64,000 nt of DNA from Minisyncoccia bacterium (GTDB lineage Bacteria > Patescibacteriota > Minisyncoccia > Moranbacterales > GCA-2747515). Each line of letters begins with the position of its first letter. Position 1 is the stretch's first letter. Position numbers and translations under genes: made by a program. A model generated the notes under the pieces. That model worked only from the letters and a program-made list of their open reading frames with translations, was not told the origin of the DNA and did no database searches. Where the stretch lies: contig JBGSQF010000013.1 in the NCBI GenBank assembly GCA_041738235.1, positions 257,899 to 321,898 of the forward strand. The letters are read 5' to 3'. Of this stretch, positions 1 through 64,000 are shown piece after piece.

Positions 1-44
1 TAATGCGATCGATCGCTGAAGATGTCTATTGGCCATAAAGAACT

Positions 45-254
45 TTATGCTTTTTTCTTCGCTTTTTTGGTTGCTTTTTTCATTGTATCCACAACTTCCT
101 TTCCTTTGTATTTTCCACAATTCGAACACACTCGGTGCGGTGTCTTGGGCGATCCACAATCAGAACAAACTCCAATATTTTTTGGTTTTTGCTGATATTG
201 AACACGTTTGCGATTCACTCTTCCTTGCGAATGACGTTGCTTTGGTACCGACAT
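45..254 (-). CDS. rpmF: 50S ribosomal protein L32, Zn-ribbon type; starts at an internal Met of track ORF 45..341
   Basis: MSVPKQRHSQGRVNRKR...VCSDCGSPKTPHRVCSNCGKY matches the L32 N-terminal signature and 4-Cys ribbon. Lys-rich tail. Confidence 0.8.
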   Translation of the reverse strand: MSVPKQRHSQGRVNRKRVQYQQKPKNIGVCSDCGSPKTPHRVCSNCGKYKGKEVVDTMKKATKKAKKKA

Positions 255-513
255 ATCTCGTTTCTTGAACCTGTTTACGATCTCGCCCGAGTAAGAGCCA
301 AAAAGGGCTTGTCGGTCAAAATTCCAAAAGTTCGGCTGCAAACCGTTTAGATCTCGTCGAAATACGATGGTATTTCTCCTTAACCTTCACGCCTTTCGCT
401 CGAAATTGTGAAATTTATGACTCGACACGAGTTCGTAAACAGGTTCTCACTAAATAATTACTTCCCCGAGGATACCAAAAAAATCAAAAAAAAGCAAATA
501 TTACATGTCTGCG

Positions 514-2025
514 CTACTCTTCGAGAACTCTTACCACCCCCGTATTAGCATCCACCTCCACCATCATACCATCCTTGAGAACCTTTGTAGCGATCTTGGT
601 ACCGATGATGCAGGGTTTTTTGAGCTCGCGAGAAACGATTGCTGCGTGACAGGTGACCCCACCTGTATTGGTAACGATCGCAGATGCCCTGTGGATAGCG
701 AGCATGAGCGTAGGATTGGTCGAGTAACTCACCAACACATCCCCCTCTTGCATCTTTACAACGTCGCGAGAACGATTAATGAGCTTCACCTTGCCTCGCG
801 CTATACCGGCGTACGCCACATCTCCCCTAAGCTCAGTTACTTTCTCCAATGATGTATCTTTTTCGACCACAAACATTTTCTCAATTCTTTTTCCCTGTTG
901 CCCCGTGATCAACTGTGTTTTTTTCCCTTTTAACGTATAGACCGTAAAAGCATACCGGCTATTTAAAACACTCTCATCGATCAAAGATCGGCCATCTATA
1001 AGAAGCTCCCCATACTCAGCAAGCGTTATATATCGCGCCTGCACTGATGTCCAATAAAACCGTCTTCCAATCTCGCGAAACCATGCTCCCATTACATAAC
1101 TCAGTTGGTATTGCTGATACTCTTTCCGACATTCCTTGGCGTAGGCCAGATCTCGAAGTATTTGTATCTCCTTATACACACCTCGCGGCAAGATCTTCTG
1201 TATTTTTTTATCCAATTCGCGTAATGATCCTTCCTCACGAATATATCGCTTTTCTTGGACAGATGGATCCTTATGCATATACCGTCCTAAAACATCCACA
1301 TAATACTCTTTCCCTGCCCCGATATCCATATAGTATGTCTGTAGCCATCCGTACTGACGCACCAAAGCCATGATGGACCGTTTCATGCTCATCGAAAGAA
1401 GTTTATACTCTTTTTTGCGGACCGCACCAACAGATCGTAGATCTTTTTTTACTTTTACGGCTAGTTTCAATATGGCACGCTGCTCCTTATACGTCAGTGT
1501 TTTCCCCAAGGGCGTGATCGCTTTTGCATACACCTCTTCAGGATTTTTAAATGACCTCAGGTACGGCATAACATGCGCCTTGACGCGTGTAGAATATTTA
1601 TCTGATCCCATTTCTAAGAACTGCCCGAACATTCCCCACGTCCAACACTCAGAGAACAGATCGTACGCCTTCTTGTAGATACCAAACAAAACCTTGTTCG
1701 AACAGCGAGAAAGGTCCTTCTTCTGTAGGGACGCGTTAAACCTCTCAATATCTTTGATGCGTGCAAATGTATTTTTGAGTATCTTCTCAATGAACTTCGG
1801 ATCTTTCTCAAGCATTTGCTGAACATAAATACCGCCTTGACTGAACTTTTTATCATTCACCCCCCATTTTATATGATCCTTCTTCCATACAAAGACAGCA
1901 TCCATGCTCAACGCTCCATCGCTCAATCTATCAAGACGCCTACTCAAAACATCATCATGCAAAATGTACCATGGATAAAATGGCACATTATAATCCTCCA
2001 ATATCGTGGTGTATTTCTGAGACAT
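514..2025 (-). CDS. Paralog 1 of the array: divergent N-terminal domain + C-terminal PEP-utilizing-enzyme phosphohistidine (swivel) domain
   Basis: C-terminus ...GDVLVSYSTNPTLMLAIHRASAIVTNTGGVTCHAAIVSRELKKPCIIGTKIATKVLKDGMMVEVD matches the PEP-utilizers mobile-domain motif GG.TSHAAI.ARE(L)G.P..VG. N-terminal ~380 aa of an unrecognised family. Confidence 0.8.
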   Translation of the reverse strand: MSQKYTTILEDYNVPFYPWYILHDDVLSRRLDRLSDGALSMDAVFVWKKDHIKWGVNDKKFSQGGIYVQQMLEKDPKFIEKILKNTFARIKDIERFNASLQKKDLSRCSNKVLFGIYKKAYDLFSECWTWGMFGQFLEMGSDKYSTRVKAHVMPYLRSFKNPEEVYAKAITPLGKTLTYKEQRAILKLAVKVKKDLRSVGAVRKKEYKLLSMSMKRSIMALVRQYGWLQTYYMDIGAGKEYYVDVLGRYMHKDPSVQEKRYIREEGSLRELDKKIQKILPRGVYKEIQILRDLAYAKECRKEYQQYQLSYVMGAWFREIGRRFYWTSVQARYITLAEYGELLIDGRSLIDESVLNSRYAFTVYTLKGKKTQLITGQQGKRIEKMFVVEKDTSLEKVTELRGDVAYAGIARGKVKLINRSRDVVKMQEGDVLVSYSTNPTLMLAIHRASAIVTNTGGVTCHAAIVSRELKKPCIIGTKIATKVLKDGMMVEVDANTGVVRVLEE

Positions 2026-2052
2026 AAACTACCCCCAAAAAAAAATTTATTC

Positions 2053-3615
2053 CTATTTTTGTACTATCCTTACGATCCCCTCATCCGCATTTACTTCTAC
2101 TTTCATCCCATCCTGAAGCACCTGTAAAGCCATTTTGATCCCGGTTACACAAGGCGTACCGAGTTCACGAGAAACGATAGCTGCATGACACGTAATTCCA
2201 CCATCTTCCGTTACAATAGCCGAAGCCAATTTCATTGCTGGCACCAATGACGGAAAAGTTGTATGTGCCACCATAATATTTCCCCTACTCATCTTGGGTA
2301 TCTCTTCCGGAGTATTTACAATAACCACTTTCCCACGCGCTTGTCCTGAACAAGCGCATGTTCCTCGGAGTTCTTTGCTTTTCGTATCCACCATGACTTC
2401 CTTAATATTCTGTTTTTCAAAGAAACTCCTTGCTTGGTCCCCAGTAAGTATACGAAATTTCCCCTTCTTATAATGCATAACAGAAAATTTCGCCCGTGCA
2501 TTTATCTCTATCATATCAGGATCTCTTTTCCCCGAAAGTGCTTCCCATATCTCCCGATGTGTCATGGTATGAAGTTGGTTGAGAGAAACAAACAACCTTC
2601 GAGAGATCTCTGTAAGCACCCGATCGAGCACATATGAGCCGAAGAATACACATTCTTTGCGATACCCCTTGAGAAATACAATATCAGCGGCAATCTCAAA
2701 AAACATCTGGTCTTTTTTATTTATACGAAGTTTTTGAACAATGGTTTTCTGTTCTTTTTTGACCTTATTTTGCCATCCCTGAAGACGCGACAGTTCTTTT
2801 TCTATATCAAACTTCTGTTTCAAGAGATGTGACCAGTTCTTCAAATAATGATCTATCTCATATGCGGGACCAAGATACCCAAAGGGCATCCATCGCCACT
2901 TCTCAAAATGTTTTTCGATCGCACGTCGTACATCCGATTTCACAGTATCGGGAATATGAGAAAAATCTTTCATCGTTAAGATTGACTTTTTTGAGCGTGC
3001 ATCGGCCTTAATTCTTCGTAATACTTTAAGAGACTCCTTTTCTTCTTTCATTCCAAGACTTTCCTCAGGAAGCGTTGTAAGAATACTGAATGCGTCGGCA
3101 AAATTTATATCTGACCCCGATCTCTTTACGAGGTCTTTTGCTTTTTCAATAAGCGCTCGAGAAAGGTCCTCTCCATCGCTGTCGACGAACCAGGTTGTTA
3201 TCAGTGCGTGCTGATGGGCCTTCTCCTGCCATCCCAACAGTTCTAAGAATATCTTCCCCAACTCTTTGTTTGTCAATTTCCCAAGGTCCTTGCGAAGTGT
3301 CTCCTTTGCAAAAGACAGGTACGCGCTATTTATCTCATATGTTTTCTTATGTACGGCATTGATCTTTTTTGGGTGGGTGTGGATAAGATTAATCGTTTTA
3401 TCGATTAAGGATCGCAGTTCTTTTGCCAAAAAATACCCGCCCAAGTTATACACCCCTTGATAGACAAAAAAACGTTCACCTAAAAAGACATCAGCATACC
3501 GAGGGCCAAACAATATTTTTTCCGCATTCGTCATCCCATACAAGCAAGGTGGGACTAAAAGATGGTATCCGCACTTATCCACCGAAAAATTTTTCACAAA
3601 GATCCGCTTAGCCAT
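2053..3615 (-). CDS. Paralog 2: divergent N-terminal domain + PEP-utilizing His domain (most divergent C-terminus of the set)
   Basis: ...GNIMVAHTTFPSLVPAMKLASAIVTEDGGITCHAAIVSRELGTPCVTGIKMALQVLQDGMKVEVN. Confidence 0.75.
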   Translation of the reverse strand: MAKRIFVKNFSVDKCGYHLLVPPCLYGMTNAEKILFGPRYADVFLGERFFVYQGVYNLGGYFLAKELRSLIDKTINLIHTHPKKINAVHKKTYEINSAYLSFAKETLRKDLGKLTNKELGKIFLELLGWQEKAHQHALITTWFVDSDGEDLSRALIEKAKDLVKRSGSDINFADAFSILTTLPEESLGMKEEKESLKVLRRIKADARSKKSILTMKDFSHIPDTVKSDVRRAIEKHFEKWRWMPFGYLGPAYEIDHYLKNWSHLLKQKFDIEKELSRLQGWQNKVKKEQKTIVQKLRINKKDQMFFEIAADIVFLKGYRKECVFFGSYVLDRVLTEISRRLFVSLNQLHTMTHREIWEALSGKRDPDMIEINARAKFSVMHYKKGKFRILTGDQARSFFEKQNIKEVMVDTKSKELRGTCACSGQARGKVVIVNTPEEIPKMSRGNIMVAHTTFPSLVPAMKLASAIVTEDGGITCHAAIVSRELGTPCVTGIKMALQVLQDGMKVEVNADEGIVRIVQK

Positions 3616-3740
3616 ACCCGTTCAGAAAAAGAAATTATAACCCTCCCTACTCTCATCCTAAACCACAAACACGAAACATTCAAGCATTCTCAGACAATAA
3701 AAAATGAGAAAAACCTTTGTTCTTACGCTGTCACGGGGTA

Positions 3741-3769
3741 TTGACAAGTATGGTTAAATATGCTATACT
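3741..3769 (+). promoter_or_regulatory. Consensus sigma70-like promoter TTGACA-17nt-TATACT driving the plus-strand gene at 3843
   Basis: ttgacaagtatggttaaatatgctatact. Perfect -35 hexamer, 17-nt spacer, -10 TATACT, about 70 nt upstream of an AGGAGG Shine-Dalgarno (3832-3837) and ATG 3843. Confidence 0.6.
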
Positions 3770-3783
3770 GGAACGTTCGGAAA

Positions 3784-3800
3784 GTCGAGAACCTCTCGAC
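3784..3800 (+). promoter_or_regulatory. Perfect 7-bp inverted repeat (gtcgaga-acc-tctcgac) in the 5'UTR between the promoter and the SD; candidate operator or RNA hairpin
   Basis: gtcgagaacctctcgac is a perfect palindrome located between the -10 element and the ribosome-binding site. Confidence 0.35.
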
Positions 3801-3842
3801 TCCGGGCAATACCTCAACAGCAATTTAACATAGGAGGTCCTC

Positions 3843-4340
3843 ATGGACCAGAAAAAGATTTACGTTATAACCCATGGGTTGCGGGACGGGGGGTTCAACC
3901 CCACCCACAACCTCGAGGGTCACAGACAGATAACCCAGATCGCCCTCAGAATCGTCACGGAAACGCCCCGCGTTCCCATGATCATGAGTGGGGTCGGCGA
4001 GCGGTTCCTCGAGATTGTCGACACCCTCCTGAATGCGGGCATCGAGGCCGACGAGATGAAATATTCTCCCCTTTGTGGAACCCATGCGGGCCTCGACACA
4101 GGTGACGGCGGAACCAGGGTCGTCGTCTTGGGTGAGACCATGACGATTCCCTTCGACGACTGGTACTGGGCCCCGCCCAGCGTCGTCGACTACTGGGCAT
4201 TTCTCAACGAGTTGCCCGACGGCGCCGTAGTTTGCGCCGGGGGGGAGCTGATGATCTCCCTCGGCGGGCAACCCCATAAGGGTCGCCTCTTCGAGGTCGA
4301 CCCCGAGGCCCGTACCATCACCGATATTACCAACAGCTAG
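3843..4340 (+). CDS. Small protein (165 aa) on a high-GC island of foreign composition; possibly a divergent histidine-phosphatase-superfamily (SixA/PGAM-like) protein
   Basis: GC about 58-63% over 3.84-4.42 kb versus ~40-45% in flanks. Strong AGGAGG SD, unlike neighbouring genes. IYVITHGL (RHG-like) near the N-terminus and LCGTHAGLD (SHG-like) mid-protein resemble the two His motifs of the histidine phosphatase fold. The only plus-strand gene in the array. Confidence 0.5.
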   Translation: MDQKKIYVITHGLRDGGFNPTHNLEGHRQITQIALRIVTETPRVPMIMSGVGERFLEIVDTLLNAGIEADEMKYSPLCGTHAGLDTGDGGTRVVVLGETMTIPFDDWYWAPPSVVDYWAFLNELPDGAVVCAGGELMISLGGQPHKGRLFEVDPEARTITDITNS

Positions 4341-4472
4341 CCAGAGCCGTCAGCAGGCGCAAAGACGCCAGAAGGCCGGAGACATGCCATGTGATTTACA
4401 CTCACTGCGCATGACTCCGACCTTTAAAAATGGAAAAAATATTTTTAGGCTCTTCTGTCCCTCTGCATCATT

Positions 4473-5936
4473 TCATATTATCTTCACTGTCCCTTGGTGA
4501 GCGTCTACCTCTACCATCATACCATCCTTCAAAACCTTCGTGGCGATCTTGGTACCGACTATACAGGGGATCTTGAGTTCGCGAGAAACGATAGCGGCAT
4601 GGCATGTAATGCCCCCCTCCTCAGTCACAATGGCACTTGCTTTCTTCATGATCGAAACAGCTTCTGGACGAGTCATGCCAGTCACCAATATTTGGCCATC
4701 ACAAAAAGAATCTTGTTCTTTCTGAAAATGTCGTATGACCTTAACCTCTCCTCTCACTACTCCGGAAAAAGCAACTTGGCCCCGCAAGGTATCTTTCTGA
4801 TTCTGTACAGTTTGCGAGAAAGTGAATTCCTCGATCACCTTTTTATTCTCATCAAAAAGACCATTCTGCTTTTCTACGGATCCATGATAAGGAATAAGAA
4901 ATGATACTCCCGTTCTCTTTCGCTCCTTTATCTCTTCTAAAACGCTTTTGAGATACTTTGCTCCGCGCAAGATCTCAAAATATGAACAGTAATAAATGTA
5001 TTCATTCTCCAATCCAATATCTGAGAATAGGGGTTCTACCAAGCGATAAAGCACTGCAAGTGTTTTTCCAATAGTGTCTTTACGCAGATCCCGCATCTCC
5101 ATGATATATTGCAGATAATCTGCGAGTTTTTTTTCCCCCAAAGAGAGTGTTTGGCACATCTGTTTGAAGTGTTCACGCTTTCTCATAGACTCTTGCTCCC
5201 GCTCCTGCAAGACTGCCTTGGCCCTCGAGCGGAACGAACCATACTTATCATCAAGAGCCCTTAGCGTTTCTTTGTATCCCGGAACATAACTATAGTTAGC
5301 CTCAAAATACTGACACTTGTTTATCAATTCTTCATCTGGTAGCTCCTCCAAATAATAACAAAGGATCTGCTTCTCTCTGCGAATTTCAAAAGAATCCGCC
5401 ACCAAAAAACTTAAGTCCTTCCAAAGAAGATCTAAACGTGCTTTTGAAATGTCCGCTTTTAACTCGGTTAAGATCTTCCAACATAATTCCTGATCAAAAT
5501 AGATCGAAAAATGAGCTGCGGCGTTCATGTGCCATGTAGCATCTTTCATCTTTTCGACTCTGCTGGCCACCCATGAGAAAGAGTGTTGATCAATACATTC
5601 ATACGTGGACCCTTCGTATAACTTATCAACTTCTCGCATAAACCCGCGGATCAACGCATCTCTTTGGTGCAAATATAAAGGATCATTCCAACACTTCATA
5701 AACACCTCTCGAGTCATAGCCTTCATGGCGGTCAATGAAAGATGCATTGATCCACCATGCGCATCCTTGTCTACAAAAGAAGAGTACTGTATTGGACTTT
5801 CATAATACGAGGAGAAATACACGTCCTGATTCCATCCGCTACACTGAAAAAACGGTGACGCGTTGCGAATCGGCGGGGACATCTCTTGATCCCACATCAG
5901 GTCGATATATGTATCTGCAATAAGATTCTTTCTCAT
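4473..5936 (-). CDS. Paralog 3: divergent N-terminal domain + PEP-utilizing His domain
   Basis: ...GQILVTGMTRPEAVSIMKKASAIVTEEGGITCHAAIVSRELKIPCIVGTKIATKVLKDGMMVEVDAHQG. Confidence 0.8.
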   Translation of the reverse strand: MRKNLIADTYIDLMWDQEMSPPIRNASPFFQCSGWNQDVYFSSYYESPIQYSSFVDKDAHGGSMHLSLTAMKAMTREVFMKCWNDPLYLHQRDALIRGFMREVDKLYEGSTYECIDQHSFSWVASRVEKMKDATWHMNAAAHFSIYFDQELCWKILTELKADISKARLDLLWKDLSFLVADSFEIRREKQILCYYLEELPDEELINKCQYFEANYSYVPGYKETLRALDDKYGSFRSRAKAVLQEREQESMRKREHFKQMCQTLSLGEKKLADYLQYIMEMRDLRKDTIGKTLAVLYRLVEPLFSDIGLENEYIYYCSYFEILRGAKYLKSVLEEIKERKRTGVSFLIPYHGSVEKQNGLFDENKKVIEEFTFSQTVQNQKDTLRGQVAFSGVVRGEVKVIRHFQKEQDSFCDGQILVTGMTRPEAVSIMKKASAIVTEEGGITCHAAIVSRELKIPCIVGTKIATKVLKDGMMVEVDAHQGTVKII

Positions 5937-6024
5937 ACCTGTTACCAGTTACCCTTCAAAATTCTCACTGCCCCCTTCTCCGCCCTCCTCCGTCAAACCT
6001 CTGGCGGGTAAACATCCACCAAAA

Positions 6025-7512
6025 TTATATATCTTTCAATATCTTTACCACTCCTTTATTAGCGTCAACTTCTACCATCATACCATCTTTCAAAACCTTT
6101 GTGGCGATCTTGGTGCCGATGATGCAGGGTTTTTTGAGTTCGCGAGAAACGATGGCGGCGTGACAAAGGATCCCCCCCTCATCGGTAATAAACGCACCGG
6201 CACGTTCCATTGACGCTATGAAGTTCGGCGTAGTCATCGTAGCAACAAGCACATCACCCTTTTCAACACTCTCACCATCCTCGGGAATCAGAACGATCTT
6301 CACTTTCCCAACAACTTTACCCCGAAATGCTGTAACACCGTTAAAGCTCTGTACGAGTTCAGCACTTTGGTCAAAGACAGACCTTTCAGATATATATAGT
6401 GCTGCGGCGTCTCCCGAGAGAACACCGTAACCCGTTTCATCAGAATAACACAACATATCCCGTTTCCTCTCTAACAATTCCGCCTGATGGTCATACTTTC
6501 CCTGAAGCGCTTCGGTTACCTCGCTTGGTTCGAAATATAGTATGTCATGGTATGAGATGTTCAAGCGCTTTGCGGCTTCACGAAAAAGTGGTTGCATCAA
6601 AGCGCATGCGTGATGGAAATAATCCGCGCGCTGAGTTCTCAGATAGACAATATCCCGCACTTGATAGACCATCTGCATATCCTCCGAGGTCATGATCTCT
6701 TGCATCCGTCGAAGTGAATGGTCCACTTGATCCTTGTGTGCTTCATCCTCTTTCAAAGCCTGAACCGCCTCCTCATAGCTCAGTAACTTCAATCGTGCTT
6801 TAACATCTCCTTCCGTCCACCATGATCCGACAAAATACCGAACTCCCAACCATCCAAATGATCGCACATGTTCCCGAATTCTTTCATCAATGTTCTCTTT
6901 TCTAAGAAGTACAAGATCCAGAAGATGCTTTCGCTCCCTGTCCGTGTCCGTTGAACGACTCGAACATGTTGCCGCCTCGAACCAACTCTCATATTCCTGT
7001 TCGGTCGATGCATGCTCCCGCAAGATCCGATCCACGATATCCATCTCCGGCTTCTCGAAAAATGCGATCGTATACCAAGCGCTATATGTTGAGGCTCTAT
7101 CAGCAAATACACCTATCTTCTCACACAGATCGTTCGTTAGTAGCGCCTCAAGATCCTTTTCCACTAAGAGAGACTCCGATAATTTGACCAAGTCTTCACC
7201 AGCAGACTCACAATCCTTTATAAGGTTGTCAATATACTCTTTTCCTTCTGTCTCTATCTTTTTCCGCACCTGAACAGCAAACTGATCACGCTTATCAAGT
7301 ACATTAAAGAAATCATAATTATGTTTCTCATGATCGGCGATATGCTTAAACCACGGAACAGGATGTGTTAATTGCATTGCTTGAGATAAGACCTCCACAT
7401 CCTCAAGCCCCCTGAGTATAAGAGAGGATGCCAGGAAAGGTTCCGTTCTTTGCCCGAAATATACGATATTGTCATTATCTATCTTTGGGATTTCCCTCTT
7501 TGGTCTTCTCAT
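6025..7512 (-). CDS. Paralog 4: divergent N-terminal domain + PEP-utilizing His domain
   Basis: ...GDVLVATMTTPNFIASMERAGAFITDEGGILCHAAIVSRELKKPCIIGTKIATKVLKDGMMVEVDANKG. The 3' ~100 nt are nearly identical to paralog 6. Confidence 0.8.
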   Translation of the reverse strand: MRRPKREIPKIDNDNIVYFGQRTEPFLASSLILRGLEDVEVLSQAMQLTHPVPWFKHIADHEKHNYDFFNVLDKRDQFAVQVRKKIETEGKEYIDNLIKDCESAGEDLVKLSESLLVEKDLEALLTNDLCEKIGVFADRASTYSAWYTIAFFEKPEMDIVDRILREHASTEQEYESWFEAATCSSRSTDTDRERKHLLDLVLLRKENIDERIREHVRSFGWLGVRYFVGSWWTEGDVKARLKLLSYEEAVQALKEDEAHKDQVDHSLRRMQEIMTSEDMQMVYQVRDIVYLRTQRADYFHHACALMQPLFREAAKRLNISYHDILYFEPSEVTEALQGKYDHQAELLERKRDMLCYSDETGYGVLSGDAAALYISERSVFDQSAELVQSFNGVTAFRGKVVGKVKIVLIPEDGESVEKGDVLVATMTTPNFIASMERAGAFITDEGGILCHAAIVSRELKKPCIIGTKIATKVLKDGMMVEVDANKGVVKILKDI

Positions 7513-8195
7513 ATGTTGACAATAGACTCTTTTTTTATGATCTTTACCACCCCATTCTCCACATCTACTTCGACCAGATCCCCGTCTTTCAAAACCTTTG
7601 TGGCGATCTTGGTTCCGATGATGCAGGGTTTTTTGAGTTCTCTGGCAACAATGGCCGCGTGACAGAGCATGCCTCCCTCATCGGTTATGAATGCCGACGC
7701 CCTCTTCATAGCCGGCAGAAACTCGGGAATGGTCATCGGAGACACGATAATCTCTCCTTCTTGAACCTCCAAAACATGCCTAAGGTTTCGAACAACTCTC
7801 ACAAGCCCCCTGATTGACTCTCCTTCATATGCAGTTTGTCCGATAATTTCTTTCACTAAGATCTTGGATGTCTTCTTATTCTCAAAAAGTAAATTCGGAT
7901 GTTTCTTTTCAAATTTAGACAATCTTTCCTGTTCCCCATATGCACCGGGAATATATACAAAATGCTCACTCCTCAATCTAAGGACTTCCGACGTCGGAGG
8001 ATTTCTTATTTCTTCTTCAAGAATATAATTTTGATACCCTCTCAACTCAGGATAAAGAACTTCCAACGTCGCAGAAAGAACTCTTCCTCCGATATCAAAA
8101 TACTCATCTCCACTCCTCCAGCTCTTCACAATCCCTTTCAACTCTTCTGGGGTTCTACTATCTAGTAGTGTATTCCAAATATAAAAGAAATGCAC
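7509..8195 (-). CDS. Paralog 5, truncated (228 aa): retains the linker and PEP-utilizing His domain but lacks most of the N-terminal domain
   Basis: ...GEIIVSPMTIPEFLPAMKRASAFITDEGGMLCHAAIVARELKKPCIIGTKIATKVLKDGDLVEVD. ATGA start/stop overlap with paralog 4. Confidence 0.6.
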   Translation of the reverse strand: MHFFYIWNTLLDSRTPEELKGIVKSWRSGDEYFDIGGRVLSATLEVLYPELRGYQNYILEEEIRNPPTSEVLRLRSEHFVYIPGAYGEQERLSKFEKKHPNLLFENKKTSKILVKEIIGQTAYEGESIRGLVRVVRNLRHVLEVQEGEIIVSPMTIPEFLPAMKRASAFITDEGGMLCHAAIVARELKKPCIIGTKIATKVLKDGDLVEVDVENGVVKIIKKESIVNI

Positions 8196-8261
8196 ACAAT
8201 ATTTCTTGAATTGTTTTGCAAATTCTTTTAATTCAAATGCGCTCGATAAATTTTTCTTCTG

Positions 8262-8558
8262 CTAAATTGGATAGAAATACTCCTTCTGAATACTCTCAAA
8301 GTCATTAAGAATTTTCTCCAAAAAAGACAAGCTTGTTTTATTTTTAGACAGTATCTTATCCTGGATATATCGGACGGACTGCGAATTTTCCCATATCTCA
8401 ACTGCTCCATCATGTAAATAATATACAACTGGATACTTAAAAGGCAAAGATATATGCAACATCTTCTCTATGCCAAGAGAATTCGCATAATACCACGCTG
8501 CTTGCGTGATAATCTGTCGATCTCGAGTATAGGCCAACTTAAGAACCTCTTTTTGCAT
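8262..8558 (-). pseudogene. Orphan N-terminal fragment (98 aa) of an array paralog; with 7509..8195 it looks like a decayed or internally deleted copy
   Basis: PFKYPVVYYLHDGAVEIWE resembles the paralog 1 N-terminus PFYPWYILHDDVL. The locus is ~450 nt shorter than intact paralogs and split over two frames. Confidence 0.45.
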
Positions 8559-8567
8559 AGTTCTTGC

Positions 8568-9890
8568 TTATCTTAGTATTTTTACCACTCCTTTATTAGC
8601 GTCAACTTCTACCATCATACCATCTTTCAAAACCTTCGTGGCGATCTTGGTTCCGATGATACAGGGTTTTTTGAGTTCGCGACTCAATATCGCCGCATGG
8701 CATGTAATACCCCCTTCCTCGGTCACAAATGCACCGGCCTTTCTGAGAATGGGCATCATATCAGGCGTCGTCATGTTCGCAACCACGATATCGCCCTCTA
8801 CAAATTTCGCGAAATCTTCAGGATCACGAATAATCTTTACGAGACCGGAAATTTTCCCCTGAGATGCCACCGTTCCCGTCAGCGAAGAAACATCCTGCAC
8901 ATCTTCTTTGAGACACTCTTGTATTTTCCACATGTCCTCCCCAACAACGCATCGAACGGCGCCGTCCGCCACAACTATAGAATGTGCCCATGTTCGTTCT
9001 TGAATAATTCTTTTAGGAGGAATCTTTCGTTGTGTGACTTCCTCGGGCATGCAATGCAAGAGTTCTTGATACGTGAGGTAAAACGTATCGGCAAGCGCTT
9101 CCAGCCTTGGAATATACGCATAGGTTGCCTTATTGAGCATATCCGTCCGATGTGTCCGATAAAATACGATATATTGCATCAAATCTACCAAATAGGACTG
9201 TCTTGGCCCAAGTATTTCTTTGGCACGACGTATCGCATTCTTAATACCCTCTTTTTCCTGAGCATACCCATTAAGATAGTTCTCTTCCTCCAGGATACGC
9301 TTATTCTCCGTCGCAGCCTCAAAAGTATACGGGATATTTCTCCCATACCGCGAGAGTATCCATGCGTATTCTTTAATGTGCTTTCGTATATCACGCGTCG
9401 TCACAAGATCATATTGTTCTTGCTTGTAATAATTATTCCTCAATGGGATATTTAACGCATCCAACAATAACTTCATCTCCGACTCCGATGCATTCTTTGC
9501 CAATTCCGTTCTCATGCGCGCAAAAACGAGTTCGTCCCAAGCCCATATTATCAAAACAGCGGGGGAATAATTTTGAAAAGCGGTGAGAAAATCCTCAATA
9601 CCTTTTTCCGTTGAATGCATCAGTTTCTCCTCACGACGATCGAATTCCATTTGTATTCGCCCGAAATCCTCCTGTGTGATCACTTTCTCCAAACATGCCT
9701 TGCAGGCATTCATATTATATGTTTCATACCAATATTCATGATTCGCAGAAATAGCGTCAGTGATAACAACGGGATTATCAAGAAGTCCGACATAATCTCC
9801 AGGGTAAGACATTCCCCTCCAAATAGATCCGAGTAGAAGAGGTGGATAATTCCGGGTTACTGTGCGAAAAAATTTTTTTTGTTGCACCAT
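8568..9890 (-). CDS. Paralog 6: divergent N-terminal domain + PEP-utilizing His domain
   Basis: ...[69 protein letters not shown]. Confidence 0.8.
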   Translation of the reverse strand: [440 protein letters not shown]

Positions 9891-9899
9891 AAGGACTCT

Positions 9900-11234
9900 T
9901 TACGGATTAAGGATTCTTACCACTCCACGCTCCGCATCCACCTCTACCAGATCCCCATCCTTGAGTACTCTTGTAGCGATCTTGGTGCCGATGATACAGG
10001 GTTTTTTGAGTTCTCGAGCAACGATGGCCGCGTGACAAGTAATGCCTCCGTCATCTGTAATGATCGCAACCGCCTTTTGCATTCCCAGAATATAAGAAGG
10101 GAGTGTCATAGTAGCCACAAGAATGTCTCCCTCCTGAATCTTTGATATATCCTCATCTCTCAAGATAGTCTTTGCAACTCCTCTTACTTTACCAGAATAG
10201 GCCACCCTTCCCTCAAAGAATGTAATATCCGAAAAACCCTCTTCAAGTTTCTTCTTCTGACTCACCGATGAAGTTCCAGAAATATTTTCATAACAATAGT
10301 GTCGCTTTCTCACTTCAAAATCAGGGCATATTCCCTTCTCCGAAAGAATCATTATCTCATCGAATGTAAGATAGAGAAGGTCCTCATACTTAAGTCCATG
10401 TTGAGTGGCTATCTGTGACCAATATGGTCGAAGTAAAACACCTATACGAGTCGTCGCGTCAGCGCGTTCATTCCGTAACCACACCATTTCTCGTCCCATT
10501 CGAATAACATCCTCAGAAATAGTATACTTTTTTATCGCCTCCTGTATGATCCGATCTGTTGCACGTTCCTCAAATTCCAACTGCTTAAGCTCCTCGATCG
10601 GATCCTCTCCATAAGAATGTAGACGCTTCTTGAGATCTTCCTCAGTGCTTGGCATTCGTTCGAAATATTTCGCGTTAGTCCACCCATAAAGATGAACGTG
10701 TTTACCCAGAGCTAACTCACTAGGATCTTGTGCAAGTTTGAGAAAGTCACGCCATTCCTGGCTCTCATAGTTTTTTCGTATCGGTGAACAAAGCGCGTGC
10801 AACTCTTCTTGGCTCATCCCATAATATGCAAGAAATTGCTCATACGCTTCGCCTGCCACGATGGGAACATACAAGAACGTTGAAAGATCGAGAAGTATCT
10901 TGTGAAGTTGTTTCAGATCTATGTCCTCGGATGAACAATATAGAACCGCATTCTCATAAAATGTTTTCCATAATTTCAACATCTCCCGCACATGTCCCAG
11001 GTCATTCACCCGGTAGAGATCCAGAAAGTATAAGACCAATCTTTCATACTCCTTTTCCAAAACATACACATCCCCACTGTAGGAAATGTAGTAATCGATA
11101 CCTGCGGGCATGTTCAATATCTTCTTTTGATCGCGAGAATTGATCCCAAGCGTCACTATATCAAACAAAAGAACGGGACCCTTCCTATTTACCGTACTTC
11201 TCAAGTTTTTGTTCTGATGCTGTGATTGATGCAT
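9900..11234 (-). CDS. Paralog 7: divergent N-terminal domain + PEP-utilizing His domain
   Basis: ...[65 protein letters not shown]. Confidence 0.8.
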   Translation of the reverse strand: [444 protein letters not shown]

Positions 11235-11265
11235 GCTATATAAACTATTTTAAGTTCGAAAATAC

Positions 11266-12207
11266 TTATGAAAGTGTCGTTATCGGTCTGCTTTGAGTGA
11301 TATAGAATTTTCCTTTATAGAGTGCCCATTCGATGTCACAAGGGAATTTGTAGTGATCTTCAATGCACTTAATAATTTCAGAGAGTTCCATGATCTGCTT
11401 ACCAGAAAGTTTTTGTTCATTGCGCTTCGAGAGTTCGACGGTCTTCCATTGGTTCTTTCCAGTCTTTGCGTCATATTCCAATTTCTTCTCCTGTTCAGAA
11501 ATATTAACATCAATGATGGTCTTGTTCTTCTTGGAAACCACATACGAGTCGGGGGTGATCGATCCGGAAACAATCGCTTCACCGAGTCCCCACCCGGCTT
11601 CAATGATGATCTGATCACGGTCCTCCGTCACAGGATGCACGCTAAACGCAATCCCCGATACCTCCGACTGGATCATCTCCTGCACCACGACTGCTACACT
11701 TACATGAGATTTCTTGAGCCCCTGCTCCATACGGTAAAATATAGCTCTTGGGGTAAAAAGTGACGCCCAGCATCGCTGAACATTTTTGAGAAGCGTCTCT
11801 TGTGTCGTATTGAGGAATGTATCCAATTGTCCCGCCCATGCCGCGCTCTGAGAGTCCTCCGCCGTAGCGCTCGAACGAACCGCGACATATTGTGTATCAA
11901 GTTTTTCAAATGACTTCTGGATCTCACTCGCAATATCTTCCGGCATCTTAGATCGAAGGATCATATCCTGAATACGTTCACTCGCATGCTCCACCGTATG
12001 CATCTTATCCTTCCCTACATCATTGATCTCACTATCCACCTCCACTCGCAGATCCGCCTCGTCGAGGAATTTTTCGAAGGCCTCAGCGATCAGAACAAAA
12101 CCCTGGGGAATCGGAAATTTAGCCTGCATCATTTCCCCAAGAGACGCGCCCTTTCCTCCAGCGATCCCCGCATCTCCCATTCCAATTTGTGAAAATTTCT
12201 TGATCAT
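11266..12207 (-). CDS. Stand-alone PEP synthase / pyruvate-phosphate dikinase N-terminal nucleotide-binding (ATP-grasp, PPDK_N) domain protein, 313 aa, with no His or TIM-barrel domain attached
   Basis: GGKGASLGEM, VAVRSSATAEDS, AGQLDTFLN, ASLFTPRAIFYR, AGWGLGEAIVSGSITPD and DIEWALYKGKFYITQSRPIT match conserved blocks of the E. coli PpsA N-terminal domain. The protein ends where the His domain would begin. Confidence 0.85.
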   Translation of the reverse strand: MIKKFSQIGMGDAGIAGGKGASLGEMMQAKFPIPQGFVLIAEAFEKFLDEADLRVEVDSEINDVGKDKMHTVEHASERIQDMILRSKMPEDIASEIQKSFEKLDTQYVAVRSSATAEDSQSAAWAGQLDTFLNTTQETLLKNVQRCWASLFTPRAIFYRMEQGLKKSHVSVAVVVQEMIQSEVSGIAFSVHPVTEDRDQIIIEAGWGLGEAIVSGSITPDSYVVSKKNKTIIDVNISEQEKKLEYDAKTGKNQWKTVELSKRNEQKLSGKQIMELSEIIKCIEDHYKFPCDIEWALYKGKFYITQSRPITTLS

Positions 12208-12236
12208 AAATCCTTTGTATTTAATAAGATTATCTA

Positions 12237-13739
12237 CTAAATGATCGTCACAACACCTTTGTTAGCATCTACCTCCACCAACATTCCATCCTTCAAAACC
12301 TTCGTTGCAACCTTCGTACCAATAATACAGGGCTTTTTCATCTCCCGACTCACGATAGCTGCATGACAAAGTATCCCTCCCTGATCCGTAACAAAAGCGG
12401 ATGCCTTCTCCATTGCCGGGATATAATTTGGATCGGTCATCGAGATAACCAGAACATCCCCTTGTTTCATCTTACGCATATCTTTTGTACTCTTCAAAAC
12501 ACGGCATGTCCCCCTTATAATTCCCGGAAAAGCGACGGACCCTCGAAAAGAATTATCCAACCGCTCCTCTTGATCATTTAAAAGGATACTCCGGGAAATG
12601 AGGTGAGCCACATCCCCCGTGAACACATACCGATCGTTACCCGCCATGATACCCACAAAAGCCTTTTTTCGTTCAGCTATGATATCTTTGTACGGTAACT
12701 TACCCAGAAGAGCCTGATGCACCTCGTTTGCATCCAAGTACTTTATATCAAGTACTTTTATCTTCAATAAAGTTGTGATCTTTACAATGATCGGCCAAAT
12801 ATTAAATAGTGCCACATGAACCACATCATTTCGAAAAGACCTCAAAAATCCAAATAGTTGAACGGTCATTGCTAAGTTATACAAATGAGGGATAGACTCA
12901 ATATCCTTCATGATTCGCCCCCTTAAAAGACGCAAACTTCTCTCTTGTTTTCTATATGTCTTATACTCATGTTCGATATCGGTCCGAAGTAGTTTCTGCA
13001 ATTTACGCATAAAGACAACTTCACCATATGGCTTCTCTTCCATTAAAACCATCCCGATCCATCCATGCTTCTTTGTGTGTTGAGCGATCTTTCTCTTTAC
13101 TAACTCAGAATCCATGCTCATCTGATGCGCCTTGATATAGCATGCCATTCGCATCAGACTACTTTTTTCCTCAAGTACAAATATTTTTCTGTCTGGCAAA
13201 GTAATTGCGCTGATAAAATCAAAATACTGATCCTGATCAAATCCTTTTTGATCACAATATATCTTGAACTTTTTCTCAAAGACTTCTGTAAGAAACAGAT
13301 CCACCAAATGCAAACTAAACATATACGGCATCATCTCTTTACACGATTGGATGACCTGAGAGTACATGCCTACCAACTCACTCTTTGACAGGCAAGGGAG
13401 GGGGGTTTTCCCCATCAGTTTCGAAAGATCCAATAGATCATCCCCCATTTTCAAACAGTTTTCGGCATAATGAAAGAGATACGTATCGTCTTTCCGATAT
13501 TCGCTTCGGATCTGCTGCGCAACCGCATCCCACTCCCTTTGTAGATCAAGGTATGCACCATCCTGTGTCCAAATACCAAATGTTTTACAAAAAGGAAAGT
13601 TTAATTTTTGCTGATATTTAGTTGATTCTCCCTCTCCATAGATCTCCAAATAAAGAGGGCTGGCATGCCACATTCCCCGCAGTCGCCACTTTTCATTCTT
13701 TATCCTGTCAAGAAGTATATTGAGTCTTTTTTTATCCAT
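12237..13739 (-). CDS. Paralog 8: divergent N-terminal domain + PEP-utilizing His domain; first gene of the array, 32 nt downstream of ribH
   Basis: ...[69 protein letters not shown]. Confidence 0.8.
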   Translation of the reverse strand: [500 protein letters not shown]

Positions 13740-13771
13740 TGGGATGCCAAAAAGAATTAACTCATCTCCTA

Positions 13772-14245
13772 CTATATCCTAACCATTTCCAATACTGCCT
13801 CAGCTGCCTCAGATCCCTTATTTTCCACCTTTCCACAGCGCTCTCGAGCCTGCTTAAGTGTGTTCACCGTCAAAATGCAATTCGCGATCGGCATATTATA
13901 CATAAGCATCACATCCATTGTTCCACGTGTCGCTTCGTTGGCAATGTAAACATAATGATCCGTGTCACCCCGAATAACACACCCGATCGCAATAAGAGCA
14001 TCATACCTCTGCTTCGACTCTGCCATTCTCTGACACGCCAGTGGGATCTCAAACCCTCCAGGAACGTATGCGACCTCAATATTTTTTTCTGTCACTCCAT
14101 TTGCCAACAAGGTTTTTTTAGCACCCTCAAGAAGCTTTTCTGTAATATCCTCATTGAATTTTGCCACCACAATGCCAATATGCAGCCTTCTTGCGTGTTG
14201 CCCCAAAATAACAGGCGCTTTCTTTACTGTTTGCTTTCTATTCAT
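13772..14245 (-). CDS. ribH: 6,7-dimethyl-8-ribityllumazine synthase
   Basis: HIGIVVAKFNEDITEKLLEGA...GVTEKNIEVAYVPGGFEIP...ALIAIGCVIRGDTDHY are typical lumazine synthase motifs. Confidence 0.85.
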   Translation of the reverse strand: MNRKQTVKKAPVILGQHARRLHIGIVVAKFNEDITEKLLEGAKKTLLANGVTEKNIEVAYVPGGFEIPLACQRMAESKQRYDALIAIGCVIRGDTDHYVYIANEATRGTMDVMLMYNMPIANCILTVNTLKQARERCGKVENKGSEAAEAVLEMVRI

Positions 14246-14395
14246 ATCACTCTAAAAATTTATGCCATTTAGGAACTCTCGACATTAAACCCAACTCTTC
14301 GATCAACTTCATCGTACCACCTCCCCACAACCAATACAAGAGAAAAACCGCCCTTATGAGGCGGCTCTATAAATACAATTTTATCAACAACATCT

Positions 14396-14845
14396 TTACA
14401 CTGCTTTGTCTTTTAGGATTGTCCCGCCTGACTTTTCGATTGCAGCACGTGCTGAATCGGTAAGTCGTATATTTGGGTTGATGGTCAGCTTCTTGGTCAA
14501 TTTTCCCGTCCCGAGAATCTTCACTCCAAATTTGATACCCGTTTTGTCCACCAAACCGGATCGCACAAATGATTGCATAGAAACAACATCTCCTTCTTGA
14601 AAGAATCGCTCGAGATCAGCCAGTGAAACGTTATTTTTTTCTGCATGAGGAGATTTGAACCCCTTGTTCTTCTTCATGCGCTCGATCAAAGATGACCGCC
14701 CTCCTTCAAACAATGGATCGATACTTACTCCCGATCGAGACTTCTGTCCCTTCACTCCACGACCACAGTACGTTCCACGTTTTCCGCCACGTCCAATACG
14801 CTTTCGACTCTTGATATTCCTCGATGAAATAGAATGGATTTGCAT
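14396..14845 (-). CDS. rplO: 50S ribosomal protein L15
   Basis: RIGRGGKRGTYCGRGVKGQKSRSG. Confidence 0.9.
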   Translation of the reverse strand: MQIHSISSRNIKSRKRIGRGGKRGTYCGRGVKGQKSRSGVSIDPLFEGGRSSLIERMKKNKGFKSPHAEKNNVSLADLERFFQEGDVVSMQSFVRSGLVDKTGIKFGVKILGTGKLTKKLTINPNIRLTDSARAAIEKSGGTILKDKAV

Positions 14846-14855
14846 ATAAATAGAA

Positions 14856-15446
14856 TTACTTCTTCACTTCTTTCTTCTTTGGTTGAGCGACCTCCTTTTT
14901 GCTCTCATCAACCTTCTTCACCACATCCTCCTTCTGAGGTTCGTCTTTCACCTCTCCATCCTGTTTCTTCTTTTTCTCTCTCAAATCGTGACGAATACTG
15001 TCCAAAGCCAATAAGGTTGCTTTAGCCACATTAATTTTATTGGATGTTCCAAAAGACTTTGACACTGTATCACGAATACCAGCAAGATCTGCTACTGATC
15101 GCACCGCTCCACCAGCGATAAGTCCACGTCCTTCCGGTGCACGTCGAAGCAATACTTTAGCACTTCCATATTTTGCTGTTACATCATGAGGAAGCGTATT
15201 TCCATCAAGGCGCACTGTGATCATACTTTTCTTAGCAGCAGCAAAAGCCTTGTTGATAGCGTCAGACACATCAGCACCCTTTGCTACTCCAACACCCACT
15301 TTCCCCTTTCTGTTTCCAATGACAAGTGTTGCACGGAATCGAAAACGACGACCTCCCTTTACCACACGGGTAACTCGGGCAAGGTCAAGAAGTTTTTGAT
15401 CAAATTCCGGCTTCTCTCTTTTCTGTTGTCTCTTGTTTCTTGGCAT
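14856..15446 (-). CDS. rpsE: 30S ribosomal protein S5 with a Lys/Glu-rich C-terminal extension
   Basis: VTRVVKGGRRFRFRATLVIGNRKGKVGVGVAKGADVSDAINKA. Directly followed by rplO with no L30 gene between them. Confidence 0.9.
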   Translation of the reverse strand: MPRNKRQQKREKPEFDQKLLDLARVTRVVKGGRRFRFRATLVIGNRKGKVGVGVAKGADVSDAINKAFAAAKKSMITVRLDGNTLPHDVTAKYGSAKVLLRRAPEGRGLIAGGAVRSVADLAGIRDTVSKSFGTSNKINVAKATLLALDSIRHDLREKKKKQDGEVKDEPQKEDVVKKVDESKKEVAQPKKKEVKK

Positions 15447-15475
15447 ATCCTCAATGTAAGATGTAGATTGATTTA

Positions 15476-15829
15476 TTAAAACTTGAGTCCAGCTTCACGC
15501 GCTCCATCAGCCACCGCCTTCACCTTCCCGTGATAGGCATACCCGGAACGGTCGAACACTGCTTCCTGGATCTTCTTTTCCAAACATCGTTGTCCAATCA
15601 ATTTCCCGATCTCTCGAGCCTGCTCTACGGTATCTTTATTAAAAGGTTTTTTCATCTCTTTCCAAGTGACACTTGCCAAAGTAATTCCTTTCTCATCATC
15701 GATCGCCTGTGCAGAAACACCACGCAAACTTCGAAAAACGCTCAGGCGAGGCTTTGTGCTCGTACCAGAGATCTTTGATCGAACACGACGTGCTCGTTGT
15801 AAACGGTGGTTATTCTTTGAAACATTCAT
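15476..15829 (-). CDS. rplR: 50S ribosomal protein L18
   Basis: KPRLSVFRSLRGVSAQAIDDEKGITLASV...GYAYHGKVKAVADGAREAGLKF. Confidence 0.9.
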   Translation of the reverse strand: MNVSKNNHRLQRARRVRSKISGTSTKPRLSVFRSLRGVSAQAIDDEKGITLASVTWKEMKKPFNKDTVEQAREIGKLIGQRCLEKKIQEAVFDRSGYAYHGKVKAVADGAREAGLKF

Positions 15830-15848
15830 AGACTTATCGTAGATTTAA

Positions 15849-16400
15849 TTATGATCCGGATCCAGCCTTCTTCCCTTCTTTGCGTCTCACGATCTCACCA
15901 ACATAACGGAATCCCTTTCCCTTATATGGCTCAACCGGCTTGAGCGCGCGGATGTTGGCTGTAAATTGCCCGACAGCTCTTTTGTCAATTCCCGTGATCG
16001 TCATTACGTTTCCCTCTATCTTTGCATCAATACCTTCAGGGATAGCCACAACAACAGGATGTGAAAATCCAAGTGCTAGATCCAATGATCTTCCCTTCAG
16101 AGCCATACGGTACCCAACACCATTCAATTCAAGCTGCTTCTGAAAACCATTTTTGACACCCAAGATCATGTTCTCCAAAATACGCGCTGTTGTACCCCAA
16201 AGCGCAGGTGACCGTTTTGATGAGCGAGCTACCGTAACGGCAACCTCTTTTGTCTCAGCGTTTACTTCAACAGACATCTCTCGTTCGTATCGAAAAGTAA
16301 GCGTCCCTTTCGGACCCTTAACGATAACCGTTCTGGGTTTCTCCATCTCAATGGTCACTCCATCAAGAATCTGCACTGGTTTTTTTCCTATTCGACTCAT
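15849..16400 (-). CDS. rplF: 50S ribosomal protein L6
   Basis: MSRIGKKPVQILDGVTIE...VKGPKGTL...KPVEPYKGKGFRYVGE. Confidence 0.9.
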   Translation of the reverse strand: MSRIGKKPVQILDGVTIEMEKPRTVIVKGPKGTLTFRYEREMSVEVNAETKEVAVTVARSSKRSPALWGTTARILENMILGVKNGFQKQLELNGVGYRMALKGRSLDLALGFSHPVVVAIPEGIDAKIEGNVMTITGIDKRAVGQFTANIRALKPVEPYKGKGFRYVGEIVRRKEGKKAGSGS

Positions 16401-16436
16401 ATATATACGTTACGGACTTTATGAACCCACGAAACT

Positions 16437-16841
16437 TTACCAAACCTGACAGATATATTCTCCTCCCAGTCCCTTTCTATAAGCATCTTCACCAGTCATC
16501 ACTCCCTGAGAAGTTGAAATGATCGCTACTCCATATCCGCTTCTGATCTTTCGAATATCATCTCGTTGCACATAGCGTCGCTGTCCTTGTCGACTCACAC
16601 GTCGGATCTCAGAAATAGCCGGTTGACGTTCCGTTCTCGATATCTGTCGATATCCCAAAACCACCTTCATCATCGGACGATTCTCTATTTCCACCTTAGT
16701 CACAGAATGAATGAATTTTCGGCCTTCAAGAATCTTTGCGATCGCCCACTTCAAATTCGAAGCCGGTATGAATACCTCTTTCTTTCGAGCCATCTGAGCA
16801 TTACGAATTCTTGTAAGCATGTCGCTGATTTGATCCAACAT
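16437..16841 (-). CDS. rpsH: 30S ribosomal protein S8
   Basis: MLDQISDMLTRIRNAQMARKKEV...GEYICQVW. Confidence 0.9.
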   Translation of the reverse strand: MLDQISDMLTRIRNAQMARKKEVFIPASNLKWAIAKILEGRKFIHSVTKVEIENRPMMKVVLGYRQISRTERQPAISEIRRVSRQGQRRYVQRDDIRKIRSGYGVAIISTSQGVMTGEDAYRKGLGGEYICQVW

Positions 16842-16926
16842 AGAAACTGATTTCGTGAATTAAGTTATGGAATCTACCGATATGCCCGAAGGCATCACAT
16901 AAATTCCTTCTCCCACCTCTTTACTG

Positions 16927-17112
16927 CTACCACGACGACTTTCGTACACCGGGGATCTCTCCTTTGGAAGCTAGCTCTCGGAAACAAATTCGACACATGT
17001 TAAACTGTCGCATATAGCCATGTTTTCTACCACACTTCCAACAACGTCGAACTACTCGTGTCGAATATTTTGGCTTTTTTTCCGCTCGTGCTTGTACCGA
17101 TGTTTTCGCCAT
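16927..17112 (-). CDS. rpsZ: 30S ribosomal protein S14, Zn-binding type Z (61 aa)
   Basis: [39 protein letters not shown], Cys4 type. Confidence 0.9.
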
Positions 17113-17138
17113 ACGTTTTCACTCTTCTTAGAAATAGA

Positions 17139-17699
17139 TTAACGATTGCTCTTTTCTTTCTGAATTGGGAATCCCAACGCTCGAAAAAGTGCTGTTCCCT
17201 CTTTATAACTCGTTGCTGTCGTTGTAATTGTGATCTGAATTCCAAATATTCTTGATACTCTCTCTGGTCGGATCTCAGGGAAGATAATGTGCTCCTTAAT
17301 ACCAATATTGAGATTTCCCGATCGGTCAACGGAGGTCTGCGTTATCCCTTGAAAGTCCCTTGTTCGTGGTAAAGCTCCATGCACCAATCGATCAAGAAAA
17401 TCCCACATACGCTGCTTCCTGAGCGTTACCTTAACACCAGCTGGCGCTCCCTCACGAACCTTAAATCCAGCAATAGCCTTCTTGATAACCGTTTGAAGAG
17501 GTTTTTGTCCAGTGATCACCGAGATCGTATTCACAACATCCTTTATTTGCTGATCTTCTTTGTGAATTTTTCCCACACCAACATTTACCGTTACTTTAAC
17601 GATCTTCGGAACATTAGATACGTTTTTGTACCCAAACTCCGACGCCAAGCTTGGCTTTACTTTAGTCTCATACCTATTTTTCAGAGAAAGTGTCTTCAT
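17139..17699 (-). CDS. rplE: 50S ribosomal protein L5
   Basis: LKNRYETKVKPSL...VPKIVKVTVNVGVG...ITITTTA. Confidence 0.9.
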   Translation of the reverse strand: MKTLSLKNRYETKVKPSLASEFGYKNVSNVPKIVKVTVNVGVGKIHKEDQQIKDVVNTISVITGQKPLQTVIKKAIAGFKVREGAPAGVKVTLRKQRMWDFLDRLVHGALPRTRDFQGITQTSVDRSGNLNIGIKEHIIFPEIRPERVSRIFGIQITITTTATSYKEGTALFRALGFPIQKEKSNR

Positions 17700-17702
17700 A
17701 CC

Positions 17703-18014
17703 CTACAGTATAGCATTACATTTTTTACAGGACCGATTCTTTTTCCCAGTTTTTTCATCAATCACATATCCTACACGAGCGATCTTAGAACATGACGGGC
17801 AAACCAAAGCCACATTCGAGACATCCACCGCACTTGGAACGTCCATGATCTGTCCTTTCTCTCCCTGCTTGCGAGGCTTCTTATGTCGTTTTACCGTATT
17901 GAGTCCAGCTACAACCACGCGCAAACGAGTCGGTATGGTTCTTTCCACAATACCCTTCTTTCCGGAATCCTTTCCGGCAAGCATAGCAACTGTATCTCCT
18001 TTTCGAATCTTCAT
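17703..18014 (-). CDS. rplX: 50S ribosomal protein L24
   Basis: MKIRKGDTVAMLAGKDSGKKGIV. KOW motif. C-terminal Cys4 cluster. Confidence 0.9.
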   Translation of the reverse strand: MKIRKGDTVAMLAGKDSGKKGIVERTIPTRLRVVVAGLNTVKRHKKPRKQGEKGQIMDVPSAVDVSNVALVCPSCSKIARVGYVIDEKTGKKNRSCKKCNAIL

Positions 18015-18127
18015 ATGATTATCGATGCAAATGTTACAAATTCTGTGCGAATGTTACGGGTGAATCCTTCCGAGGATATTTTCATTCGTTACATTCGTAT
18101 ACTGGTTTGCATTATGCGTATTGTTTA

Positions 18128-18493
18128 TTATAAAACTTCCGGTGCCAACGATATAATCTTATTAAAACCCTTGTCACGCAACTCTCTCGCCACCGGACCA
18201 AATACACGCGTTCCTTTCGGCTCCTTCTTTTCCACAATGATAGCGGCATTATCGTCAAATCGAATGTATGAACCATCCTTCCTACGAAAAGCTTTCTTCT
18301 GTCTTACAATAACCGCTCGAACCTTATTACCCTTCTTTACTGCTCCACGAGGATCAGATGACTTCACTGAAGCCACGATAATATCTCCGATGCCTGCGTA
18401 TCGTCTTCGACTTCCTCCGAGCACCTTAAAGCACTCGATCACTTTCGCTCCGGAATTATCTGCCACTACTAATTTGCTTTCCGCCTGTATCAT
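18128..18493 (-). CDS. rplN: 50S ribosomal protein L14
   Basis: [44 protein letters not shown]. Confidence 0.95.
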
Positions 18494-18498
18494 ATGTC

Positions 18499-18732
18499 TT
18501 ATTCAACAACTTTAAATTTTTTGGTCTTACTGATCGGGCGACACCCCACAAATTCAACCACATCTCCCACATTCTGGGCATCTGAATCAGTATGAACATG
18601 ATATTTCTTCGATGATCGGTATTTCTTGAGATATTTTGGGTGCGTCTTATATGTCACAACCTCAACCACAAGAGTACTTCCGTTCTTTCGAATAATTGTT
18701 CCGCTAAATTTTTGCATCACTGTTGCTTCCAT
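18499..18732 (-). CDS. rpsQ: 30S ribosomal protein S17
   Basis: [41 protein letters not shown]. Confidence 0.9.
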
Positions 18733-18761
18733 AGAGAATTGATTGACTTGTCATGTATAAA

Positions 18762-18959
18762 TTAAACCTGTTTACTCTTCTGCCCAATCGCTGTCAGCAG
18801 TCGAGCAAGATAACGACGAGTGGCTCGCTGTAACCGGTTATTCTTCACCTCTTTGGTCGATCTGTCAAATCGAGCAACACGCAAAGACTCCCGGGTTTCC
18901 GCAGCAAGGATCTTCAATTCATCCACGTTCTTTCCAATGATTTCATTAAACTTTTCCAT
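18762..18959 (-). CDS. rpmC: 50S ribosomal protein L29
   Basis: 65 aa; ELKILAAETRESLRVARFDRSTKEVKNNRLQRATRR; position between L16 and S17. Confidence 0.85.
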   Translation of the reverse strand: MEKFNEIIGKNVDELKILAAETRESLRVARFDRSTKEVKNNRLQRATRRYLARLLTAIGQKSKQV

Positions 18960-18971
18960 ATATGTCCAATA

Positions 18972-19388
18972 TTATTGAGCGTGTCTTCGTACAAATCGAG
19001 TCTTCACTGCCAATTTATGAGATGCCAGACGCATTGCCTCTTTTGCAATGTCCTCACTCACTCCATCCATCTCAAACAATATGCGCCCTGGTCGAACTTT
19101 TGCTACATAAAAATCAACAGCTCCTTTTCCCTTTCCCATAGGAGTTTCGGCACCCTTCTTGGTCATTGGCATATCGGGAAATATGCGAATCCAGATCTTC
19201 CCACCTCGCTGTACATAACGAGTCATCGCGCGTCTTGAGGCCTCGATCTGACGAGCAGAAACAAGCCCTGCTGTCATAGCCTTTATTCCGTAACTTCCAA
19301 AGCTTACCCGAGCACCCTTATCCGTTGGGCCCTTCAGCATGCCACCTCGTTGCATCTTTCTAAATTTTGTCTTCTTGGGCATCAACAT
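18972..19388 (-). CDS. rplP: 50S ribosomal protein L16
   Basis: [20 protein letters not shown]...[45 protein letters not shown]. Confidence 0.95.
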
Positions 19389-19410
19389 ACGCGTTGTCCT
19401 TGTTCTTTAC

Positions 19411-20100
19411 TTATTTCTCTGATTTCTCAACGTCCTCACTACTCACTTCATTCCGGTCAACAATTGCCTCCCCTTTATAGATCCATACCTTTACGCCGAT
19501 CACTCCATAGGTGGTATACGCATTGGTATGTGCATAATCAATATTTGCTCTCAGTGTATGCAAAGGGATCGAACCTCTCGAAAGCCACTCATCTCGCGAC
19601 ATTTCCGCTCCTCCTAATCGCCCTGATATTGCTATCTTCACTCCTTTGATCTCTCGATTCTTTTCAGCTTGATCCAACGCTGATTTTAAAGCTCTTCGAA
19701 ATGGTGTGCGTTTTTCTAGCTGTTCTGCGACATTCTGTCCCAGTAATGATGCACTCTCCTCAAAGTTTCGAATTTCTTGAATGTCCATCTTGATCTCATC
19801 TTTTGTGCCTGAAAAAAAATGTTTCTTGATCTTTTGGATCATATCTTCTATTCCAGAACCACCCCTTCCAATAATAACTCCGGGTCGAGAAGTTCGAACA
19901 ATAATCCGCATGAAGTTTCGTGATCGTTCAATAGCCACATCCGCCACAGAAGCCGATTTCCACTGCTTCGTGATGAATTCACGGACACGAATATCTTCCT
20001 CCAATCGCTTAGAAAAATTCTTTCCACTCCCAAACCAACGAGACGCCCATGTCTTGTTGATCCCGATTCGCAGTCCTACTGGATTTACTTTCTGACCCAT
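19411..20100 (-). CDS. rpsC: 30S ribosomal protein S3
   Basis: MGQKVNPVGLRIGINKTWASRWF... KH domain ...ISGRLGGAEMSRDEWLSRGSIPLHTLRANIDYA. Confidence 0.95.
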   Translation of the reverse strand: MGQKVNPVGLRIGINKTWASRWFGSGKNFSKRLEEDIRVREFITKQWKSASVADVAIERSRNFMRIIVRTSRPGVIIGRGGSGIEDMIQKIKKHFFSGTKDEIKMDIQEIRNFEESASLLGQNVAEQLEKRTPFRRALKSALDQAEKNREIKGVKIAISGRLGGAEMSRDEWLSRGSIPLHTLRANIDYAHTNAYTTYGVIGVKVWIYKGEAIVDRNEVSSEDVEKSEK

Positions 20101-20121
20101 AATTACAGGTAGTAAAATATG

Positions 20122-20643
20122 TTATGCTGATTTTCGCTGAAACATCTTCTGAGAAAAACCGCCTGATTTCTTTCCCTTTTTCTCTGCAGATTTAACATCT
20201 GTTTTGTTAAGGTCTGATCTCTTCTTATCTGTCAATTTCCTCTTTTCGTCACTCTTACGCTTCTTCTTCTCTGCAGCTATTTCCTCCTTGGTCTTTCTTC
20301 CCGCCCCTTCAACAAATTCCTCCAGAACCAAAGTAATGCGCGATGTTCTTTTATGAATCTCTGTAGCTCGTCCAAATGCACGCGGCATCCATCGTTTCAT
20401 GGTTGGCCCCTCGTCAACACGCATTTCGAAGACGTACAGGTTTTTTCGATCTAAACCGAAATTATTCTCAGCGTTCGCCAATGCACTTACTACTAACTTC
20501 TTCACCTGCAGCGATGACAGTTTACTCGATCGATCAAGCTGCGTCATTGCATCCTCCACCGGCAAACCTTTCACAAGCGTCGTTAAAAGACGCACTTTGC
20601 GAGGAGAAACTCTATAATTTTTCAGAAATGCTCGTACTTTCAC
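20122..20643 (-). CDS. rplV: 50S ribosomal protein L22 with a ~60-aa Lys-rich C-terminal extension
   Basis: MKVRAFLKNYRVSPRKVRLL...AENNFGLDRKNLYVFEMRVDEGPTMKRWMPRAFGRATEIHKRTSRITLVLEE. Confidence 0.9.
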   Translation of the reverse strand: MKVRAFLKNYRVSPRKVRLLTTLVKGLPVEDAMTQLDRSSKLSSLQVKKLVVSALANAENNFGLDRKNLYVFEMRVDEGPTMKRWMPRAFGRATEIHKRTSRITLVLEEFVEGAGRKTKEEIAAEKKKRKSDEKRKLTDKKRSDLNKTDVKSAEKKGKKSGGFSQKMFQRKSA

Positions 20644-20661
20644 ACGCGTACTCGATTATAA

Positions 20662-20979
20662 TTATTTCTTTCCAGCAGCAGGAGCGGCGCTTGTTTTCTT
20701 GCTTTGCTCCATCTCTTTCTGGATCTTTCCACCATGACGGACAAAGTGCCGTGTTGGAGAAAATTCTCCCAATTTATGTCCCACCATATCTTCCGTCACC
20801 AACACCTCAACAAATGTCTTTCCATTATGTACCCCGAAACGAAACCCGACCATATCCGGAGCAATAGTACAATCTCGTGCCCAGGTCTTTATAAGTCCCG
20901 CTTCTCCAGGTTTCTTTCCCTGGATCTTTCGGATCACCCGATAATCCACAAATGGTCCCTTCTTTAAACTTCTTGCCAT
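20662..20979 (-). CDS. rpsS: 30S ribosomal protein S19
   Basis: [12 protein letters not shown]...[33 protein letters not shown]. Confidence 0.95.
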
Positions 20980-21001
20980 ACAAATCTCACTCTATATATA
21001 A

Positions 21002-21835
21002 TTATCGCTTCTTTGTTCTTCGCTTGAGAATAAATATACTGCTTGCCTTCTTCTTTCTTCGCGTCTTCTTTCCCAGCGCCGTCTTTCCCCATGGAGTCTT
21101 TGGTTGCTTGAGTCCGATTCCCTGCTTTCCTTCTCCTCCTCCATGTGGGTGATCTACCGGGTTCATTGCCGATCCTCGAACTGCCGGACGACGTCCCATC
21201 CATCGAGCTCGTCCCGCCTTTCCAATGCGAACAGATCCATGTTCAAAATTACTCACTTGTCCGATAGTAGCATAACATTCAGAGTTTACCAATCGAATCT
21301 CGCTTGAACTCAACTTGACCTGTGTCTTTGCGCCATCTTGACCCATAACAGTCGCCATAGACCCAGCACTTCTAACAATTTGTGCTCCTTTTCCAGGTGT
21401 CATTTCTATAAGGCATACCGTATGTCCAGAAAGGATATTTTTGAGCTTTAGCCGATTTCCCTCCTCTATAGGGGCATTTTCACCAGAGACTATTGATACG
21501 CCAACTTTCATATTGGCCGTTGCAACCACGTAGCACTTGTCACCATCAGCATATTGCACTAGCGCGATCAGAGCGGACCGGTAAGGATCTTTTTCGATAG
21601 CTACAACACGACCCGGGATTCCAAACTTATCCTGCGTAAAATCAACCATTCGGTACCGACGCTTATGCCCCCCTCCTTTATGACGGACGGAAATCTTTCC
21701 CCCAGAGCGACCAGAAAAATTCTGGATCGTTTTGAGCAAGCGCTTCTCTGGACTCTTCTCCGTTACAACGTCTGACTTCACAACAGACATTGCACGTCGA
21801 CCAGCCGTATTTTTTCGATATATCTTAATTGCCAT
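21002..21835 (-). CDS. rplB: 50S ribosomal protein L2
   Basis: RRPAVRGSAMNPVDHPHGGGEGK; GRVVAIEKDPYRSALIALVQYADG. Confidence 0.95.
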   Translation of the reverse strand: MAIKIYRKNTAGRRAMSVVKSDVVTEKSPEKRLLKTIQNFSGRSGGKISVRHKGGGHKRRYRMVDFTQDKFGIPGRVVAIEKDPYRSALIALVQYADGDKCYVVATANMKVGVSIVSGENAPIEEGNRLKLKNILSGHTVCLIEMTPGKGAQIVRSAGSMATVMGQDGAKTQVKLSSSEIRLVNSECYATIGQVSNFEHGSVRIGKAGRARWMGRRPAVRGSAMNPVDHPHGGGEGKQGIGLKQPKTPWGKTALGKKTRRKKKASSIFILKRRTKKR

Positions 21836-21844
21836 ATTCCTTGT

Positions 21845-22243
21845 TTATACTCCTTCAAATAATGCTATCGTTTCCCCTTTCCGAAGAGAAACAATCGCTT
21901 TTTTCAGCCGTCTAGTATATCCCACATCTTTTCCACGAACACGCTTCTTCGGCTTTACACGTGAGGTAGAAACACTCTTTACATGAACTCCATATATCTG
22001 TTCCACGGCTTTCTTGATCTCAAATTTATTCACATCATAATTCGTAAAAAAAGCATACTGCCCTGACGTGGATATTGCGTGAACCTTCTCCGTTACCATA
22101 GGACGAAGCAAGATATCAGCATACGCACTATTCTTTGAAGAAACAGGAAGGGCCACTTTCTTCGGGGCTACCTTTTTAGAGGCTGCTTTCTTAGGAGCTA
22201 CCTTCTTAGTCTCATCTTCAGTTTTTTGGGTAAAAAATGCCAT
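21845..22243 (-). CDS. rplW: 50S ribosomal protein L23 with a Lys/Ala-rich N-terminal extension
   Basis: ILLRPMVTEKVHAISTSGQYAFFTNYDVNKFEIKKAVEQIYGVHVKSV. Confidence 0.9.
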   Translation of the reverse strand: MAFFTQKTEDETKKVAPKKAASKKVAPKKVALPVSSKNSAYADILLRPMVTEKVHAISTSGQYAFFTNYDVNKFEIKKAVEQIYGVHVKSVSTSRVKPKKRVRGKDVGYTRRLKKAIVSLRKGETIALFEGV

Positions 22244-22270
22244 ACGTTTTTACTAATTCAGATCAAATCG

Positions 22271-22903
22271 TTATTGTAATCGTTTTTCCAAAGCTTGTAC
22301 CGCCTGCTTGGTTAGTATCAAATTCTTGGTATTGAGAACTGTGTATACATTCAAATCTTCAGCAAATACTCCTTGTACTTTCTCAATGTTCATCAATGAT
22401 CGAAGTGCTTTTTCTTCCTCTCGACCAATTCCCAAGATCACAGAACCCTTCAATTTCATCGAATCAATGGCCTTTGCCATATCCTTGGTCTTTTCAAAAA
22501 CAGTTTCAGGCATTTCTATCACCACACAATTATTTTCTCGAACCTTTCCACTTAAAGCTATTGCCGTTGCTTTTCTTCGCATCTTCACATTCAAAGAACG
22601 GACATAGTTTCTCTCATTTCTTGGGCCAAAGGTTATCCCTCCTTTACGCCAGATCGGACTTCGAACAGATCCTACACGTGCCCGTCCCGTTCCTTTCTGT
22701 TTCCAGGGCTTCTTTCCTGATCCAGCACGTTCTGCACGGTTCTTGGTATGTGCTGTTGCCAAACGAAGATTTCCCGCGATGATCGTGTAAGCCTGGTGCA
22801 AAAGATCCTCATTCCATGCCAAACCAAACACTTTCTCCGAAACAGAGAGGTCTTCCACTTTCTTACCAACAGTATTCAACACTGGAATTTTTATCATACT
22901 CAT
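22271..22903 (-). CDS. rplD: 50S ribosomal protein L4 (start trimmed to internal MSMIK because the track ORF overlaps rplC)
   Basis: GSGKKPWKQKGTGRARVGSVRSPIWRKGGITFGP. Confidence 0.9.
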   Translation of the reverse strand: MSMIKIPVLNTVGKKVEDLSVSEKVFGLAWNEDLLHQAYTIIAGNLRLATAHTKNRAERAGSGKKPWKQKGTGRARVGSVRSPIWRKGGITFGPRNERNYVRSLNVKMRRKATAIALSGKVRENNCVVIEMPETVFEKTKDMAKAIDSMKLKGSVILGIGREEEKALRSLMNIEKVQGVFAEDLNVYTVLNTKNLILTKQAVQALEKRLQ

Positions 22904-22913
22904 ATTCAATAAT

Positions 22914-23486
22914 TCATTCGGCACTTCGCACAGAAACAATACTACCAATACTTCCGGGAACTGCTCCGCAGACTCCTATAATATTCTTATTCAGATCAAT
23001 GTATTCTATCTTCGATCCCTTTATCGTACATCGCTCTCCACCCATCCGTCCCCCCATGCGTTTTCCTTTTACTACATGTTCTGGAAAGGAAGAACCAATA
23101 GAGCCAGGCGCGCGGTGATCGTGCTTGTGTCCATGTGTTTGATCAGACCCCTTGAATCCATGTCTCTTCACTACACCCTGAAAACCTTTCCCTTTGGTCG
23201 TGCCGATAATAACCACCTTATCTCCTTCGGAAAAATTGGCAACTGTAACCTCAGAACCCACCTCCGCCTGCACATCTTCTTCCATTCGAAATTCTTTCTT
23301 TCCCTGCTTTCTTGAGGATATAGGGTAAGAAAGTTGAACAGCAACATACCCATCACGATCCCGCGTTCGAACAAATGATACAGCATTAGGAAGACATTCC
23401 AAAATCGTAAGTGTTCGAGCACCCTTTTCTGCACTATACATCGTCGTCATGCCTAATTTTTTTCCTACTATACATTTCATAAACAA
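22914..23486 (-). CDS. rplC: 50S ribosomal protein L3
   Basis: GKKLGMTTMYSAEKGARTLTILEC...TKGKGFQGVVKRHGFKG. Confidence 0.9.
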   Translation of the reverse strand: MFMKCIVGKKLGMTTMYSAEKGARTLTILECLPNAVSFVRTRDRDGYVAVQLSYPISSRKQGKKEFRMEEDVQAEVGSEVTVANFSEGDKVVIIGTTKGKGFQGVVKRHGFKGSDQTHGHKHDHRAPGSIGSSFPEHVVKGKRMGGRMGGERCTIKGSKIEYIDLNKNIIGVCGAVPGSIGSIVSVRSAE

Positions 23487-23663
23487 TGATCACTACTAGA
23501 AAAATCTTAATCGGTCAGGATGCATCTATACTAATAAAAAAGCCGGTCAAATGAAGGCCGGCGCGCATACTGCGCGTCATATGCCCCATTTAGTATCCCT
23601 CCTTAATAGAAGGACTTTAACAGGTTTCGAAACACTCTCCTCACTTAAACTTCTAAAGATCGT

Positions 23664-23999
23664 CTACATTCGAATTTCTACATCCACTCCAGCCGGAAGA
23701 TCAATATTGGTCAGAGCCTCTATTGTCTTCGGATTCGGATCCACAATATCAACTAAACGCTTGTGCACGCGCATCTCATACTGGTCACGAGCATCCTTGT
23801 GCACAAATGTTGAGCTGTTTACAGTCATCTTATGGATCTCGGTCGGAAGAGGAACTGGCCCTGTAACCTTTGATCCCGCTCGTTCAACTGTTTCAATGAT
23901 CTTTCGCGCTGATCGGTCAATGATCTTGCTATCAAAAGCTTTGATCTTTATTCGTATCCTTGCCTGCTGTTGAGCAGAATCATTTTTCTTCGTTGCCAT
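23664..23999 (-). CDS. rpsJ: 30S ribosomal protein S10
   Basis: IRIKIKAFDSKIIDRSARKIIETVERAGSKVTGPVPLPTEIHKMTVNSSTFVHKDARDQYEMRVHKRLVDI. Confidence 0.95.
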   Translation of the reverse strand: MATKKNDSAQQQARIRIKIKAFDSKIIDRSARKIIETVERAGSKVTGPVPLPTEIHKMTVNSSTFVHKDARDQYEMRVHKRLVDIVDPNPKTIEALTNIDLPAGVDVEIRM

Positions 24000-24107
24000 T
24001 CCCGTACAATAATTTTTTTAAAAACCTTTTCCACTTTTTAAGGGAAAAGGGTCGGGACAGCTCCACTAAAGGAAACATCCCGACTACTTTTCACTTCAAA
24101 AGACAAT

Positions 24108-25298
24108 TTATTTGAGAATCTTTGTTGCTACACCAGCTCCTACGGTTCTGCCTCCTTCTCGAATAGCAAAGCGCATTCCCTCCTCCATAGCAACTGGGGC
24201 CATCAATTTTACCTTAAGGGAAACGGTGTCTCCTGGCATTACCATCTCTGTACCCTCAGGAAGCTCCACTTCTCCAGTCACATCAGTCGTTCGAATATAG
24301 AATTGTGGCTTATATCCCTTGAAGAATGGGGTGTGTCGTCCACCTTCCTCTTTGGTCAACACATAAACCTCTCCTTCAAATTCAGTATGTGGTGTGATCG
24401 ATCCGATCTTTGCAAGCACCTGACCTCGTTCTACATCCTCCTTCTTAACTCCTCGAAGCAAGATACCCGCATTGTCTCCTGCAGTACCCTTGTCCAATTG
24501 CTTATTGAACATTTCAATACCGGTCACAACAGTCTTTACCGTAGGACGAAGTCCAACGATTTCCACCTCTTCGTTCAAATTCACCTCTCCTCGTTCAATT
24601 CTTCCTGTTACCACCGTTCCTCGTCCTTCAATGGAGAATATATCTTCAATAGGCATCAAATACGGCTTATCTGTCTCTCGAACTGGATCGGGAATGTTGG
24701 CATCCAAAGCAGCAACTAGATCAAGAATGGGCTTTGCAGCCTCATCTTCCGGTGTCTTTGTATCCAACGCCTTCAAGGCGCTTCCTCGAACGATAACTGC
24801 GTTATCTCCATCAAACTCATACTTACTCAGCAATTCGCGCACTTCAGCCTCAACCAAATCTACCAATTCCGCGTCATCTACCATATCCACCTTATTGAGA
24901 AATACCACGATCGCAGGTACGCCCACCTGACGAGCCAAGAGAATGTGCTCTCGTGTCTGAGGCATAGGGCCATCGGTGGCGCTCACCACCAATATCGCCC
25001 CGTCCATCTGAGCTGCTCCAGTGATCATGTTCTTGATATAGTCGGCATGTCCAGGACAATCCACATGTGCGTAGTGCCGAGCATCTGATTCATACTCACA
25101 GTGAGCTGTAGCAATGGTAATACCACGCTCACGCTCTTCTGGAGCATTGTCGATCTCATCAACCCTTCGCTCCTTAGCCTGACCCTTCAAACTCAAAACA
25201 TGCAAAAGAGCCGCGGTAAGAGTAGTCTTTCCGTGGTCAACATGTCCGATAGTACCAACGTTTACGTGAGGCTTAACTCGTTGAAATTGCTCCGCCAT
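24108..25298 (-). CDS. tuf: Translation elongation factor Tu
   Basis: [23 protein letters not shown]...[26 protein letters not shown]...NKVDMVDD. Confidence 0.97.
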
Positions 25299-25445
25299 AT
25301 ACTTTTATATCCGATAAGGGTGGCGAAAAAATACTTCTCGCAACACATTTATCGTTTGCTCTTTAATGATTATTTAGTTTAAAAAGAGTAAAACAAAAAA
25401 AGAAAAACTATCACAACAACACGCCATATCGCACGTATCTTTGAG

Positions 25446-25474
25446 AATCATAACAAAACATGAAATTCTTGTCA
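25446..25474 (-). promoter_or_regulatory. Sigma70-like promoter (TTGACA-17nt-TATGAT on the minus strand) between the tRNA and tuf
   Basis: Minus strand reads cccTTGACAagaatttcatgttttgtTATGATtctca, about 140 nt upstream of the tuf ATG. Confidence 0.5.
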
Positions 25475-25557
25475 AGGGCAGGCATTCTGTGCCCAGGATT
25501 CCCTCACCAGAGCCTTTTACACATTGTACACAAAAAACGGGTTCTTTTTTTGTTTGG

Positions 25558-25630
25558 TGGGCGCAGAGGGATTCGAACCCCCGACCGTTTGCTTAAAAGG
25601 CAACTGCTCTACCGACTGAGCTATGCGCCC
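25558..25630 (-). tRNA. tRNA-Lys (anticodon UUU), 73 nt, CCA encoded downstream (25555-25557)
   Basis: Reverse complement GGGCGCATAGCTCAGTCGGTAGAGCAGTTGCCTTTTAAGCAAACGGTCGGGGGTTCGAATCCCTCTGCGCCCA folds as a cloverleaf: 7-bp acceptor, GCTC/GAGC D-stem, anticodon loop CTTTTAA, and GGTTCGAATCC T-loop. Confidence 0.85.
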
Positions 25631-25717
25631 AAACAATCCTATTACTACAAAAAACATGGCCTTCGCCAAACACACAGTAAGTGTACGGAAAATAATCGAT
25701 ATGTCAAATCCCCCAAA

Positions 25718-26206
25718 CTATCTCCATTTCTTTTTTACTACAAAAAGGAACAACAACGGGAATACCATCCAAAAAACCCGAGCCCACGGGCCCGCAAGGT
25801 ATCCGTACGTTTGCTTTGAAATAATATCAGATAGAACGTTCCACGGAACCAATGCGGTGGCAGCACTCACAAACGCTCCAACGGCAAGAAAGCCAACTAT
25901 GACCCCTCTCCACACATTTTCAGCCACTTCTGCATTTACGTCAAAAAGATACTCATCCAAGAACGTGAGCGCCAAAACTAGCATAGTAAATGCTACAAGA
26001 ACATATATAGGATCTTTTGGAACATACTCCGCAGGAACGATAGCAAACAAAGCGGAAGAAAAATACACACTAGCAAGCAAAGCCATGAGACGGTATCTGC
26101 CTATTAAAAACCCCAGTCCAATGCCAATCGCGGCCAAAATGAGAAAAAAAAGAATATCCCCAAGCATCGCACCAGAGATCCCGTATTGAACAAGTAGTTT
26201 TTCCAT
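25718..26206 (-). CDS. Small polytopic membrane protein (about 4-5 TM), function unknown
   Basis: Hydrophobic segments LGDILFFLILAAIGIGLGFLI, LMALLASVYFSSALFAIV, IYVLVAFTMLVLALTFL, GVIVGFLAVGAFVSAATALV, VFWMVFPLLFLFVV. Confidence 0.6.
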   Translation of the reverse strand: MEKLLVQYGISGAMLGDILFFLILAAIGIGLGFLIGRYRLMALLASVYFSSALFAIVPAEYVPKDPIYVLVAFTMLVLALTFLDEYLFDVNAEVAENVWRGVIVGFLAVGAFVSAATALVPWNVLSDIISKQTYGYLAGPWARVFWMVFPLLFLFVVKKKWR

Positions 26207-26295
26207 ATGTCTAGATGTTTATTCGCAACATAGTACATCACGATCATACCACATTCTGAGAAGTTTGAGGAGGTCTTTCCGAGCGTACCTTTTCT

Positions 26296-26304
26296 TGCTA
26301 TAAT
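26296..26304 (+). promoter_or_regulatory. Extended -10 element (TGCTATAAT) upstream of the PEGA-domain gene
   Basis: cttgctataatagagac lies about 37 nt upstream of the GTG start at 26341. Confidence 0.35.
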
Positions 26305-26340
26305 AGAGACAATCATTTTTACATTTGTTTTTACACTCTT

Positions 26341-27849
26341 GTGATCAGACGCCTCTTCTTTTGGTTCCTAGTGATCGGCTTTTTTATCATTACTCCGCTA
26401 CTTATTTTTTATGCCCTCGGCTATCGATATAGCTTTGACCGAGGTATTTTTATATTTTCCGGATCCATCACTCTTAAGTCAAATCCGGAACGAATACTCA
26501 TAGATATCAATGGGAAGCCTGCCCCCACCAGCAAGGTCAATTATCTCAATAAATCCTACCACATTGACGGTCTTAGACCGGGAGAATACTCTATCCGAGT
26601 GCATCAAGATGGGTTTCAAGATTGGAACAAGAACGTAACCGTACAAAGCGGCATTTCCACAGAATTTTGGAATATCATTCTTCCCCGATCAGAATACCCA
26701 ACAGTTCAGTACGATAAAACAGCAATGATCACACGATTCTTTCCTGCGCCGAGGGACACACTGCTCGCCATAGCAGAAAGTGATCCAAGTAAACCGATGT
26801 CGCTTAAAATTGTTATTGCCGATACCAAGAACAATGCATCACAAGAGATATATACGTCCGAAGAAACTTCACTCACGTCGGACCCACTCCAAAACATCGA
26901 ATGGTCCCCACGTGAAGACATGCTCCTTGTTCCAATCGAGATTCCCACCCAGGGGGAAAAACAAACGGGAACCACCGTGCCGAGTGAACCCTCTTATAAT
27001 GAAGACCATATTATTCTTTCAATTGGTCAAAACACAACGCCTCAACTGTTAAGCACACTCCTTCCCAAAGGGTGGATTCCCATGGTCACCCGATGGTCCC
27101 CGAACGAAAGAAAGACTTTATACTTTATAAATAACGGGTCTCTTTGGAAGATCAACTTGTCCGACACGACAGTACAACCAACCCTTGTGGCAGAAAATAT
27201 CCTAGGTTATGACTTCTACACCGACCACATCATAGTACTTCGGTCTGAGAACCACATCTTCTATCGCTATACGTTGGACACGGGGTCCTCCCCCGTGCAG
27301 ATCACCACCACCGCGCTCTCAGAAAATGACAATGATCCACACAGATTGATCGTCTATGACGATAGAAAGATCGCCCTTATCAATTCTCAAAAAGATCTTT
27401 TTATCCACAACGTCTTTGACAACAATACTTATACCAAAAAGATCGCATCCCTTATTGAGGGAGCACAATTCTCTGATGATGGGAAAAAACTTCTCTTCTG
27501 GAACAAGCACGAGGTATTCGTCTACTTTACCGAGAAGTGGGAAACACAACCGCAACGTTCTGAGGATACGATACTCCAAATAGCTCGATTCTTCGACCCA
27601 ATCTCCAACGTGCAGTGGAGCAAGGATTACGAACACATTCTTTTCAGCCAGGGGACAGAAATAAAAGTACTTGCCTTAGATATGCGCGGGGGACAAGAAG
27701 GATTTATCCTTAAAACCGTTACAACCAAAGATCCTCTCGTGTTCATGAGCGCTCGCGACGACAAGATCTACTATACCGATCAGAAAGATGGACAAACCAC
27801 ACTCTTTTCTATCGATTTCCCTGAACCAACTGGATTCTTTGGAGGATAA
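26341..27849 (+). CDS. N-terminally membrane-anchored secreted protein with a PEGA domain followed by a probable beta-propeller (TolB/WD40-like) region
   Basis: N-terminal TM FFWFLVIGFFIITPLLIFYALGY. PEGA-like block ILIDINGKPAPTSKVNYLNKSYHIDGLRPGEYSIRVHQDGFQDWNKNVTV. Repetitive W/D-containing beta-strand segments follow. GTG start. Confidence 0.6.
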   Translation: MIRRLFFWFLVIGFFIITPLLIFYALGYRYSFDRGIFIFSGSITLKSNPERILIDINGKPAPTSKVNYLNKSYHIDGLRPGEYSIRVHQDGFQDWNKNVTVQSGISTEFWNIILPRSEYPTVQYDKTAMITRFFPAPRDTLLAIAESDPSKPMSLKIVIADTKNNASQEIYTSEETSLTSDPLQNIEWSPREDMLLVPIEIPTQGEKQTGTTVPSEPSYNEDHIILSIGQNTTPQLLSTLLPKGWIPMVTRWSPNERKTLYFINNGSLWKINLSDTTVQPTLVAENILGYDFYTDHIIVLRSENHIFYRYTLDTGSSPVQITTTALSENDNDPHRLIVYDDRKIALINSQKDLFIHNVFDNNTYTKKIASLIEGAQFSDDGKKLLFWNKHEVFVYFTEKWETQPQRSEDTILQIARFFDPISNVQWSKDYEHILFSQGTEIKVLALDMRGGQEGFILKTVTTKDPLVFMSARDDKIYYTDQKDGQTTLFSIDFPEPTGFFGG

Positions 27850-27885
27850 GAGGTTCTACAAAATAAACATTCCCCCATATAATAA

Positions 27886-27918
27886 AAAATATCTGCCCAA
27901 GGGACAGATATTTTTTTG
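27886..27918. terminator. Bidirectional intrinsic terminator between convergent genes (PEGA gene on +, rpsI on -)
   Basis: aaaaaatatctgcccaagggacagatattttttt: imperfect hairpin atatctg..cagatat flanked by A-run and T-run, immediately after both stop codons. Confidence 0.55.
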
Positions 27919-27933
27919 TATAATATGGCTTTT

Positions 27934-28386
27934 CTAGCGCTTCGCCCACTGTGGAGCACGACGAGCTTTCTTAAGTCCCGGTTTCTTTCGCTCCACCTTA
28001 CGAGCATCACGAGTCAAAAGCTTGGCAGACTTAAGTACTGGGTGCAGGTTTTCATCAAAAAGTGTCAAAGCACGAGCAATACCCAGTCGTATCGCCTCCG
28101 CCTGTCCACGAATACCTCCCCCTCGCACTACGATCGTCACTCGAAAACCTTTGTTTTGTCCAGTCAACACAAATGGTGTCAGCAAAGATTCCTTAAGCTC
28201 CTCAACGGTCACATATTCTTGAATGGTCTTACCATTAATAACCACCTCATTTTCTTTGAGATTCTTTTGAGCGTATAGGCGAACGCGAGCAACAGCAGAC
28301 TTTCGTCGTCCAACAGCATAAAAATATTTCTCTTTCTTGGTCGCCTTTTCAGCTGAGGCGGCAGTCTTTGTAGTGGCCATAGTCAT
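27934..28386 (-). CDS. rpsI: 30S ribosomal protein S9
   Basis: YAVGRRKSAVARVRL...VRGGGIRGQAEAIRLGIARAL...LKSAKLLTRDARKVERKKPGLKKARRAPQWAKR. Confidence 0.95.
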   Translation of the reverse strand: MTMATTKTAASAEKATKKEKYFYAVGRRKSAVARVRLYAQKNLKENEVVINGKTIQEYVTVEELKESLLTPFVLTGQNKGFRVTIVVRGGGIRGQAEAIRLGIARALTLFDENLHPVLKSAKLLTRDARKVERKKPGLKKARRAPQWAKR

Positions 28387-28391
28387 TCGCT

Positions 28392-28793
28392 TTATTCGTG
28401 AGTAATATGAATTGTCTTATGAGGATGTTCCTCTCCCTTGTAGAGCAATAGTCGTGCCATTCGAGGAGATCGCAGTCGATTTTTTGGAAGCATGCCGTAC
28501 ACTGCCTTTTCAATGATCTTGCGAGAATCCTTTTCACGCAATTTCTCTAGAGTAATAGAACTAATGCCTCCCGGGTATCCGCTGAAAGAGTAGTAAACCT
28601 TTTTTTGTTCTTTTCCGCCTGTCACATCGATCTTGTCGGTATTGATCACTACCACAAAATCACCCGCATCAATATGTGGCGTAAAATCCACTCGATTCTT
28701 CCCACTTAAAATACGAGCGATCTCGGTGGAAAGTCGACCGAGAATCTGGCCCTTCGCATCAAATAAATGGTACCTTCGTGTAATAGTATTCAT
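28392..28793 (-). CDS. rplM: 50S ribosomal protein L13
   Basis: HLFDAKGQILGRLSTEIARILSGKNR...VVVINTDKIDVTGGKEQKKVYYSFSGYPGG...AVYGMLPKNRL. Confidence 0.95.
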   Translation of the reverse strand: MNTITRRYHLFDAKGQILGRLSTEIARILSGKNRVDFTPHIDAGDFVVVINTDKIDVTGGKEQKKVYYSFSGYPGGISSITLEKLREKDSRKIIEKAVYGMLPKNRLRSPRMARLLLYKGEEHPHKTIHITHE

Positions 28794-28796
28794 AGC

Positions 28797-29162
28797 TTAT
28801 ACAAATTCAATAACAGCCAACTCCGCGCTATCGCTTTTTCTCGGGTCTAATTTGATCACTCGGGTAAATCCACTAGTCCTCTCTGAAAATCGTTTTATAA
28901 AGTCTGCATCTCGAAACTTTCGAACAGACTTTTCTGGGAGGATAACCTGCAGTCTTCTGATAGCAGAGACTGATACCTCAGGCTGATGCACCTTCTTCGC
29001 CGTAATAACCACCCGATCCATAATTCGTTTCAACTCTTTAGCCTTTGCCAAGGTTGTCGTTATTTTCTCACGCTCGATCAAGTCAGCCATAAGTCCATGC
29101 ATGAGGGCACTACGCTGATTTCTTGTCCTTCCAAATGTTCTTCCTTCTTTACGTTTTTGCAT
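28797..29162 (-). CDS. rplQ: 50S ribosomal protein L17
   Basis: MQKRKEGRTFGRTRNQRSALMHGLMADLIEREKITTTLAKAKELKRIMDRVVITAKK...GFTRVIKL. Confidence 0.9.
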   Translation of the reverse strand: MQKRKEGRTFGRTRNQRSALMHGLMADLIEREKITTTLAKAKELKRIMDRVVITAKKVHQPEVSVSAIRRLQVILPEKSVRKFRDADFIKRFSERTSGFTRVIKLDPRKSDSAELAVIEFV

Positions 29163-29186
29163 ACGCCTTGCTCCTTAGAACCCTAC

Positions 29187-29900
29187 TTATTTTACTTTCA
29201 CATCACTCTCCCCGTCTTTCTGGGCCAAAAAAGAAAATTGATCGATCAAAATACCAACCGAATAATCAAATGCCTCCTTTGGCGTAACGCTTCCATCCGT
29301 TTCTATGTCCAATATCACCTTTTCATAATCAGTTCGTTTTCCAACACGCATATTTTCAACTGTAAAGTTCACACGTCGAACGGGTGTATAAATAGCATCC
29401 ACGGCGATCATACCAACTTCCTTTTCTTCACGAATCTGCTGTTCTACAGGAACATACCCGATACCACGAACTATTTCCACCTCCATGTCCAATTCCGCTT
29501 TCTTATCGGTCAAAGTAGCCACAACAGCATCCTTGCTCACGATCTCCACCTCCGAAGAGACTTTAAAATCGCTGGCGGTCACAACCTTTTCTCCCTTCGC
29601 CTTAAGTGTTGCCTTTATTAGCTCATCGCTATTTGATCGAAGACGTATCTTCTTGAGGTTGAGAATGATCTGAACCACGTCCTCCAACACACCTGGGATC
29701 GTGGAAAATTCATGTTTGACCCCTTTTATCTTCACAGAAACGATAGCTGCTCCAGGAAGAGAAGAAAGCAGTACACGACGCAACGAGTTTCCCAACGTCG
29801 AACCATAACCAGGGTAGCACCCCTCGATGGTGATCGTTCCCTTGTCGACTCCCTCTTCGACAGAAACAACCTTTTTTGGGGGAAGAATTTTCTGCTCCAT
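29187..29900 (-). CDS. rpoA: DNA-directed RNA polymerase alpha subunit, N-terminal domain only (237 aa; no alpha-CTD)
   Basis: LGNSLRRVLLSSLPGAAIVSVKIKGVKHEFSTIPGVLEDVVQIILNLKKIRL... The protein ends where the alpha-NTD/linker ends in canonical ~330-aa RpoA. rplQ follows 24 nt downstream. Confidence 0.85.
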   Translation of the reverse strand: MEQKILPPKKVVSVEEGVDKGTITIEGCYPGYGSTLGNSLRRVLLSSLPGAAIVSVKIKGVKHEFSTIPGVLEDVVQIILNLKKIRLRSNSDELIKATLKAKGEKVVTASDFKVSSEVEIVSKDAVVATLTDKKAELDMEVEIVRGIGYVPVEQQIREEKEVGMIAVDAIYTPVRRVNFTVENMRVGKRTDYEKVILDIETDGSVTPKEAFDYSVGILIDQFSFLAQKDGESDVKVK

Positions 29901-29968
29901 GAATTTCTCTTAAAAAATTATTCCGGGGATCGATCCAATATCATTGAAAAGATCCTAAATGAAAAAGT

Positions 29969-30601
29969 TTACTTGGAATAGTACTCAACAACGATCTGAG
30001 GATCTACGTTTGCATCAATATCTTCCCGGGTTGGATCTGCTTTAATTGTTCCAGAAAGCTTCTTGCTATCGACATCTACCCACACAGGAAAATCTTTCTT
30101 GCTCTTGAGCGACTCGCGGATAGACTGTATACTCTTTTTCTCCGCCTTCTCAGCTCGCACCGAAACAACATCTCCAATCCGAACCGCTGCAGAAGGAATG
30201 TCCAATTTCATACCATTCAATGCAAATGCTCCGTGTGTGATCATTTGTCTTGCCTGAGCTCGAGATGATGCTAACCCCATTCGATAGACAACATTATCAA
30301 ATCGCTTTTCCAAACGAATCAATAGAAGGTCTCCAGCAACTCCTTTTTTATTTCGAACTTCTTCGAAATGTTTACGAAATTGTCGCTCCAATACACCATA
30401 AATTCGCTTGATCTTCTGTTTCATCGCCAACTGCCGTCCAAATTCACTCGCTCCCCGACGACCATCCTTTCCATGAATGCCCGGTGCGTATGGACGACGT
30501 ACCATGGCACATTTCTGTGAAAAACAACGATCTCCGCGAAGAAAAAGCTTATCTCCAGCGCGTCGACACAATCTACACTTAGCATCCAATGTTCTCGCCA
30601 T
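29969..30601 (-). CDS. rpsD: 30S ribosomal protein S4
   Basis: MARTLDAKCRLCRRAGDKLFLRGDRCFSQKCAMVRRPYAPGIHG...LERRLDNVVYRMGLA, S4 domain. Confidence 0.95.
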   Translation of the reverse strand: MARTLDAKCRLCRRAGDKLFLRGDRCFSQKCAMVRRPYAPGIHGKDGRRGASEFGRQLAMKQKIKRIYGVLERQFRKHFEEVRNKKGVAGDLLLIRLEKRFDNVVYRMGLASSRAQARQMITHGAFALNGMKLDIPSAAVRIGDVVSVRAEKAEKKSIQSIRESLKSKKDFPVWVDVDSKKLSGTIKADPTREDIDANVDPQIVVEYYSK

Positions 30602-30621
30602 ATATCCTTTAAATTAAACCC

Positions 30622-31104
30622 TTAAACCCTTCTTGGTCGCTTTGGCCGACACCCGTTATGCGGAATCGGCGTAAGATCCTTGATAGAAAGTAAAGTAAAT
30701 CCATTATTAGAAAAAGCACGAATAGCTGCTTCACGACCACTCCCAACTCCTTTCACAAACACTTCCAACTCCTTTACTTGATATTTTCGAACCTTTTCAA
30801 CAACATCAGCAACCACCTGCGTCGCAGCATACGGAGTAGATTTCTTTGCACCCTTGAACCCTAAAAGACCTGAACTTGACCAACCTAATACAGCTCCTCC
30901 CAAATCCGTCACTGAGATCATGGTATTGTTATATGTGCATTGAATATGCGCCTGTCCCTTAAAAACCAAACGCTTCTTACTCGCTTTCTTGCGAGAAGAG
31001 GCAGCTGAAGCCTTCTCAGAAACTTCTGAGGTAACTTCCTCGTGAGTAACTTTTGTTACCCCTTCAACATTCTCTTCCATAACTGATGTGGTGTCTTGTG
31101 CCAT
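30622..31104 (-). CDS. rpsK: 30S ribosomal protein S11 with an acidic/Ser-rich N-terminal extension
   Basis: [45 protein letters not shown]...[20 protein letters not shown]. Confidence 0.95.
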   Translation of the reverse strand: [160 protein letters not shown]

Positions 31105-31113
31105 AGCTCTTTA

Positions 31114-31503
31114 TTAGGTCTTATCGGATGCCGACTTCCTTCCACTTGCCATCGTTTTCCTCACGTTCCCACGAACAGTTCTTGTATTCGTCTTTGTTCG
31201 TTGCCCGCGTACTGGAAGTCCTTTCTGATGACGAGTCCCCCGATAACAGTTGATCTCTTTCAATCGCTTGATATTGGTCTTTACCAAGTGACGGAGATCC
31301 CCCTCAACTTTATAGCTCTTTTCTATACTTTCACGAAGTCGATTTACTTCATCACTTGAAAGATCCTTTACTCTCCTTCCTCGGTCAATGTGCAAAGAGT
31401 CAAGTATCTTTTGACTTGTTACTCGTCCAATACCGTAGATCGAAGTAAGGGAAATCTCAATTGGTTTCTGATCGGGAATGTTAATACCTGCTATACGCGC
31501 CAT
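31114..31503 (-). CDS. rpsM: 30S ribosomal protein S13
   Basis: [34 protein letters not shown]...[23 protein letters not shown]. Confidence 0.95.
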
Positions 31504-31536
31504 ACAATATCTCGTTAATCAATAGAAAAACAAAAA

Positions 31537-31650
31537 CTACCCCTGTCGCTGCTTATGCTTAGGAGTTGAACAGATCACATATACCTTTCCTCTTCGTCGC
31601 ACAACTTTGCAACGATCGCACATTTTTTTCACAGATGCTCGGACTTTCAT
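31537..31650 (-). CDS. rpmJ: 50S ribosomal protein L36 (37 aa; below the ORF-track length cut-off)
   Basis: Translation of the minus strand gives [37 protein letters not shown], a near-consensus L36 with C-x2-C...C-x4-H. Confidence 0.9.
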
Positions 31651-31666
31651 AATGTCTTCAAATATT

Positions 31667-31885
31667 CTACAGCCTTTTTATAATACGCCCTTTCATGAGA
31701 TCATACGGACTCATTTCCACCATCACTCGATCTCCTGGAAGCAAACGGATGTAATGCACTCGCATCCTTCCTGATATATGAGCCAAGATCTCGTGGTCAT
31801 TCTCTAATTTCACCCGGAAGGTCGTACTTGGGAGTGTTTCTGTGACCACACCCTCGATACGAATCACATCCTTTGAATTCCCCAT
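31667..31885 (-). CDS. infA: Translation initiation factor IF-1
   Basis: [65 protein letters not shown]. Confidence 0.95.
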
Positions 31886-32009
31886 AAATATTTACATAAC
31901 ATAAAAAGAGAGGGCAAAAGGGCTTCATTCCACGTTCATGCGAATTGCCAAAACCTCTTTTCTTCTCCTTTTCTTTCTTTAATTTTTTCGAAAAACAGCG
32001 TACTTCGCT

Positions 32010-32038
32010 ATGGTACACAAAGTTCTTTCATCTGTCAA
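32010..32038 (-). promoter_or_regulatory. Candidate sigma70-like promoter (TTGACA-17nt-TACCAT on the minus strand) upstream of infA-rpmJ-rpsM
   Basis: Minus strand reads ctcTTGACAgatgaaagaactttgtgTACCATagc, about 125 nt upstream of the infA ATG. Confidence 0.4.
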
Positions 32039-32048
32039 GAGCCCCCCC

Positions 32049-33152
32049 TTATAACCCCTCGTCCCTCAAAGATTCAATGATCCTTCTTTGGTCTCGAGAA
32101 AGCTTCTTTGGAACAGCAAGAGTAACCGTAACAATATGATCTCCTCTTCCGCGCCTCTCCAATGATGGGAATCCTCCCTCACGAATACGAAAGAGCTCCC
32201 CTGATTGTGTGCCTGCAGGAACCTTCATAATGATCTCTTCTCCACCAAGCGTTTCAACTGACACACGATCCCCCAATACGGCTTGCGACAAAGATATATG
32301 AATTGAAGAATGCAGATCCGAACCCTCCCTCTTAAAGTGTTTGTGTTTACGAACATGTACTGTAACATAGAGATCTCCGGGAGATGATCCTTGTTCTCCC
32401 GCCTCACCCTTGCCTGAAAGTGAGAGTGTTTGCCCATCATTAATACCTGCTGGAATCGTTACCCGAATTGTTTCTTCCTCTTCGGCTATACCCTCTCCAC
32501 GACACTTCGAACACACACTAGAAAAGGTCTTACCTTTTCCTCGACATTTCTGACATACCATTACTTGGGAAATAGGCCCCAATATTGTCTGCACCGTTCT
32601 TCGTACTTGTCCTGCCCCTCCACACTCCGAGCAGTTACTTGAGGATGACCCCTTCGCCCCACCTGAACCATGACATTCGGAACATACCATCCTTTTTCGA
32701 AGGTGTATTTCTCGAATCGTTTCTTTTACCATATCTTCAAAGTCTATCTCAACATCTACCTGGATATCGTGGCCACGGCCACGCGATCGACTGCGCCCCC
32801 CTCCAAAAAAGTCAGAGAACATATCCTCCATGCCACCAGAGAATCCAAACCCGCCTCCACCGGAGAATCCACCAAAATCAAACCCCTCAAAAGGGTTACC
32901 ACCTCCAGAAAATCCCCCACCTCCTCCTGACCGAGAAGATTGATCAAATGTTTGACCAAAACGATCGTACTGGGCACGCTTTTCCGAATTAGAAAGCGAT
33001 TGATAAGCCTCATTTATTTCCTTAAACTTCTTTTCATCGCCCCCAACTTTGTCAGGATGATATTTGTGCGCCAACTTACGATATGCTTTTTTGATCTCCT
33101 CTTGTGATGCCGATTTAGACACGCCGAGAAGACTATAGAAATCTTGTGCCAT
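32049..33152 (-). CDS. dnaJ: Molecular chaperone DnaJ (J-domain, Gly/Phe-rich region, 4x CxxCxGxG zinc-finger, C-terminal domain)
   Basis: [32 protein letters not shown]...CSECHGSGG...CSECGGAGQ...CQKCRGKGK...CSKCRGEG. Confidence 0.95.
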
Positions 33153-33264
33153 AGGGAGTAATTACGAATTTGTAAAAAGTGTTCTCTTGACCAAAAGTCG
33201 GAAGATCCTCCTCGTACTATTCATCTCGTACACTTTTTTTATAGATTATCATTAAATAAAAAAA

Positions 33265-33291
33265 TTAGCAATCCCGATATAGGACTGCTAA
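33265..33291 (-). promoter_or_regulatory. CIRCE-like inverted repeat (HrcA operator) upstream of dnaJ; with the adjacent T-run it could also act as the terminator of the upstream CMD-family gene
   Basis: Minus strand reads TTAGCAGTC-ctatatcgg-GATTGCTAA versus the CIRCE consensus TTAGCACTC-N9-GAGTGCTAA: 16/18 arm matches and an exact 9-nt spacer. About 115 nt upstream of the dnaJ ATG, followed by TTTTTTTATTT. Confidence 0.55.
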
Positions 33292-33311
33292 CTTCCCTGT
33301 ACTGTCTTTAG

Positions 33312-33848
33312 CTATTGAGGAAGAACTCTGAGAGCATCATTGAAACGATTAATATAATTGAAGAACCCAATGACCGAGGTGATTTCCACAATTTGAGCAT
33401 CATTGTAATATTTTCGAAGCTCTTCAAAGATCTCATCCCCAACTTGAGGCGCTTTTAAAGTTGATTCATTCGCATAGATTACAGCTGCCTTTTCCTCAGG
33501 AGAAAGAGAGTCTATATCATCCGAAAGGATATCTTTCATTCGATCCTCAGAAAGGCCCATTGATTTAAGCTTCTCCTCGGTCACGTCAACACAATACTCA
33601 CATTTATTAAGAGCCGAAACTTGGTGTGCCACCTTCCATTTTGTCTCTTCTGGAACTGTCCCTGGTCCCATAACAACTTTAAAAAGGTCAAAAAACTCCT
33701 TGAGAACCACTGGACAATTCGCCATCACACGTGCCCACTCAGGAACTTTCCCCGTAGCCTCTTCCCACTTAGTAAACATTTGCTGCACTTCTTCTGGAAC
33801 ATCCTCCTTATCCAAGATCGGCACTCGAGTGAAATTATTGTTGCGCAT
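33312..33848 (-). CDS. Carboxymuconolactone decarboxylase (AhpD-like) family protein
   Basis: VSALNKCEYCVDVTEEKLKSMGLSEDRMKDILS...SPEEKAAVIYANESTLKAPQ...AQIVEITSVIGFFNYINRFNDAL: AhpD-like Cys-x2-Cys/His core and fold signature. Confidence 0.6.
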   Translation of the reverse strand: MRNNNFTRVPILDKEDVPEEVQQMFTKWEEATGKVPEWARVMANCPVVLKEFFDLFKVVMGPGTVPEETKWKVAHQVSALNKCEYCVDVTEEKLKSMGLSEDRMKDILSDDIDSLSPEEKAAVIYANESTLKAPQVGDEIFEELRKYYNDAQIVEITSVIGFFNYINRFNDALRVLPQ

Positions 33849-33933
33849 ATCTTTGTTTAATAGATTAACTATACGTTTTTATTAAAGCACAAAATCATCA
33901 AAAACAAAAGATTTACACATGCATATCGAAAGA

Positions 33934-34533
33934 TTATGCACTTTTATTCTCCTTGATTGCCCTCCAAAGCCTTTCTTTACCTCGCCCCGTCTTTGCTGAA
34001 TAAAGATAAAGCTCTTCTGAAGCAAGTTCAGCGCGAATATTCTTCTCCATCTCATACTTCTCGCTCTGCGACAGACGATCTGCTTTATTTGCCACTACGA
34101 CCACGCGGTAGTCATGCTCTCTCATACGCTCTAAAACGCCTCTATCAATATCACGAAGCCCAACTTGAGCATCAACGATCAAAGCCACGGTCTGAATATC
34201 AGCTCCGGACTCCTCCAAATACCAACTCATCATTTTGGCAATGCCCTCTCGGTCACGCAAGGACATCTTGGCATATCCATACCCAGGAAGGTCAACAAAA
34301 TAGAACACTCCTTCCACCAAAAAAAAGTTGATCATTTTTGTTTGGCCTGGGTGAGAACTTGAACGCACTAGTTTTTTTGTACCAAGAAGAGAATTGATAA
34401 CACTTGATTTACCCACATTTGACCGCCCAATGAATACAACCTGAAAATGCCCATCATTGGTAATAGGATCTGTTCCCTTAATGCTTTTGATAAACTGGGG
34501 CTGAACCATAAAAATCCAAAAATAATAACTCAC
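33934..34533 (-). CDS. engB: Ribosome biogenesis GTP-binding protein EngB/YsxC (YihA). True start is probably the internal MVQPQ.
   Basis: VVFIGRSNVGKSSVINSLLG (G1), FVDLPGYGYA (G3), VVANKADRL (G4). Confidence 0.85.
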   Translation of the reverse strand: MSYYFWIFMVQPQFIKSIKGTDPITNDGHFQVVFIGRSNVGKSSVINSLLGTKKLVRSSSHPGQTKMINFFLVEGVFYFVDLPGYGYAKMSLRDREGIAKMMSWYLEESGADIQTVALIVDAQVGLRDIDRGVLERMREHDYRVVVVANKADRLSQSEKYEMEKNIRAELASEELYLYSAKTGRGKERLWRAIKENKSA

Positions 34534-34567
34534 CGTAGAACTTCAACAACAATACTCTTATGCATCT

Positions 34568-34960
34568 CTACTTTGACAAATTCGGTAGCTCTGTCCAAAT
34601 CTTCACAAAGTTTCTATGGATACTTTCTTGGTATGCTTGCTTTTGGTCTGATTCGAGAAGAGTTTTGGCAAGACTTTCCAGTCTCTCTTGAAAAAACCCT
34701 TCATATCCATAGAGTTCATCTATATACTCAGGAGCCACTGGTCTTACATCTAAAAATACATTATCTTGTCCGCGGAGACAACTCACCGTGTTTGCTAACG
34801 AAATGAGGAGAGGCATTCTATCTGCCAGTGCTTCTAACTCATCTTTTGATCCTTCTCCTTTTTCCCACCCCTTAAGCTCCTCGTCAAGAAGCGTAACAAA
34901 TGAACGAACAAAATTTATGTACTCTTCTCCTGTTGCAAGATTTCTCTTCTGAATATCCAT
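34568..34960 (-). CDS. Hypothetical protein (130 aa)
   Basis: Clean ORF in operon context; no recognisable motif. Confidence 0.4.
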   Translation of the reverse strand: MDIQKRNLATGEEYINFVRSFVTLLDEELKGWEKGEGSKDELEALADRMPLLISLANTVSCLRGQDNVFLDVRPVAPEYIDELYGYEGFFQERLESLAKTLLESDQKQAYQESIHRNFVKIWTELPNLSK

Positions 34961-34983
34961 ATAACGTTACTGTTTAAAACTAT

Positions 34984-35952
34984 TTATTTCTTTTTGTGCA
35001 AAATAAACCCTGGGCGTCCAGATGCCTCATAAGGGAGAATTTCGTATTTCTGTGTACTTGCAATTGTTTTTAAAGCTTCAATAAGAGCTAATTTTCTCTG
35101 TTGTGAAACTGGATCATCCTCACTGCCTTTCACCATAGCTGGCCAAATTCGGGCAGATCCACCAGACACTAACAATTTGTCTATATTATCAAAAAGCTTT
35201 GCAATATCTTCAGGCCTTTCTGAATATGCGGGAACATAATATTCCGCCCAAATTTCATCAACCCTATCAATGCCTTGTTCATAAAGCCTATCGACAAGCC
35301 CTTCGTCAGAGGCACTCATCGAAATAACCGGATCAGCTCCTTCTTCAACGTCTTTCACAAAAGGATCGATATTCACAATCATGCGCGGATTAATATTGCA
35401 CTCCTTCATTTCCTCTCCCAGTCTTGATCTCCCCCCTCCCAAAAGGACAACTATTTTATTATCAAGCATCTCCCGAGCAAAATCCCTTGTTGCTGTTGTA
35501 TTGAAGGGGTAAACCAATGTATTCCAATAAGTCTCACGACTAGCGTCGCCTGATCCGCGCTTAAGCTTAAACAATCCCCTTCCTCGCTGAGTTTTATCAA
35601 ATGAATTACTATCGACAGTAGCCCCCTTATCATGAAAACCCGTGATACTGTCAAGATAAGCGATCGCAACGTCGTTCTTTGCATCAAGATCTTTTTGTTC
35701 ACCCTCCTGTGCTTGCGGTCTCTTCGCCTCCTCTAGTGTGTCACTGATCATATCTATAACATTCGAAGAGAGTTGATCCTCATTAGCGCGATATAGATCA
35801 AATGTTACCCCTTTTTCTTCCACTATTTGTGATGCTATCTCACCACCCGACCGCAACAAATATCCAGGTTGGGACTCCATTTTTTCTCTTTTTAATTCTG
35901 GCGTTCTCTTTTTTTCCATCCCGGGATCGGGAGCTTGATTCTCAAAATCCAT
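34984..35952 (-). CDS. Hypothetical protein (322 aa), soluble, with an acidic N-terminal region
   Basis: Clean ORF; weak Rossmann-like KIVVLLGGGRSRLG segment; no confident family assignment. Confidence 0.4.
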   Translation of the reverse strand: MDFENQAPDPGMEKKRTPELKREKMESQPGYLLRSGGEIASQIVEEKGVTFDLYRANEDQLSSNVIDMISDTLEEAKRPQAQEGEQKDLDAKNDVAIAYLDSITGFHDKGATVDSNSFDKTQRGRGLFKLKRGSGDASRETYWNTLVYPFNTTATRDFAREMLDNKIVVLLGGGRSRLGEEMKECNINPRMIVNIDPFVKDVEEGADPVISMSASDEGLVDRLYEQGIDRVDEIWAEYYVPAYSERPEDIAKLFDNIDKLLVSGGSARIWPAMVKGSEDDPVSQQRKLALIEALKTIASTQKYEILPYEASGRPGFILHKKK

Positions 35953-36025
35953 ACTCAGCTACAATTTACACTTAAACTCACTTTACGTGCTTATTCAGGT
36001 TTCCAAGCACCCTAGATCTAGAAAT

Positions 36026-36808
36026 CTATTTCAGAACTTCTTCCCTCGTTGCGTCCCGCCACTGCGAAACCGTCTCGTCTGACTCGATCATACCATCACG
36101 CATGCGAATGATGCGCTTAGCATGCTCCGCAGTATAAGTCTCATGCGTCACCAAAATAATTGTTTTGCCTTCCATATTCAGTTGCTGCAATATTCGCATT
36201 ACCTGAAGTCCTGACTTTGAGTCCAGATTGCCTGTTGGTTCATCAGCGAAAAGAACGTCTGGATCATTCACCAAAGCACGAGCTATGGCCACGCGCTGTT
36301 TTTCCCCCCCTGACAGTTGATTTGACTTATACGACATTCTCTTTTCCATACCAACTGACCGAAGTGCGGCGTGCACTTTACCGTAATTCTCACTACTTCC
36401 CATGCCTCCAACCAGTCCAGAAAATATATTCTTAAACCCCCCCTTTCGAGAGATCGTTTTTTCGTAAAGGTTATACAACAAAGGAAGCTCTACATTTTCA
36501 AAGACCGTCGTACGAGCAAGAAGGTTGAACGATTGAAAAACAAATCCAACACGTTTATTGCGCAGGCGTGCCAAAGTATTTTCATCAAAATCAACCACAT
36601 TTTTTCCATCAAAAAAGTATTCGCCCCCCGTAGGGCGATCAAGAAGTCCCAACATATGCATAAGCGTTGACTTTCCCGATCCGCTCGGACCCATGATCGA
36701 TACGAACTCTCCTTTTTCTACAGAAAAATTCACTTCCCTTACGGCATGCGTAGAGACACCCTCACTTTCATACGTTTTCGAAAGATTTATGCACTGAATA
36801 ATAGGCAT
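36026..36808 (-). CDS. ABC transporter ATP-binding protein (MacB/LolD-type ATPase) with a ~30-aa insertion between Q-loop and signature
   Basis: Walker [12 protein letters not shown]-loop, signature [15 protein letters not shown], Walker [14 protein letters not shown]-loop TIILVTHE. Confidence 0.9.
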
Positions 36809-36857
36809 TTCGTTAAATCCATCAGACTGGTAAAATCCACAAGAAAGATCAGACGAG

Positions 36858-37850
36858 CTACGCCGTTTCTCCTACTACCACCCTCTCACCTTCGGTAAGC
36901 CCCTTAAGGATCTCTACGTTTCCTTCATCGTCCTCAAGTCCTGTTTCGATATCTCGACGCGTTTTGTTCGAACCATCGTACACTTCAACATACACTCCCC
37001 TGTCATCTTCCTTTATGGCACGTCTCGAAACCAGTATAGCGTTTTGACTCATCGCCGTCTCCACATCAGCATCAGCGCTCATACCCGTCTTGAGCCGTTC
37101 ATCACTATCTGTCAGAACGAATTTCGTTCGATAATATACAACATCTTGTATCACCGTCGATCGAGGATCAATAAAATCAACCTTTGCGTGAAAAATGTCT
37201 TTTTTGGTAAGTGCATCAAATGTTACCGTAGCATCCTGTCCAACGGATATCTTGGCAATATCAGATTCCGGAACATCAGCCTCAATAGACACTCCCGACC
37301 CTTCGGTAACGATCTGAAAGATAGGAGAGGCTGTTGTGACCACTTCTCCGGCCTCCACGTATTTTCGGGTAACCTCTCCTGAAACAGGAGCACGAAGAAC
37401 CGTTCGCGTGATGTTCCTCTCCAGCGTAGCAAGAGAGGCTCGAGCTGACTCTGAGGCCAACTTTTTCATCTCTCGCTCCTCGGGCTTCAGATCATCCCAA
37501 CGTCTGCGAGCCAACCATTCCGCCTGTACTGCCGTCTTTACAGATAATATGGCTTCTTGCCTTTGAGATTGAAGTACCCCGTCATCCATCTTGGCTAGAA
37601 CATCCCCCTTCTCTACATGCTCTCCCTTGTCCACATACAGTGATCGTACCGTCCCAACCAACTCAAAAGAAACATCAACTGAATTGTCTGGCTCAAGTAC
37701 ACCGCTTACATTCACAAGTTGCTGAATATCTCCGCGACGGACCGATTCCGTTTCATAGGTGACTTTGTTTTTACGCCCAAATTGCCACCAAACACCCCCA
37801 GCGATAACGATCACAATGATCCAAAACCATTTATTCTTAAATATTTTCAT
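36858..37850 (-). CDS. Efflux transporter periplasmic adaptor (membrane-fusion protein, HlyD/MacA family)
   Basis: N-terminal TM WFWIIVIVIAGGVWW; coiled-coil segment; beta-barrel/lipoyl-like blocks typical of MFPs (GDVLAKMDD...VTGKVV..). Confidence 0.8.
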   Translation of the reverse strand: MKIFKNKWFWIIVIVIAGGVWWQFGRKNKVTYETESVRRGDIQQLVNVSGVLEPDNSVDVSFELVGTVRSLYVDKGEHVEKGDVLAKMDDGVLQSQRQEAILSVKTAVQAEWLARRRWDDLKPEEREMKKLASESARASLATLERNITRTVLRAPVSGEVTRKYVEAGEVVTTASPIFQIVTEGSGVSIEADVPESDIAKISVGQDATVTFDALTKKDIFHAKVDFIDPRSTVIQDVVYYRTKFVLTDSDERLKTGMSADADVETAMSQNAILVSRRAIKEDDRGVYVEVYDGSNKTRRDIETGLEDDEGNVEILKGLTEGERVVVGETA

Positions 37851-37914
37851 ATCAACACATTAACAATATATCTTCTTGCTTTTTAGTATACTACAAAAAG
37901 ATCTTTCACCCAAC

Positions 37915-38682
37915 TTATGCCTTTGTGAGCTGCTCCACGCCCTTTGCTAAAACAGCGTACGTATTTTCAAAATGAGCACTAAGAGAATGATCGGATGTTT
38001 CAAATGTCCATCCATCACGTGCAAGGTCCACTCGCCACGTGCCAATATTTACCATCGGCTCAAGGGCAATGACCATATCTTTTTGAAAAGTAAAATCAGG
38101 AGTTCGTGCATCTATGGTATTAGGGATCTGTGGCGCCTCATGCACTTCGTGCCCTACCCCATGCCCAACCAGATCACGCACCACCCCGTATCCGAACGAC
38201 TCAACATACTGCTGCACTGCTCGAGCATATTGACGTACCGTCGAACCATGTCGAATTGTTTGCACTCCAACCTCAAGTGATTCCCGAGTAACATCAAGAA
38301 GTTTTTGTGCCTCTCGAGAAACCTTCCCCACAGAAAACGTTCTCGCCATATCAGTATATCGCTCTTTGTACCGCATCCCAATATCAAGCTTAAAAAGATC
38401 CCCTTCTTTCAAAATGCGATCTTTTCTCGGTATTCCATGAACTACTTCATTGTCAATTGATGCGCAGATCGTTCCTGGAAAGGGAGTGTCTTTCGGACTC
38501 CCTCGGTAACCCTTAAATGCGGGAACGCCCCCTACAGCACGAATTTTTGTTTCCGCCAAATCATCTATCTCCCAGGTGGAGATGCCCGGTCGGACTTCTT
38601 GCGAAAGCTCTTCTACGATGTTTGCTAACAAATGACCCCCTTCTCGTATTGCAGCAATATCTTCTTTCGTTTTTATCAACAT
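37915..38682 (-). CDS. map: Type I methionine aminopeptidase
   Basis: TICASIDNEVVHGIP, FKLDIG, DLVGHGVGHEVHEAPQIPN, metal-ligand pattern D/D/H/E/E. Confidence 0.9.
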   Translation of the reverse strand: MLIKTKEDIAAIREGGHLLANIVEELSQEVRPGISTWEIDDLAETKIRAVGGVPAFKGYRGSPKDTPFPGTICASIDNEVVHGIPRKDRILKEGDLFKLDIGMRYKERYTDMARTFSVGKVSREAQKLLDVTRESLEVGVQTIRHGSTVRQYARAVQQYVESFGYGVVRDLVGHGVGHEVHEAPQIPNTIDARTPDFTFQKDMVIALEPMVNIGTWRVDLARDGWTFETSDHSLSAHFENTYAVLAKGVEQLTKA

Positions 38683-38704
38683 ATTATTTTCGGAAGAATA
38701 AGTT

Positions 38705-39370
38705 TTAAAAAAATGGTTTTAATGCGTTGTCCACCAACAGCTGCGTTTCTTGAAGAGAACCGTTTGCCGATATCTCTATCAATTTCTTTTCCCTTCGATA
38801 GGCTTCGATCACAGGCATTGTCTCACGTTCAAACACAGCAACACGTCGCTTTATCCCCCTAGGTGTATCGTCCTCACGATGCTTGAGTATCCCATTGCAC
38901 TTCGGACAGATCAGTTTTTTTTCAGAAACATCTTTGCCCACAATATACCAAATATTACAAATCGGACAGCTTACTCTGTTCCGTATTCTCTCGGTGATCT
39001 TTTCCAAATCAGCCGAAAGAAATAATACCCCAACGATCTCAGCTCCTCTTTCGCGAGCTACCTCTTCTACGATGGCTTTTTGTCCCAATCTCCTTGGAGC
39101 TCCATCAATAATAACCCCCGATCGAACGTCATGGTTCCACACCTGACGCAATACATAACGGATCACTTCATCAGGAACAAGCGTGTTCTCTCGATGCACA
39201 GAAAAGTTAATATCCTTAGCAAAGGAAGAATCTTCCCGTGTAATTCGTCGTAGTCGCTCGCCAATGTCAATGTGAAAAAGACCAAAAGAACGCGCTATGT
39301 ACTCCGATTGCGCACCCTTTCCTGATCCAGGATATCCCAAGATGCAAAAAGATTTTTTAAGATTACCCAT
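38705..39370 (-). CDS. adk: Adenylate kinase with a Zn-binding LID (Cys4)
   Basis: ILGYPGSGKGAQSEYIA (P-loop), VIIDGAPRRL, CPICNIWY...CPKCNG. Confidence 0.9.
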   Translation of the reverse strand: MGNLKKSFCILGYPGSGKGAQSEYIARSFGLFHIDIGERLRRITREDSSFAKDINFSVHRENTLVPDEVIRYVLRQVWNHDVRSGVIIDGAPRRLGQKAIVEEVARERGAEIVGVLFLSADLEKITERIRNRVSCPICNIWYIVGKDVSEKKLICPKCNGILKHREDDTPRGIKRRVAVFERETMPVIEAYRREKKLIEISANGSLQETQLLVDNALKPFF

Positions 39371-39532
39371 TGTGCTAGGTGCAAGAATTTATTTGCATGA
39401 TATACACGTCAATATCGTCCAGCGATCCAAAAGATAACGACGCACGTCACACTCAATTCAAACGAGAGACTATTTGCATAGTACTGCCTCACTGACCGCT
39501 CTAAAAGGTCTCAGCCTTTTATATCCACCACC

Positions 39533-40819
39533 CTAGTACGAATCGTAACTCCGCATTACCAATTGACCCTCAATTTGTTTTACCATTTCGATCACTACTG
39601 AAACAGCGATCAAGACGCTTGTTCCTCCAATAGCAAGAGAACTTGCGCCAGATACTCCCTGCGCCGTTAGAAACCCCTGCATTATCAATGGCAAAACGGC
39701 AATTGCCCCCAAAAAGAGCGATCCTGCTAAAGTGATACGACTTGTGATCTTTCCAAGATGCTCCATCGTGTGCTTTCCCGGACGAATCCCGGGGATGTAT
39801 CCTCCCTGTTTTTGCAAATTTTCAGATATCTTTTTTGGATCAAATACCACTGCAGTGTAAAAATAGGTAAATATCACCACAAGAAAAAAATAGAGAAATC
39901 CATACACCCAGTGATTCTGAAAAAAGTTAGCGACCGCCGTTGCTACATTTGCCACGGTAGTATTACTAGAATGTGCAAAGAAACTTGCAATGGTTGGCGG
40001 AAAAAGAATGATCGATACCGCAAAAATGATTGGGATCACTCCAGCCTGATTTACACGTAACGGAAGATGTGTAGTGGTGCCACCAAAAACTCGAGTACCC
40101 CGAACACGCTTAGCATATGCCACAGGTATGTTTCTCTGTCCCTCATTCACAAAGACCACCCCGGCAACCGTGACCAATGCAATGACCAGAAAGATAACAT
40201 AAGAATACAGTTTTGCTACATCAAATGTTGCAAAAAACTGCCCGACCATACTCGGAAGAGAAGCCACGATACCAGCAAAGATTATCAATGAAACACCGTT
40301 TCCAATGCCCTTCTCGGTCATCAGCTCCCCAAGCCACATAAGAAATATAGTGCCAGCTGTAGCAACCACTACCATTACCGCCATATCAAAACCCCCGGTT
40401 TGCCCAATAACACCTTGATTTCGAAGAAGTGATATCATGGCAAACGTCTGTACGGCTGCAAGTGGAACAGCTAATACTCGGGTGATCATGGTAAACTTTT
40501 GTCTCCCGGCTTCACCCTCTTCTTTGTACAACTGCTCTAGCTGAGGCACGATCATAGTAAGAAGTTGCATAATAATCGATGCGGTAATATAGGGCCCCAC
40601 ACCCAAAAGCATAATAGAGATCTTACTCAGTCCTCCCCCAGAAAATATGTTTAAAAGACCAAAAAGCTGGTTTCCAGAAAGAAATTCTGCCACTCGAGCA
40701 ATATCTACCCCAGGAAGTGGAATGTTAGCCGCAAAACGATACACCACCAATACCCCTAAAATAAATAAGATCTTCTTACGCAGTTCTGGAACACGAAATA
40801 TTTGCATCAGTTTTTCCAT
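39533..40819 (-). CDS. secY: Preprotein translocase subunit SecY
   Basis: 10 TM; ELRKKILFILGVLVVYRFAANIPLPGVD...GGLSKISIMLLGVGPYITASIIMQLL...QGGYIPGIRPGKHT. Confidence 0.95.
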   Translation of the reverse strand: MEKLMQIFRVPELRKKILFILGVLVVYRFAANIPLPGVDIARVAEFLSGNQLFGLLNIFSGGGLSKISIMLLGVGPYITASIIMQLLTMIVPQLEQLYKEEGEAGRQKFTMITRVLAVPLAAVQTFAMISLLRNQGVIGQTGGFDMAVMVVVATAGTIFLMWLGELMTEKGIGNGVSLIIFAGIVASLPSMVGQFFATFDVAKLYSYVIFLVIALVTVAGVVFVNEGQRNIPVAYAKRVRGTRVFGGTTTHLPLRVNQAGVIPIIFAVSIILFPPTIASFFAHSSNTTVANVATAVANFFQNHWVYGFLYFFLVVIFTYFYTAVVFDPKKISENLQKQGGYIPGIRPGKHTMEHLGKITSRITLAGSLFLGAIAVLPLIMQGFLTAQGVSGASSLAIGGTSVLIAVSVVIEMVKQIEGQLVMRSYDSY

Positions 40820-40957
40820 ACGGACTTTTTAAGCATTAAAACAACTCAACATGAAGGCATTTAAGCACAAAACAAAAGAAAATGCAAAATAAAATGTGAT
40901 AGGCTATAAGTAATTAGCTCACCCCTGAATACGCGATCATCTTAAACTCCCTTCACC

Positions 40958-41554
40958 TTATTGCTTCGGGTTCTCTTTTCCTAAAGATTTTTGGGCATAT
41001 TTAGCAAGCATGTCAACTTCGATATTTACCTTATCTCCTTTTCGTAGTTCTCCCAGATGTGTCTCCTGAAGCGTATAGGGTATGAGTGAAACGGAAAAAG
41101 ATCGAGCGCCTACATTTACCACAGTCAAACCCACGCCATCAATAGTAACGGACCCCTTTGGAACGATAAACAGCATCCATCGTGCGTCCACAGTAAAAGA
41201 GATGCTATAACCATCCTTCACACTTTGTACTTTCGACACTGAAGCAACCGTGTCAATATGTCCAAAAACGAAATGACCATCAATGGGATCCCCTACCCGA
41301 AGACTTAATTCGCAATGCACGAGATCCCCAACTCGCCATAGGTCCACAGTGGTTCTTTTTCTTGTTTCTGGCATATACACCACAGTAAACCGAGAATTCG
41401 AAAGCGTGGTGATGGTCGAACAGATCCCATTCAAAAGCACACTGGCTCCCACCTTCAACTCTACGCCCACAGGCAAAGCAAAAATAAGGGTGAGATCTTT
41501 GCTGTCTTGCCTTTCTATGATTTTCGCCTGCTTCTCTACGATACCTGTGAACAT
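40958..41554 (-). CDS. ribE: Riboflavin synthase alpha subunit
   Basis: MFTGIVEKQAKII...GASVLLNGICSTIT... second repeat SVTIDGVGLTVVNV; two lumazine-binding repeats. Confidence 0.85.
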   Translation of the reverse strand: MFTGIVEKQAKIIERQDSKDLTLIFALPVGVELKVGASVLLNGICSTITTLSNSRFTVVYMPETRKRTTVDLWRVGDLVHCELSLRVGDPIDGHFVFGHIDTVASVSKVQSVKDGYSISFTVDARWMLFIVPKGSVTIDGVGLTVVNVGARSFSVSLIPYTLQETHLGELRKGDKVNIEVDMLAKYAQKSLGKENPKQ

Positions 41555-41565
41555 AACAACGAATC

Positions 41566-42696
41566 TTAAAATTGAGTAAGTTCCTTATGATCCAAAATCT
41601 CATCTTCACCCTTGTTAACGACATCCTGTATATACTTTTCCATTTTCTCTTGAAAAACCAATTTGTCGAATAGTAAAGAAGATTCACGAATCTTTTGTGG
41701 GTCAAACTTTTTTTTCTGAAATTCCCGAACTATCTGTATGATCGAATCTTTATTCTGTTCGTCAAAGAATAAACCGGTCTGCCCTTCCACAACATGTCGA
41801 GGAATATCTCCTCCACGGTAAGCCAAGACCGGACGACCCGATGCCAATGCCTCGATAGCAACAATTCCAAAATCTTCCTCTTGGGGAAACAGAAAGGCTT
41901 GACATCGACTGTAGTATTCTGCCAACTCTTTGTCTTCAACACGGTCCAGAAACTCCACAGTGGGCCCTGCAATCCTTTTGAGTCGCTTCGATTCCGGACC
42001 ACGACCAATGATCTTGAGCGCAAGACCCATCTCATTGAATGCCCGAATAACAATATCATGTTTTTTATAGGCAATAAGCCGCCCCACCATGAGAAAATAA
42101 GCATCATGGTCCCTCTCTATACGAAAGTCCCTAACTGATACCGGTGGATGAATGACCGTTGATCCTCTGCGGTAATATTTACGGATACGATCAGCTACAA
42201 AGGTTGAGTTGGCCACGATATGGTCTGGACGATCCGCACTTGCTTTATCCCAAACGCGAATGGGATTCATAATAAAAGGCACCCACTTTTTTATAAGTGA
42301 TGGGAAATGAAACTCCTGCGTATACCGCTGACAATCATCCCACGCATATCGCATCGGGGTGTGCATATAGCAAATGTGTAGCGTATTCGGACCAGTGATC
42401 ACTCCCTTGGCATAGCTCGAAGAGTCAGAGAGTACCACCTCATATTTGGACAGATCGAACTGCTCGATCGCCATTGGCATAAGCGGTGGAAATAATCGAT
42501 GTTGAGAACGGGCAAATGGCAGATTTTGAAGAAATGATGTATGGATGGTGCGGTCCGAAAATCGACCCCGCATAGCTTGTTTGTCGTATAACAGTGTATA
42601 GATCGGCGCATCGGGAAACATCTCACAAAAACTTTCAAGCACCCGCTCGGCTCCACCATACTGCACAAGATAATCATGAACAAGCGCTATTTTCAT
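41566..42696 (-). CDS. Glycosyltransferase family 4 (GT-B, RfaG-like)
   Basis: MKIALVHDYLVQYGGAERV... C-terminal FLFPQEEDFGIVAIEALASGRPVLAYRGGDIP, EX7E-like motif. Confidence 0.85.
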   Translation of the reverse strand: MKIALVHDYLVQYGGAERVLESFCEMFPDAPIYTLLYDKQAMRGRFSDRTIHTSFLQNLPFARSQHRLFPPLMPMAIEQFDLSKYEVVLSDSSSYAKGVITGPNTLHICYMHTPMRYAWDDCQRYTQEFHFPSLIKKWVPFIMNPIRVWDKASADRPDHIVANSTFVADRIRKYYRRGSTVIHPPVSVRDFRIERDHDAYFLMVGRLIAYKKHDIVIRAFNEMGLALKIIGRGPESKRLKRIAGPTVEFLDRVEDKELAEYYSRCQAFLFPQEEDFGIVAIEALASGRPVLAYRGGDIPRHVVEGQTGLFFDEQNKDSIIQIVREFQKKKFDPQKIRESSLLFDKLVFQEKMEKYIQDVVNKGEDEILDHKELTQF

Positions 42697-42736
42697 ACGA
42701 GATCAAACAAACAAACTCTACGACAGTAATCCAACA

Positions 42737-43978
42737 TCATTTCTTGAGAATTTCCAAAGCCTTGTCCAGTTGTGGATCACGCCCAGCATCAAAATCTTCA
42801 TTGGTCAGCTCCACCTCAAGATCAGGACTGATCCCCTCCCCGTCGATGCCTTTTCCAGATGGAGTAAACCATTTGGCAATAGTGATCTTCACAGCAGCTC
42901 CTTTTGGAAGTGGGACGAGCTCTTGCACCGATCCCTTCCCAAAACTCTTCTTCCCTACGGTCGTGATATCACCTCGATCGTCTTTCAAGGCCCCCGCAAG
43001 GATCTCCGAGGCGCTGGCACTCCCCTCATTGATAAGCACTACGACAGGGATGTCTCTTAATTCTCCTCTTCCAATCGTCTTCTCAATATCTTTTTTCCCA
43101 TCACCGTATTCCTCTTGCACCACGACACTTCCTGTTGCCAAAAATTTCCCAGAAAGATCAACGGCTGTCTGTAAAAGCCCCCCCGGATTATTGCGCATAT
43201 CAAGAATTATACCCTTGGACTTATGGCTCCGAATATCCTGAGAGATAATTTCAAAGTCTCGCATGGTATCTTCACCAAAACGTGTCAATTTTATGTAAGC
43301 AATGTTTCCATCACGATACTCTACCGTCACACTTTTCACTTCAATACGATCGCGTGTTACAGTAATTTGACGTGTATCATTCTCTCCCTCGCGAAGAATA
43401 GTGAACATCACATCAGTGCCCTTTTTTCCACGCATCTTCTTTACCGCTTCATCCAAGCTCATTTGAAGCGTTTCCTCATCATTTATCTTGATGATCTTAT
43501 CCCCTGCACGAAGTCCCGCCTTTTCAGCAGGAGATCCGGAAAGCGGAGATACCACCGTAAGAAGTTTATCTCGAATGCCTATCTCTGCACCTATGCCTTC
43601 AAAACTTCCAGAAATGTCCGATTCCAGTTCTGCATTTTCTTCCGTATTAAGAAATGTTGTATAGGGATCCCCAGTAGATGCCAACATACCTCGTATAGCT
43701 CCTTCTACCAAGGTATTATCCTTGAGATCCTTAGCATCTACGTATCGACTCTTCAGCAAGTCCCAGGACCTCCAAAATAGGGACAGATCGATATGTTCCT
43801 CTGATGCAGATCTCTGACCAAAGAATGGGTTCATCGAAACCCCCAAAGAACCACCAGATCGTCCCTGATCTACTCCAAAACGATACGCAAAGACAACCAA
43901 AAGAATGATCACTAACCCGTAAAAAATACGACGCCCCGCTACTTTATTTTGCACCACAACATTCTCTGCTTCTGTCAT
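42737..43978 (-). CDS. ctpA: Carboxy-terminal processing protease (S41 family) with PDZ domain; N-terminal TM anchor
   Basis: PDZ GSPAEKAGLRAGDKIIKINDE; GIILDMRNNPGGLL; VVLINEGSASASEILAGALKD (catalytic Ser/Lys region). Confidence 0.9.
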   Translation of the reverse strand: MTEAENVVVQNKVAGRRIFYGLVIILLVVFAYRFGVDQGRSGGSLGVSMNPFFGQRSASEEHIDLSLFWRSWDLLKSRYVDAKDLKDNTLVEGAIRGMLASTGDPYTTFLNTEENAELESDISGSFEGIGAEIGIRDKLLTVVSPLSGSPAEKAGLRAGDKIIKINDEETLQMSLDEAVKKMRGKKGTDVMFTILREGENDTRQITVTRDRIEVKSVTVEYRDGNIAYIKLTRFGEDTMRDFEIISQDIRSHKSKGIILDMRNNPGGLLQTAVDLSGKFLATGSVVVQEEYGDGKKDIEKTIGRGELRDIPVVVLINEGSASASEILAGALKDDRGDITTVGKKSFGKGSVQELVPLPKGAAVKITIAKWFTPSGKGIDGEGISPDLEVELTNEDFDAGRDPQLDKALEILKK

Positions 43979-44011
43979 ATGTTCTTGTATTTATCTGCCA
44001 AAATTCGACAA

Positions 44012-44839
44012 CTATGTATTTGCACGCCCAGAAAAGATATTTGATTTCCCACGATACTTCCAAAAATATTTTACAGCGCTTGAAATATGAATCCAGGTAA
44101 ACTTATTAAACAACAACGATGTGAGGAATCCTCCACGCGCACTTACTTTCCCATGGTAGTGATATGCATACGTCTTTGGATAATATACTACCTTATATCC
44201 CTTTTCCCAAAACCTCCGACACCAATCCACATCCTCCATATACATAAAAAATCGCCTGTCCATTCCCCCCACTTCCTTATATGCCTCTCGTGAAACCATC
44301 AGGGCCGATCCCATTATCCAATCAACTTCCTGCATAGCATTCAGATCCCTATCACGATAGACAAACCAATCAAGATGCCTTTTGCCCCATGAAGTTTTCC
44401 CCAAAAAAGTTCTGCGGTATGCAATAGTCATTGGCCGATAAAACCGAAAAGCTGAGACCTGTGACGACCCATCGAAGTTTCGCAACTCCGGTCCAACAAT
44501 ACCCACATCAGAATGACCTTGCAAAAAATTCAGAAGATCGCTTATCGTTTTCTCCTCAAGGGAAATATCGTAATTCAAAAGAAAAATATACTCCCCTCGA
44601 GCCTCCTCTAGACATCGATTCACCAACCCACCAAACCCGATATTTCTTTTTTCCGCAAAGAACCTAACGTCAGGAAATTCTTCACGCATCATCATCTGGG
44701 TGTCTTCCTGTGTCCCCCCATCAGCCACAAGGATCTCCACATCCCCTTTCACATAACTTATCGCCTTACGAACCGACCGAAGACACAGCTTAAGCATCTC
44801 TGGGTTTTTGTAACTATTAATAGCAACGGAAAGAAGCAT
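44012..44839 (-). CDS. Glycosyltransferase family 2
   Basis: MLLSVAINSYKNPEMLKLCLRSV...EILVADGGTQEDT (DxD region)...EDVDWCRRFWEKGYKV. Confidence 0.85.
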   Translation of the reverse strand: MLLSVAINSYKNPEMLKLCLRSVRKAISYVKGDVEILVADGGTQEDTQMMMREEFPDVRFFAEKRNIGFGGLVNRCLEEARGEYIFLLNYDISLEEKTISDLLNFLQGHSDVGIVGPELRNFDGSSQVSAFRFYRPMTIAYRRTFLGKTSWGKRHLDWFVYRDRDLNAMQEVDWIMGSALMVSREAYKEVGGMDRRFFMYMEDVDWCRRFWEKGYKVVYYPKTYAYHYHGKVSARGGFLTSLLFNKFTWIHISSAVKYFWKYRGKSNIFSGRANT

Positions 44840-44921
44840 AATATATGCAACGATTTTATGAGGTCCTTATTCTACGTTTTTTCCCGAGAGAACTTCCACA
44901 GTATACATTTAACGAACTCTC

Positions 44922-46076
44922 TCACGGTAAATTCAAGAACATTTCGTGTATCCTGTCGTAGTTATCCCCTCTTGGGAGAAGAATATAGCCAGCATCTCCC
45001 GTGTTTTCGGGAGCGTACAGCATTCCCTCCTCAGAGTTCTCCAATACTTTCTGTTTGATCTCAGGCGAATTCATATTTTGTTCCAAGCTCCAAAGCGCCT
45101 TAACCTCCCATGCGGCCATATCGGTGCGCACATTATTCCCCAACGCATCCGTCATAGCACTTATCTTCGTAAAATCGGTTAATGTCCCCAAAGAAAGAGC
45201 CTTTTCCTTGATCTGTTTTATAACCTCCTGTTGTCTGCGCGCGCGATCAAAGTCTGTGGAGCTGTATCGCGATCGAACATAGCATAACGCAGTAATACCA
45301 TCAAGATGAACATTTCCGGCAGGAAGCTGAAATATTCCGCCACATTCTTCATTGGCGTTATAACACAGTGGATATTGCGCCTTGATCTTTCCCGTTCTTC
45401 CGCTCTTCTTTATCTCAAAATTGCCAGAAGGAACAGTAAATACCGTCGGATCGCAAACCCTTTCTTCATGAAACTGTTTTGCCTCAACGAATGGCTGATC
45501 AAGGTGAAGATCTATTCCTCCTAAACTATCAACGAGTTCTTGAAATCCTGCAAAATCAATACTAATAGCATAGTGAATTTCAAGGCCAGTAACATTAGCA
45601 ACCGCCTGTTTCATCACCTCAAGGCCTTGCGCTTTTCCATTCTCTTCTCCGGCATAATGCGCATAGTTGATCTTGCGCTGGTCATTTGTTCCAGGAATAG
45701 TCACGTAAAGATCTCTTGGAATAGACACGAGAGAAACTGCATTCTTTTCCGGAAATATACTTGCTACCATTATAGTATCAGCCAAAAGACCTCCTCCTTC
45801 AACCCCTGCGCCTCGCATACCAAGAAGAAGCACATTAATCCGCCCCTCTTTCTCTCCCTTAAGCGTATTAGGCACACCTGGTAATGATCGAACGATGTTC
45901 TCAAATACGTTCCCCTTTGTTACCTTCTGCACAACGGAGCCCGCCTTAAACAAGAATCCCAAAACAAAAAGAAGCAAGATCCCAGAAACGATCAGAACTA
46001 TATTTCGGACTCGGTGATTCTTTTTCGCGCCGACCTGGACCGCTGGGGCATTTTTCTTTTTCCAAAAAAAATCCAT
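44922..46076 (-). CDS. LytR-CpsA-Psr (LCP) family cell-envelope polymer transferase; N-terminal TM anchor
   Basis: RINVLLLGMRGAGVEGGGLLADTIMVASIFPEKNAVSLVSIPRDLYVTIPG, LCP signature. Confidence 0.85.
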   Translation of the reverse strand: MDFFWKKKNAPAVQVGAKKNHRVRNIVLIVSGILLLFVLGFLFKAGSVVQKVTKGNVFENIVRSLPGVPNTLKGEKEGRINVLLLGMRGAGVEGGGLLADTIMVASIFPEKNAVSLVSIPRDLYVTIPGTNDQRKINYAHYAGEENGKAQGLEVMKQAVANVTGLEIHYAISIDFAGFQELVDSLGGIDLHLDQPFVEAKQFHEERVCDPTVFTVPSGNFEIKKSGRTGKIKAQYPLCYNANEECGGIFQLPAGNVHLDGITALCYVRSRYSSTDFDRARRQQEVIKQIKEKALSLGTLTDFTKISAMTDALGNNVRTDMAAWEVKALWSLEQNMNSPEIKQKVLENSEEGMLYAPENTGDAGYILLPRGDNYDRIHEMFLNLP

Positions 46077-46094
46077 ATACTATTTCTAAAAGAG

Positions 46095-47243
46095 TTAAAA
46101 AAGAGACTCATACACCCCCAATAAAACATGTGCGGAAGTGTTCCATCTCGGAAGCGTTACGGAAGGTAACTTACTTGAAAGTTCACTTCTTTGCGCAGTA
46201 TGTACAGCATACAGGAGTTCCGCAAGTTCTTCAAGAGCACCTAGGGGAAAGTACTGGGCACCATCACCAGCCAATTCCCGGTGCGGAGAAATGTCGGATG
46301 CCAGCACAGGAACACCAAGGTCAAGTGCTTCTCCGATCGGAAGTCCAAATCCCTCATATTTTGAAGGAAAGACAAAACAATCAGACAACTTATAAAGAAC
46401 ACTTAGATCCCCTGGATCAACATACCCCGGAAATATGACTCTTTCTGGATGCTTCATTGCATTGAGCGTTGTCTCGATACTTCTATCCACATTGTGACCC
46501 GACCGATCCCCCACGATGACCAGTGAAACATCCTCGACTCTTGAAGCGACAAGATCGAAAGCACGAAGTAAGAAAGGGATATTTTTCCTCGGCTGAAGCG
46601 TACCTACGTACAAAAAGAACTTTTTGGGAAGATGATACTTCTTCTGGACAACTAACTCTGTATCTGGTACTTCGTTTTGTTCAATACCCGAGACAGCAAC
46701 ACCGTTTTGTACTACGCGCGTTTTTTCAAAAACTTCCTTTCCATACCATTTTCCGATCTCTGTTCGGGTAAACTGAGAAACAGCAATAACCACGTCTGCC
46801 CTTCGTAGAGCATAGGGGATAAGTAAAGATAAGAATAATCGATCTTTCCAAGAGATCATTTCTGGATACACTCGAAAAGAAACATCATGAACATGGGTAA
46901 CGATCTTTACAGCACGTGGCATACAGATCGGTACGATGTATTGCGTATGATAGATATCGATATGCATGCGTCGTACAAAATGCGGAATGGTCCACCCATT
47001 CCAAATAAACTTATTACCACTGCCCAAGGGATAGATATGAATATTGACACTTCCCTCGATTCCCAACCGGTGTCTTATTCGAGCAAGCCCCTCCTCTGGA
47101 CGCGTATCGATACACAAAAAGTATTCATTTTTATCATCGATCCTTGCTAGCTGCTTCACCAAGTTCAAAAAGACCGTTTCATCTCCGGTTCGCTTCTTAC
47201 CAATGTTTCGAATATCAATAGCGATGCGCATACTATAGGGCAC
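46095..47243 (-). CDS. Glycosyltransferase family 4
   Basis: YVGTLQPRKNIPFLLRAF...[43 protein letters not shown]. Confidence 0.85.
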   Translation of the reverse strand: MPYSMRIAIDIRNIGKKRTGDETVFLNLVKQLARIDDKNEYFLCIDTRPEEGLARIRHRLGIEGSVNIHIYPLGSGNKFIWNGWTIPHFVRRMHIDIYHTQYIVPICMPRAVKIVTHVHDVSFRVYPEMISWKDRLFLSLLIPYALRRADVVIAVSQFTRTEIGKWYGKEVFEKTRVVQNGVAVSGIEQNEVPDTELVVQKKYHLPKKFFLYVGTLQPRKNIPFLLRAFDLVASRVEDVSLVIVGDRSGHNVDRSIETTLNAMKHPERVIFPGYVDPGDLSVLYKLSDCFVFPSKYEGFGLPIGEALDLGVPVLASDISPHRELAGDGAQYFPLGALEELAELLYAVHTAQRSELSSKLPSVTLPRWNTSAHVLLGVYESLF

Positions 47244-47256
47244 GAAAATTTAAGAT

Positions 47257-48873
47257 CTAACTTTTTCTATGATCCATCCTAAAAGAATGTGAGTGTACCA
47301 CGGCCAACCACACCCAAAATATCGCCAGAAAGTGACCTGCATTAAACAGGTTTGCTACCAAAAACACCATACCTATTCCCAAGATCGCCAACCCGAACAA
47401 GCGCGTCTCCCCATCCTCTGACCAGGATGAACGAAATCCAGAAACAAGCGCCCACCCAAAAATACCTATGATTCCTAAAAACCCTACCATACCCGATCCA
47501 AGCCAAAATTCCAAAAAGATGTTACTAGAGTTAAGCGATGCCCCACTTTTATCCGTCCCGAGAATAGCTCCAATGTTCCCCCATCCAATACCAAGGATCG
47601 GATGTTCTTGTATCTGCTGAGCAGTAGTCGCCCATACAGTCTTTCGGATCTCCACGGTTGGATCTTTTCGAAATACTTTTTGCACAGTATATCCCTGACT
47701 TTCGTAAGATCCGATCTCTTCCAAATCTATCTGCTGACACCCATTACGCTGAAGGTCTTCCATGCGGTCGATCACCCGTGGAACCACTCTATCTACTCCC
47801 CCTTGGCAAGCAATGGTGATCTCCTGAAGTCCCGATCCGACACTTTGAATACGATTTCCCAACTCAAATGGCGTAAGATGCAGTCCAAACACCAAGCATA
47901 CCGCCAAAACGCCTGTTGCCAAAACATTTTTCCCCCAATCGATCACACTAAAAAAACCCTTTTTGCATAAAAGCACAGATCCTACTGCGACCAAACCAAC
48001 AACCGACGCCGACCAAGCACTTCGAGCAACAGTAAGAATAAGCAACACCCAAGACAATATCAGCATCTCGTAAGAAAGCACACGAAATGACATATACCGT
48101 TTAGATGTCTCCTTTGAATCCCCCACTAAGGACAAAACGAATATCGAATATAATACAACACCCACACTGGCGTACACACCCAACCAATCCGCTTCTGTAA
48201 ATGTAGCATTTGGTCTTCCTGCCATTACTTCATTACTCACCCCTCCCGACAAGAAAAGAATGTTCTGTGCTACGCCATAGACCGACACGATAAAGAACGA
48301 CCCCACAAAGAAAGAAAGAGATCGTAGTATATCTCCCCGACTTCGCATAAAATATCGGGCAAGAAAATATATAAATATACATGATGCCAAAACCAGCGAC
48401 TGTTTCATTGCCACTCCACCATTAAACTGTGCCGAAAAAATACTCATTACAAAGACCACGCCAAGAATCGCATCAACCCATTTTAAAGAGAGCATGAATC
48501 CTTTCAGATCCTCCTTGCCCATAAAAAAACGAAGCAGTAATCCAATCGCTAATGATACTGCAACAACTTGGTACCACCGAAGATCCACGCCACCAACTGA
48601 CGCGAGTGGAACATGCTCTAAAACGATCGTAGCAAGGAATACACCAAATACTGCTTTTGGCTTCCAGAAGGCCCAGATCAAGAACAAAAGAAAAAAAACA
48701 GCGGCAGTAAACAAAGCTACCGGAAACACTTCAAAATGATCCAAAACAACGATCATTCCGATACCAAGTGTTGTCCAGAAAGATAAGAGTTTTAAACTTT
48801 TAAAGACTTTTAGAGAGATCATGCTAAAAAATATTAAATACTTGAGAGCGCCTTCTCGGTAAATTTCTTCCAA
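47257..48873 (-). CDS. Large polytopic membrane protein (>=10 TM), possible O-antigen polymerase/ligase (Wzy/WaaL-like); the N-terminal 40 nt overlap the next gene, so the true start may be internal
   Basis: Multiple hydrophobic helices and a large extracytoplasmic loop; position inside the GT/LCP locus. Confidence 0.45.
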   Translation of the reverse strand: MEEIYREGALKYLIFFSMISLKVFKSLKLLSFWTTLGIGMIVVLDHFEVFPVALFTAAVFFLLFLIWAFWKPKAVFGVFLATIVLEHVPLASVGGVDLRWYQVVAVSLAIGLLLRFFMGKEDLKGFMLSLKWVDAILGVVFVMSIFSAQFNGGVAMKQSLVLASCIFIYFLARYFMRSRGDILRSLSFFVGSFFIVSVYGVAQNILFLSGGVSNEVMAGRPNATFTEADWLGVYASVGVVLYSIFVLSLVGDSKETSKRYMSFRVLSYEMLILSWVLLILTVARSAWSASVVGLVAVGSVLLCKKGFFSVIDWGKNVLATGVLAVCLVFGLHLTPFELGNRIQSVGSGLQEITIACQGGVDRVVPRVIDRMEDLQRNGCQQIDLEEIGSYESQGYTVQKVFRKDPTVEIRKTVWATTAQQIQEHPILGIGWGNIGAILGTDKSGASLNSSNIFLEFWLGSGMVGFLGIIGIFGWALVSGFRSSWSEDGETRLFGLAILGIGMVFLVANLFNAGHFLAIFWVWLAVVHSHSFRMDHRKS

Positions 48874-50000
48874 GAAAATTTCTTGGCTTGTTCATGCCCT
48901 CTTTGCACCATCACATCTCGAATGTTCTTCTTCCCTAGAACATTCAACATTGAACGAGCTATATCATCAACAGACTCTGGATCGCAGTAGATCGCTGCGT
49001 CTCCAGCCACCTCTGGAAGTGATGCTCTCTTGGAGGTAAGTACGGGTATCCCTACACGCATTGCTTCCAAAACAGGCATGCCGAACCCTTCGTACTTCGA
49101 AGGAAAGACGAAAAGTCGCGCACCCGCGTAGAGAGCTGGGAGGTCTTTCTGGTCAACTCGCCCCAGTATATGCACATAATTACCCAAATTCATTTCCCGA
49201 ACCTCTTTTGCTACATCCGTCACCAAGGGAGCAAGTTTTGGCAAAAGCATTCCCGAGATCACCAGATCAGGAATAACAGTCTCTTGATCGGAGAAACGAG
49301 ATCGTTCCTTCAGGATCTTTCGATACGCCAAAAGAAGATTATGAACATTTTTTCTTGTCTCCAACCCGCCACCATAATATATATATCCAGGTTCGATATG
49401 ATGCTGTTTCATTACCCTATTTTTATCTGGCACAGAAACCGGTTTCGAAAATACTGGGTCAACATCAATATAGGCAACATGTGTCTTCTGAGCAGAAACT
49501 CCCATGTATTGCACGAGGTCTTTCTCGGTTCGCCTTGAGACGGCCAAGAGCGTGGTCGCATCAATCATGCCTTGCTCGATCGCCTTTTCATACAATCGTT
49601 TTCGCATGGTGTTGAGATACTCTGGGAACATCTTTGGGATAATATCGTGAACCACCATGCTGTGATGGATCGATTTCGGTAAACATGTTGCCGACTGATA
49701 AAGACTGATAAACGCCTCACAACCATCTCTTTGTGCCTGCTCTGGTACCGTTTTTGCCTCCCAAAGCCACTTACGAAACAGATCATCTCGTTTCCAAAAA
49801 GGCAATACAACCCTTTTTTCAAAATTCTCAGGTAGTTTCCAGTTAATGTCTTCTTCGAGATAAAGAATAAATCGATATTTGGCAAATATACGATTCATCC
49901 CCTCTTGCGCGATCAATGTATGCAAAAAGTGTGTCGTCACTTGCCCAATCCCCGTATAGGGCTTTCGAAGAAAGGAAACGTTGATGCCGATAGTCTTCAT
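48834..50000 (-). CDS. Glycosyltransferase family 4
   Basis: [44 protein letters not shown]. Confidence 0.85.
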
Positions 50001-50030
50001 ATGTTACGAACAATAATAATACCAATAGGC

Positions 50031-51233
50031 TCAAAAAACGATCTTTGCAATATTCTTCTTTCCAACGCGGAGTATCTTTCCGTTATATTTTTCATCCAAG
50101 ATAAAAGCTTGATCAGTAATCTTCTCACCATCTAATGACACCCCACCCTGTTCGATCTTTCTTCGAGCGTCACTCTTACTCTGGGCAAATCCGATCGCAA
50201 CAAGTGCTTCGAGTATAGTTGATCCTGCTAAAATACTTTTCTCAACAACATCCTCAACAATAACATTTCTCTTTGAAAATGTTTCGATAAAATACTGTTC
50301 TTCTTTCTCAGCAACGGCGCTACTATGAAAGATAGAGACGAGCTCTTTTGCAAGGCGCAGCTTTGCATCTCGAGGATTATCCGATTTAAGTAACATTCCA
50401 ATCTCTTTGAGTGACAAAAAAGTACAATTTACGAACAGTAACTCCATCATTTCATCCGGTTGGGCCATGATCTGCCCAAACATTTCCCTCGCTGATGTAT
50501 TTAAAAATACTCCTGTCCCCTTGCTTTTGGACATAAGATCTCCCGTTTTAGGATTCTCCATAAGCGTAACAGCGACAACAAACTTTTCTTTCTGTTTGAA
50601 TTTCTTAAGTAATGTTCTTCCAACAAGCGCGTTAAATGTCTGGTCCGTTCCGCAAAGTTCCGCATCCACTTCCATCGCCACGCTATCATAACCTTGCATC
50701 AACGGATACAAAAACTCATGCAAATGAATTGGCTCACCAGCCTTGATCCGCTTTTCAAACATGTCCCGTTCCAACATACGCTGAACCGTCACATTGGATG
50801 CCAGATATAATACCTCCTCAAAAGAGAGTTTTGCCAACCATTCACTATTAAAACGAATCTTTGGAGGATTGTCCGGATCATCAAATTTCATAAGCGGTCG
50901 GATCTGTCTTTGCCACTCAACAACATTTCTTTCTACCTCTTCCTTGGTGAGCTGTTTCCGAGCAGAGATCTCTCCTGTTGGGTCACCAATGCGCGCAGTA
51001 AAGTCACCAAATAATAGAATCACTTCATGCCCAAGTTTCCGAAACTTTTCCAAAAGCATGATATTTTTTGCATGACTCAAGTGCAATGTTGGCGCTGTTG
51101 CATCAAAACCAATATAAAAACGTAACCGTTCTCCGTTAAGAAGCCTTCCACGAAATTCTTCCCGGGAAGGAAAGATCTCTACGATCGTACCTCGATCCAA
51201 TATCTCATCTACTTCAATTTCTCTCGTGGCCAT
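50031..51233 (-). CDS. tyrS: Tyrosyl-tRNA synthetase (class I, with C-terminal S4-like domain)
   Basis: PTLHLSHAKNIMLLEKF (HIGH region), DLMSKSKGTG (KMSKS), C-terminal RKIEQGGVSLDGEKI S4 motif. Confidence 0.85.
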   Translation of the reverse strand: MATREIEVDEILDRGTIVEIFPSREEFRGRLLNGERLRFYIGFDATAPTLHLSHAKNIMLLEKFRKLGHEVILLFGDFTARIGDPTGEISARKQLTKEEVERNVVEWQRQIRPLMKFDDPDNPPKIRFNSEWLAKLSFEEVLYLASNVTVQRMLERDMFEKRIKAGEPIHLHEFLYPLMQGYDSVAMEVDAELCGTDQTFNALVGRTLLKKFKQKEKFVVAVTLMENPKTGDLMSKSKGTGVFLNTSAREMFGQIMAQPDEMMELLFVNCTFLSLKEIGMLLKSDNPRDAKLRLAKELVSIFHSSAVAEKEEQYFIETFSKRNVIVEDVVEKSILAGSTILEALVAIGFAQSKSDARRKIEQGGVSLDGEKITDQAFILDEKYNGKILRVGKKNIAKIVF

Positions 51234-51247
51234 ATGATTAGAACTCG

Positions 51248-52396
51248 TTAGTTAACCTCACCAAGGTTTATGATTATCTGCGCTATATCATCTTCTTTTC
51301 CTAAAAAGAGAGCTTTCTTCCATTCTGACAATTTTTCTATTTCCCTTCGAATGACGTGCTTCACGCCCTTTTCATCTAGTTTTTGATTATAGTATTTCAT
51401 ACTTTCTCTCACGCTCGATACAAGCCCCCTCAGCTCTTCTCTTCTTAAAGCTATGATCTCACCAATAACCGACTGCCTGTCAACATCTGGGAACTTTTCT
51501 TTTAGGACTCGTGGCACAACATGAGCAAAATTCGGTTTGACTTGAAACGCCATGATTTCATAGGCGTCTCCAAGTGCTCTCATCGCTTGAGCCTTATGGA
51601 CGTTATATTTTTCTCTGATCAGACCCATAGCTGAATTCCAGACAGCATCACGCGATTCGGGGTCAACACCTCGCAAAAGATCTTCTCGGAAATGTTCGAT
51701 GTTCTTTAGTATCTCGTCCAAAGATACATTCCCACCCTGATCCCCCACAAATTCCTCAACCATACCAGATATCGAATTCACCACCGCGTCTTCTCTTTCT
51801 TTTGCCTCTTTGGAGGAGTTCTCAACAAGGAACGCATCCGCAAACCTTCCTCCAATGGCGCGACATACTCTTTTCTTATTGAGTGATCTCACAAACCTAT
51901 CCTCCGAAACAACATTTTTGTCTTTCATATACTTCTGAAAGATCTCATGCCAATCCTCCGGTAGGAGCGCTTCTATTACCTCTCCTATCGCGATCTCCTC
52001 ACTCGATCGATCATCCCGCATAGAAACCATTTGATGTTTTTTGGTAGCCTCTTTTCTTCGACGATCGACCAGAATCCTCAGCTGTTCCAAAAGTTCCGTA
52101 TTGGCATTGACCATAGCGCCTATCGAAGACGCTACCCTCTGATAGATGGCTTCTGCAGCAAGTTCTTCATACTTGTGCACACCTTGCAATTGTTCTCTAT
52201 AGTAGGTCTCTAATTCGACATATTTGGAAGGATCCATATCAGAGATAGAACCTTCCCTGGTCATCATATCCAAAAGGTTTGGGACGCTCGGAATATCAAG
52301 GTGAGTTCCCATTTCTTGATCTAATCGTGAAAAGACAACGGACAGACCTCTTTCTTCTGTACGTTCTCCATTTAATTCAGCATGTGTCTCTGCCAT
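51248..52396 (-). CDS. Hypothetical protein (382 aa)
   Basis: Clean ORF with 14-nt spacing to tyrS; no recognisable motif. Confidence 0.4.
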   Translation of the reverse strand: MAETHAELNGERTEERGLSVVFSRLDQEMGTHLDIPSVPNLLDMMTREGSISDMDPSKYVELETYYREQLQGVHKYEELAAEAIYQRVASSIGAMVNANTELLEQLRILVDRRRKEATKKHQMVSMRDDRSSEEIAIGEVIEALLPEDWHEIFQKYMKDKNVVSEDRFVRSLNKKRVCRAIGGRFADAFLVENSSKEAKEREDAVVNSISGMVEEFVGDQGGNVSLDEILKNIEHFREDLLRGVDPESRDAVWNSAMGLIREKYNVHKAQAMRALGDAYEIMAFQVKPNFAHVVPRVLKEKFPDVDRQSVIGEIIALRREELRGLVSSVRESMKYYNQKLDEKGVKHVIRREIEKLSEWKKALFLGKEDDIAQIIINLGEVN

Positions 52397-52414
52397 AACA
52401 AAACTACCTCAAAG

Positions 52415-52726
52415 CTATATTCCCAGTCGCTTTTTTCCTTCCTCGTACTGCGATTCCGTGATCATTCCCGATTTCTTCATCTGCTCCATTTGCGCAAGGA
52501 TCTTGTCTTTATTTTTTTCGAGATTTTCGGGAGTCAAAAACTTGTTCATCATTTGTTGACGCTCTTGTTCACTCATCGATGCAAGTTTTTTCATAGCCAA
52601 TCGCTGCAACATTCCCATATTTTTTGGTTGAGCTGGTTGTTGCTTTCCCGATGGCTGCAATACTTGACCGTTTCCCGATGGCTGCATTCCCGTTGCTGGC
52701 GCTTTCTTCTTGAATGGATTCCACAT
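52415..52726 (-). CDS. Hypothetical small protein (103 aa) with a Gln/Pro-rich low-complexity N-terminus
   Basis: ORF in operon context. Confidence 0.3.
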   Translation of the reverse strand: MWNPFKKKAPATGMQPSGNGQVLQPSGKQQPAQPKNMGMLQRLAMKKLASMSEQERQQMMNKFLTPENLEKNKDKILAQMEQMKKSGMITESQYEEGKKRLGI

Positions 52727-52760
52727 ATGTTGTGTCTTTAAAAAATTTATGAATAGAGCA

Positions 52761-53339
52761 TTAGACTACAAATTTTGGATTTCTTGCATCCTTCTCGGAA
52801 ACAATCACTTCTCGTGGATCGATCGGCCACTCTATAGCAAGAACAGGATCATTCCACACTATACCCCCCTCATGTTCTGGAGCGTACATTTTCGTGCATT
52901 TATAAGAAAATACCGTATCATCCTCAAGCGTCACAAACCCGTGCGCGAGACCCGGCGGAATCCAAAACTGCGTATGATTTTCCCCAGAAAGTTCGATCCC
53001 AAACCATTTTCCATATGTCTTTGACCCCTCTCGAATATCCACTGCTACATCCCACACCCTGCCTTTTATAACCTGGACCAGTTTTCCTTGTGCGTATTCC
53101 CCAGTCTGAAAATGCAATCCTCGAAGCACTCCACGCTTGGATTGTGAGAGGTTATCCTGTACAAAAACCGTATCGATCCCTGCATCACGATATCGATCAG
53201 CATTAAAGGATTCCAAAAAGAATCCTCGGTCGTCTCCAAATACCTTAGGACGTATAACCAAAATACCATCGATTGAGGTTTTTTCTATTTCCATGGGGAT
53301 AAGTATACCAATAAATATCAAAAAAATCAAAACGGGCAT
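52761..53339 (-). CDS. rfbC: dTDP-4-dehydrorhamnose 3,5-epimerase
   Basis: KVFGDDRGFFLESF...RGLHFQ...QGKLVQVIKGRVWDVAVDIR...FWIPPGLAHGF. Confidence 0.9.
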   Translation of the reverse strand: MPVLIFLIFIGILIPMEIEKTSIDGILVIRPKVFGDDRGFFLESFNADRYRDAGIDTVFVQDNLSQSKRGVLRGLHFQTGEYAQGKLVQVIKGRVWDVAVDIREGSKTYGKWFGIELSGENHTQFWIPPGLAHGFVTLEDDTVFSYKCTKMYAPEHEGGIVWNDPVLAIEWPIDPREVIVSEKDARNPKFVV

Positions 53340-53377
53340 ATAGCCCGTTTTGATTCACTATACAGATAAAAGATTTT

Positions 53378-55468
53378 TTATTTTCCGGTTCGCTGAGCAA
53401 TAATTTCCTGTGCCACGTTATTTGGAACCTCTGCATAGTGTCCAAATTCCATGGAATAGCTCGCACGTCCCTGTGTCATGGAACGAAGTTGCGTTGCGTA
53501 ACCAAACATCGATGCCAAAGGAACATCTGCCTCGATTTCTTTTACTATAGCCTGTCCTTCTCCACGGTCATTGATCTCTTTGATAATTCCACGCCGTGCA
53601 TTGATATCTCCCACTACGTCTCCCATAAATTGCTCAGGGGTGATCGCTACTACTCGCATAATAGGCTCCAAAACAACGGGACTGGCACGCTTTACCGCTT
53701 CTTGCAAAGCAAGCGACCCCGCCACCTTGAACGCCGCCTCCGAAGAGTCCACGTCATGAAATGATCCATCGTACAGCGTCACTCGAATATCCACCAACGG
53801 ATATCCGGCCACCACTCCATTTTCCATTGCTTCCTTGGCCCCTTTTTCGATCGGTGGAATATACTCCTGGGGGATAACACCTCCCTTGATCTCGTTGAGA
53901 AATTCAAATCCAGCTCCAGCTTCCATTGGTTCGATACGCAACCAACAATGTCCATACTGTCCACGACCTCCTGACTGTCGGATATATTTTCCTTCTGCTT
54001 CAGATTTAGCCTTGATCGTCTCACGGTAGGCTACTTGTGGCTTACCAACATTTGCTTCCACCTTGAACTCTCGTCGCATACGATCAACAATAATATCGAG
54101 ATGTAGCTCACCCATTCCAGAAATAATCGTCTGTCCCGTTTCTTCATCACCCCGAACGCGGAAGGTTGGATCTTCCTCAGAAAGTTTCTTGAGGGCCATT
54201 CCCATCCTTTCCTGATCCGCTTTGGTCTTTGGTTCAATAGCAATATCGATCACCGGCTCAGGAAAATCCATCGACTCCAGAATGATCGCGTGTGCCGGGT
54301 CACAAAGTGTGTCTCCTGTCGTGGAACTCTTCAGCCCTACAATTGCGCCGATCTCTCCACTACGCATTTCTGTCACCTCTTCACGATGGTTAGCATGCAT
54401 GCGCAGTACCCGTCCAATACGCTCCTTTGAATCTTTTGTGGAATTCAAAACATATGACCCCGCTTGAAGAACCCCGGAATACACTCGAAAGAAAGAGATC
54501 TGTCCTACAAATGGATCGGTGGCTACCTTAAACACAAGCGCAGAAAATGGTTCATTATCCGTCGAATGTCTCTCCACTTCAGCACCAGATTTTACATCAA
54601 CCCCCTTGATAGCAGGGACATCTTGTGGAGCAGGAAGATAATCTATAACAGCATCAAGAACCAACTGAACACCCTTATTTCTCAGTGCGGTTCCCACAAA
54701 AACAGGAATGAGTCGCACGTCAACAACGGCTCTTCGCATAGCCGCTTTGAGTTCCTCAACACTGATCTCTTCTCCCCCAAGGTACTTTTCTGTCAAAGCG
54801 TCGTCCGTTTCAGAGATCTTCTCCACTAACTTCTCACGCCATTCCTTGGCTTTCTCTAGATATTCAGCCGGTATCTCTCCCTCAATGACCTTTTCTCCCA
54901 TTTGCCCGTCAAAGGTGTACGATTTCATTAACAAAAGATCGATCACACCAGAGAAATCTCCACGCTCTCCGATCGGCAGCTGTGCCGCAACAGCGTTCGG
55001 TGTGAGACGGTTCCAGATCGATTTCAAGGCCGCTTCGAAATTCGCCCCTTCCTTGTCGATCTTATTAATAAAACAGATCCGAGGAACGTTGTATCGATCC
55101 GCCTGACGCCATACTGTCTCAGATTGTGGCTCAACCCCCTCTTTTCCGTCGAATACCACCACTCCACCATCAAGCACACGCAGTGACCGTTCCACCTCTA
55201 CGGTGAAATCCACGTGTCCCGGAGTGTCAATAATGTTGATCTGATGATCCTTCCAAAAGCACGTTGTCGCAGCAGATGTGATAGTGATGCCCCGTTCACG
55301 CTCTTGTTCCATCCAGTCCATCGTTGCCTCCCCTTCGTGCACCTCCCCGATCTTATGAGTGATCCCGGTGTAAAACAAAATACGCTCCGTCGTGGTCGTC
55401 TTTCCAGCATCGATGTGCGCAATGATCCCAATGTTACGAAGTTTCTGTGCGGGGCTATCTTGAGGCAT
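53378..55468 (-). CDS. fusA: Translation elongation factor G
   Basis: [24 protein letters not shown]...[21 protein letters not shown]...NKIDK. Confidence 0.97.
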
Positions 55469-55477
55469 ACGTTAATA

Positions 55478-55978
55478 CTAAATAGTTATTTGATTTAAAT
55501 TATAAAGCTCTTGATTGTACACATTTTTATTAGATACTTCCTCAAATCCATATTCACTATACAAAATGCCTTTTTTCATCATATCAACTACATGGCGTAT
55601 ATAGGGAATGACCGTATCGGAAAGGCCGTCCGCATCAAACCATTCGAGTCCATCGCATTTATGAGGTTCCATGATCCTAGGCTCTCCCCGCCATTTTTCA
55701 ACAACAAAGAACAACTCCATTCGCTCATTATTCTCTGGTGTTTGAGAGTCTCTCTGTAGAACATGCGCCACCTGTAGGTCACCTTTCTTTAATTCCACCC
55801 CGATCTCCTCTTTGATCTCACGTATTGCGCATTGTGTATATGTTTCCCCTGCCTCTACATGCCCAGCCGGCAGACTCCACATTCCATCCTCATACCCTGT
55901 TTGAAATCGTCGAGAAAAAAGAAGTTTTCCCTCTTTTTTCAAAAACACATATGCTGCAGGTATGACCGAATGTCTCAT
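55478..55978 (-). CDS. NUDIX hydrolase
   Basis: Nudix box GHVEAGETYTQCAIREIKEEIGVEL. Confidence 0.85.
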   Translation of the reverse strand: MRHSVIPAAYVFLKKEGKLLFSRRFQTGYEDGMWSLPAGHVEAGETYTQCAIREIKEEIGVELKKGDLQVAHVLQRDSQTPENNERMELFFVVEKWRGEPRIMEPHKCDGLEWFDADGLSDTVIPYIRHVVDMMKKGILYSEYGFEEVSNKNVYNQELYNLNQITI

Positions 55979-56040
55979 AACAGAAAATGTAAGTGTGTTA
56001 CGACCATGTAACCCACTTACATCGCTACAAAATACAAAGC

Positions 56041-56508
56041 TTACGCAAAGTGAGCAAATGCCTTGTTTGCCTCAGCCATTCTGTGTACATCCTCACGCTT
56101 CTTCATCGCAGCACCCGTTTTATTGGATGCGTCAATACACTCGTCAGCGATCTTTTCTGCCATACCCTTTCCTTTCTTTTTTCGACATGCTTCAATGATC
56201 CATCGCATCGCCAGCGCCTGACGACGATCCCCAGAAACAGGGATCGGCACTTGATAGTTAGCGCCTCCTACACGACGAGATTTGAGCTCTAAAATAGGCG
56301 AAACGTTCTTTATAGCCTGTTCAAACACATTCAGACCGCCCCGCTTGGTTCGTTCATGAATAATATCAAAAGAACGATACACTACACTTTGCGCAACGGT
56401 CAGCTTTCCATCCCGCATGATCTGTGAAATAAGTCGTCCAACCAACAGACTTTTATACTGTGGGTCTTCTCGTAATTTTTTATCGTATACTCTTTTTCTT
56501 CGTGCCAT
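56041..56508 (-). CDS. rpsG: 30S ribosomal protein S7
   Basis: LVGRLISQIMRDGKLTVAQSVVYRSFDII...KSRRVGGANYQVPIPV...MAEANKAF. Confidence 0.95.
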   Translation of the reverse strand: MARRKRVYDKKLREDPQYKSLLVGRLISQIMRDGKLTVAQSVVYRSFDIIHERTKRGGLNVFEQAIKNVSPILELKSRRVGGANYQVPIPVSGDRRQALAMRWIIEACRKKKGKGMAEKIADECIDASNKTGAAMKKREDVHRMAEANKAFAHFA

Positions 56509-56550
56509 AATTCATTAATAATCTTTATAACAAGTGATATTACTCAAGAA

Positions 56551-57003
56551 TTACTCCTTTGACTTTGGTCTTTTGGTTCCGTATTTGCTTCGCCCACGAT
56601 TTCGACCATCAACACCTGAAGCATCAAGTCGTCCTCGCACTACATGATAACGAACTCCGGGAAGGTCCTTTACGCGTCCCCCACGGATCATAACGATAGA
56701 GTGTTCTTGCAAGTTATGTCCAATACCCCCAATATACGCTGTAACTTCCATTCCATTGCTGAGTCGTACACGAGCGATCTTCCTAAGCGCTGAGTTTGGT
56801 TTCTTAGGAGTAACCGTTGCCACCTTTACACACACCCCTCTTTTAAAGGGACTTTGACTGAGTTTGTTCCTATTCTTTATGGTATTCACGACATACGTCA
56901 TCGCCGGAGACTTTGATTTCCGGATAGAAGATTTTCTCGATCGTTTTACAAGCTGATTGACTGTTGGCACACGCGTATCATTTAAGTAAATTAAAAAAGC
57001 CAC
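56551..57003 (-). CDS. rpsL: 30S ribosomal protein S12. The track ORF starts with GTG; the real start is probably 11 codons downstream at VPTVNQL, near 56970.
   Basis: [13 protein letters not shown]...[59 protein letters not shown]. Confidence 0.9.
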
Positions 57004-57099
57004 GTCTTACGTTCTGCTAGCCACTATAAAAGAAAAAAGGATGCCTGTCAATCCCCAGAAGCCTATCCAGAATTCCTTCGAGATCAGACATCCGTACCA

Positions 57100-58062
57100 T
57101 TACCGCCTTTTCCCCTTGATATACCCAGGAAGAGATAGAAAACTAATGAGCATTTGAATAAATCGACTCACAATAGCCGCCGTAACCGCCACATCCGTCG
57201 AGAGCCCCAAATAGCCGAAAAAGACGAAATAGGCCCACTCTTTGATACCAATATTGTTCACACTTACCGGTACCGCAGCAATTGCATTAATGATAAAAAT
57301 AACGCTCAGAAATTGAAAAACCCCAACAGAAAGCCCGAGGGCGTGAAATAGCACATAATTTGCCAGTCCCACTCCGATCAAAGAAAAAGCCATTGCATAA
57401 GAAATTCCTTTTTTAACGACACTTTCATCCCGAAACTCCGATATCTCATGTGCAAGGTGTCCTAATGGCTCGGAAAAGTATCTCGCAAGCTTTACAAAAT
57501 GTCCTCGTTTGTCCAACGTTAGAATAACATCGCCCACGAGAAACACTCCCATGGCCACTACAATAGTGATCCAGAACGGATGTTGGATCATTTGCCTAAA
57601 CTCCAAAAGAGAGAAAACACAACCCAATAAAGCCAAGGACCAAAGCCCGGTCAAACGATCGAAAAATATCGTCGACACAGCAGGAGAACGACGTCCCTCA
57701 CGATCCAGCCCAAGCTCTAAAGCGCGATATGTGTCCCCTCCCAAAGTAGACGGTAGAAAGTTATTCACAAATGTCCCGGCGAGATAGGTCTGAAAATACC
57801 ACCCAAACGATTTCTTAAACCCCTTATACCGACTAAGTATGCTCCACTTATAAGATGAAATAACCATCCCAGAAACAAGCAGAACTACATACAAAAAAAG
57901 GAGCGGAAGACTTACTTCCGAAACGTAATGCCAGGCAACTCCCCAATTTACCTTAAGAACAACCCACACGAAAAGAGTGATGCTAACAAGCGCCTTTAAT
58001 ACAAATTTCAATTTTTTATTTTTTCTAATTCGCTTTTGAAAGAATTCCAAGAATTTCATCAC
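57100..58062 (-). CDS. Flippase-like membrane protein (LPG-synthase-TM / UPF0104 family)
   Basis: 8 TM; motif FVNNFLPSTLGGDTYRALELG characteristic of the flippase-like domain; 4-nt overlap with the upstream GT4 gene. Confidence 0.7.
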   Translation of the reverse strand: MMKFLEFFQKRIRKNKKLKFVLKALVSITLFVWVVLKVNWGVAWHYVSEVSLPLLFLYVVLLVSGMVISSYKWSILSRYKGFKKSFGWYFQTYLAGTFVNNFLPSTLGGDTYRALELGLDREGRRSPAVSTIFFDRLTGLWSLALLGCVFSLLEFRQMIQHPFWITIVVAMGVFLVGDVILTLDKRGHFVKLARYFSEPLGHLAHEISEFRDESVVKKGISYAMAFSLIGVGLANYVLFHALGLSVGVFQFLSVIFIINAIAAVPVSVNNIGIKEWAYFVFFGYLGLSTDVAVTAAIVSRFIQMLISFLSLPGYIKGKRR

Positions 58063-59222
58063 TCTTCTTTTTTAGAAAATGCCTGTTTATAAAGATCTCC
58101 GTATTCTTTCGCTACCGCACTCCAACTCATGGCTTCTGCCACCTCCCTGCTCTTCTTCCCCATTGCTTCAGCAAGTGGTCGATCGAGGAGAAGTTTTTTC
58201 AGCTTCTCTGCGATGTCATTTGCATCAGAAAAATGTATAATATACCCATTCTTCCCTTCTTGTATCAACTCCTCAGCGCCTCCCGTCGGCGTCATGAGTA
58301 CGGGCAGTCCTCCCGCCATGGCCTCCAACAAACTGTTGCTCATCCCTTCATTGAAAGACGGCAATACAAATACATCGGATTGCTGTTGCAATCGAACGAG
58401 CTCCTCACGAGTATATTGTCCCGTAAAACGCACCACATCGGAAAGATGCTTCTCCGCTACCATAGTGCGAAGTTCTTCCCCTGCGTTTCCATCCCCACCC
58501 GCAATGACAAGGCGCACTTGTGGATATTGCACGTGTAATGTCTCCATTGCCTCCACTACGTAACGAAATCCTTTACGATTTTCCAATCGCGACGCGCAGA
58601 GTACCGTAAAAGTCTCTACCTGCTTCTGGGTCTTATCCGGTAGAAACACCCCTGTATCAACCCCGTTGTAGATCACTCCAATATCTTGTCGATCATTTGT
58701 TTTGAGCGCCAATTTCTTCAATCCTTCGCTGTTGGACACGACGGCGGCTGATCGACTCCAGATCAAACGTACAAAACGCGTGATAAAAAAATACAATTTG
58801 TCGTACTTCTTAGAATATCCAGGCACATCAGATCCCCGAAGAGATACGATATAAGGCACCTTAAAAAATTGCCGAATGCGCCATGCCACCGCTCCACATG
58901 GGACGGTAAAGAAAGCGTGTACACCATCATAGCGATTTTCCTTCAAAAGCCTTTTCGATAATTTCCAAGCTCTCCAAGCATACACGATCAGTTCCTTTGC
59001 CGACTGACTCTTAAGCGACTTCCGTTTATCCCCGATCGGTACACGGTACAGTTGCACACTTCCCCCTAGGGACTCCTCACTATACCTATTATCCACTGCT
59101 GAAACCACCACATCCACCTCGAGCGTTTTATCTTTAGCAAACTCCCGCATCAAATACTCGGTGGCATTCCCCGCTCCACCCCCCAATGGCGGATATTCGT
59201 AGTTGAGAAAAAGAACACGCAT
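58059..59222 (-). CDS. Glycosyltransferase family 4
   Basis: MRVLFLNYEYPPLGGGAGNA...VFVLPSFNEGMSNSLLEAMAGGLPVLMTPTGGAEELI. Confidence 0.85.
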   Translation of the reverse strand: MRVLFLNYEYPPLGGGAGNATEYLMREFAKDKTLEVDVVVSAVDNRYSEESLGGSVQLYRVPIGDKRKSLKSQSAKELIVYAWRAWKLSKRLLKENRYDGVHAFFTVPCGAVAWRIRQFFKVPYIVSLRGSDVPGYSKKYDKLYFFITRFVRLIWSRSAAVVSNSEGLKKLALKTNDRQDIGVIYNGVDTGVFLPDKTQKQVETFTVLCASRLENRKGFRYVVEAMETLHVQYPQVRLVIAGGDGNAGEELRTMVAEKHLSDVVRFTGQYTREELVRLQQQSDVFVLPSFNEGMSNSLLEAMAGGLPVLMTPTGGAEELIQEGKNGYIIHFSDANDIAEKLKKLLLDRPLAEAMGKKSREVAEAMSWSAVAKEYGDLYKQAFSKKEE

Positions 59223-59228
59223 AAAATA

Positions 59229-59669
59229 TTAGATCGTTACAAGCTCTTTATAATACGATGGCTTCTCACGATCTGAAAATAATTTTTTTGCAAGTACGAT
59301 CACTATCGCCATATACTGCTCCGGCTTATTTTGAGTAACACCCTCAGTATCCTCATCCCTGATAGACTCCCAGAGGTCCCTCGTGGAGCCTGTTTGTGAA
59401 AAAAGAACGCTGTTTTCTAAAACACTCCTTTGAATTCCCCCCTTGAGTTCCAAGATGCGTCCACGATTCTTCCCGAGAAACTCAAGAAATTCTACCCGAA
59501 TTCTTTGTAACTCCACCCCGGAAACACGATCTCTCGTCCCGGCTGGCTGTATTTCCAAACTCACTGGGAGGTCTAGCCTTCTTCCTCGATCAACTCCCTT
59601 ATCTCTTCTTTCACTCAAAGAGATGATTTTCCCCATTTCTTCCATATGATTGCATACTTTTATTTCCAA
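59229..59669 (-). CDS. Hypothetical protein (146 aa)
   Basis: ORF in operon context; start uncertain. Confidence 0.3.
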   Translation of the reverse strand: MEIKVCNHMEEMGKIISLSERRDKGVDRGRRLDLPVSLEIQPAGTRDRVSGVELQRIRVEFLEFLGKNRGRILELKGGIQRSVLENSVLFSQTGSTRDLWESIRDEDTEGVTQNKPEQYMAIVIVLAKKLFSDREKPSYYKELVTI

Positions 59670-59732
59670 TCAGCAACAAAGAACGCAAAAAAGGCAAGAA
59701 TTCCTGGACTCACAACACTTCCGACTCGATCT

Positions 59733-61067
59733 CTAGGCTATCTTGTCTCCCCGACCAACTCCGTAATATGTAAATCCTCGTTTCTTCATTTCAATGGGAT
59801 CATAAAGATTTCGTCCATCGAAGATAACGGGGCTCTTGAGACGCTTCTTGAGATCTTTGAAGTCAGGGCTTCTAAAAAGCTCCCATTCCGTCAGGATGGC
59901 AAGAGCATCCGCTCCGTCAACCGCTTCTTCAGCCGATTTGCAAAATACCAAACCTTTCCGCTTCCCATAGATACGCTCAGTTTCTTCCATAGCCTGGGGA
60001 TCGTACACCCGTACCGTCGCGCCGACTCTCCAAAGATGTTCCATCAAAACACGACTGGATGCCTCACGCATATCGTCGGTATTGGCCTTGAACGCCAATC
60101 CCCAAATAGCAACCGTCTTTCCTTTTAGAACCTTTTTGAAATGGGCTGAGATCTTCTCGAACAAAAACTTCTTTTGATCTTCGTTTACCGATTCCACCAT
60201 CCTCATAATACGGAGATCGTGACCATTGTCCTTAGCCGTTTTAATGATAGCCTTCACGTCCTTTGGAAAACATGAGCCGCCATATCCCGGACCAGGATAG
60301 ATCCAGTGGTGCCCAATGCGAGGATCCGATCCGATTCCTCGACGAACCGACTCAATGTCAGCACCAAGTTTTTCAGCAAGTTTCGCCAAATCATTCATAA
60401 AGCTGATCTTGGTTGCCAATATCGCATTGGCAGCATATTTCGTAAGCTCCGCGCTCTTAACGTCCATTTCTATCAGACGCTGATGATTTCTATTAAAAGG
60501 AGCATACAGATCACGAAGCACCTTAAGCGCTCGAGGACTATCGGTTCCAACAACGATCCGATCTGGGCTCTTGAAATCTGAAACTGCTCGACCTTCCGCC
60601 ATGAACTCAGGATTTGATACCACGTCAAACTTTATTTTTTTCTTCCGTTTGTCCAATTCTTTCTGGATCACCGACTTCACCCTATCAGCCGTGCCCACAG
60701 GTACCGTGGATTTATCAACAACAACCTTATACCCTTTCATGTTTTCCCCAATGCTCTTGGCAACAGCCAAAACATATCGTAGGTCAGCAGAACCGTCCTC
60801 ATCTGGAGGGGTGCCTACAGCGATAAACAACACCTCCCCATGACTCACCGCCTTCTTTGGATCAGAAGTGAACAAAATACGTCCCGCTTTTGTGTTTTTT
60901 CGGATCATTGATTCAAGTCCCGGTTCATAGATCGGCATTTCTCCTCGCTGAAGCATTTCTATCTTCTCTTCATTGGTATCCATGCACATCACATGATTTC
61001 CCACCTCCGCCAACGCACCCGCCATCGGCAACCCCACAAACCCAGTCCCAATAATAGTGATCTTCAT
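59733..61067 (-). CDS. ugd: UDP-glucose 6-dehydrogenase (UDP-glucose/GDP-mannose dehydrogenase family)
   Basis: [20 protein letters not shown] (Rossmann)...GGSCFPKDV (catalytic Cys)...C-terminal UDP-binding domain. Confidence 0.9.
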
Positions 61068-61254
61068 ATTGTTTCTTTAATCCTTAGGCAAAACTGCAAA
61101 AACAGCACGTCCGCCCAACACATGAATTATGCCCTTCATTATACCCGAATCACTAAAAGCGTCCAGAGAGAACCTAAAGATCAACAATTTGTTCCAAAAA
61201 ACACTCTCCACTCCATGACGGAAAATTTCCATTCACCTTCCCACAGAATTTCTT

Positions 61255-62010
61255 TTACTTCTCTGCGACAAAAAAACTCAAGTGATTTGATTCTGCTTCC
61301 TTCGAAAGATCATTGGGAACGATAGGGTAAGGAGCCCATCTAAATTTCAGTCCTGCTGAACGAAACGCTTGTTCATACTCGCCTTTTGTATAATATCGGA
61401 CCTCAAAAGAGTTGATCTTCTTCCCAGTAGCGGGATCGTGCATTCCCACAGTAATTCTTGATCCAGAAACATATGGAATCTCCCCCTCTACCCACTCCAA
61501 GGATCGAACAGAACCCTGTACCCATTTTCTTACTGGGGCATCGGGATTCGTAACCACACCAGCCAACCGCCCACCAGTCTTCAAAACACGAGCCGACTCA
61601 GAGATCATTTCTTGTAGTTCCCCTAGATCCTCAGCGTAGTGATATGCACAACTCGATGAAAGCGCGTCAAATGATCCATCTTCAAAAGGAAGCTTGTAAA
61701 TATCCCCTTGTATAAAAGAGATGTCCTTATATCGCTCTCTAGCAGATTGTAACATTTTCTCATTCTTATCGATGCCAACCGCCGTTGCAAAATTGCTCAA
61801 TAAATCAGTAAGGTGTCCTCCTCCGCATGCTAGATCAAGAACCTTTTGATCTTCTTGTAATCGCAATGCGTGAACAATGCTTGGATAGATCACCTCTTGT
61901 TTCTCTCGATTAGCACGCGTATCCGCATCCCAATCACGTGCCACACTGTCATATTGTTCACCCCCATGAGATACTGCATGCGAGTCCATGAGATCATTTT
62001 CTCTCACCAT
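61255..62010 (-). CDS. Class I SAM-dependent methyltransferase
   Basis: Motif I VLDLACGGGHLT; motif II/III spacing typical of Methyltransf_11/25. Confidence 0.8.
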   Translation of the reverse strand: MVRENDLMDSHAVSHGGEQYDSVARDWDADTRANREKQEVIYPSIVHALRLQEDQKVLDLACGGGHLTDLLSNFATAVGIDKNEKMLQSARERYKDISFIQGDIYKLPFEDGSFDALSSSCAYHYAEDLGELQEMISESARVLKTGGRLAGVVTNPDAPVRKWVQGSVRSLEWVEGEIPYVSGSRITVGMHDPATGKKINSFEVRYYTKGEYEQAFRSAGLKFRWAPYPIVPNDLSKEAESNHLSFFVAEK

Positions 62011-62019
62011 AAGATATGT

Positions 62020-62568
62020 TTATTTATGTACGCTCCATGTATAAAGATCCTCAAATATCAAGTCTTCCCAATTAGCAGGTTTGTGTTCCAAGATTGCATC
62101 TGCATTTCTTTTACAATAGTCCAACTCACCTTGATTTTGCATCTCCGTATAGAAACGGTAGCTATCCAAAATATCCGCTGTTTTTACGATAAGCGCATCA
62201 CGCCCTTCTGACACACACCTACAAATGAGCTCTTGTGTCTTTTCCACCTTATCTGTGATCGAGTCATCTTTCGTGCTCGCCTTCACAAGTCGAGTGATCT
62301 CATCGCCAAACGCATTACGAAGCAACTCTTCGTTTGCTCCCGACCATTCGATCACATCGTGCAAGAAACCGGCCAAAACAACCTCATCCGAGTACCCCCT
62401 CTCTCTCGCATAAACACGAAGATACATCCCCACGCGCACATTATGGGGCAAGATCGGTTTCCGACTGTTCTCATCTGACAGCGGTAAATAGTCCGCTAAA
62501 AATCGGATTGCTTTATCTATTTGAACATCAAGCTGTAATACTGTGGACAGGCTCATTCTTTTATTCAC
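62020..62568 (-). CDS. HD-domain phosphohydrolase
   Basis: H...HD signature: VRVGMYL...AGFLHDVIE...D. Confidence 0.7.
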   Translation of the reverse strand: MNKRMSLSTVLQLDVQIDKAIRFLADYLPLSDENSRKPILPHNVRVGMYLRVYARERGYSDEVVLAGFLHDVIEWSGANEELLRNAFGDEITRLVKASTKDDSITDKVEKTQELICRCVSEGRDALIVKTADILDSYRFYTEMQNQGELDYCKRNADAILEHKPANWEDLIFEDLYTWSVHK

Positions 62569-62629
62569 TAATCTGCAGGAAAATTCACAACAAAAACGAT
62601 ATTCCCCTCTTTTTTATATACAGAATCTC

Positions 62630-62992
62630 CTATACAGCAGTTTCTCCGGCAGCGACCAAATAATCACGAAGTGCATTCTCTGCAAGGTATACATCAATGT
62701 TGTGCCCCTTGTCTTTCGAGTCAAAAACAACATGAATCTGTGTTATCTTATCATCTGCATAAAGCACTTCCACATCAAGCGGGTTCGCATGTCCAGCTAC
62801 AATTTCTCTCATCACATGAGAATTTTGTCCCGAAAAATGCAAACCGGTAATATTATCATAACGAGGCCTTTCATGAAGTTCCGCACTCAAATACTTCGCC
62901 AAGAATTGATTCAGGGAATCCCTCCTCGCATCCGTCTCTTCCTTCCACTCTCGTGATTGGATCGGATGTTGTTCCAGTAGACTTTCACTCAT
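62630..62992 (-). CDS. Hypothetical protein (120 aa)
   Basis: ORF in operon context. Confidence 0.35.
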   Translation of the reverse strand: MSESLLEQHPIQSREWKEETDARRDSLNQFLAKYLSAELHERPRYDNITGLHFSGQNSHVMREIVAGHANPLDVEVLYADDKITQIHVVFDSKDKGHNIDVYLAENALRDYLVAAGETAV

Positions 62993-63055
62993 ATATTTTT
63001 GTTTGTGGTCATTTGTGTCTCAAAAAAACTCCGGGTCATCAGATCCCCGTCTCCT

Positions 63056-63967
63056 TTATTTCTTCTCAATACGCTTGACCGAATAGTTCATCCTTCCGCT
63101 TCCCTTGTAGTAGATCTTCATCACGACATCCACCAAGAGCCCAAAGATAAAGAATTGCACACCGATCATAATGAAAAATGCACCCATCAACGGCCAGATC
63201 TTTTCGGAAAGCGAACTATTGAAAAACACTTTTTCTATGGCCATCCATACAAGAAGTGCCGACCCCGAAAGTATCAAAACCATACCTGTCCCACCAAAAA
63301 GGTGAATGGGCCTCGAAGAGTAGCGGTTCCAAAACCAGATGGATATCATGTCCACAAAACCCTTCATGCCCCTCTTCCAGTTATACTTCGTCACTCCATG
63401 CACACGAGGATGATGACTCACCTTTACCTCGCCTACACGGTATCCTTGAATCTCCAAAAGTGCCGGAATGAACCGATGCATCTCCCCATAAAGATCGAGA
63501 TTATCGAAACATTCACGCTTGAAAGCCTTGAGACTGCACCCCGAATCGTGAATATGATCATGGAGTAATACTTTACGCAAAAGATTTGCACCTCGAGAAA
63601 ATATCTTCTTACTCAAAGAATCTTTTCGCTGCCATCGCCATCCGGAAACCACATCAAAACCCTCGTTCATTTTTTCAAGAAGCAACGGAATATCAGCAGG
63701 GTCATTCTGTAGATCTCCGTCCATCGTTACTATCACATCACCACGTGCTGCCTTAAATCCAGCATCAAAAGCCGCTGTTTGACCAAAGTTACGACGAAAT
63801 TCCACCAAGACCAATGGAAAGAGAACGCGCGCCTCTTCAAGTGTTTTATCCTTTGAACCATCGTCCACAAAGATCACTTCGAACGGTTTCTGGATCGTCC
63901 TACATGCCGCCACGATCTTTTGATGCAGTTCCGTTACATTCCCCTCCTCGTTATACAAAGGAACCAC
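63056..63967 (-). CDS. Glycosyltransferase family 2 (polyprenol-phosphate sugar transferase, DPM1/ArnC-like) with C-terminal TM helices
   Basis: VPLYNEEGNV...EVIFVDDGSKD...TMDGDLQNDP (DxD)...two C-terminal hydrophobic helices. Confidence 0.85.
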   Translation of the reverse strand: MVPLYNEEGNVTELHQKIVAACRTIQKPFEVIFVDDGSKDKTLEEARVLFPLVLVEFRRNFGQTAAFDAGFKAARGDVIVTMDGDLQNDPADIPLLLEKMNEGFDVVSGWRWQRKDSLSKKIFSRGANLLRKVLLHDHIHDSGCSLKAFKRECFDNLDLYGEMHRFIPALLEIQGYRVGEVKVSHHPRVHGVTKYNWKRGMKGFVDMISIWFWNRYSSRPIHLFGGTGMVLILSGSALLVWMAIEKVFFNSSLSEKIWPLMGAFFIMIGVQFFIFGLLVDVVMKIYYKGSGRMNYSVKRIEKK

Positions 63968-64000
63968 AACCGAAAGAAACGGCTTTTCTCCCTGCGCTTG

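Follow-up and report, generated by a model that had tools for sequence, protein, structure and literature searches.

In the 64 kb stretch of DNA analysed here (hereafter the window), a GC-rich islet carries a single plus-strand gene whose product belongs, judging from sequence comparison, to an unannotated protein family that we refer to as THG. The structure model of this protein has a histidine-phosphatase fold nearest to that of SixA, and the high GC and C3 content of the coding sequence is a persistent trait of the gene family and not a sign of recent foreign origin. By analogy with SixA, we propose that the THG protein is a phosphoryl remover or regulator of a split kinase system resembling rifampin phosphotransferase (RPH), a reading to which, with the GC bias taken as a family trait, we give a probability of roughly 45%.

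A word-indexed protein search with the window protein returned one homolog, and a full HMMER scan recovered the family. Loci with THG genes were gathered by a hand-made degenerate DNA pattern; a related-locus search with the single protein found none. The resulting samples comprise 78 protein members, 50 unique family genes, 44 unique genes for GC comparisons and 122 loci for comparison of the 3' tail.

A GC-rich single-gene islet

An earlier note on this DNA had described a GC-rich islet at about 3.78-4.42 kb, and windowed composition confirms it. In 300-nt windows GC stands at 0.607-0.617 over 3901-4350, compared with about 0.38-0.47 on either side. Across the whole 64 kb the mean is 0.437 with an SD of 0.029 (500-nt windows), and the region 3701-4650 holds all ten of the top-GC windows, with a maximum of 0.61, or about +6 SD. 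The ORF at 3843..4340 (plus strand) has a GC of 0.60, with 0.60, 0.42 and 0.78 at codon positions 1, 2 and 3, and comparison of codon usage sets this GC3 of 0.78 against 0.43 ± 0.04 in the host (0.426 ± 0.037 before rounding, range 0.35-0.51, in 30 long host ORFs), about +9.6 SD over host genes. When the protein is recoded with host codon usage, GC comes to only 0.483 and GC3 to 0.434, so about two-thirds of the GC excess is synonymous codon choice, and amino-acid composition is ruled out as its main source; C fills 51% of third positions versus 14.6% in host genes. Head-on orientation was likewise rejected as the source, because a plus-strand gene at 26341-27849 has an ordinary GC of 0.44 and orientation alone therefore has no power to explain the islet. 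Translational selection is ruled out by the ordinary GC of the EF-Tu gene of the window (GC3 0.43) and of ribosomal-protein genes.

The islet appears to be a self-contained single-gene transcription unit, probably strongly expressed, that would run from an extended -10 promoter through a leader of about 67 nt opening with a hairpin, a perfect Shine-Dalgarno (SD) sequence and a 165-codon ORF to a conserved 3' stem-loop. The TTGACA-17-TATACT promoter read in the earlier note lies at 3741..3769 (plus strand) and carries an upstream TG as well, giving a near-consensus sigma-70 promoter of the form TTGACA-N17-(TG)cTATACT that is the top-scoring promoter-like site in positions 1-16000 of the window (11/12 plus TG). 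It is also kept in the closest ortholog (locus L001), and TTGAC[AT]-N16-18-TAnnnT promoters, mostly with ATGCTA, precede 33 of 43 unique family genes.

A perfect 7-bp inverted repeat was also found as claimed at 3784..3800, between promoter and ribosome-binding site (GTCGAGA/TCTCGAC, arms verified), and forms part of a predicted 5'-proximal mRNA stem-loop at 3777..3805 (plus strand). The 70-nt 5'UTR segment 3776-3845 folds at -19.1 kcal/mol (z = -2.75 versus shuffles), and the stem-loop may act as a stabiliser of the mRNA 5' end. The idea that this palindrome is a conserved operator does not hold, because L001 retains little of the hairpin (z = -0.4), and of the 33 homologs with a recognisable promoter just 13 have a 5' hairpin of dG -8 kcal/mol or stronger. 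The AGGAGG SD lies at 3832..3837 (plus strand), 5 nt upstream of the ATG. Such strong sites are general among family members, and the absence of an SD-like motif from 10 of the 12 genes neighbouring the ORF agrees with what had been said of the host genes nearby.

Antisense ORFs are present at 3825..4277, 3920..4141 and 3982..4200. Relative to a 60%-identical ortholog, substitutions are distributed 50/32/81 by codon position in the plus frame, a pattern that supports this frame as the coding one and speaks against the antisense ORFs as genes. The earlier view that they are a side-effect of GC content, and that the sole real gene is the plus-strand ORF, served by a strong promoter and SD of its own, is borne out.

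Downstream of the ORF, a 3' tail at 4353..4379 (plus strand; GCAGGCGCAAAGACGCCAGAAGGCCGG, including a small hairpin at 4356-4369) aligns at 100% identity with L001, which alone among 122 loci shares it; it is single copy in the window and so is ruled out as a dispersed repeat. Folding predicts a long GC-rich stem-loop at 4371..4425 (plus strand), likely a terminator or 3' stabiliser, between the two convergent genes. The region 4338-4450 reaches -37.7 kcal/mol on the plus strand (z = -4.5) and -44.5 kcal/mol on the minus strand (z = -5.4). The outer stem is kept in L001, where the inner stem, made of different letters, still pairs. The U-tract is weak (UUUAAAAA), and neither strand has a good one. 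No RNA family came up in the islet when Rfam was searched with gathering scores across the entire window and, over 3600-4500, with E-values as high as 10.

Predicted fold and candidate active site

The CDS at 3843..4340 encodes a SixA-like protein of 165 aa featuring His11, Arg14, Arg54, Gly79 and Cys131-Ala132-Gly133-Gly134-Glu135. Its structure model (pLDDT 94.9, pTM 0.89; 46 for the pLDDT of a single-sequence AlphaFold prediction) displays a three-layer alpha/beta fold of the phosphoglycerate-mutase type, and the best Foldseek matches of the model are the SixA-like structures 3f2i and 2rfl, followed by CobC and PGAM5. Model and matches thus uphold the kinship with SixA and the histidine-phosphatase fold that had been proposed from motifs. 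By sequence, the window protein has no Pfam match with an E-value of 0.1 or below, gives only noise in NCBIfam and nothing meaningful in PHROGs, PADLOC or the PDB, and a profile search of the PDB returns CobC alone, at E = 2; five of the 78 family members weakly match Pfam His_Phos_1 (PF00300), with a best E-value of 1.5e-5.

The family signature reads T-H-G...NP...G..Q / G-T-G-x-R-F / S-P-x-C-G-x-x-D / C-A-G-x-E-L-M. Two catalytic His motifs had been suggested in the earlier note, and the first of them stands. His11, in IYVITHGL, lies right after strand 1, where the nucleophilic His is expected, and is kept in 69 of 78 members (88%), followed by Gly12 in 72; the other nine have N, C, P, Y or T at this position, and in the second copy at locus L002 T-P-G replaces T-H-G. 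The second motif, LCGTHAGLD, fails, since its His81 is His in 2 of 78 members. Adjacent to it the window protein and its ortholog have Ala82, where the family keeps an acidic residue (Asp/Glu82, 88%). Outside column 11, His never exceeds 46% in any column of the 78 members. The canonical second-His site, placed by where the model has a strand (129-132) and a helix (134-139), falls at 132/133 and is occupied by A/S/T-Gly, positions 131-133 being Cys, Ala/Ser/Thr and Gly.

Directly before His11, 69 of the 78 members (88%) have Thr and none has Arg, so that the family departs from the RHG motif. Alignments by hhalign with single canonical sequences, which cover the N-terminal half only and with weak scores, pair THG with RHG, His11 with SixA His8, and Arg54 both with SixA Arg55 and with the Arg of SSRLARA in a canonical CPR relative. 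Arg54, at the start of helix 2, corresponds to the second arginine of the superfamily and is kept in 75 of 78 members (96%); Arg/Lys14 is conserved in 73% and may compensate for the RHG arginine. The family thus lacks half of the canonical catalytic core of four residues, namely the RHG arginine (Thr in its place) and a conserved second His.

The closest known system is SixA of E. coli (PDB 1UJB/1UJC), in branch 1 of the histidine phosphatase superfamily. THG differs from it in its low sequence identity (about 9%), in lacking a Pfam or NCBIfam match at curated thresholds, in having T-H-G for R-H-G and A/S/T-Gly at the site of the absent His108 equivalent, and in a GC-rich gene that lies antiparallel beside swivel arrays, with named-genome matches nearly all in CPR MAGs. 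Other branch-1 histidine phosphatases (CobC, PhoE, PGAM5, dPGM; PF00300) are larger and, unlike THG, have cap insertions and a full Arg-His-Arg-His core.

The loss of the RHG arginine and of the second catalytic His, together with the members in which even His11 is gone and the presence of inactive superfamily members among the structural matches (the Huf/tau55 domain and a flea acid-phosphatase pseudoenzyme), would suit a pseudo-phosphatase or adaptor. Such a protein would have kept fold and phosphate pocket without hydrolysis; it would serve as a sensor, a chaperone or a stoichiometric inhibitor by binding either to swivel domains in their phosphorylated state or to the ATP-grasp protein. 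We consider this unlikely given the retention of His11 and Arg54 across most of the family, and given that the conserved Arg/Lys14, Asn/Asp19, Asp/Glu82 and Glu135 resemble a maintained active site.

The swivel-histidine array and a proposed role

The THG gene is set among eight paralogs (514-13739), all of which have the catalytic His (8/8) and match RPH. Its convergent neighbour (4473..5936, minus strand) encodes a 487-aa paralog with a substrate-binding region and a C-terminal His swivel domain (GGITCHAA; PF00391, 1e-24), in which the catalytic His motif is present and residues 206-486 match Listeria rifampin phosphotransferase (5hv1/5fbs). The divergent neighbour (2053..3615, minus strand) encodes a 520-aa swivel-His paralog, again with GGITCHAA (PF00391, 1.3e-22). 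A stand-alone ATP-grasp (PPDK_N) protein encoded at 11266..12207 (minus strand; PF01326, 4e-99) covers residues 1-313 of the PEP synthase and RPH models and is presumed to be the phosphoryl donor for the eight swivel paralogs. RPH-like modules of this kind are readily mistaken for antibiotic-resistance genes.

The association recurs well beyond the window. Flanks of 3 kb or more are available for 31 loci, and in 24 of these, which represent divergent homologs at 30-40% identity, the THG gene is accompanied by a swivel ORF; it lies within 300 nt in 21 of those 24 and on the opposite strand in 23, and in 7 of the 31 loci it is absent from the available flank. The L001 locus ends in a swivel C-terminus too. 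The link to a phospho-His carrier array that had been drawn from this window is strengthened by swivel-His genes adjoining such divergent homologs.

RPH acts through ATP-grasp, substrate and His-swivel domains (PMC4844700), and split two-protein relatives exist, such as HpeHI with its separate ATP-grasp part (PMC12167813). The likeness of RPH and its split relatives (HpeHI, phenylphosphate synthase) is to the neighbouring array proteins and not to the islet protein: as in HpeHI, the ATP-grasp part is separate in the window, and the array proteins match the substrate-binding and swivel regions of RPH, whereas known RPH-like systems have one substrate module compared with eight or more paralogs in such arrays. 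PSRP/PDRP (DUF299), the regulators of PEP synthase and PPDK, offer a functional analogy only, being small accessory proteins that act on the swivel-His loop of a dikinase; they are bifunctional kinase/pyrophosphorylases of unrelated fold, without homology to THG. The Thr of the T-C-H motif, which we take to be the residue targeted by PSRP in PEP synthase, is kept in five of the eight window paralogs. We know of no SixA-like partner described for RPH, HpeHI or phenylphosphate synthase.

SixA dephosphorylates the phospho-His of Ndk and of NPr, the latter a carrier that receives its phosphate from a PEP-utilising enzyme (PMC7948535, PMC6282199, PMC12934123). On the reading that we prefer, the THG family would be a conserved partner of RPH-like protein arrays and transcribed antiparallel to the array genes, with each array protein joining a variable substrate-binding region to a His swivel domain at the C-terminus; in the window, the separately encoded ATP-grasp protein would presumably charge these domains. 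His11 would accept the phosphoryl group carried by the swivel phospho-His, and hydrolysis would follow, with Arg54 in the phosphate pocket and Arg/Lys14 and Asn19 likely contributing; a nearby phospho-Thr is an alternative, less likely target. With either target, the kinase system would be reset or restrained, as SixA does for NPr and Ndk. A more far-reaching form of this proposal, in which THG proteins are phospho-His erasers or gatekeepers of a CPR-specific, many-paralog split dikinase system and their GC/C3-rich coding sequence is held across Patescibacteria by selection or biased conversion at the RNA/DNA level, strikes us as rather unlikely, if worth stating. That the protein is instead a small-molecule phosphatase, acting on phosphorylated substrates of the RPH-like paralogs or on an unrelated metabolite in the manner of CobC, PhoE or the riboflavin-pathway HFP, we regard as quite improbable.

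GC excess as a trait of the family

All 14 named-genome homologs are in low-GC MAGs (13 labelled as CPR/Patescibacteria-group and one as Gammaproteobacteria), and the EF-Tu of the window is 87-93% identical to Moranbacteria/Parcubacteria EF-Tu. Gene GC exceeds flank GC in 43 of 44 unique homologs (median +0.143, Wilcoxon p = 2e-13) and correlates with host GC (rho 0.43). The extreme is locus L077, where GC3 reaches 0.96 in a 36%-GC contig while promoter and leader have the AT-richness typical of the family. Because the GC excess is a family trait, the gene is unlike a recent import.

GC richness might itself stem from a role that the RNA or DNA plays over and above coding, be it a very stable structured mRNA, antisense interplay with array read-through or, at a hot spot of recombination, gene conversion biased towards GC. 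We think this quite improbable. The GC3 excess does go beyond what amino-acid composition, orientation or high expression alone would give, and of nine genes in the correct frame, eight fold more stably than their synonymous-codon-preserving shuffles (mean z about -1.8, with -3.2 for the window gene), but these z-scores vary from +0.8 to -4.0 and come from few genes. The 5' hairpin, the long 3' hairpin between the genes, the absence of a good U-tract from the latter on either strand and the conserved antiparallel arrangement would all fit, set against the lack of an Rfam match and the coding pattern of the substitutions. A role of this kind would be compatible with any of the protein functions proposed.

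The earlier note had inferred a recently acquired foreign gene that had landed between paralogs. Composition that is atypical for the host, one mark of a horizontally acquired islet, is indeed present in the ORF; the gene comes with a promoter and terminator of its own; and the promoter-gene-terminator cassette is shared with L001, where the adjacent gene is different. Yet the GC excess, promoter type, terminator and antiparallel place recur family-wide in low-GC genomes, the place beside swivel genes is conserved, and promoter and leader are AT-rich and family-typical even in L077. The search for homologs in higher-GC phyla that had been proposed yielded none, every pattern match in high-GC genomes having failed the family HMM, and viral contigs gave 0 matches, which rules out a phage origin. 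We found no patchy presence, no donor of matching composition and no convincing flanking repeats or mobility genes, context and GC excess being the same across 44 divergent homologs. A cassette bounded by terminal inverted repeats was rejected, as the sole 22-nt inverted repeat is a stretch of AT-rich, self-complementary sequence, one of whose arms falls within a coding region. Recent transfer from a high-GC donor, with chance insertion between paralogs and independent regulation, is thus largely refuted and very improbable. Pairwise identities of THG and ATP-grasp proteins agree only weakly (rho 0.25), and given this value the THG gene may have been transferred among CPR lineages.

THG genes lie 10-38 GC points over their hosts across deep divergence, which is a warning for composition-based detection of horizontal transfer, and this sustained excess is an evolutionary phenomenon worth attention by itself. 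Were the more far-reaching form of our proposal true, it would amount to a compositional signature confined to one gene and easily taken for horizontal transfer. To our knowledge, few phospho-histidine phosphatases have been described, and clear substrates of SixA (NPr, Ndk) are only recent; a divergent second SixA-like family beside phospho-His swivel proteins would offer a testable enzyme-substrate pair. CPR bacteria are uncultured and poorly understood, and the THG family would give a handle on a highly paralogous, uncharacterised kinase system in these organisms.

A GC-rich gene with its own expression signals

The GC-rich patch at approximately 3741-4420, which surrounds an ORF at 3843..4340 on the plus strand (hereafter the THG gene, after a Thr-His-Gly motif in its 165-aa product), is the strongest compositional outlier of the window. 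In 300-nt windows, GC reaches 0.61-0.62 over 3901-4350 compared to ~0.38-0.47 on both sides, and when the full 64 kb were surveyed in 500-nt windows (mean 0.437, SD 0.029) this islet supplied all of the top ten, which peaked at 0.61, bearing out what an earlier note had judged by eye. GC of the ORF is 0.60 (0.60/0.42/0.78 by codon position), and its third-position value departs strongly from that of thirty long host ORFs (0.426 ± 0.037). Recoding the protein with host codon usage gave a GC of 0.483 and a GC3 of 0.434, from which we put the share of amino-acid composition in the excess at roughly one quarter to one third. The remainder is due to synonymous codon choice, with C occupying 51% of third positions versus 14.6% in host genes. 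Three antisense ORFs are present opposite the gene, and substitutions relative to the 60%-identical ortholog number 50/32/81 at plus-frame codon positions 1/2/3, the pattern expected if the plus frame is coding and, as the note held, the antisense ORFs are by-products.

The THG gene is an autonomous, strongly signalled transcription unit. Its promoter, TTGACA-17-TATACT with a TG upstream of the -10 element, outscores all other sites in the first 16 kb, and it is accompanied by a 7-bp inverted repeat (3784-3800) and a perfect AGGAGG Shine-Dalgarno (SD) sequence (3832-3837), all placed correctly by the earlier note. That note's remark that neighboring genes lack clear SDs also holds, as an SD-like motif is absent in 10 of the 12 minus-strand genes between 514 and 15446, including those for ribosomal proteins L15 and S5. 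The inverted repeat is contained in a stable stem-loop at the start of the leader (3777-3805), and the 70-nt 5'UTR segment bearing this structure has a folding energy of -19.1 kcal/mol (z = -2.75). In L001, the contig of the closest ortholog, little of the hairpin is kept, and it is found in only 13 of 33 homologs having a recognisable promoter, so the palindrome is not a conserved operator; the hairpin may plausibly serve as an mRNA 5' stabiliser. Past the stop codon, a 27-nt tail (4353-4379) is identical to that of L001, exceeding the conservation of the coding region, and occurs only in these two loci. A long stem-loop (4371-4425) lies between the two convergent genes, and its pairing is kept in L001 with a different inner sequence; its U-tract is weak on either strand, making read-through in either direction conceivable. 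Rfam contains no family matching the islet. Two further repeats were observed. A 22-nt inverted repeat with arms 86% complementary (3502-3523 and 4432-4453) brackets the islet, but it is an AT-rich self-complementary run (AAAAATATTTTT) whose left arm lies within the coding region of the paralog at 2053-3615, and is probably there by chance. In L001, a ~23-nt inverted repeat at 130-225 (GGGGACTGGCACGCCTGTCCCCG ... CGGGGACAGACATGTCAGTCCCC) lies upstream of the THG promoter and has no counterpart in the window.

A divergent family with the histidine-phosphatase fold

Searches of Pfam, NCBIfam, PHROGs, PADLOC and PDB sequences returned nothing for the 165-aa product, and a word-indexed search found one homolog, P0001 (60% identity). 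When 1.84 billion representatives were scanned in full with HMMER, 133 proteins emerged at E ≤ 1e-3, nearly all of 150-200 aa, and 78 of them make up our family alignment. Supplying this alignment raised the pLDDT of the AlphaFold model from 46 with the single sequence to 94.9 (pTM 0.89), and Foldseek against the PDB returned the SixA-like structures 3f2i and 2rfl first, followed by CobC, PGAM5 and phosphoglycerate mutases. The histidine-phosphatase fold suggested previously, with SixA as nearest known structure, is thus upheld. Weak Pfam His_Phos_1 matches occur in five of the 78 relatives, and all named members carry the annotation hypothetical. No description of the family was found in the literature searched; within a known superfamily, the THG protein represents a new variant that has no annotation. 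One relative, P0118 (332 aa), in which the THG domain precedes an Ala/Pro/Thr-rich linker, a predicted transmembrane helix and a ~100-aa C-terminal region, appears to be a membrane-anchored variant.

Column counts over the 78 members reveal a conserved His/Arg pocket in this SixA-like fold. Thr10-His11-Gly12 are conserved at 88%, 88% and 92%, position 14 is Arg or Lys in 73%, and Asn/Asp19 followed by Pro20 is also conserved, as are a Gly50-Thr-Gly-x-Arg54 motif (Arg54 in 96%), Ser-Pro-x-Cys-Gly79 (Gly79 invariant), an acidic residue at position 82 (88%) and Cys131-(Ala/Ser/Thr)132-Gly133-(Arg/Gly)134-Glu135. In an hhalign comparison with SixA, THG falls on RHG and Arg54 on Arg55, with the same register obtained against a canonical CPR relative. 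The family therefore shares with SixA the fold, the nucleophile His and the second Arg, but it lacks two residues of the canonical four-residue core: Thr replaces the RHG arginine, and no column holds a second conserved histidine, the canonical site for which (between the last core strand and the next helix) carries Ala/Ser/Thr-Gly. The stretch LCGTHAGLD, previously taken for the second catalytic His motif, instead corresponds to the family motif S-P-x-C-G-x-x-D; position 81 is His in 2 of 78 members, and the Ala82 next to this His is an unusual feature of the window protein and its ortholog. The THG family is accordingly a divergent variant of the histidine phosphatase superfamily.

Distribution and GC bias of THG genes

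We scanned a degenerate DNA pattern, THG-x4-G-x-(N/D)P-x5-G-xx-Q, against GTDB species genomes, JGI metagenomes and viral contigs. Verification with the family HMM left 14 true loci in GTDB species genomes, 13 labelled as Patescibacteria-group (Nealson-, Staskawicz-, Falkow-, Doudna- and Saccharibacteria, Paceibacterota and Moraniibacteriota) and one from a 36%-GC MAG labelled Gammaproteobacteria, and exposed all matches in Streptomyces and other high-GC genomes as false positives. About 40 further loci came from JGI metagenomes and none from viral contigs; collapsing at 95% identity yielded 50 unique genes. The window itself belongs to a CPR bacterium, given an EF-Tu 87-93% identical to Moranbacteria and Parcubacteria sequences and the presence of genes for SecY, EF-G, DnaJ and ribosomal proteins; it also holds a tRNA at 25558-25630 (minus strand).

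Flanks of 1 kb or more were available for 44 unique genes, of which 43 are GC-richer than their surroundings (median +0.143, interquartile range 0.10-0.19, Wilcoxon p = 2e-13), and THG gene GC rises with that of the host (Spearman rho 0.43). The extreme member, at 2914-3450 (minus) of locus L077 and found again in L093, has 74% GC and a GC3 of 0.96 on a contig of 36% GC; it is convergent with a swivel gene and is preceded by the same AT-rich TTGACA-N17-TGcTATACT promoter as in the window. A near-consensus promoter, usually with an extended -10 element, precedes 33 of the 43 unique genes with enough upstream sequence, and a strong SD and hairpin terminator are general. Of the 73 GC islets present across 353 kb of locus sequence, 34 coincide with THG genes, and the rest are marginal and lie over ordinary conserved enzymes. 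The family-wide excess and shared promoter type argue against recent import from a high-GC donor and point to a persistent gene-specific bias, which appears to be undescribed so far. Gene orientation was ruled out as its cause, as was high expression, since EF-Tu has a GC3 of 0.43. In shuffles preserving synonymous codon usage, mRNA structure appeared somewhat above expectation (z = -3.2 in the window, mean about -1.8 over nine genes, heterogeneous). THG and ATP-grasp pairwise identities agree weakly (rho 0.25), so exchange of the THG cassette among CPR lineages is possible.

Swivel arrays and the proposed role

The THG gene is flanked by eight minus-strand paralogs of 228-520 aa (514-13739), each with a divergent N-terminal region and ending in a nearly identical PEP-utiliser mobile (swivel) domain in which the histidine motif is intact (GG[IVM][TL]CHAA...KVLKDGMMVEVDA). 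Over their last ~280 residues, covering part of the substrate-binding domain and the swivel, they match structures of Listeria rifampin phosphotransferase (RPH, an enzyme whose architecture is set out in PMC4844700), and a stand-alone ATP-grasp PPDK_N protein is encoded at 11266-12207. Together, these features give the array the look of a phosphotransferase system of the RPH/PEP-synthase type that is split and has many substrate modules, comparable to the HpeHI-type split two-protein kinase (PMC12167813), with the ATP-grasp part encoded separately here. PADLOC gave no match for the array. A lumazine synthase (RibH) gene (13772-14245, minus) lies directly beside it, ahead of the L15 and S5 genes.

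Swivel genes again adjoin the THG gene, on the opposite strand, in contigs encoding homologs of 30-40% identity. Where flanks of 3 kb or more were available (31 loci), a swivel ORF is present in 24, lying within 300 nt of the THG gene in 21 and on the opposite strand in 23 of the 24; an ATP-grasp gene is likewise present in ten of the 31. In L001, the gene convergent with the THG gene (1042-2004, minus) encodes a protein of 320 aa whose N-terminus is that of a canonical histidine phosphatase (RHG...SPRIRTQET), with a weak PF00300 match, and beyond it the contig ends in the C-terminus of a swivel protein, MVEVDAERGVVKIL*. This antiparallel adjacency to swivel phospho-His proteins is conserved, and appears not to have been described before. 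Two loci hold additional relatives. L002 carries, at the opposite end of its swivel array, a second family copy (135-614, plus) with T-P-G for T-H-G, and hence without the nucleophile His, and with a smaller GC excess (0.50 vs 0.43). The Staskawiczbacteria locus L100, which also has a THG gene, encodes a different SixA-like protein of ~180 aa (3771-4322, plus; F-H-G ... SSRLARA ... ISHRP) that keeps the second catalytic His and lies in a GC-rich patch (0.53 vs 0.40).

The earlier idea of a phosphatase placed among phospho-His carriers thus survives in its fold and in its functional link to the array, and fails in its motif assignment and foreign origin. With half of the canonical catalytic core substituted, two rival readings must be taken seriously: that the THG protein is a non-catalytic binder or regulator, and that it is a phosphatase for the small-molecule products. 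By our preferred reading, His11 of the THG protein would accept the phosphoryl group carried by the swivel His and then release it; a less likely target is the Thr beside the swivel His, kept in five of the eight paralogs. Such removal would reset, or keep in check, a system in which ATP is consumed to phosphorylate substrates. SixA provides a precedent for action on phosphohistidine, both on NPr-P and on the phospho-His intermediate of Ndk (PMC7948535, PMC6282199, PMC12934123).
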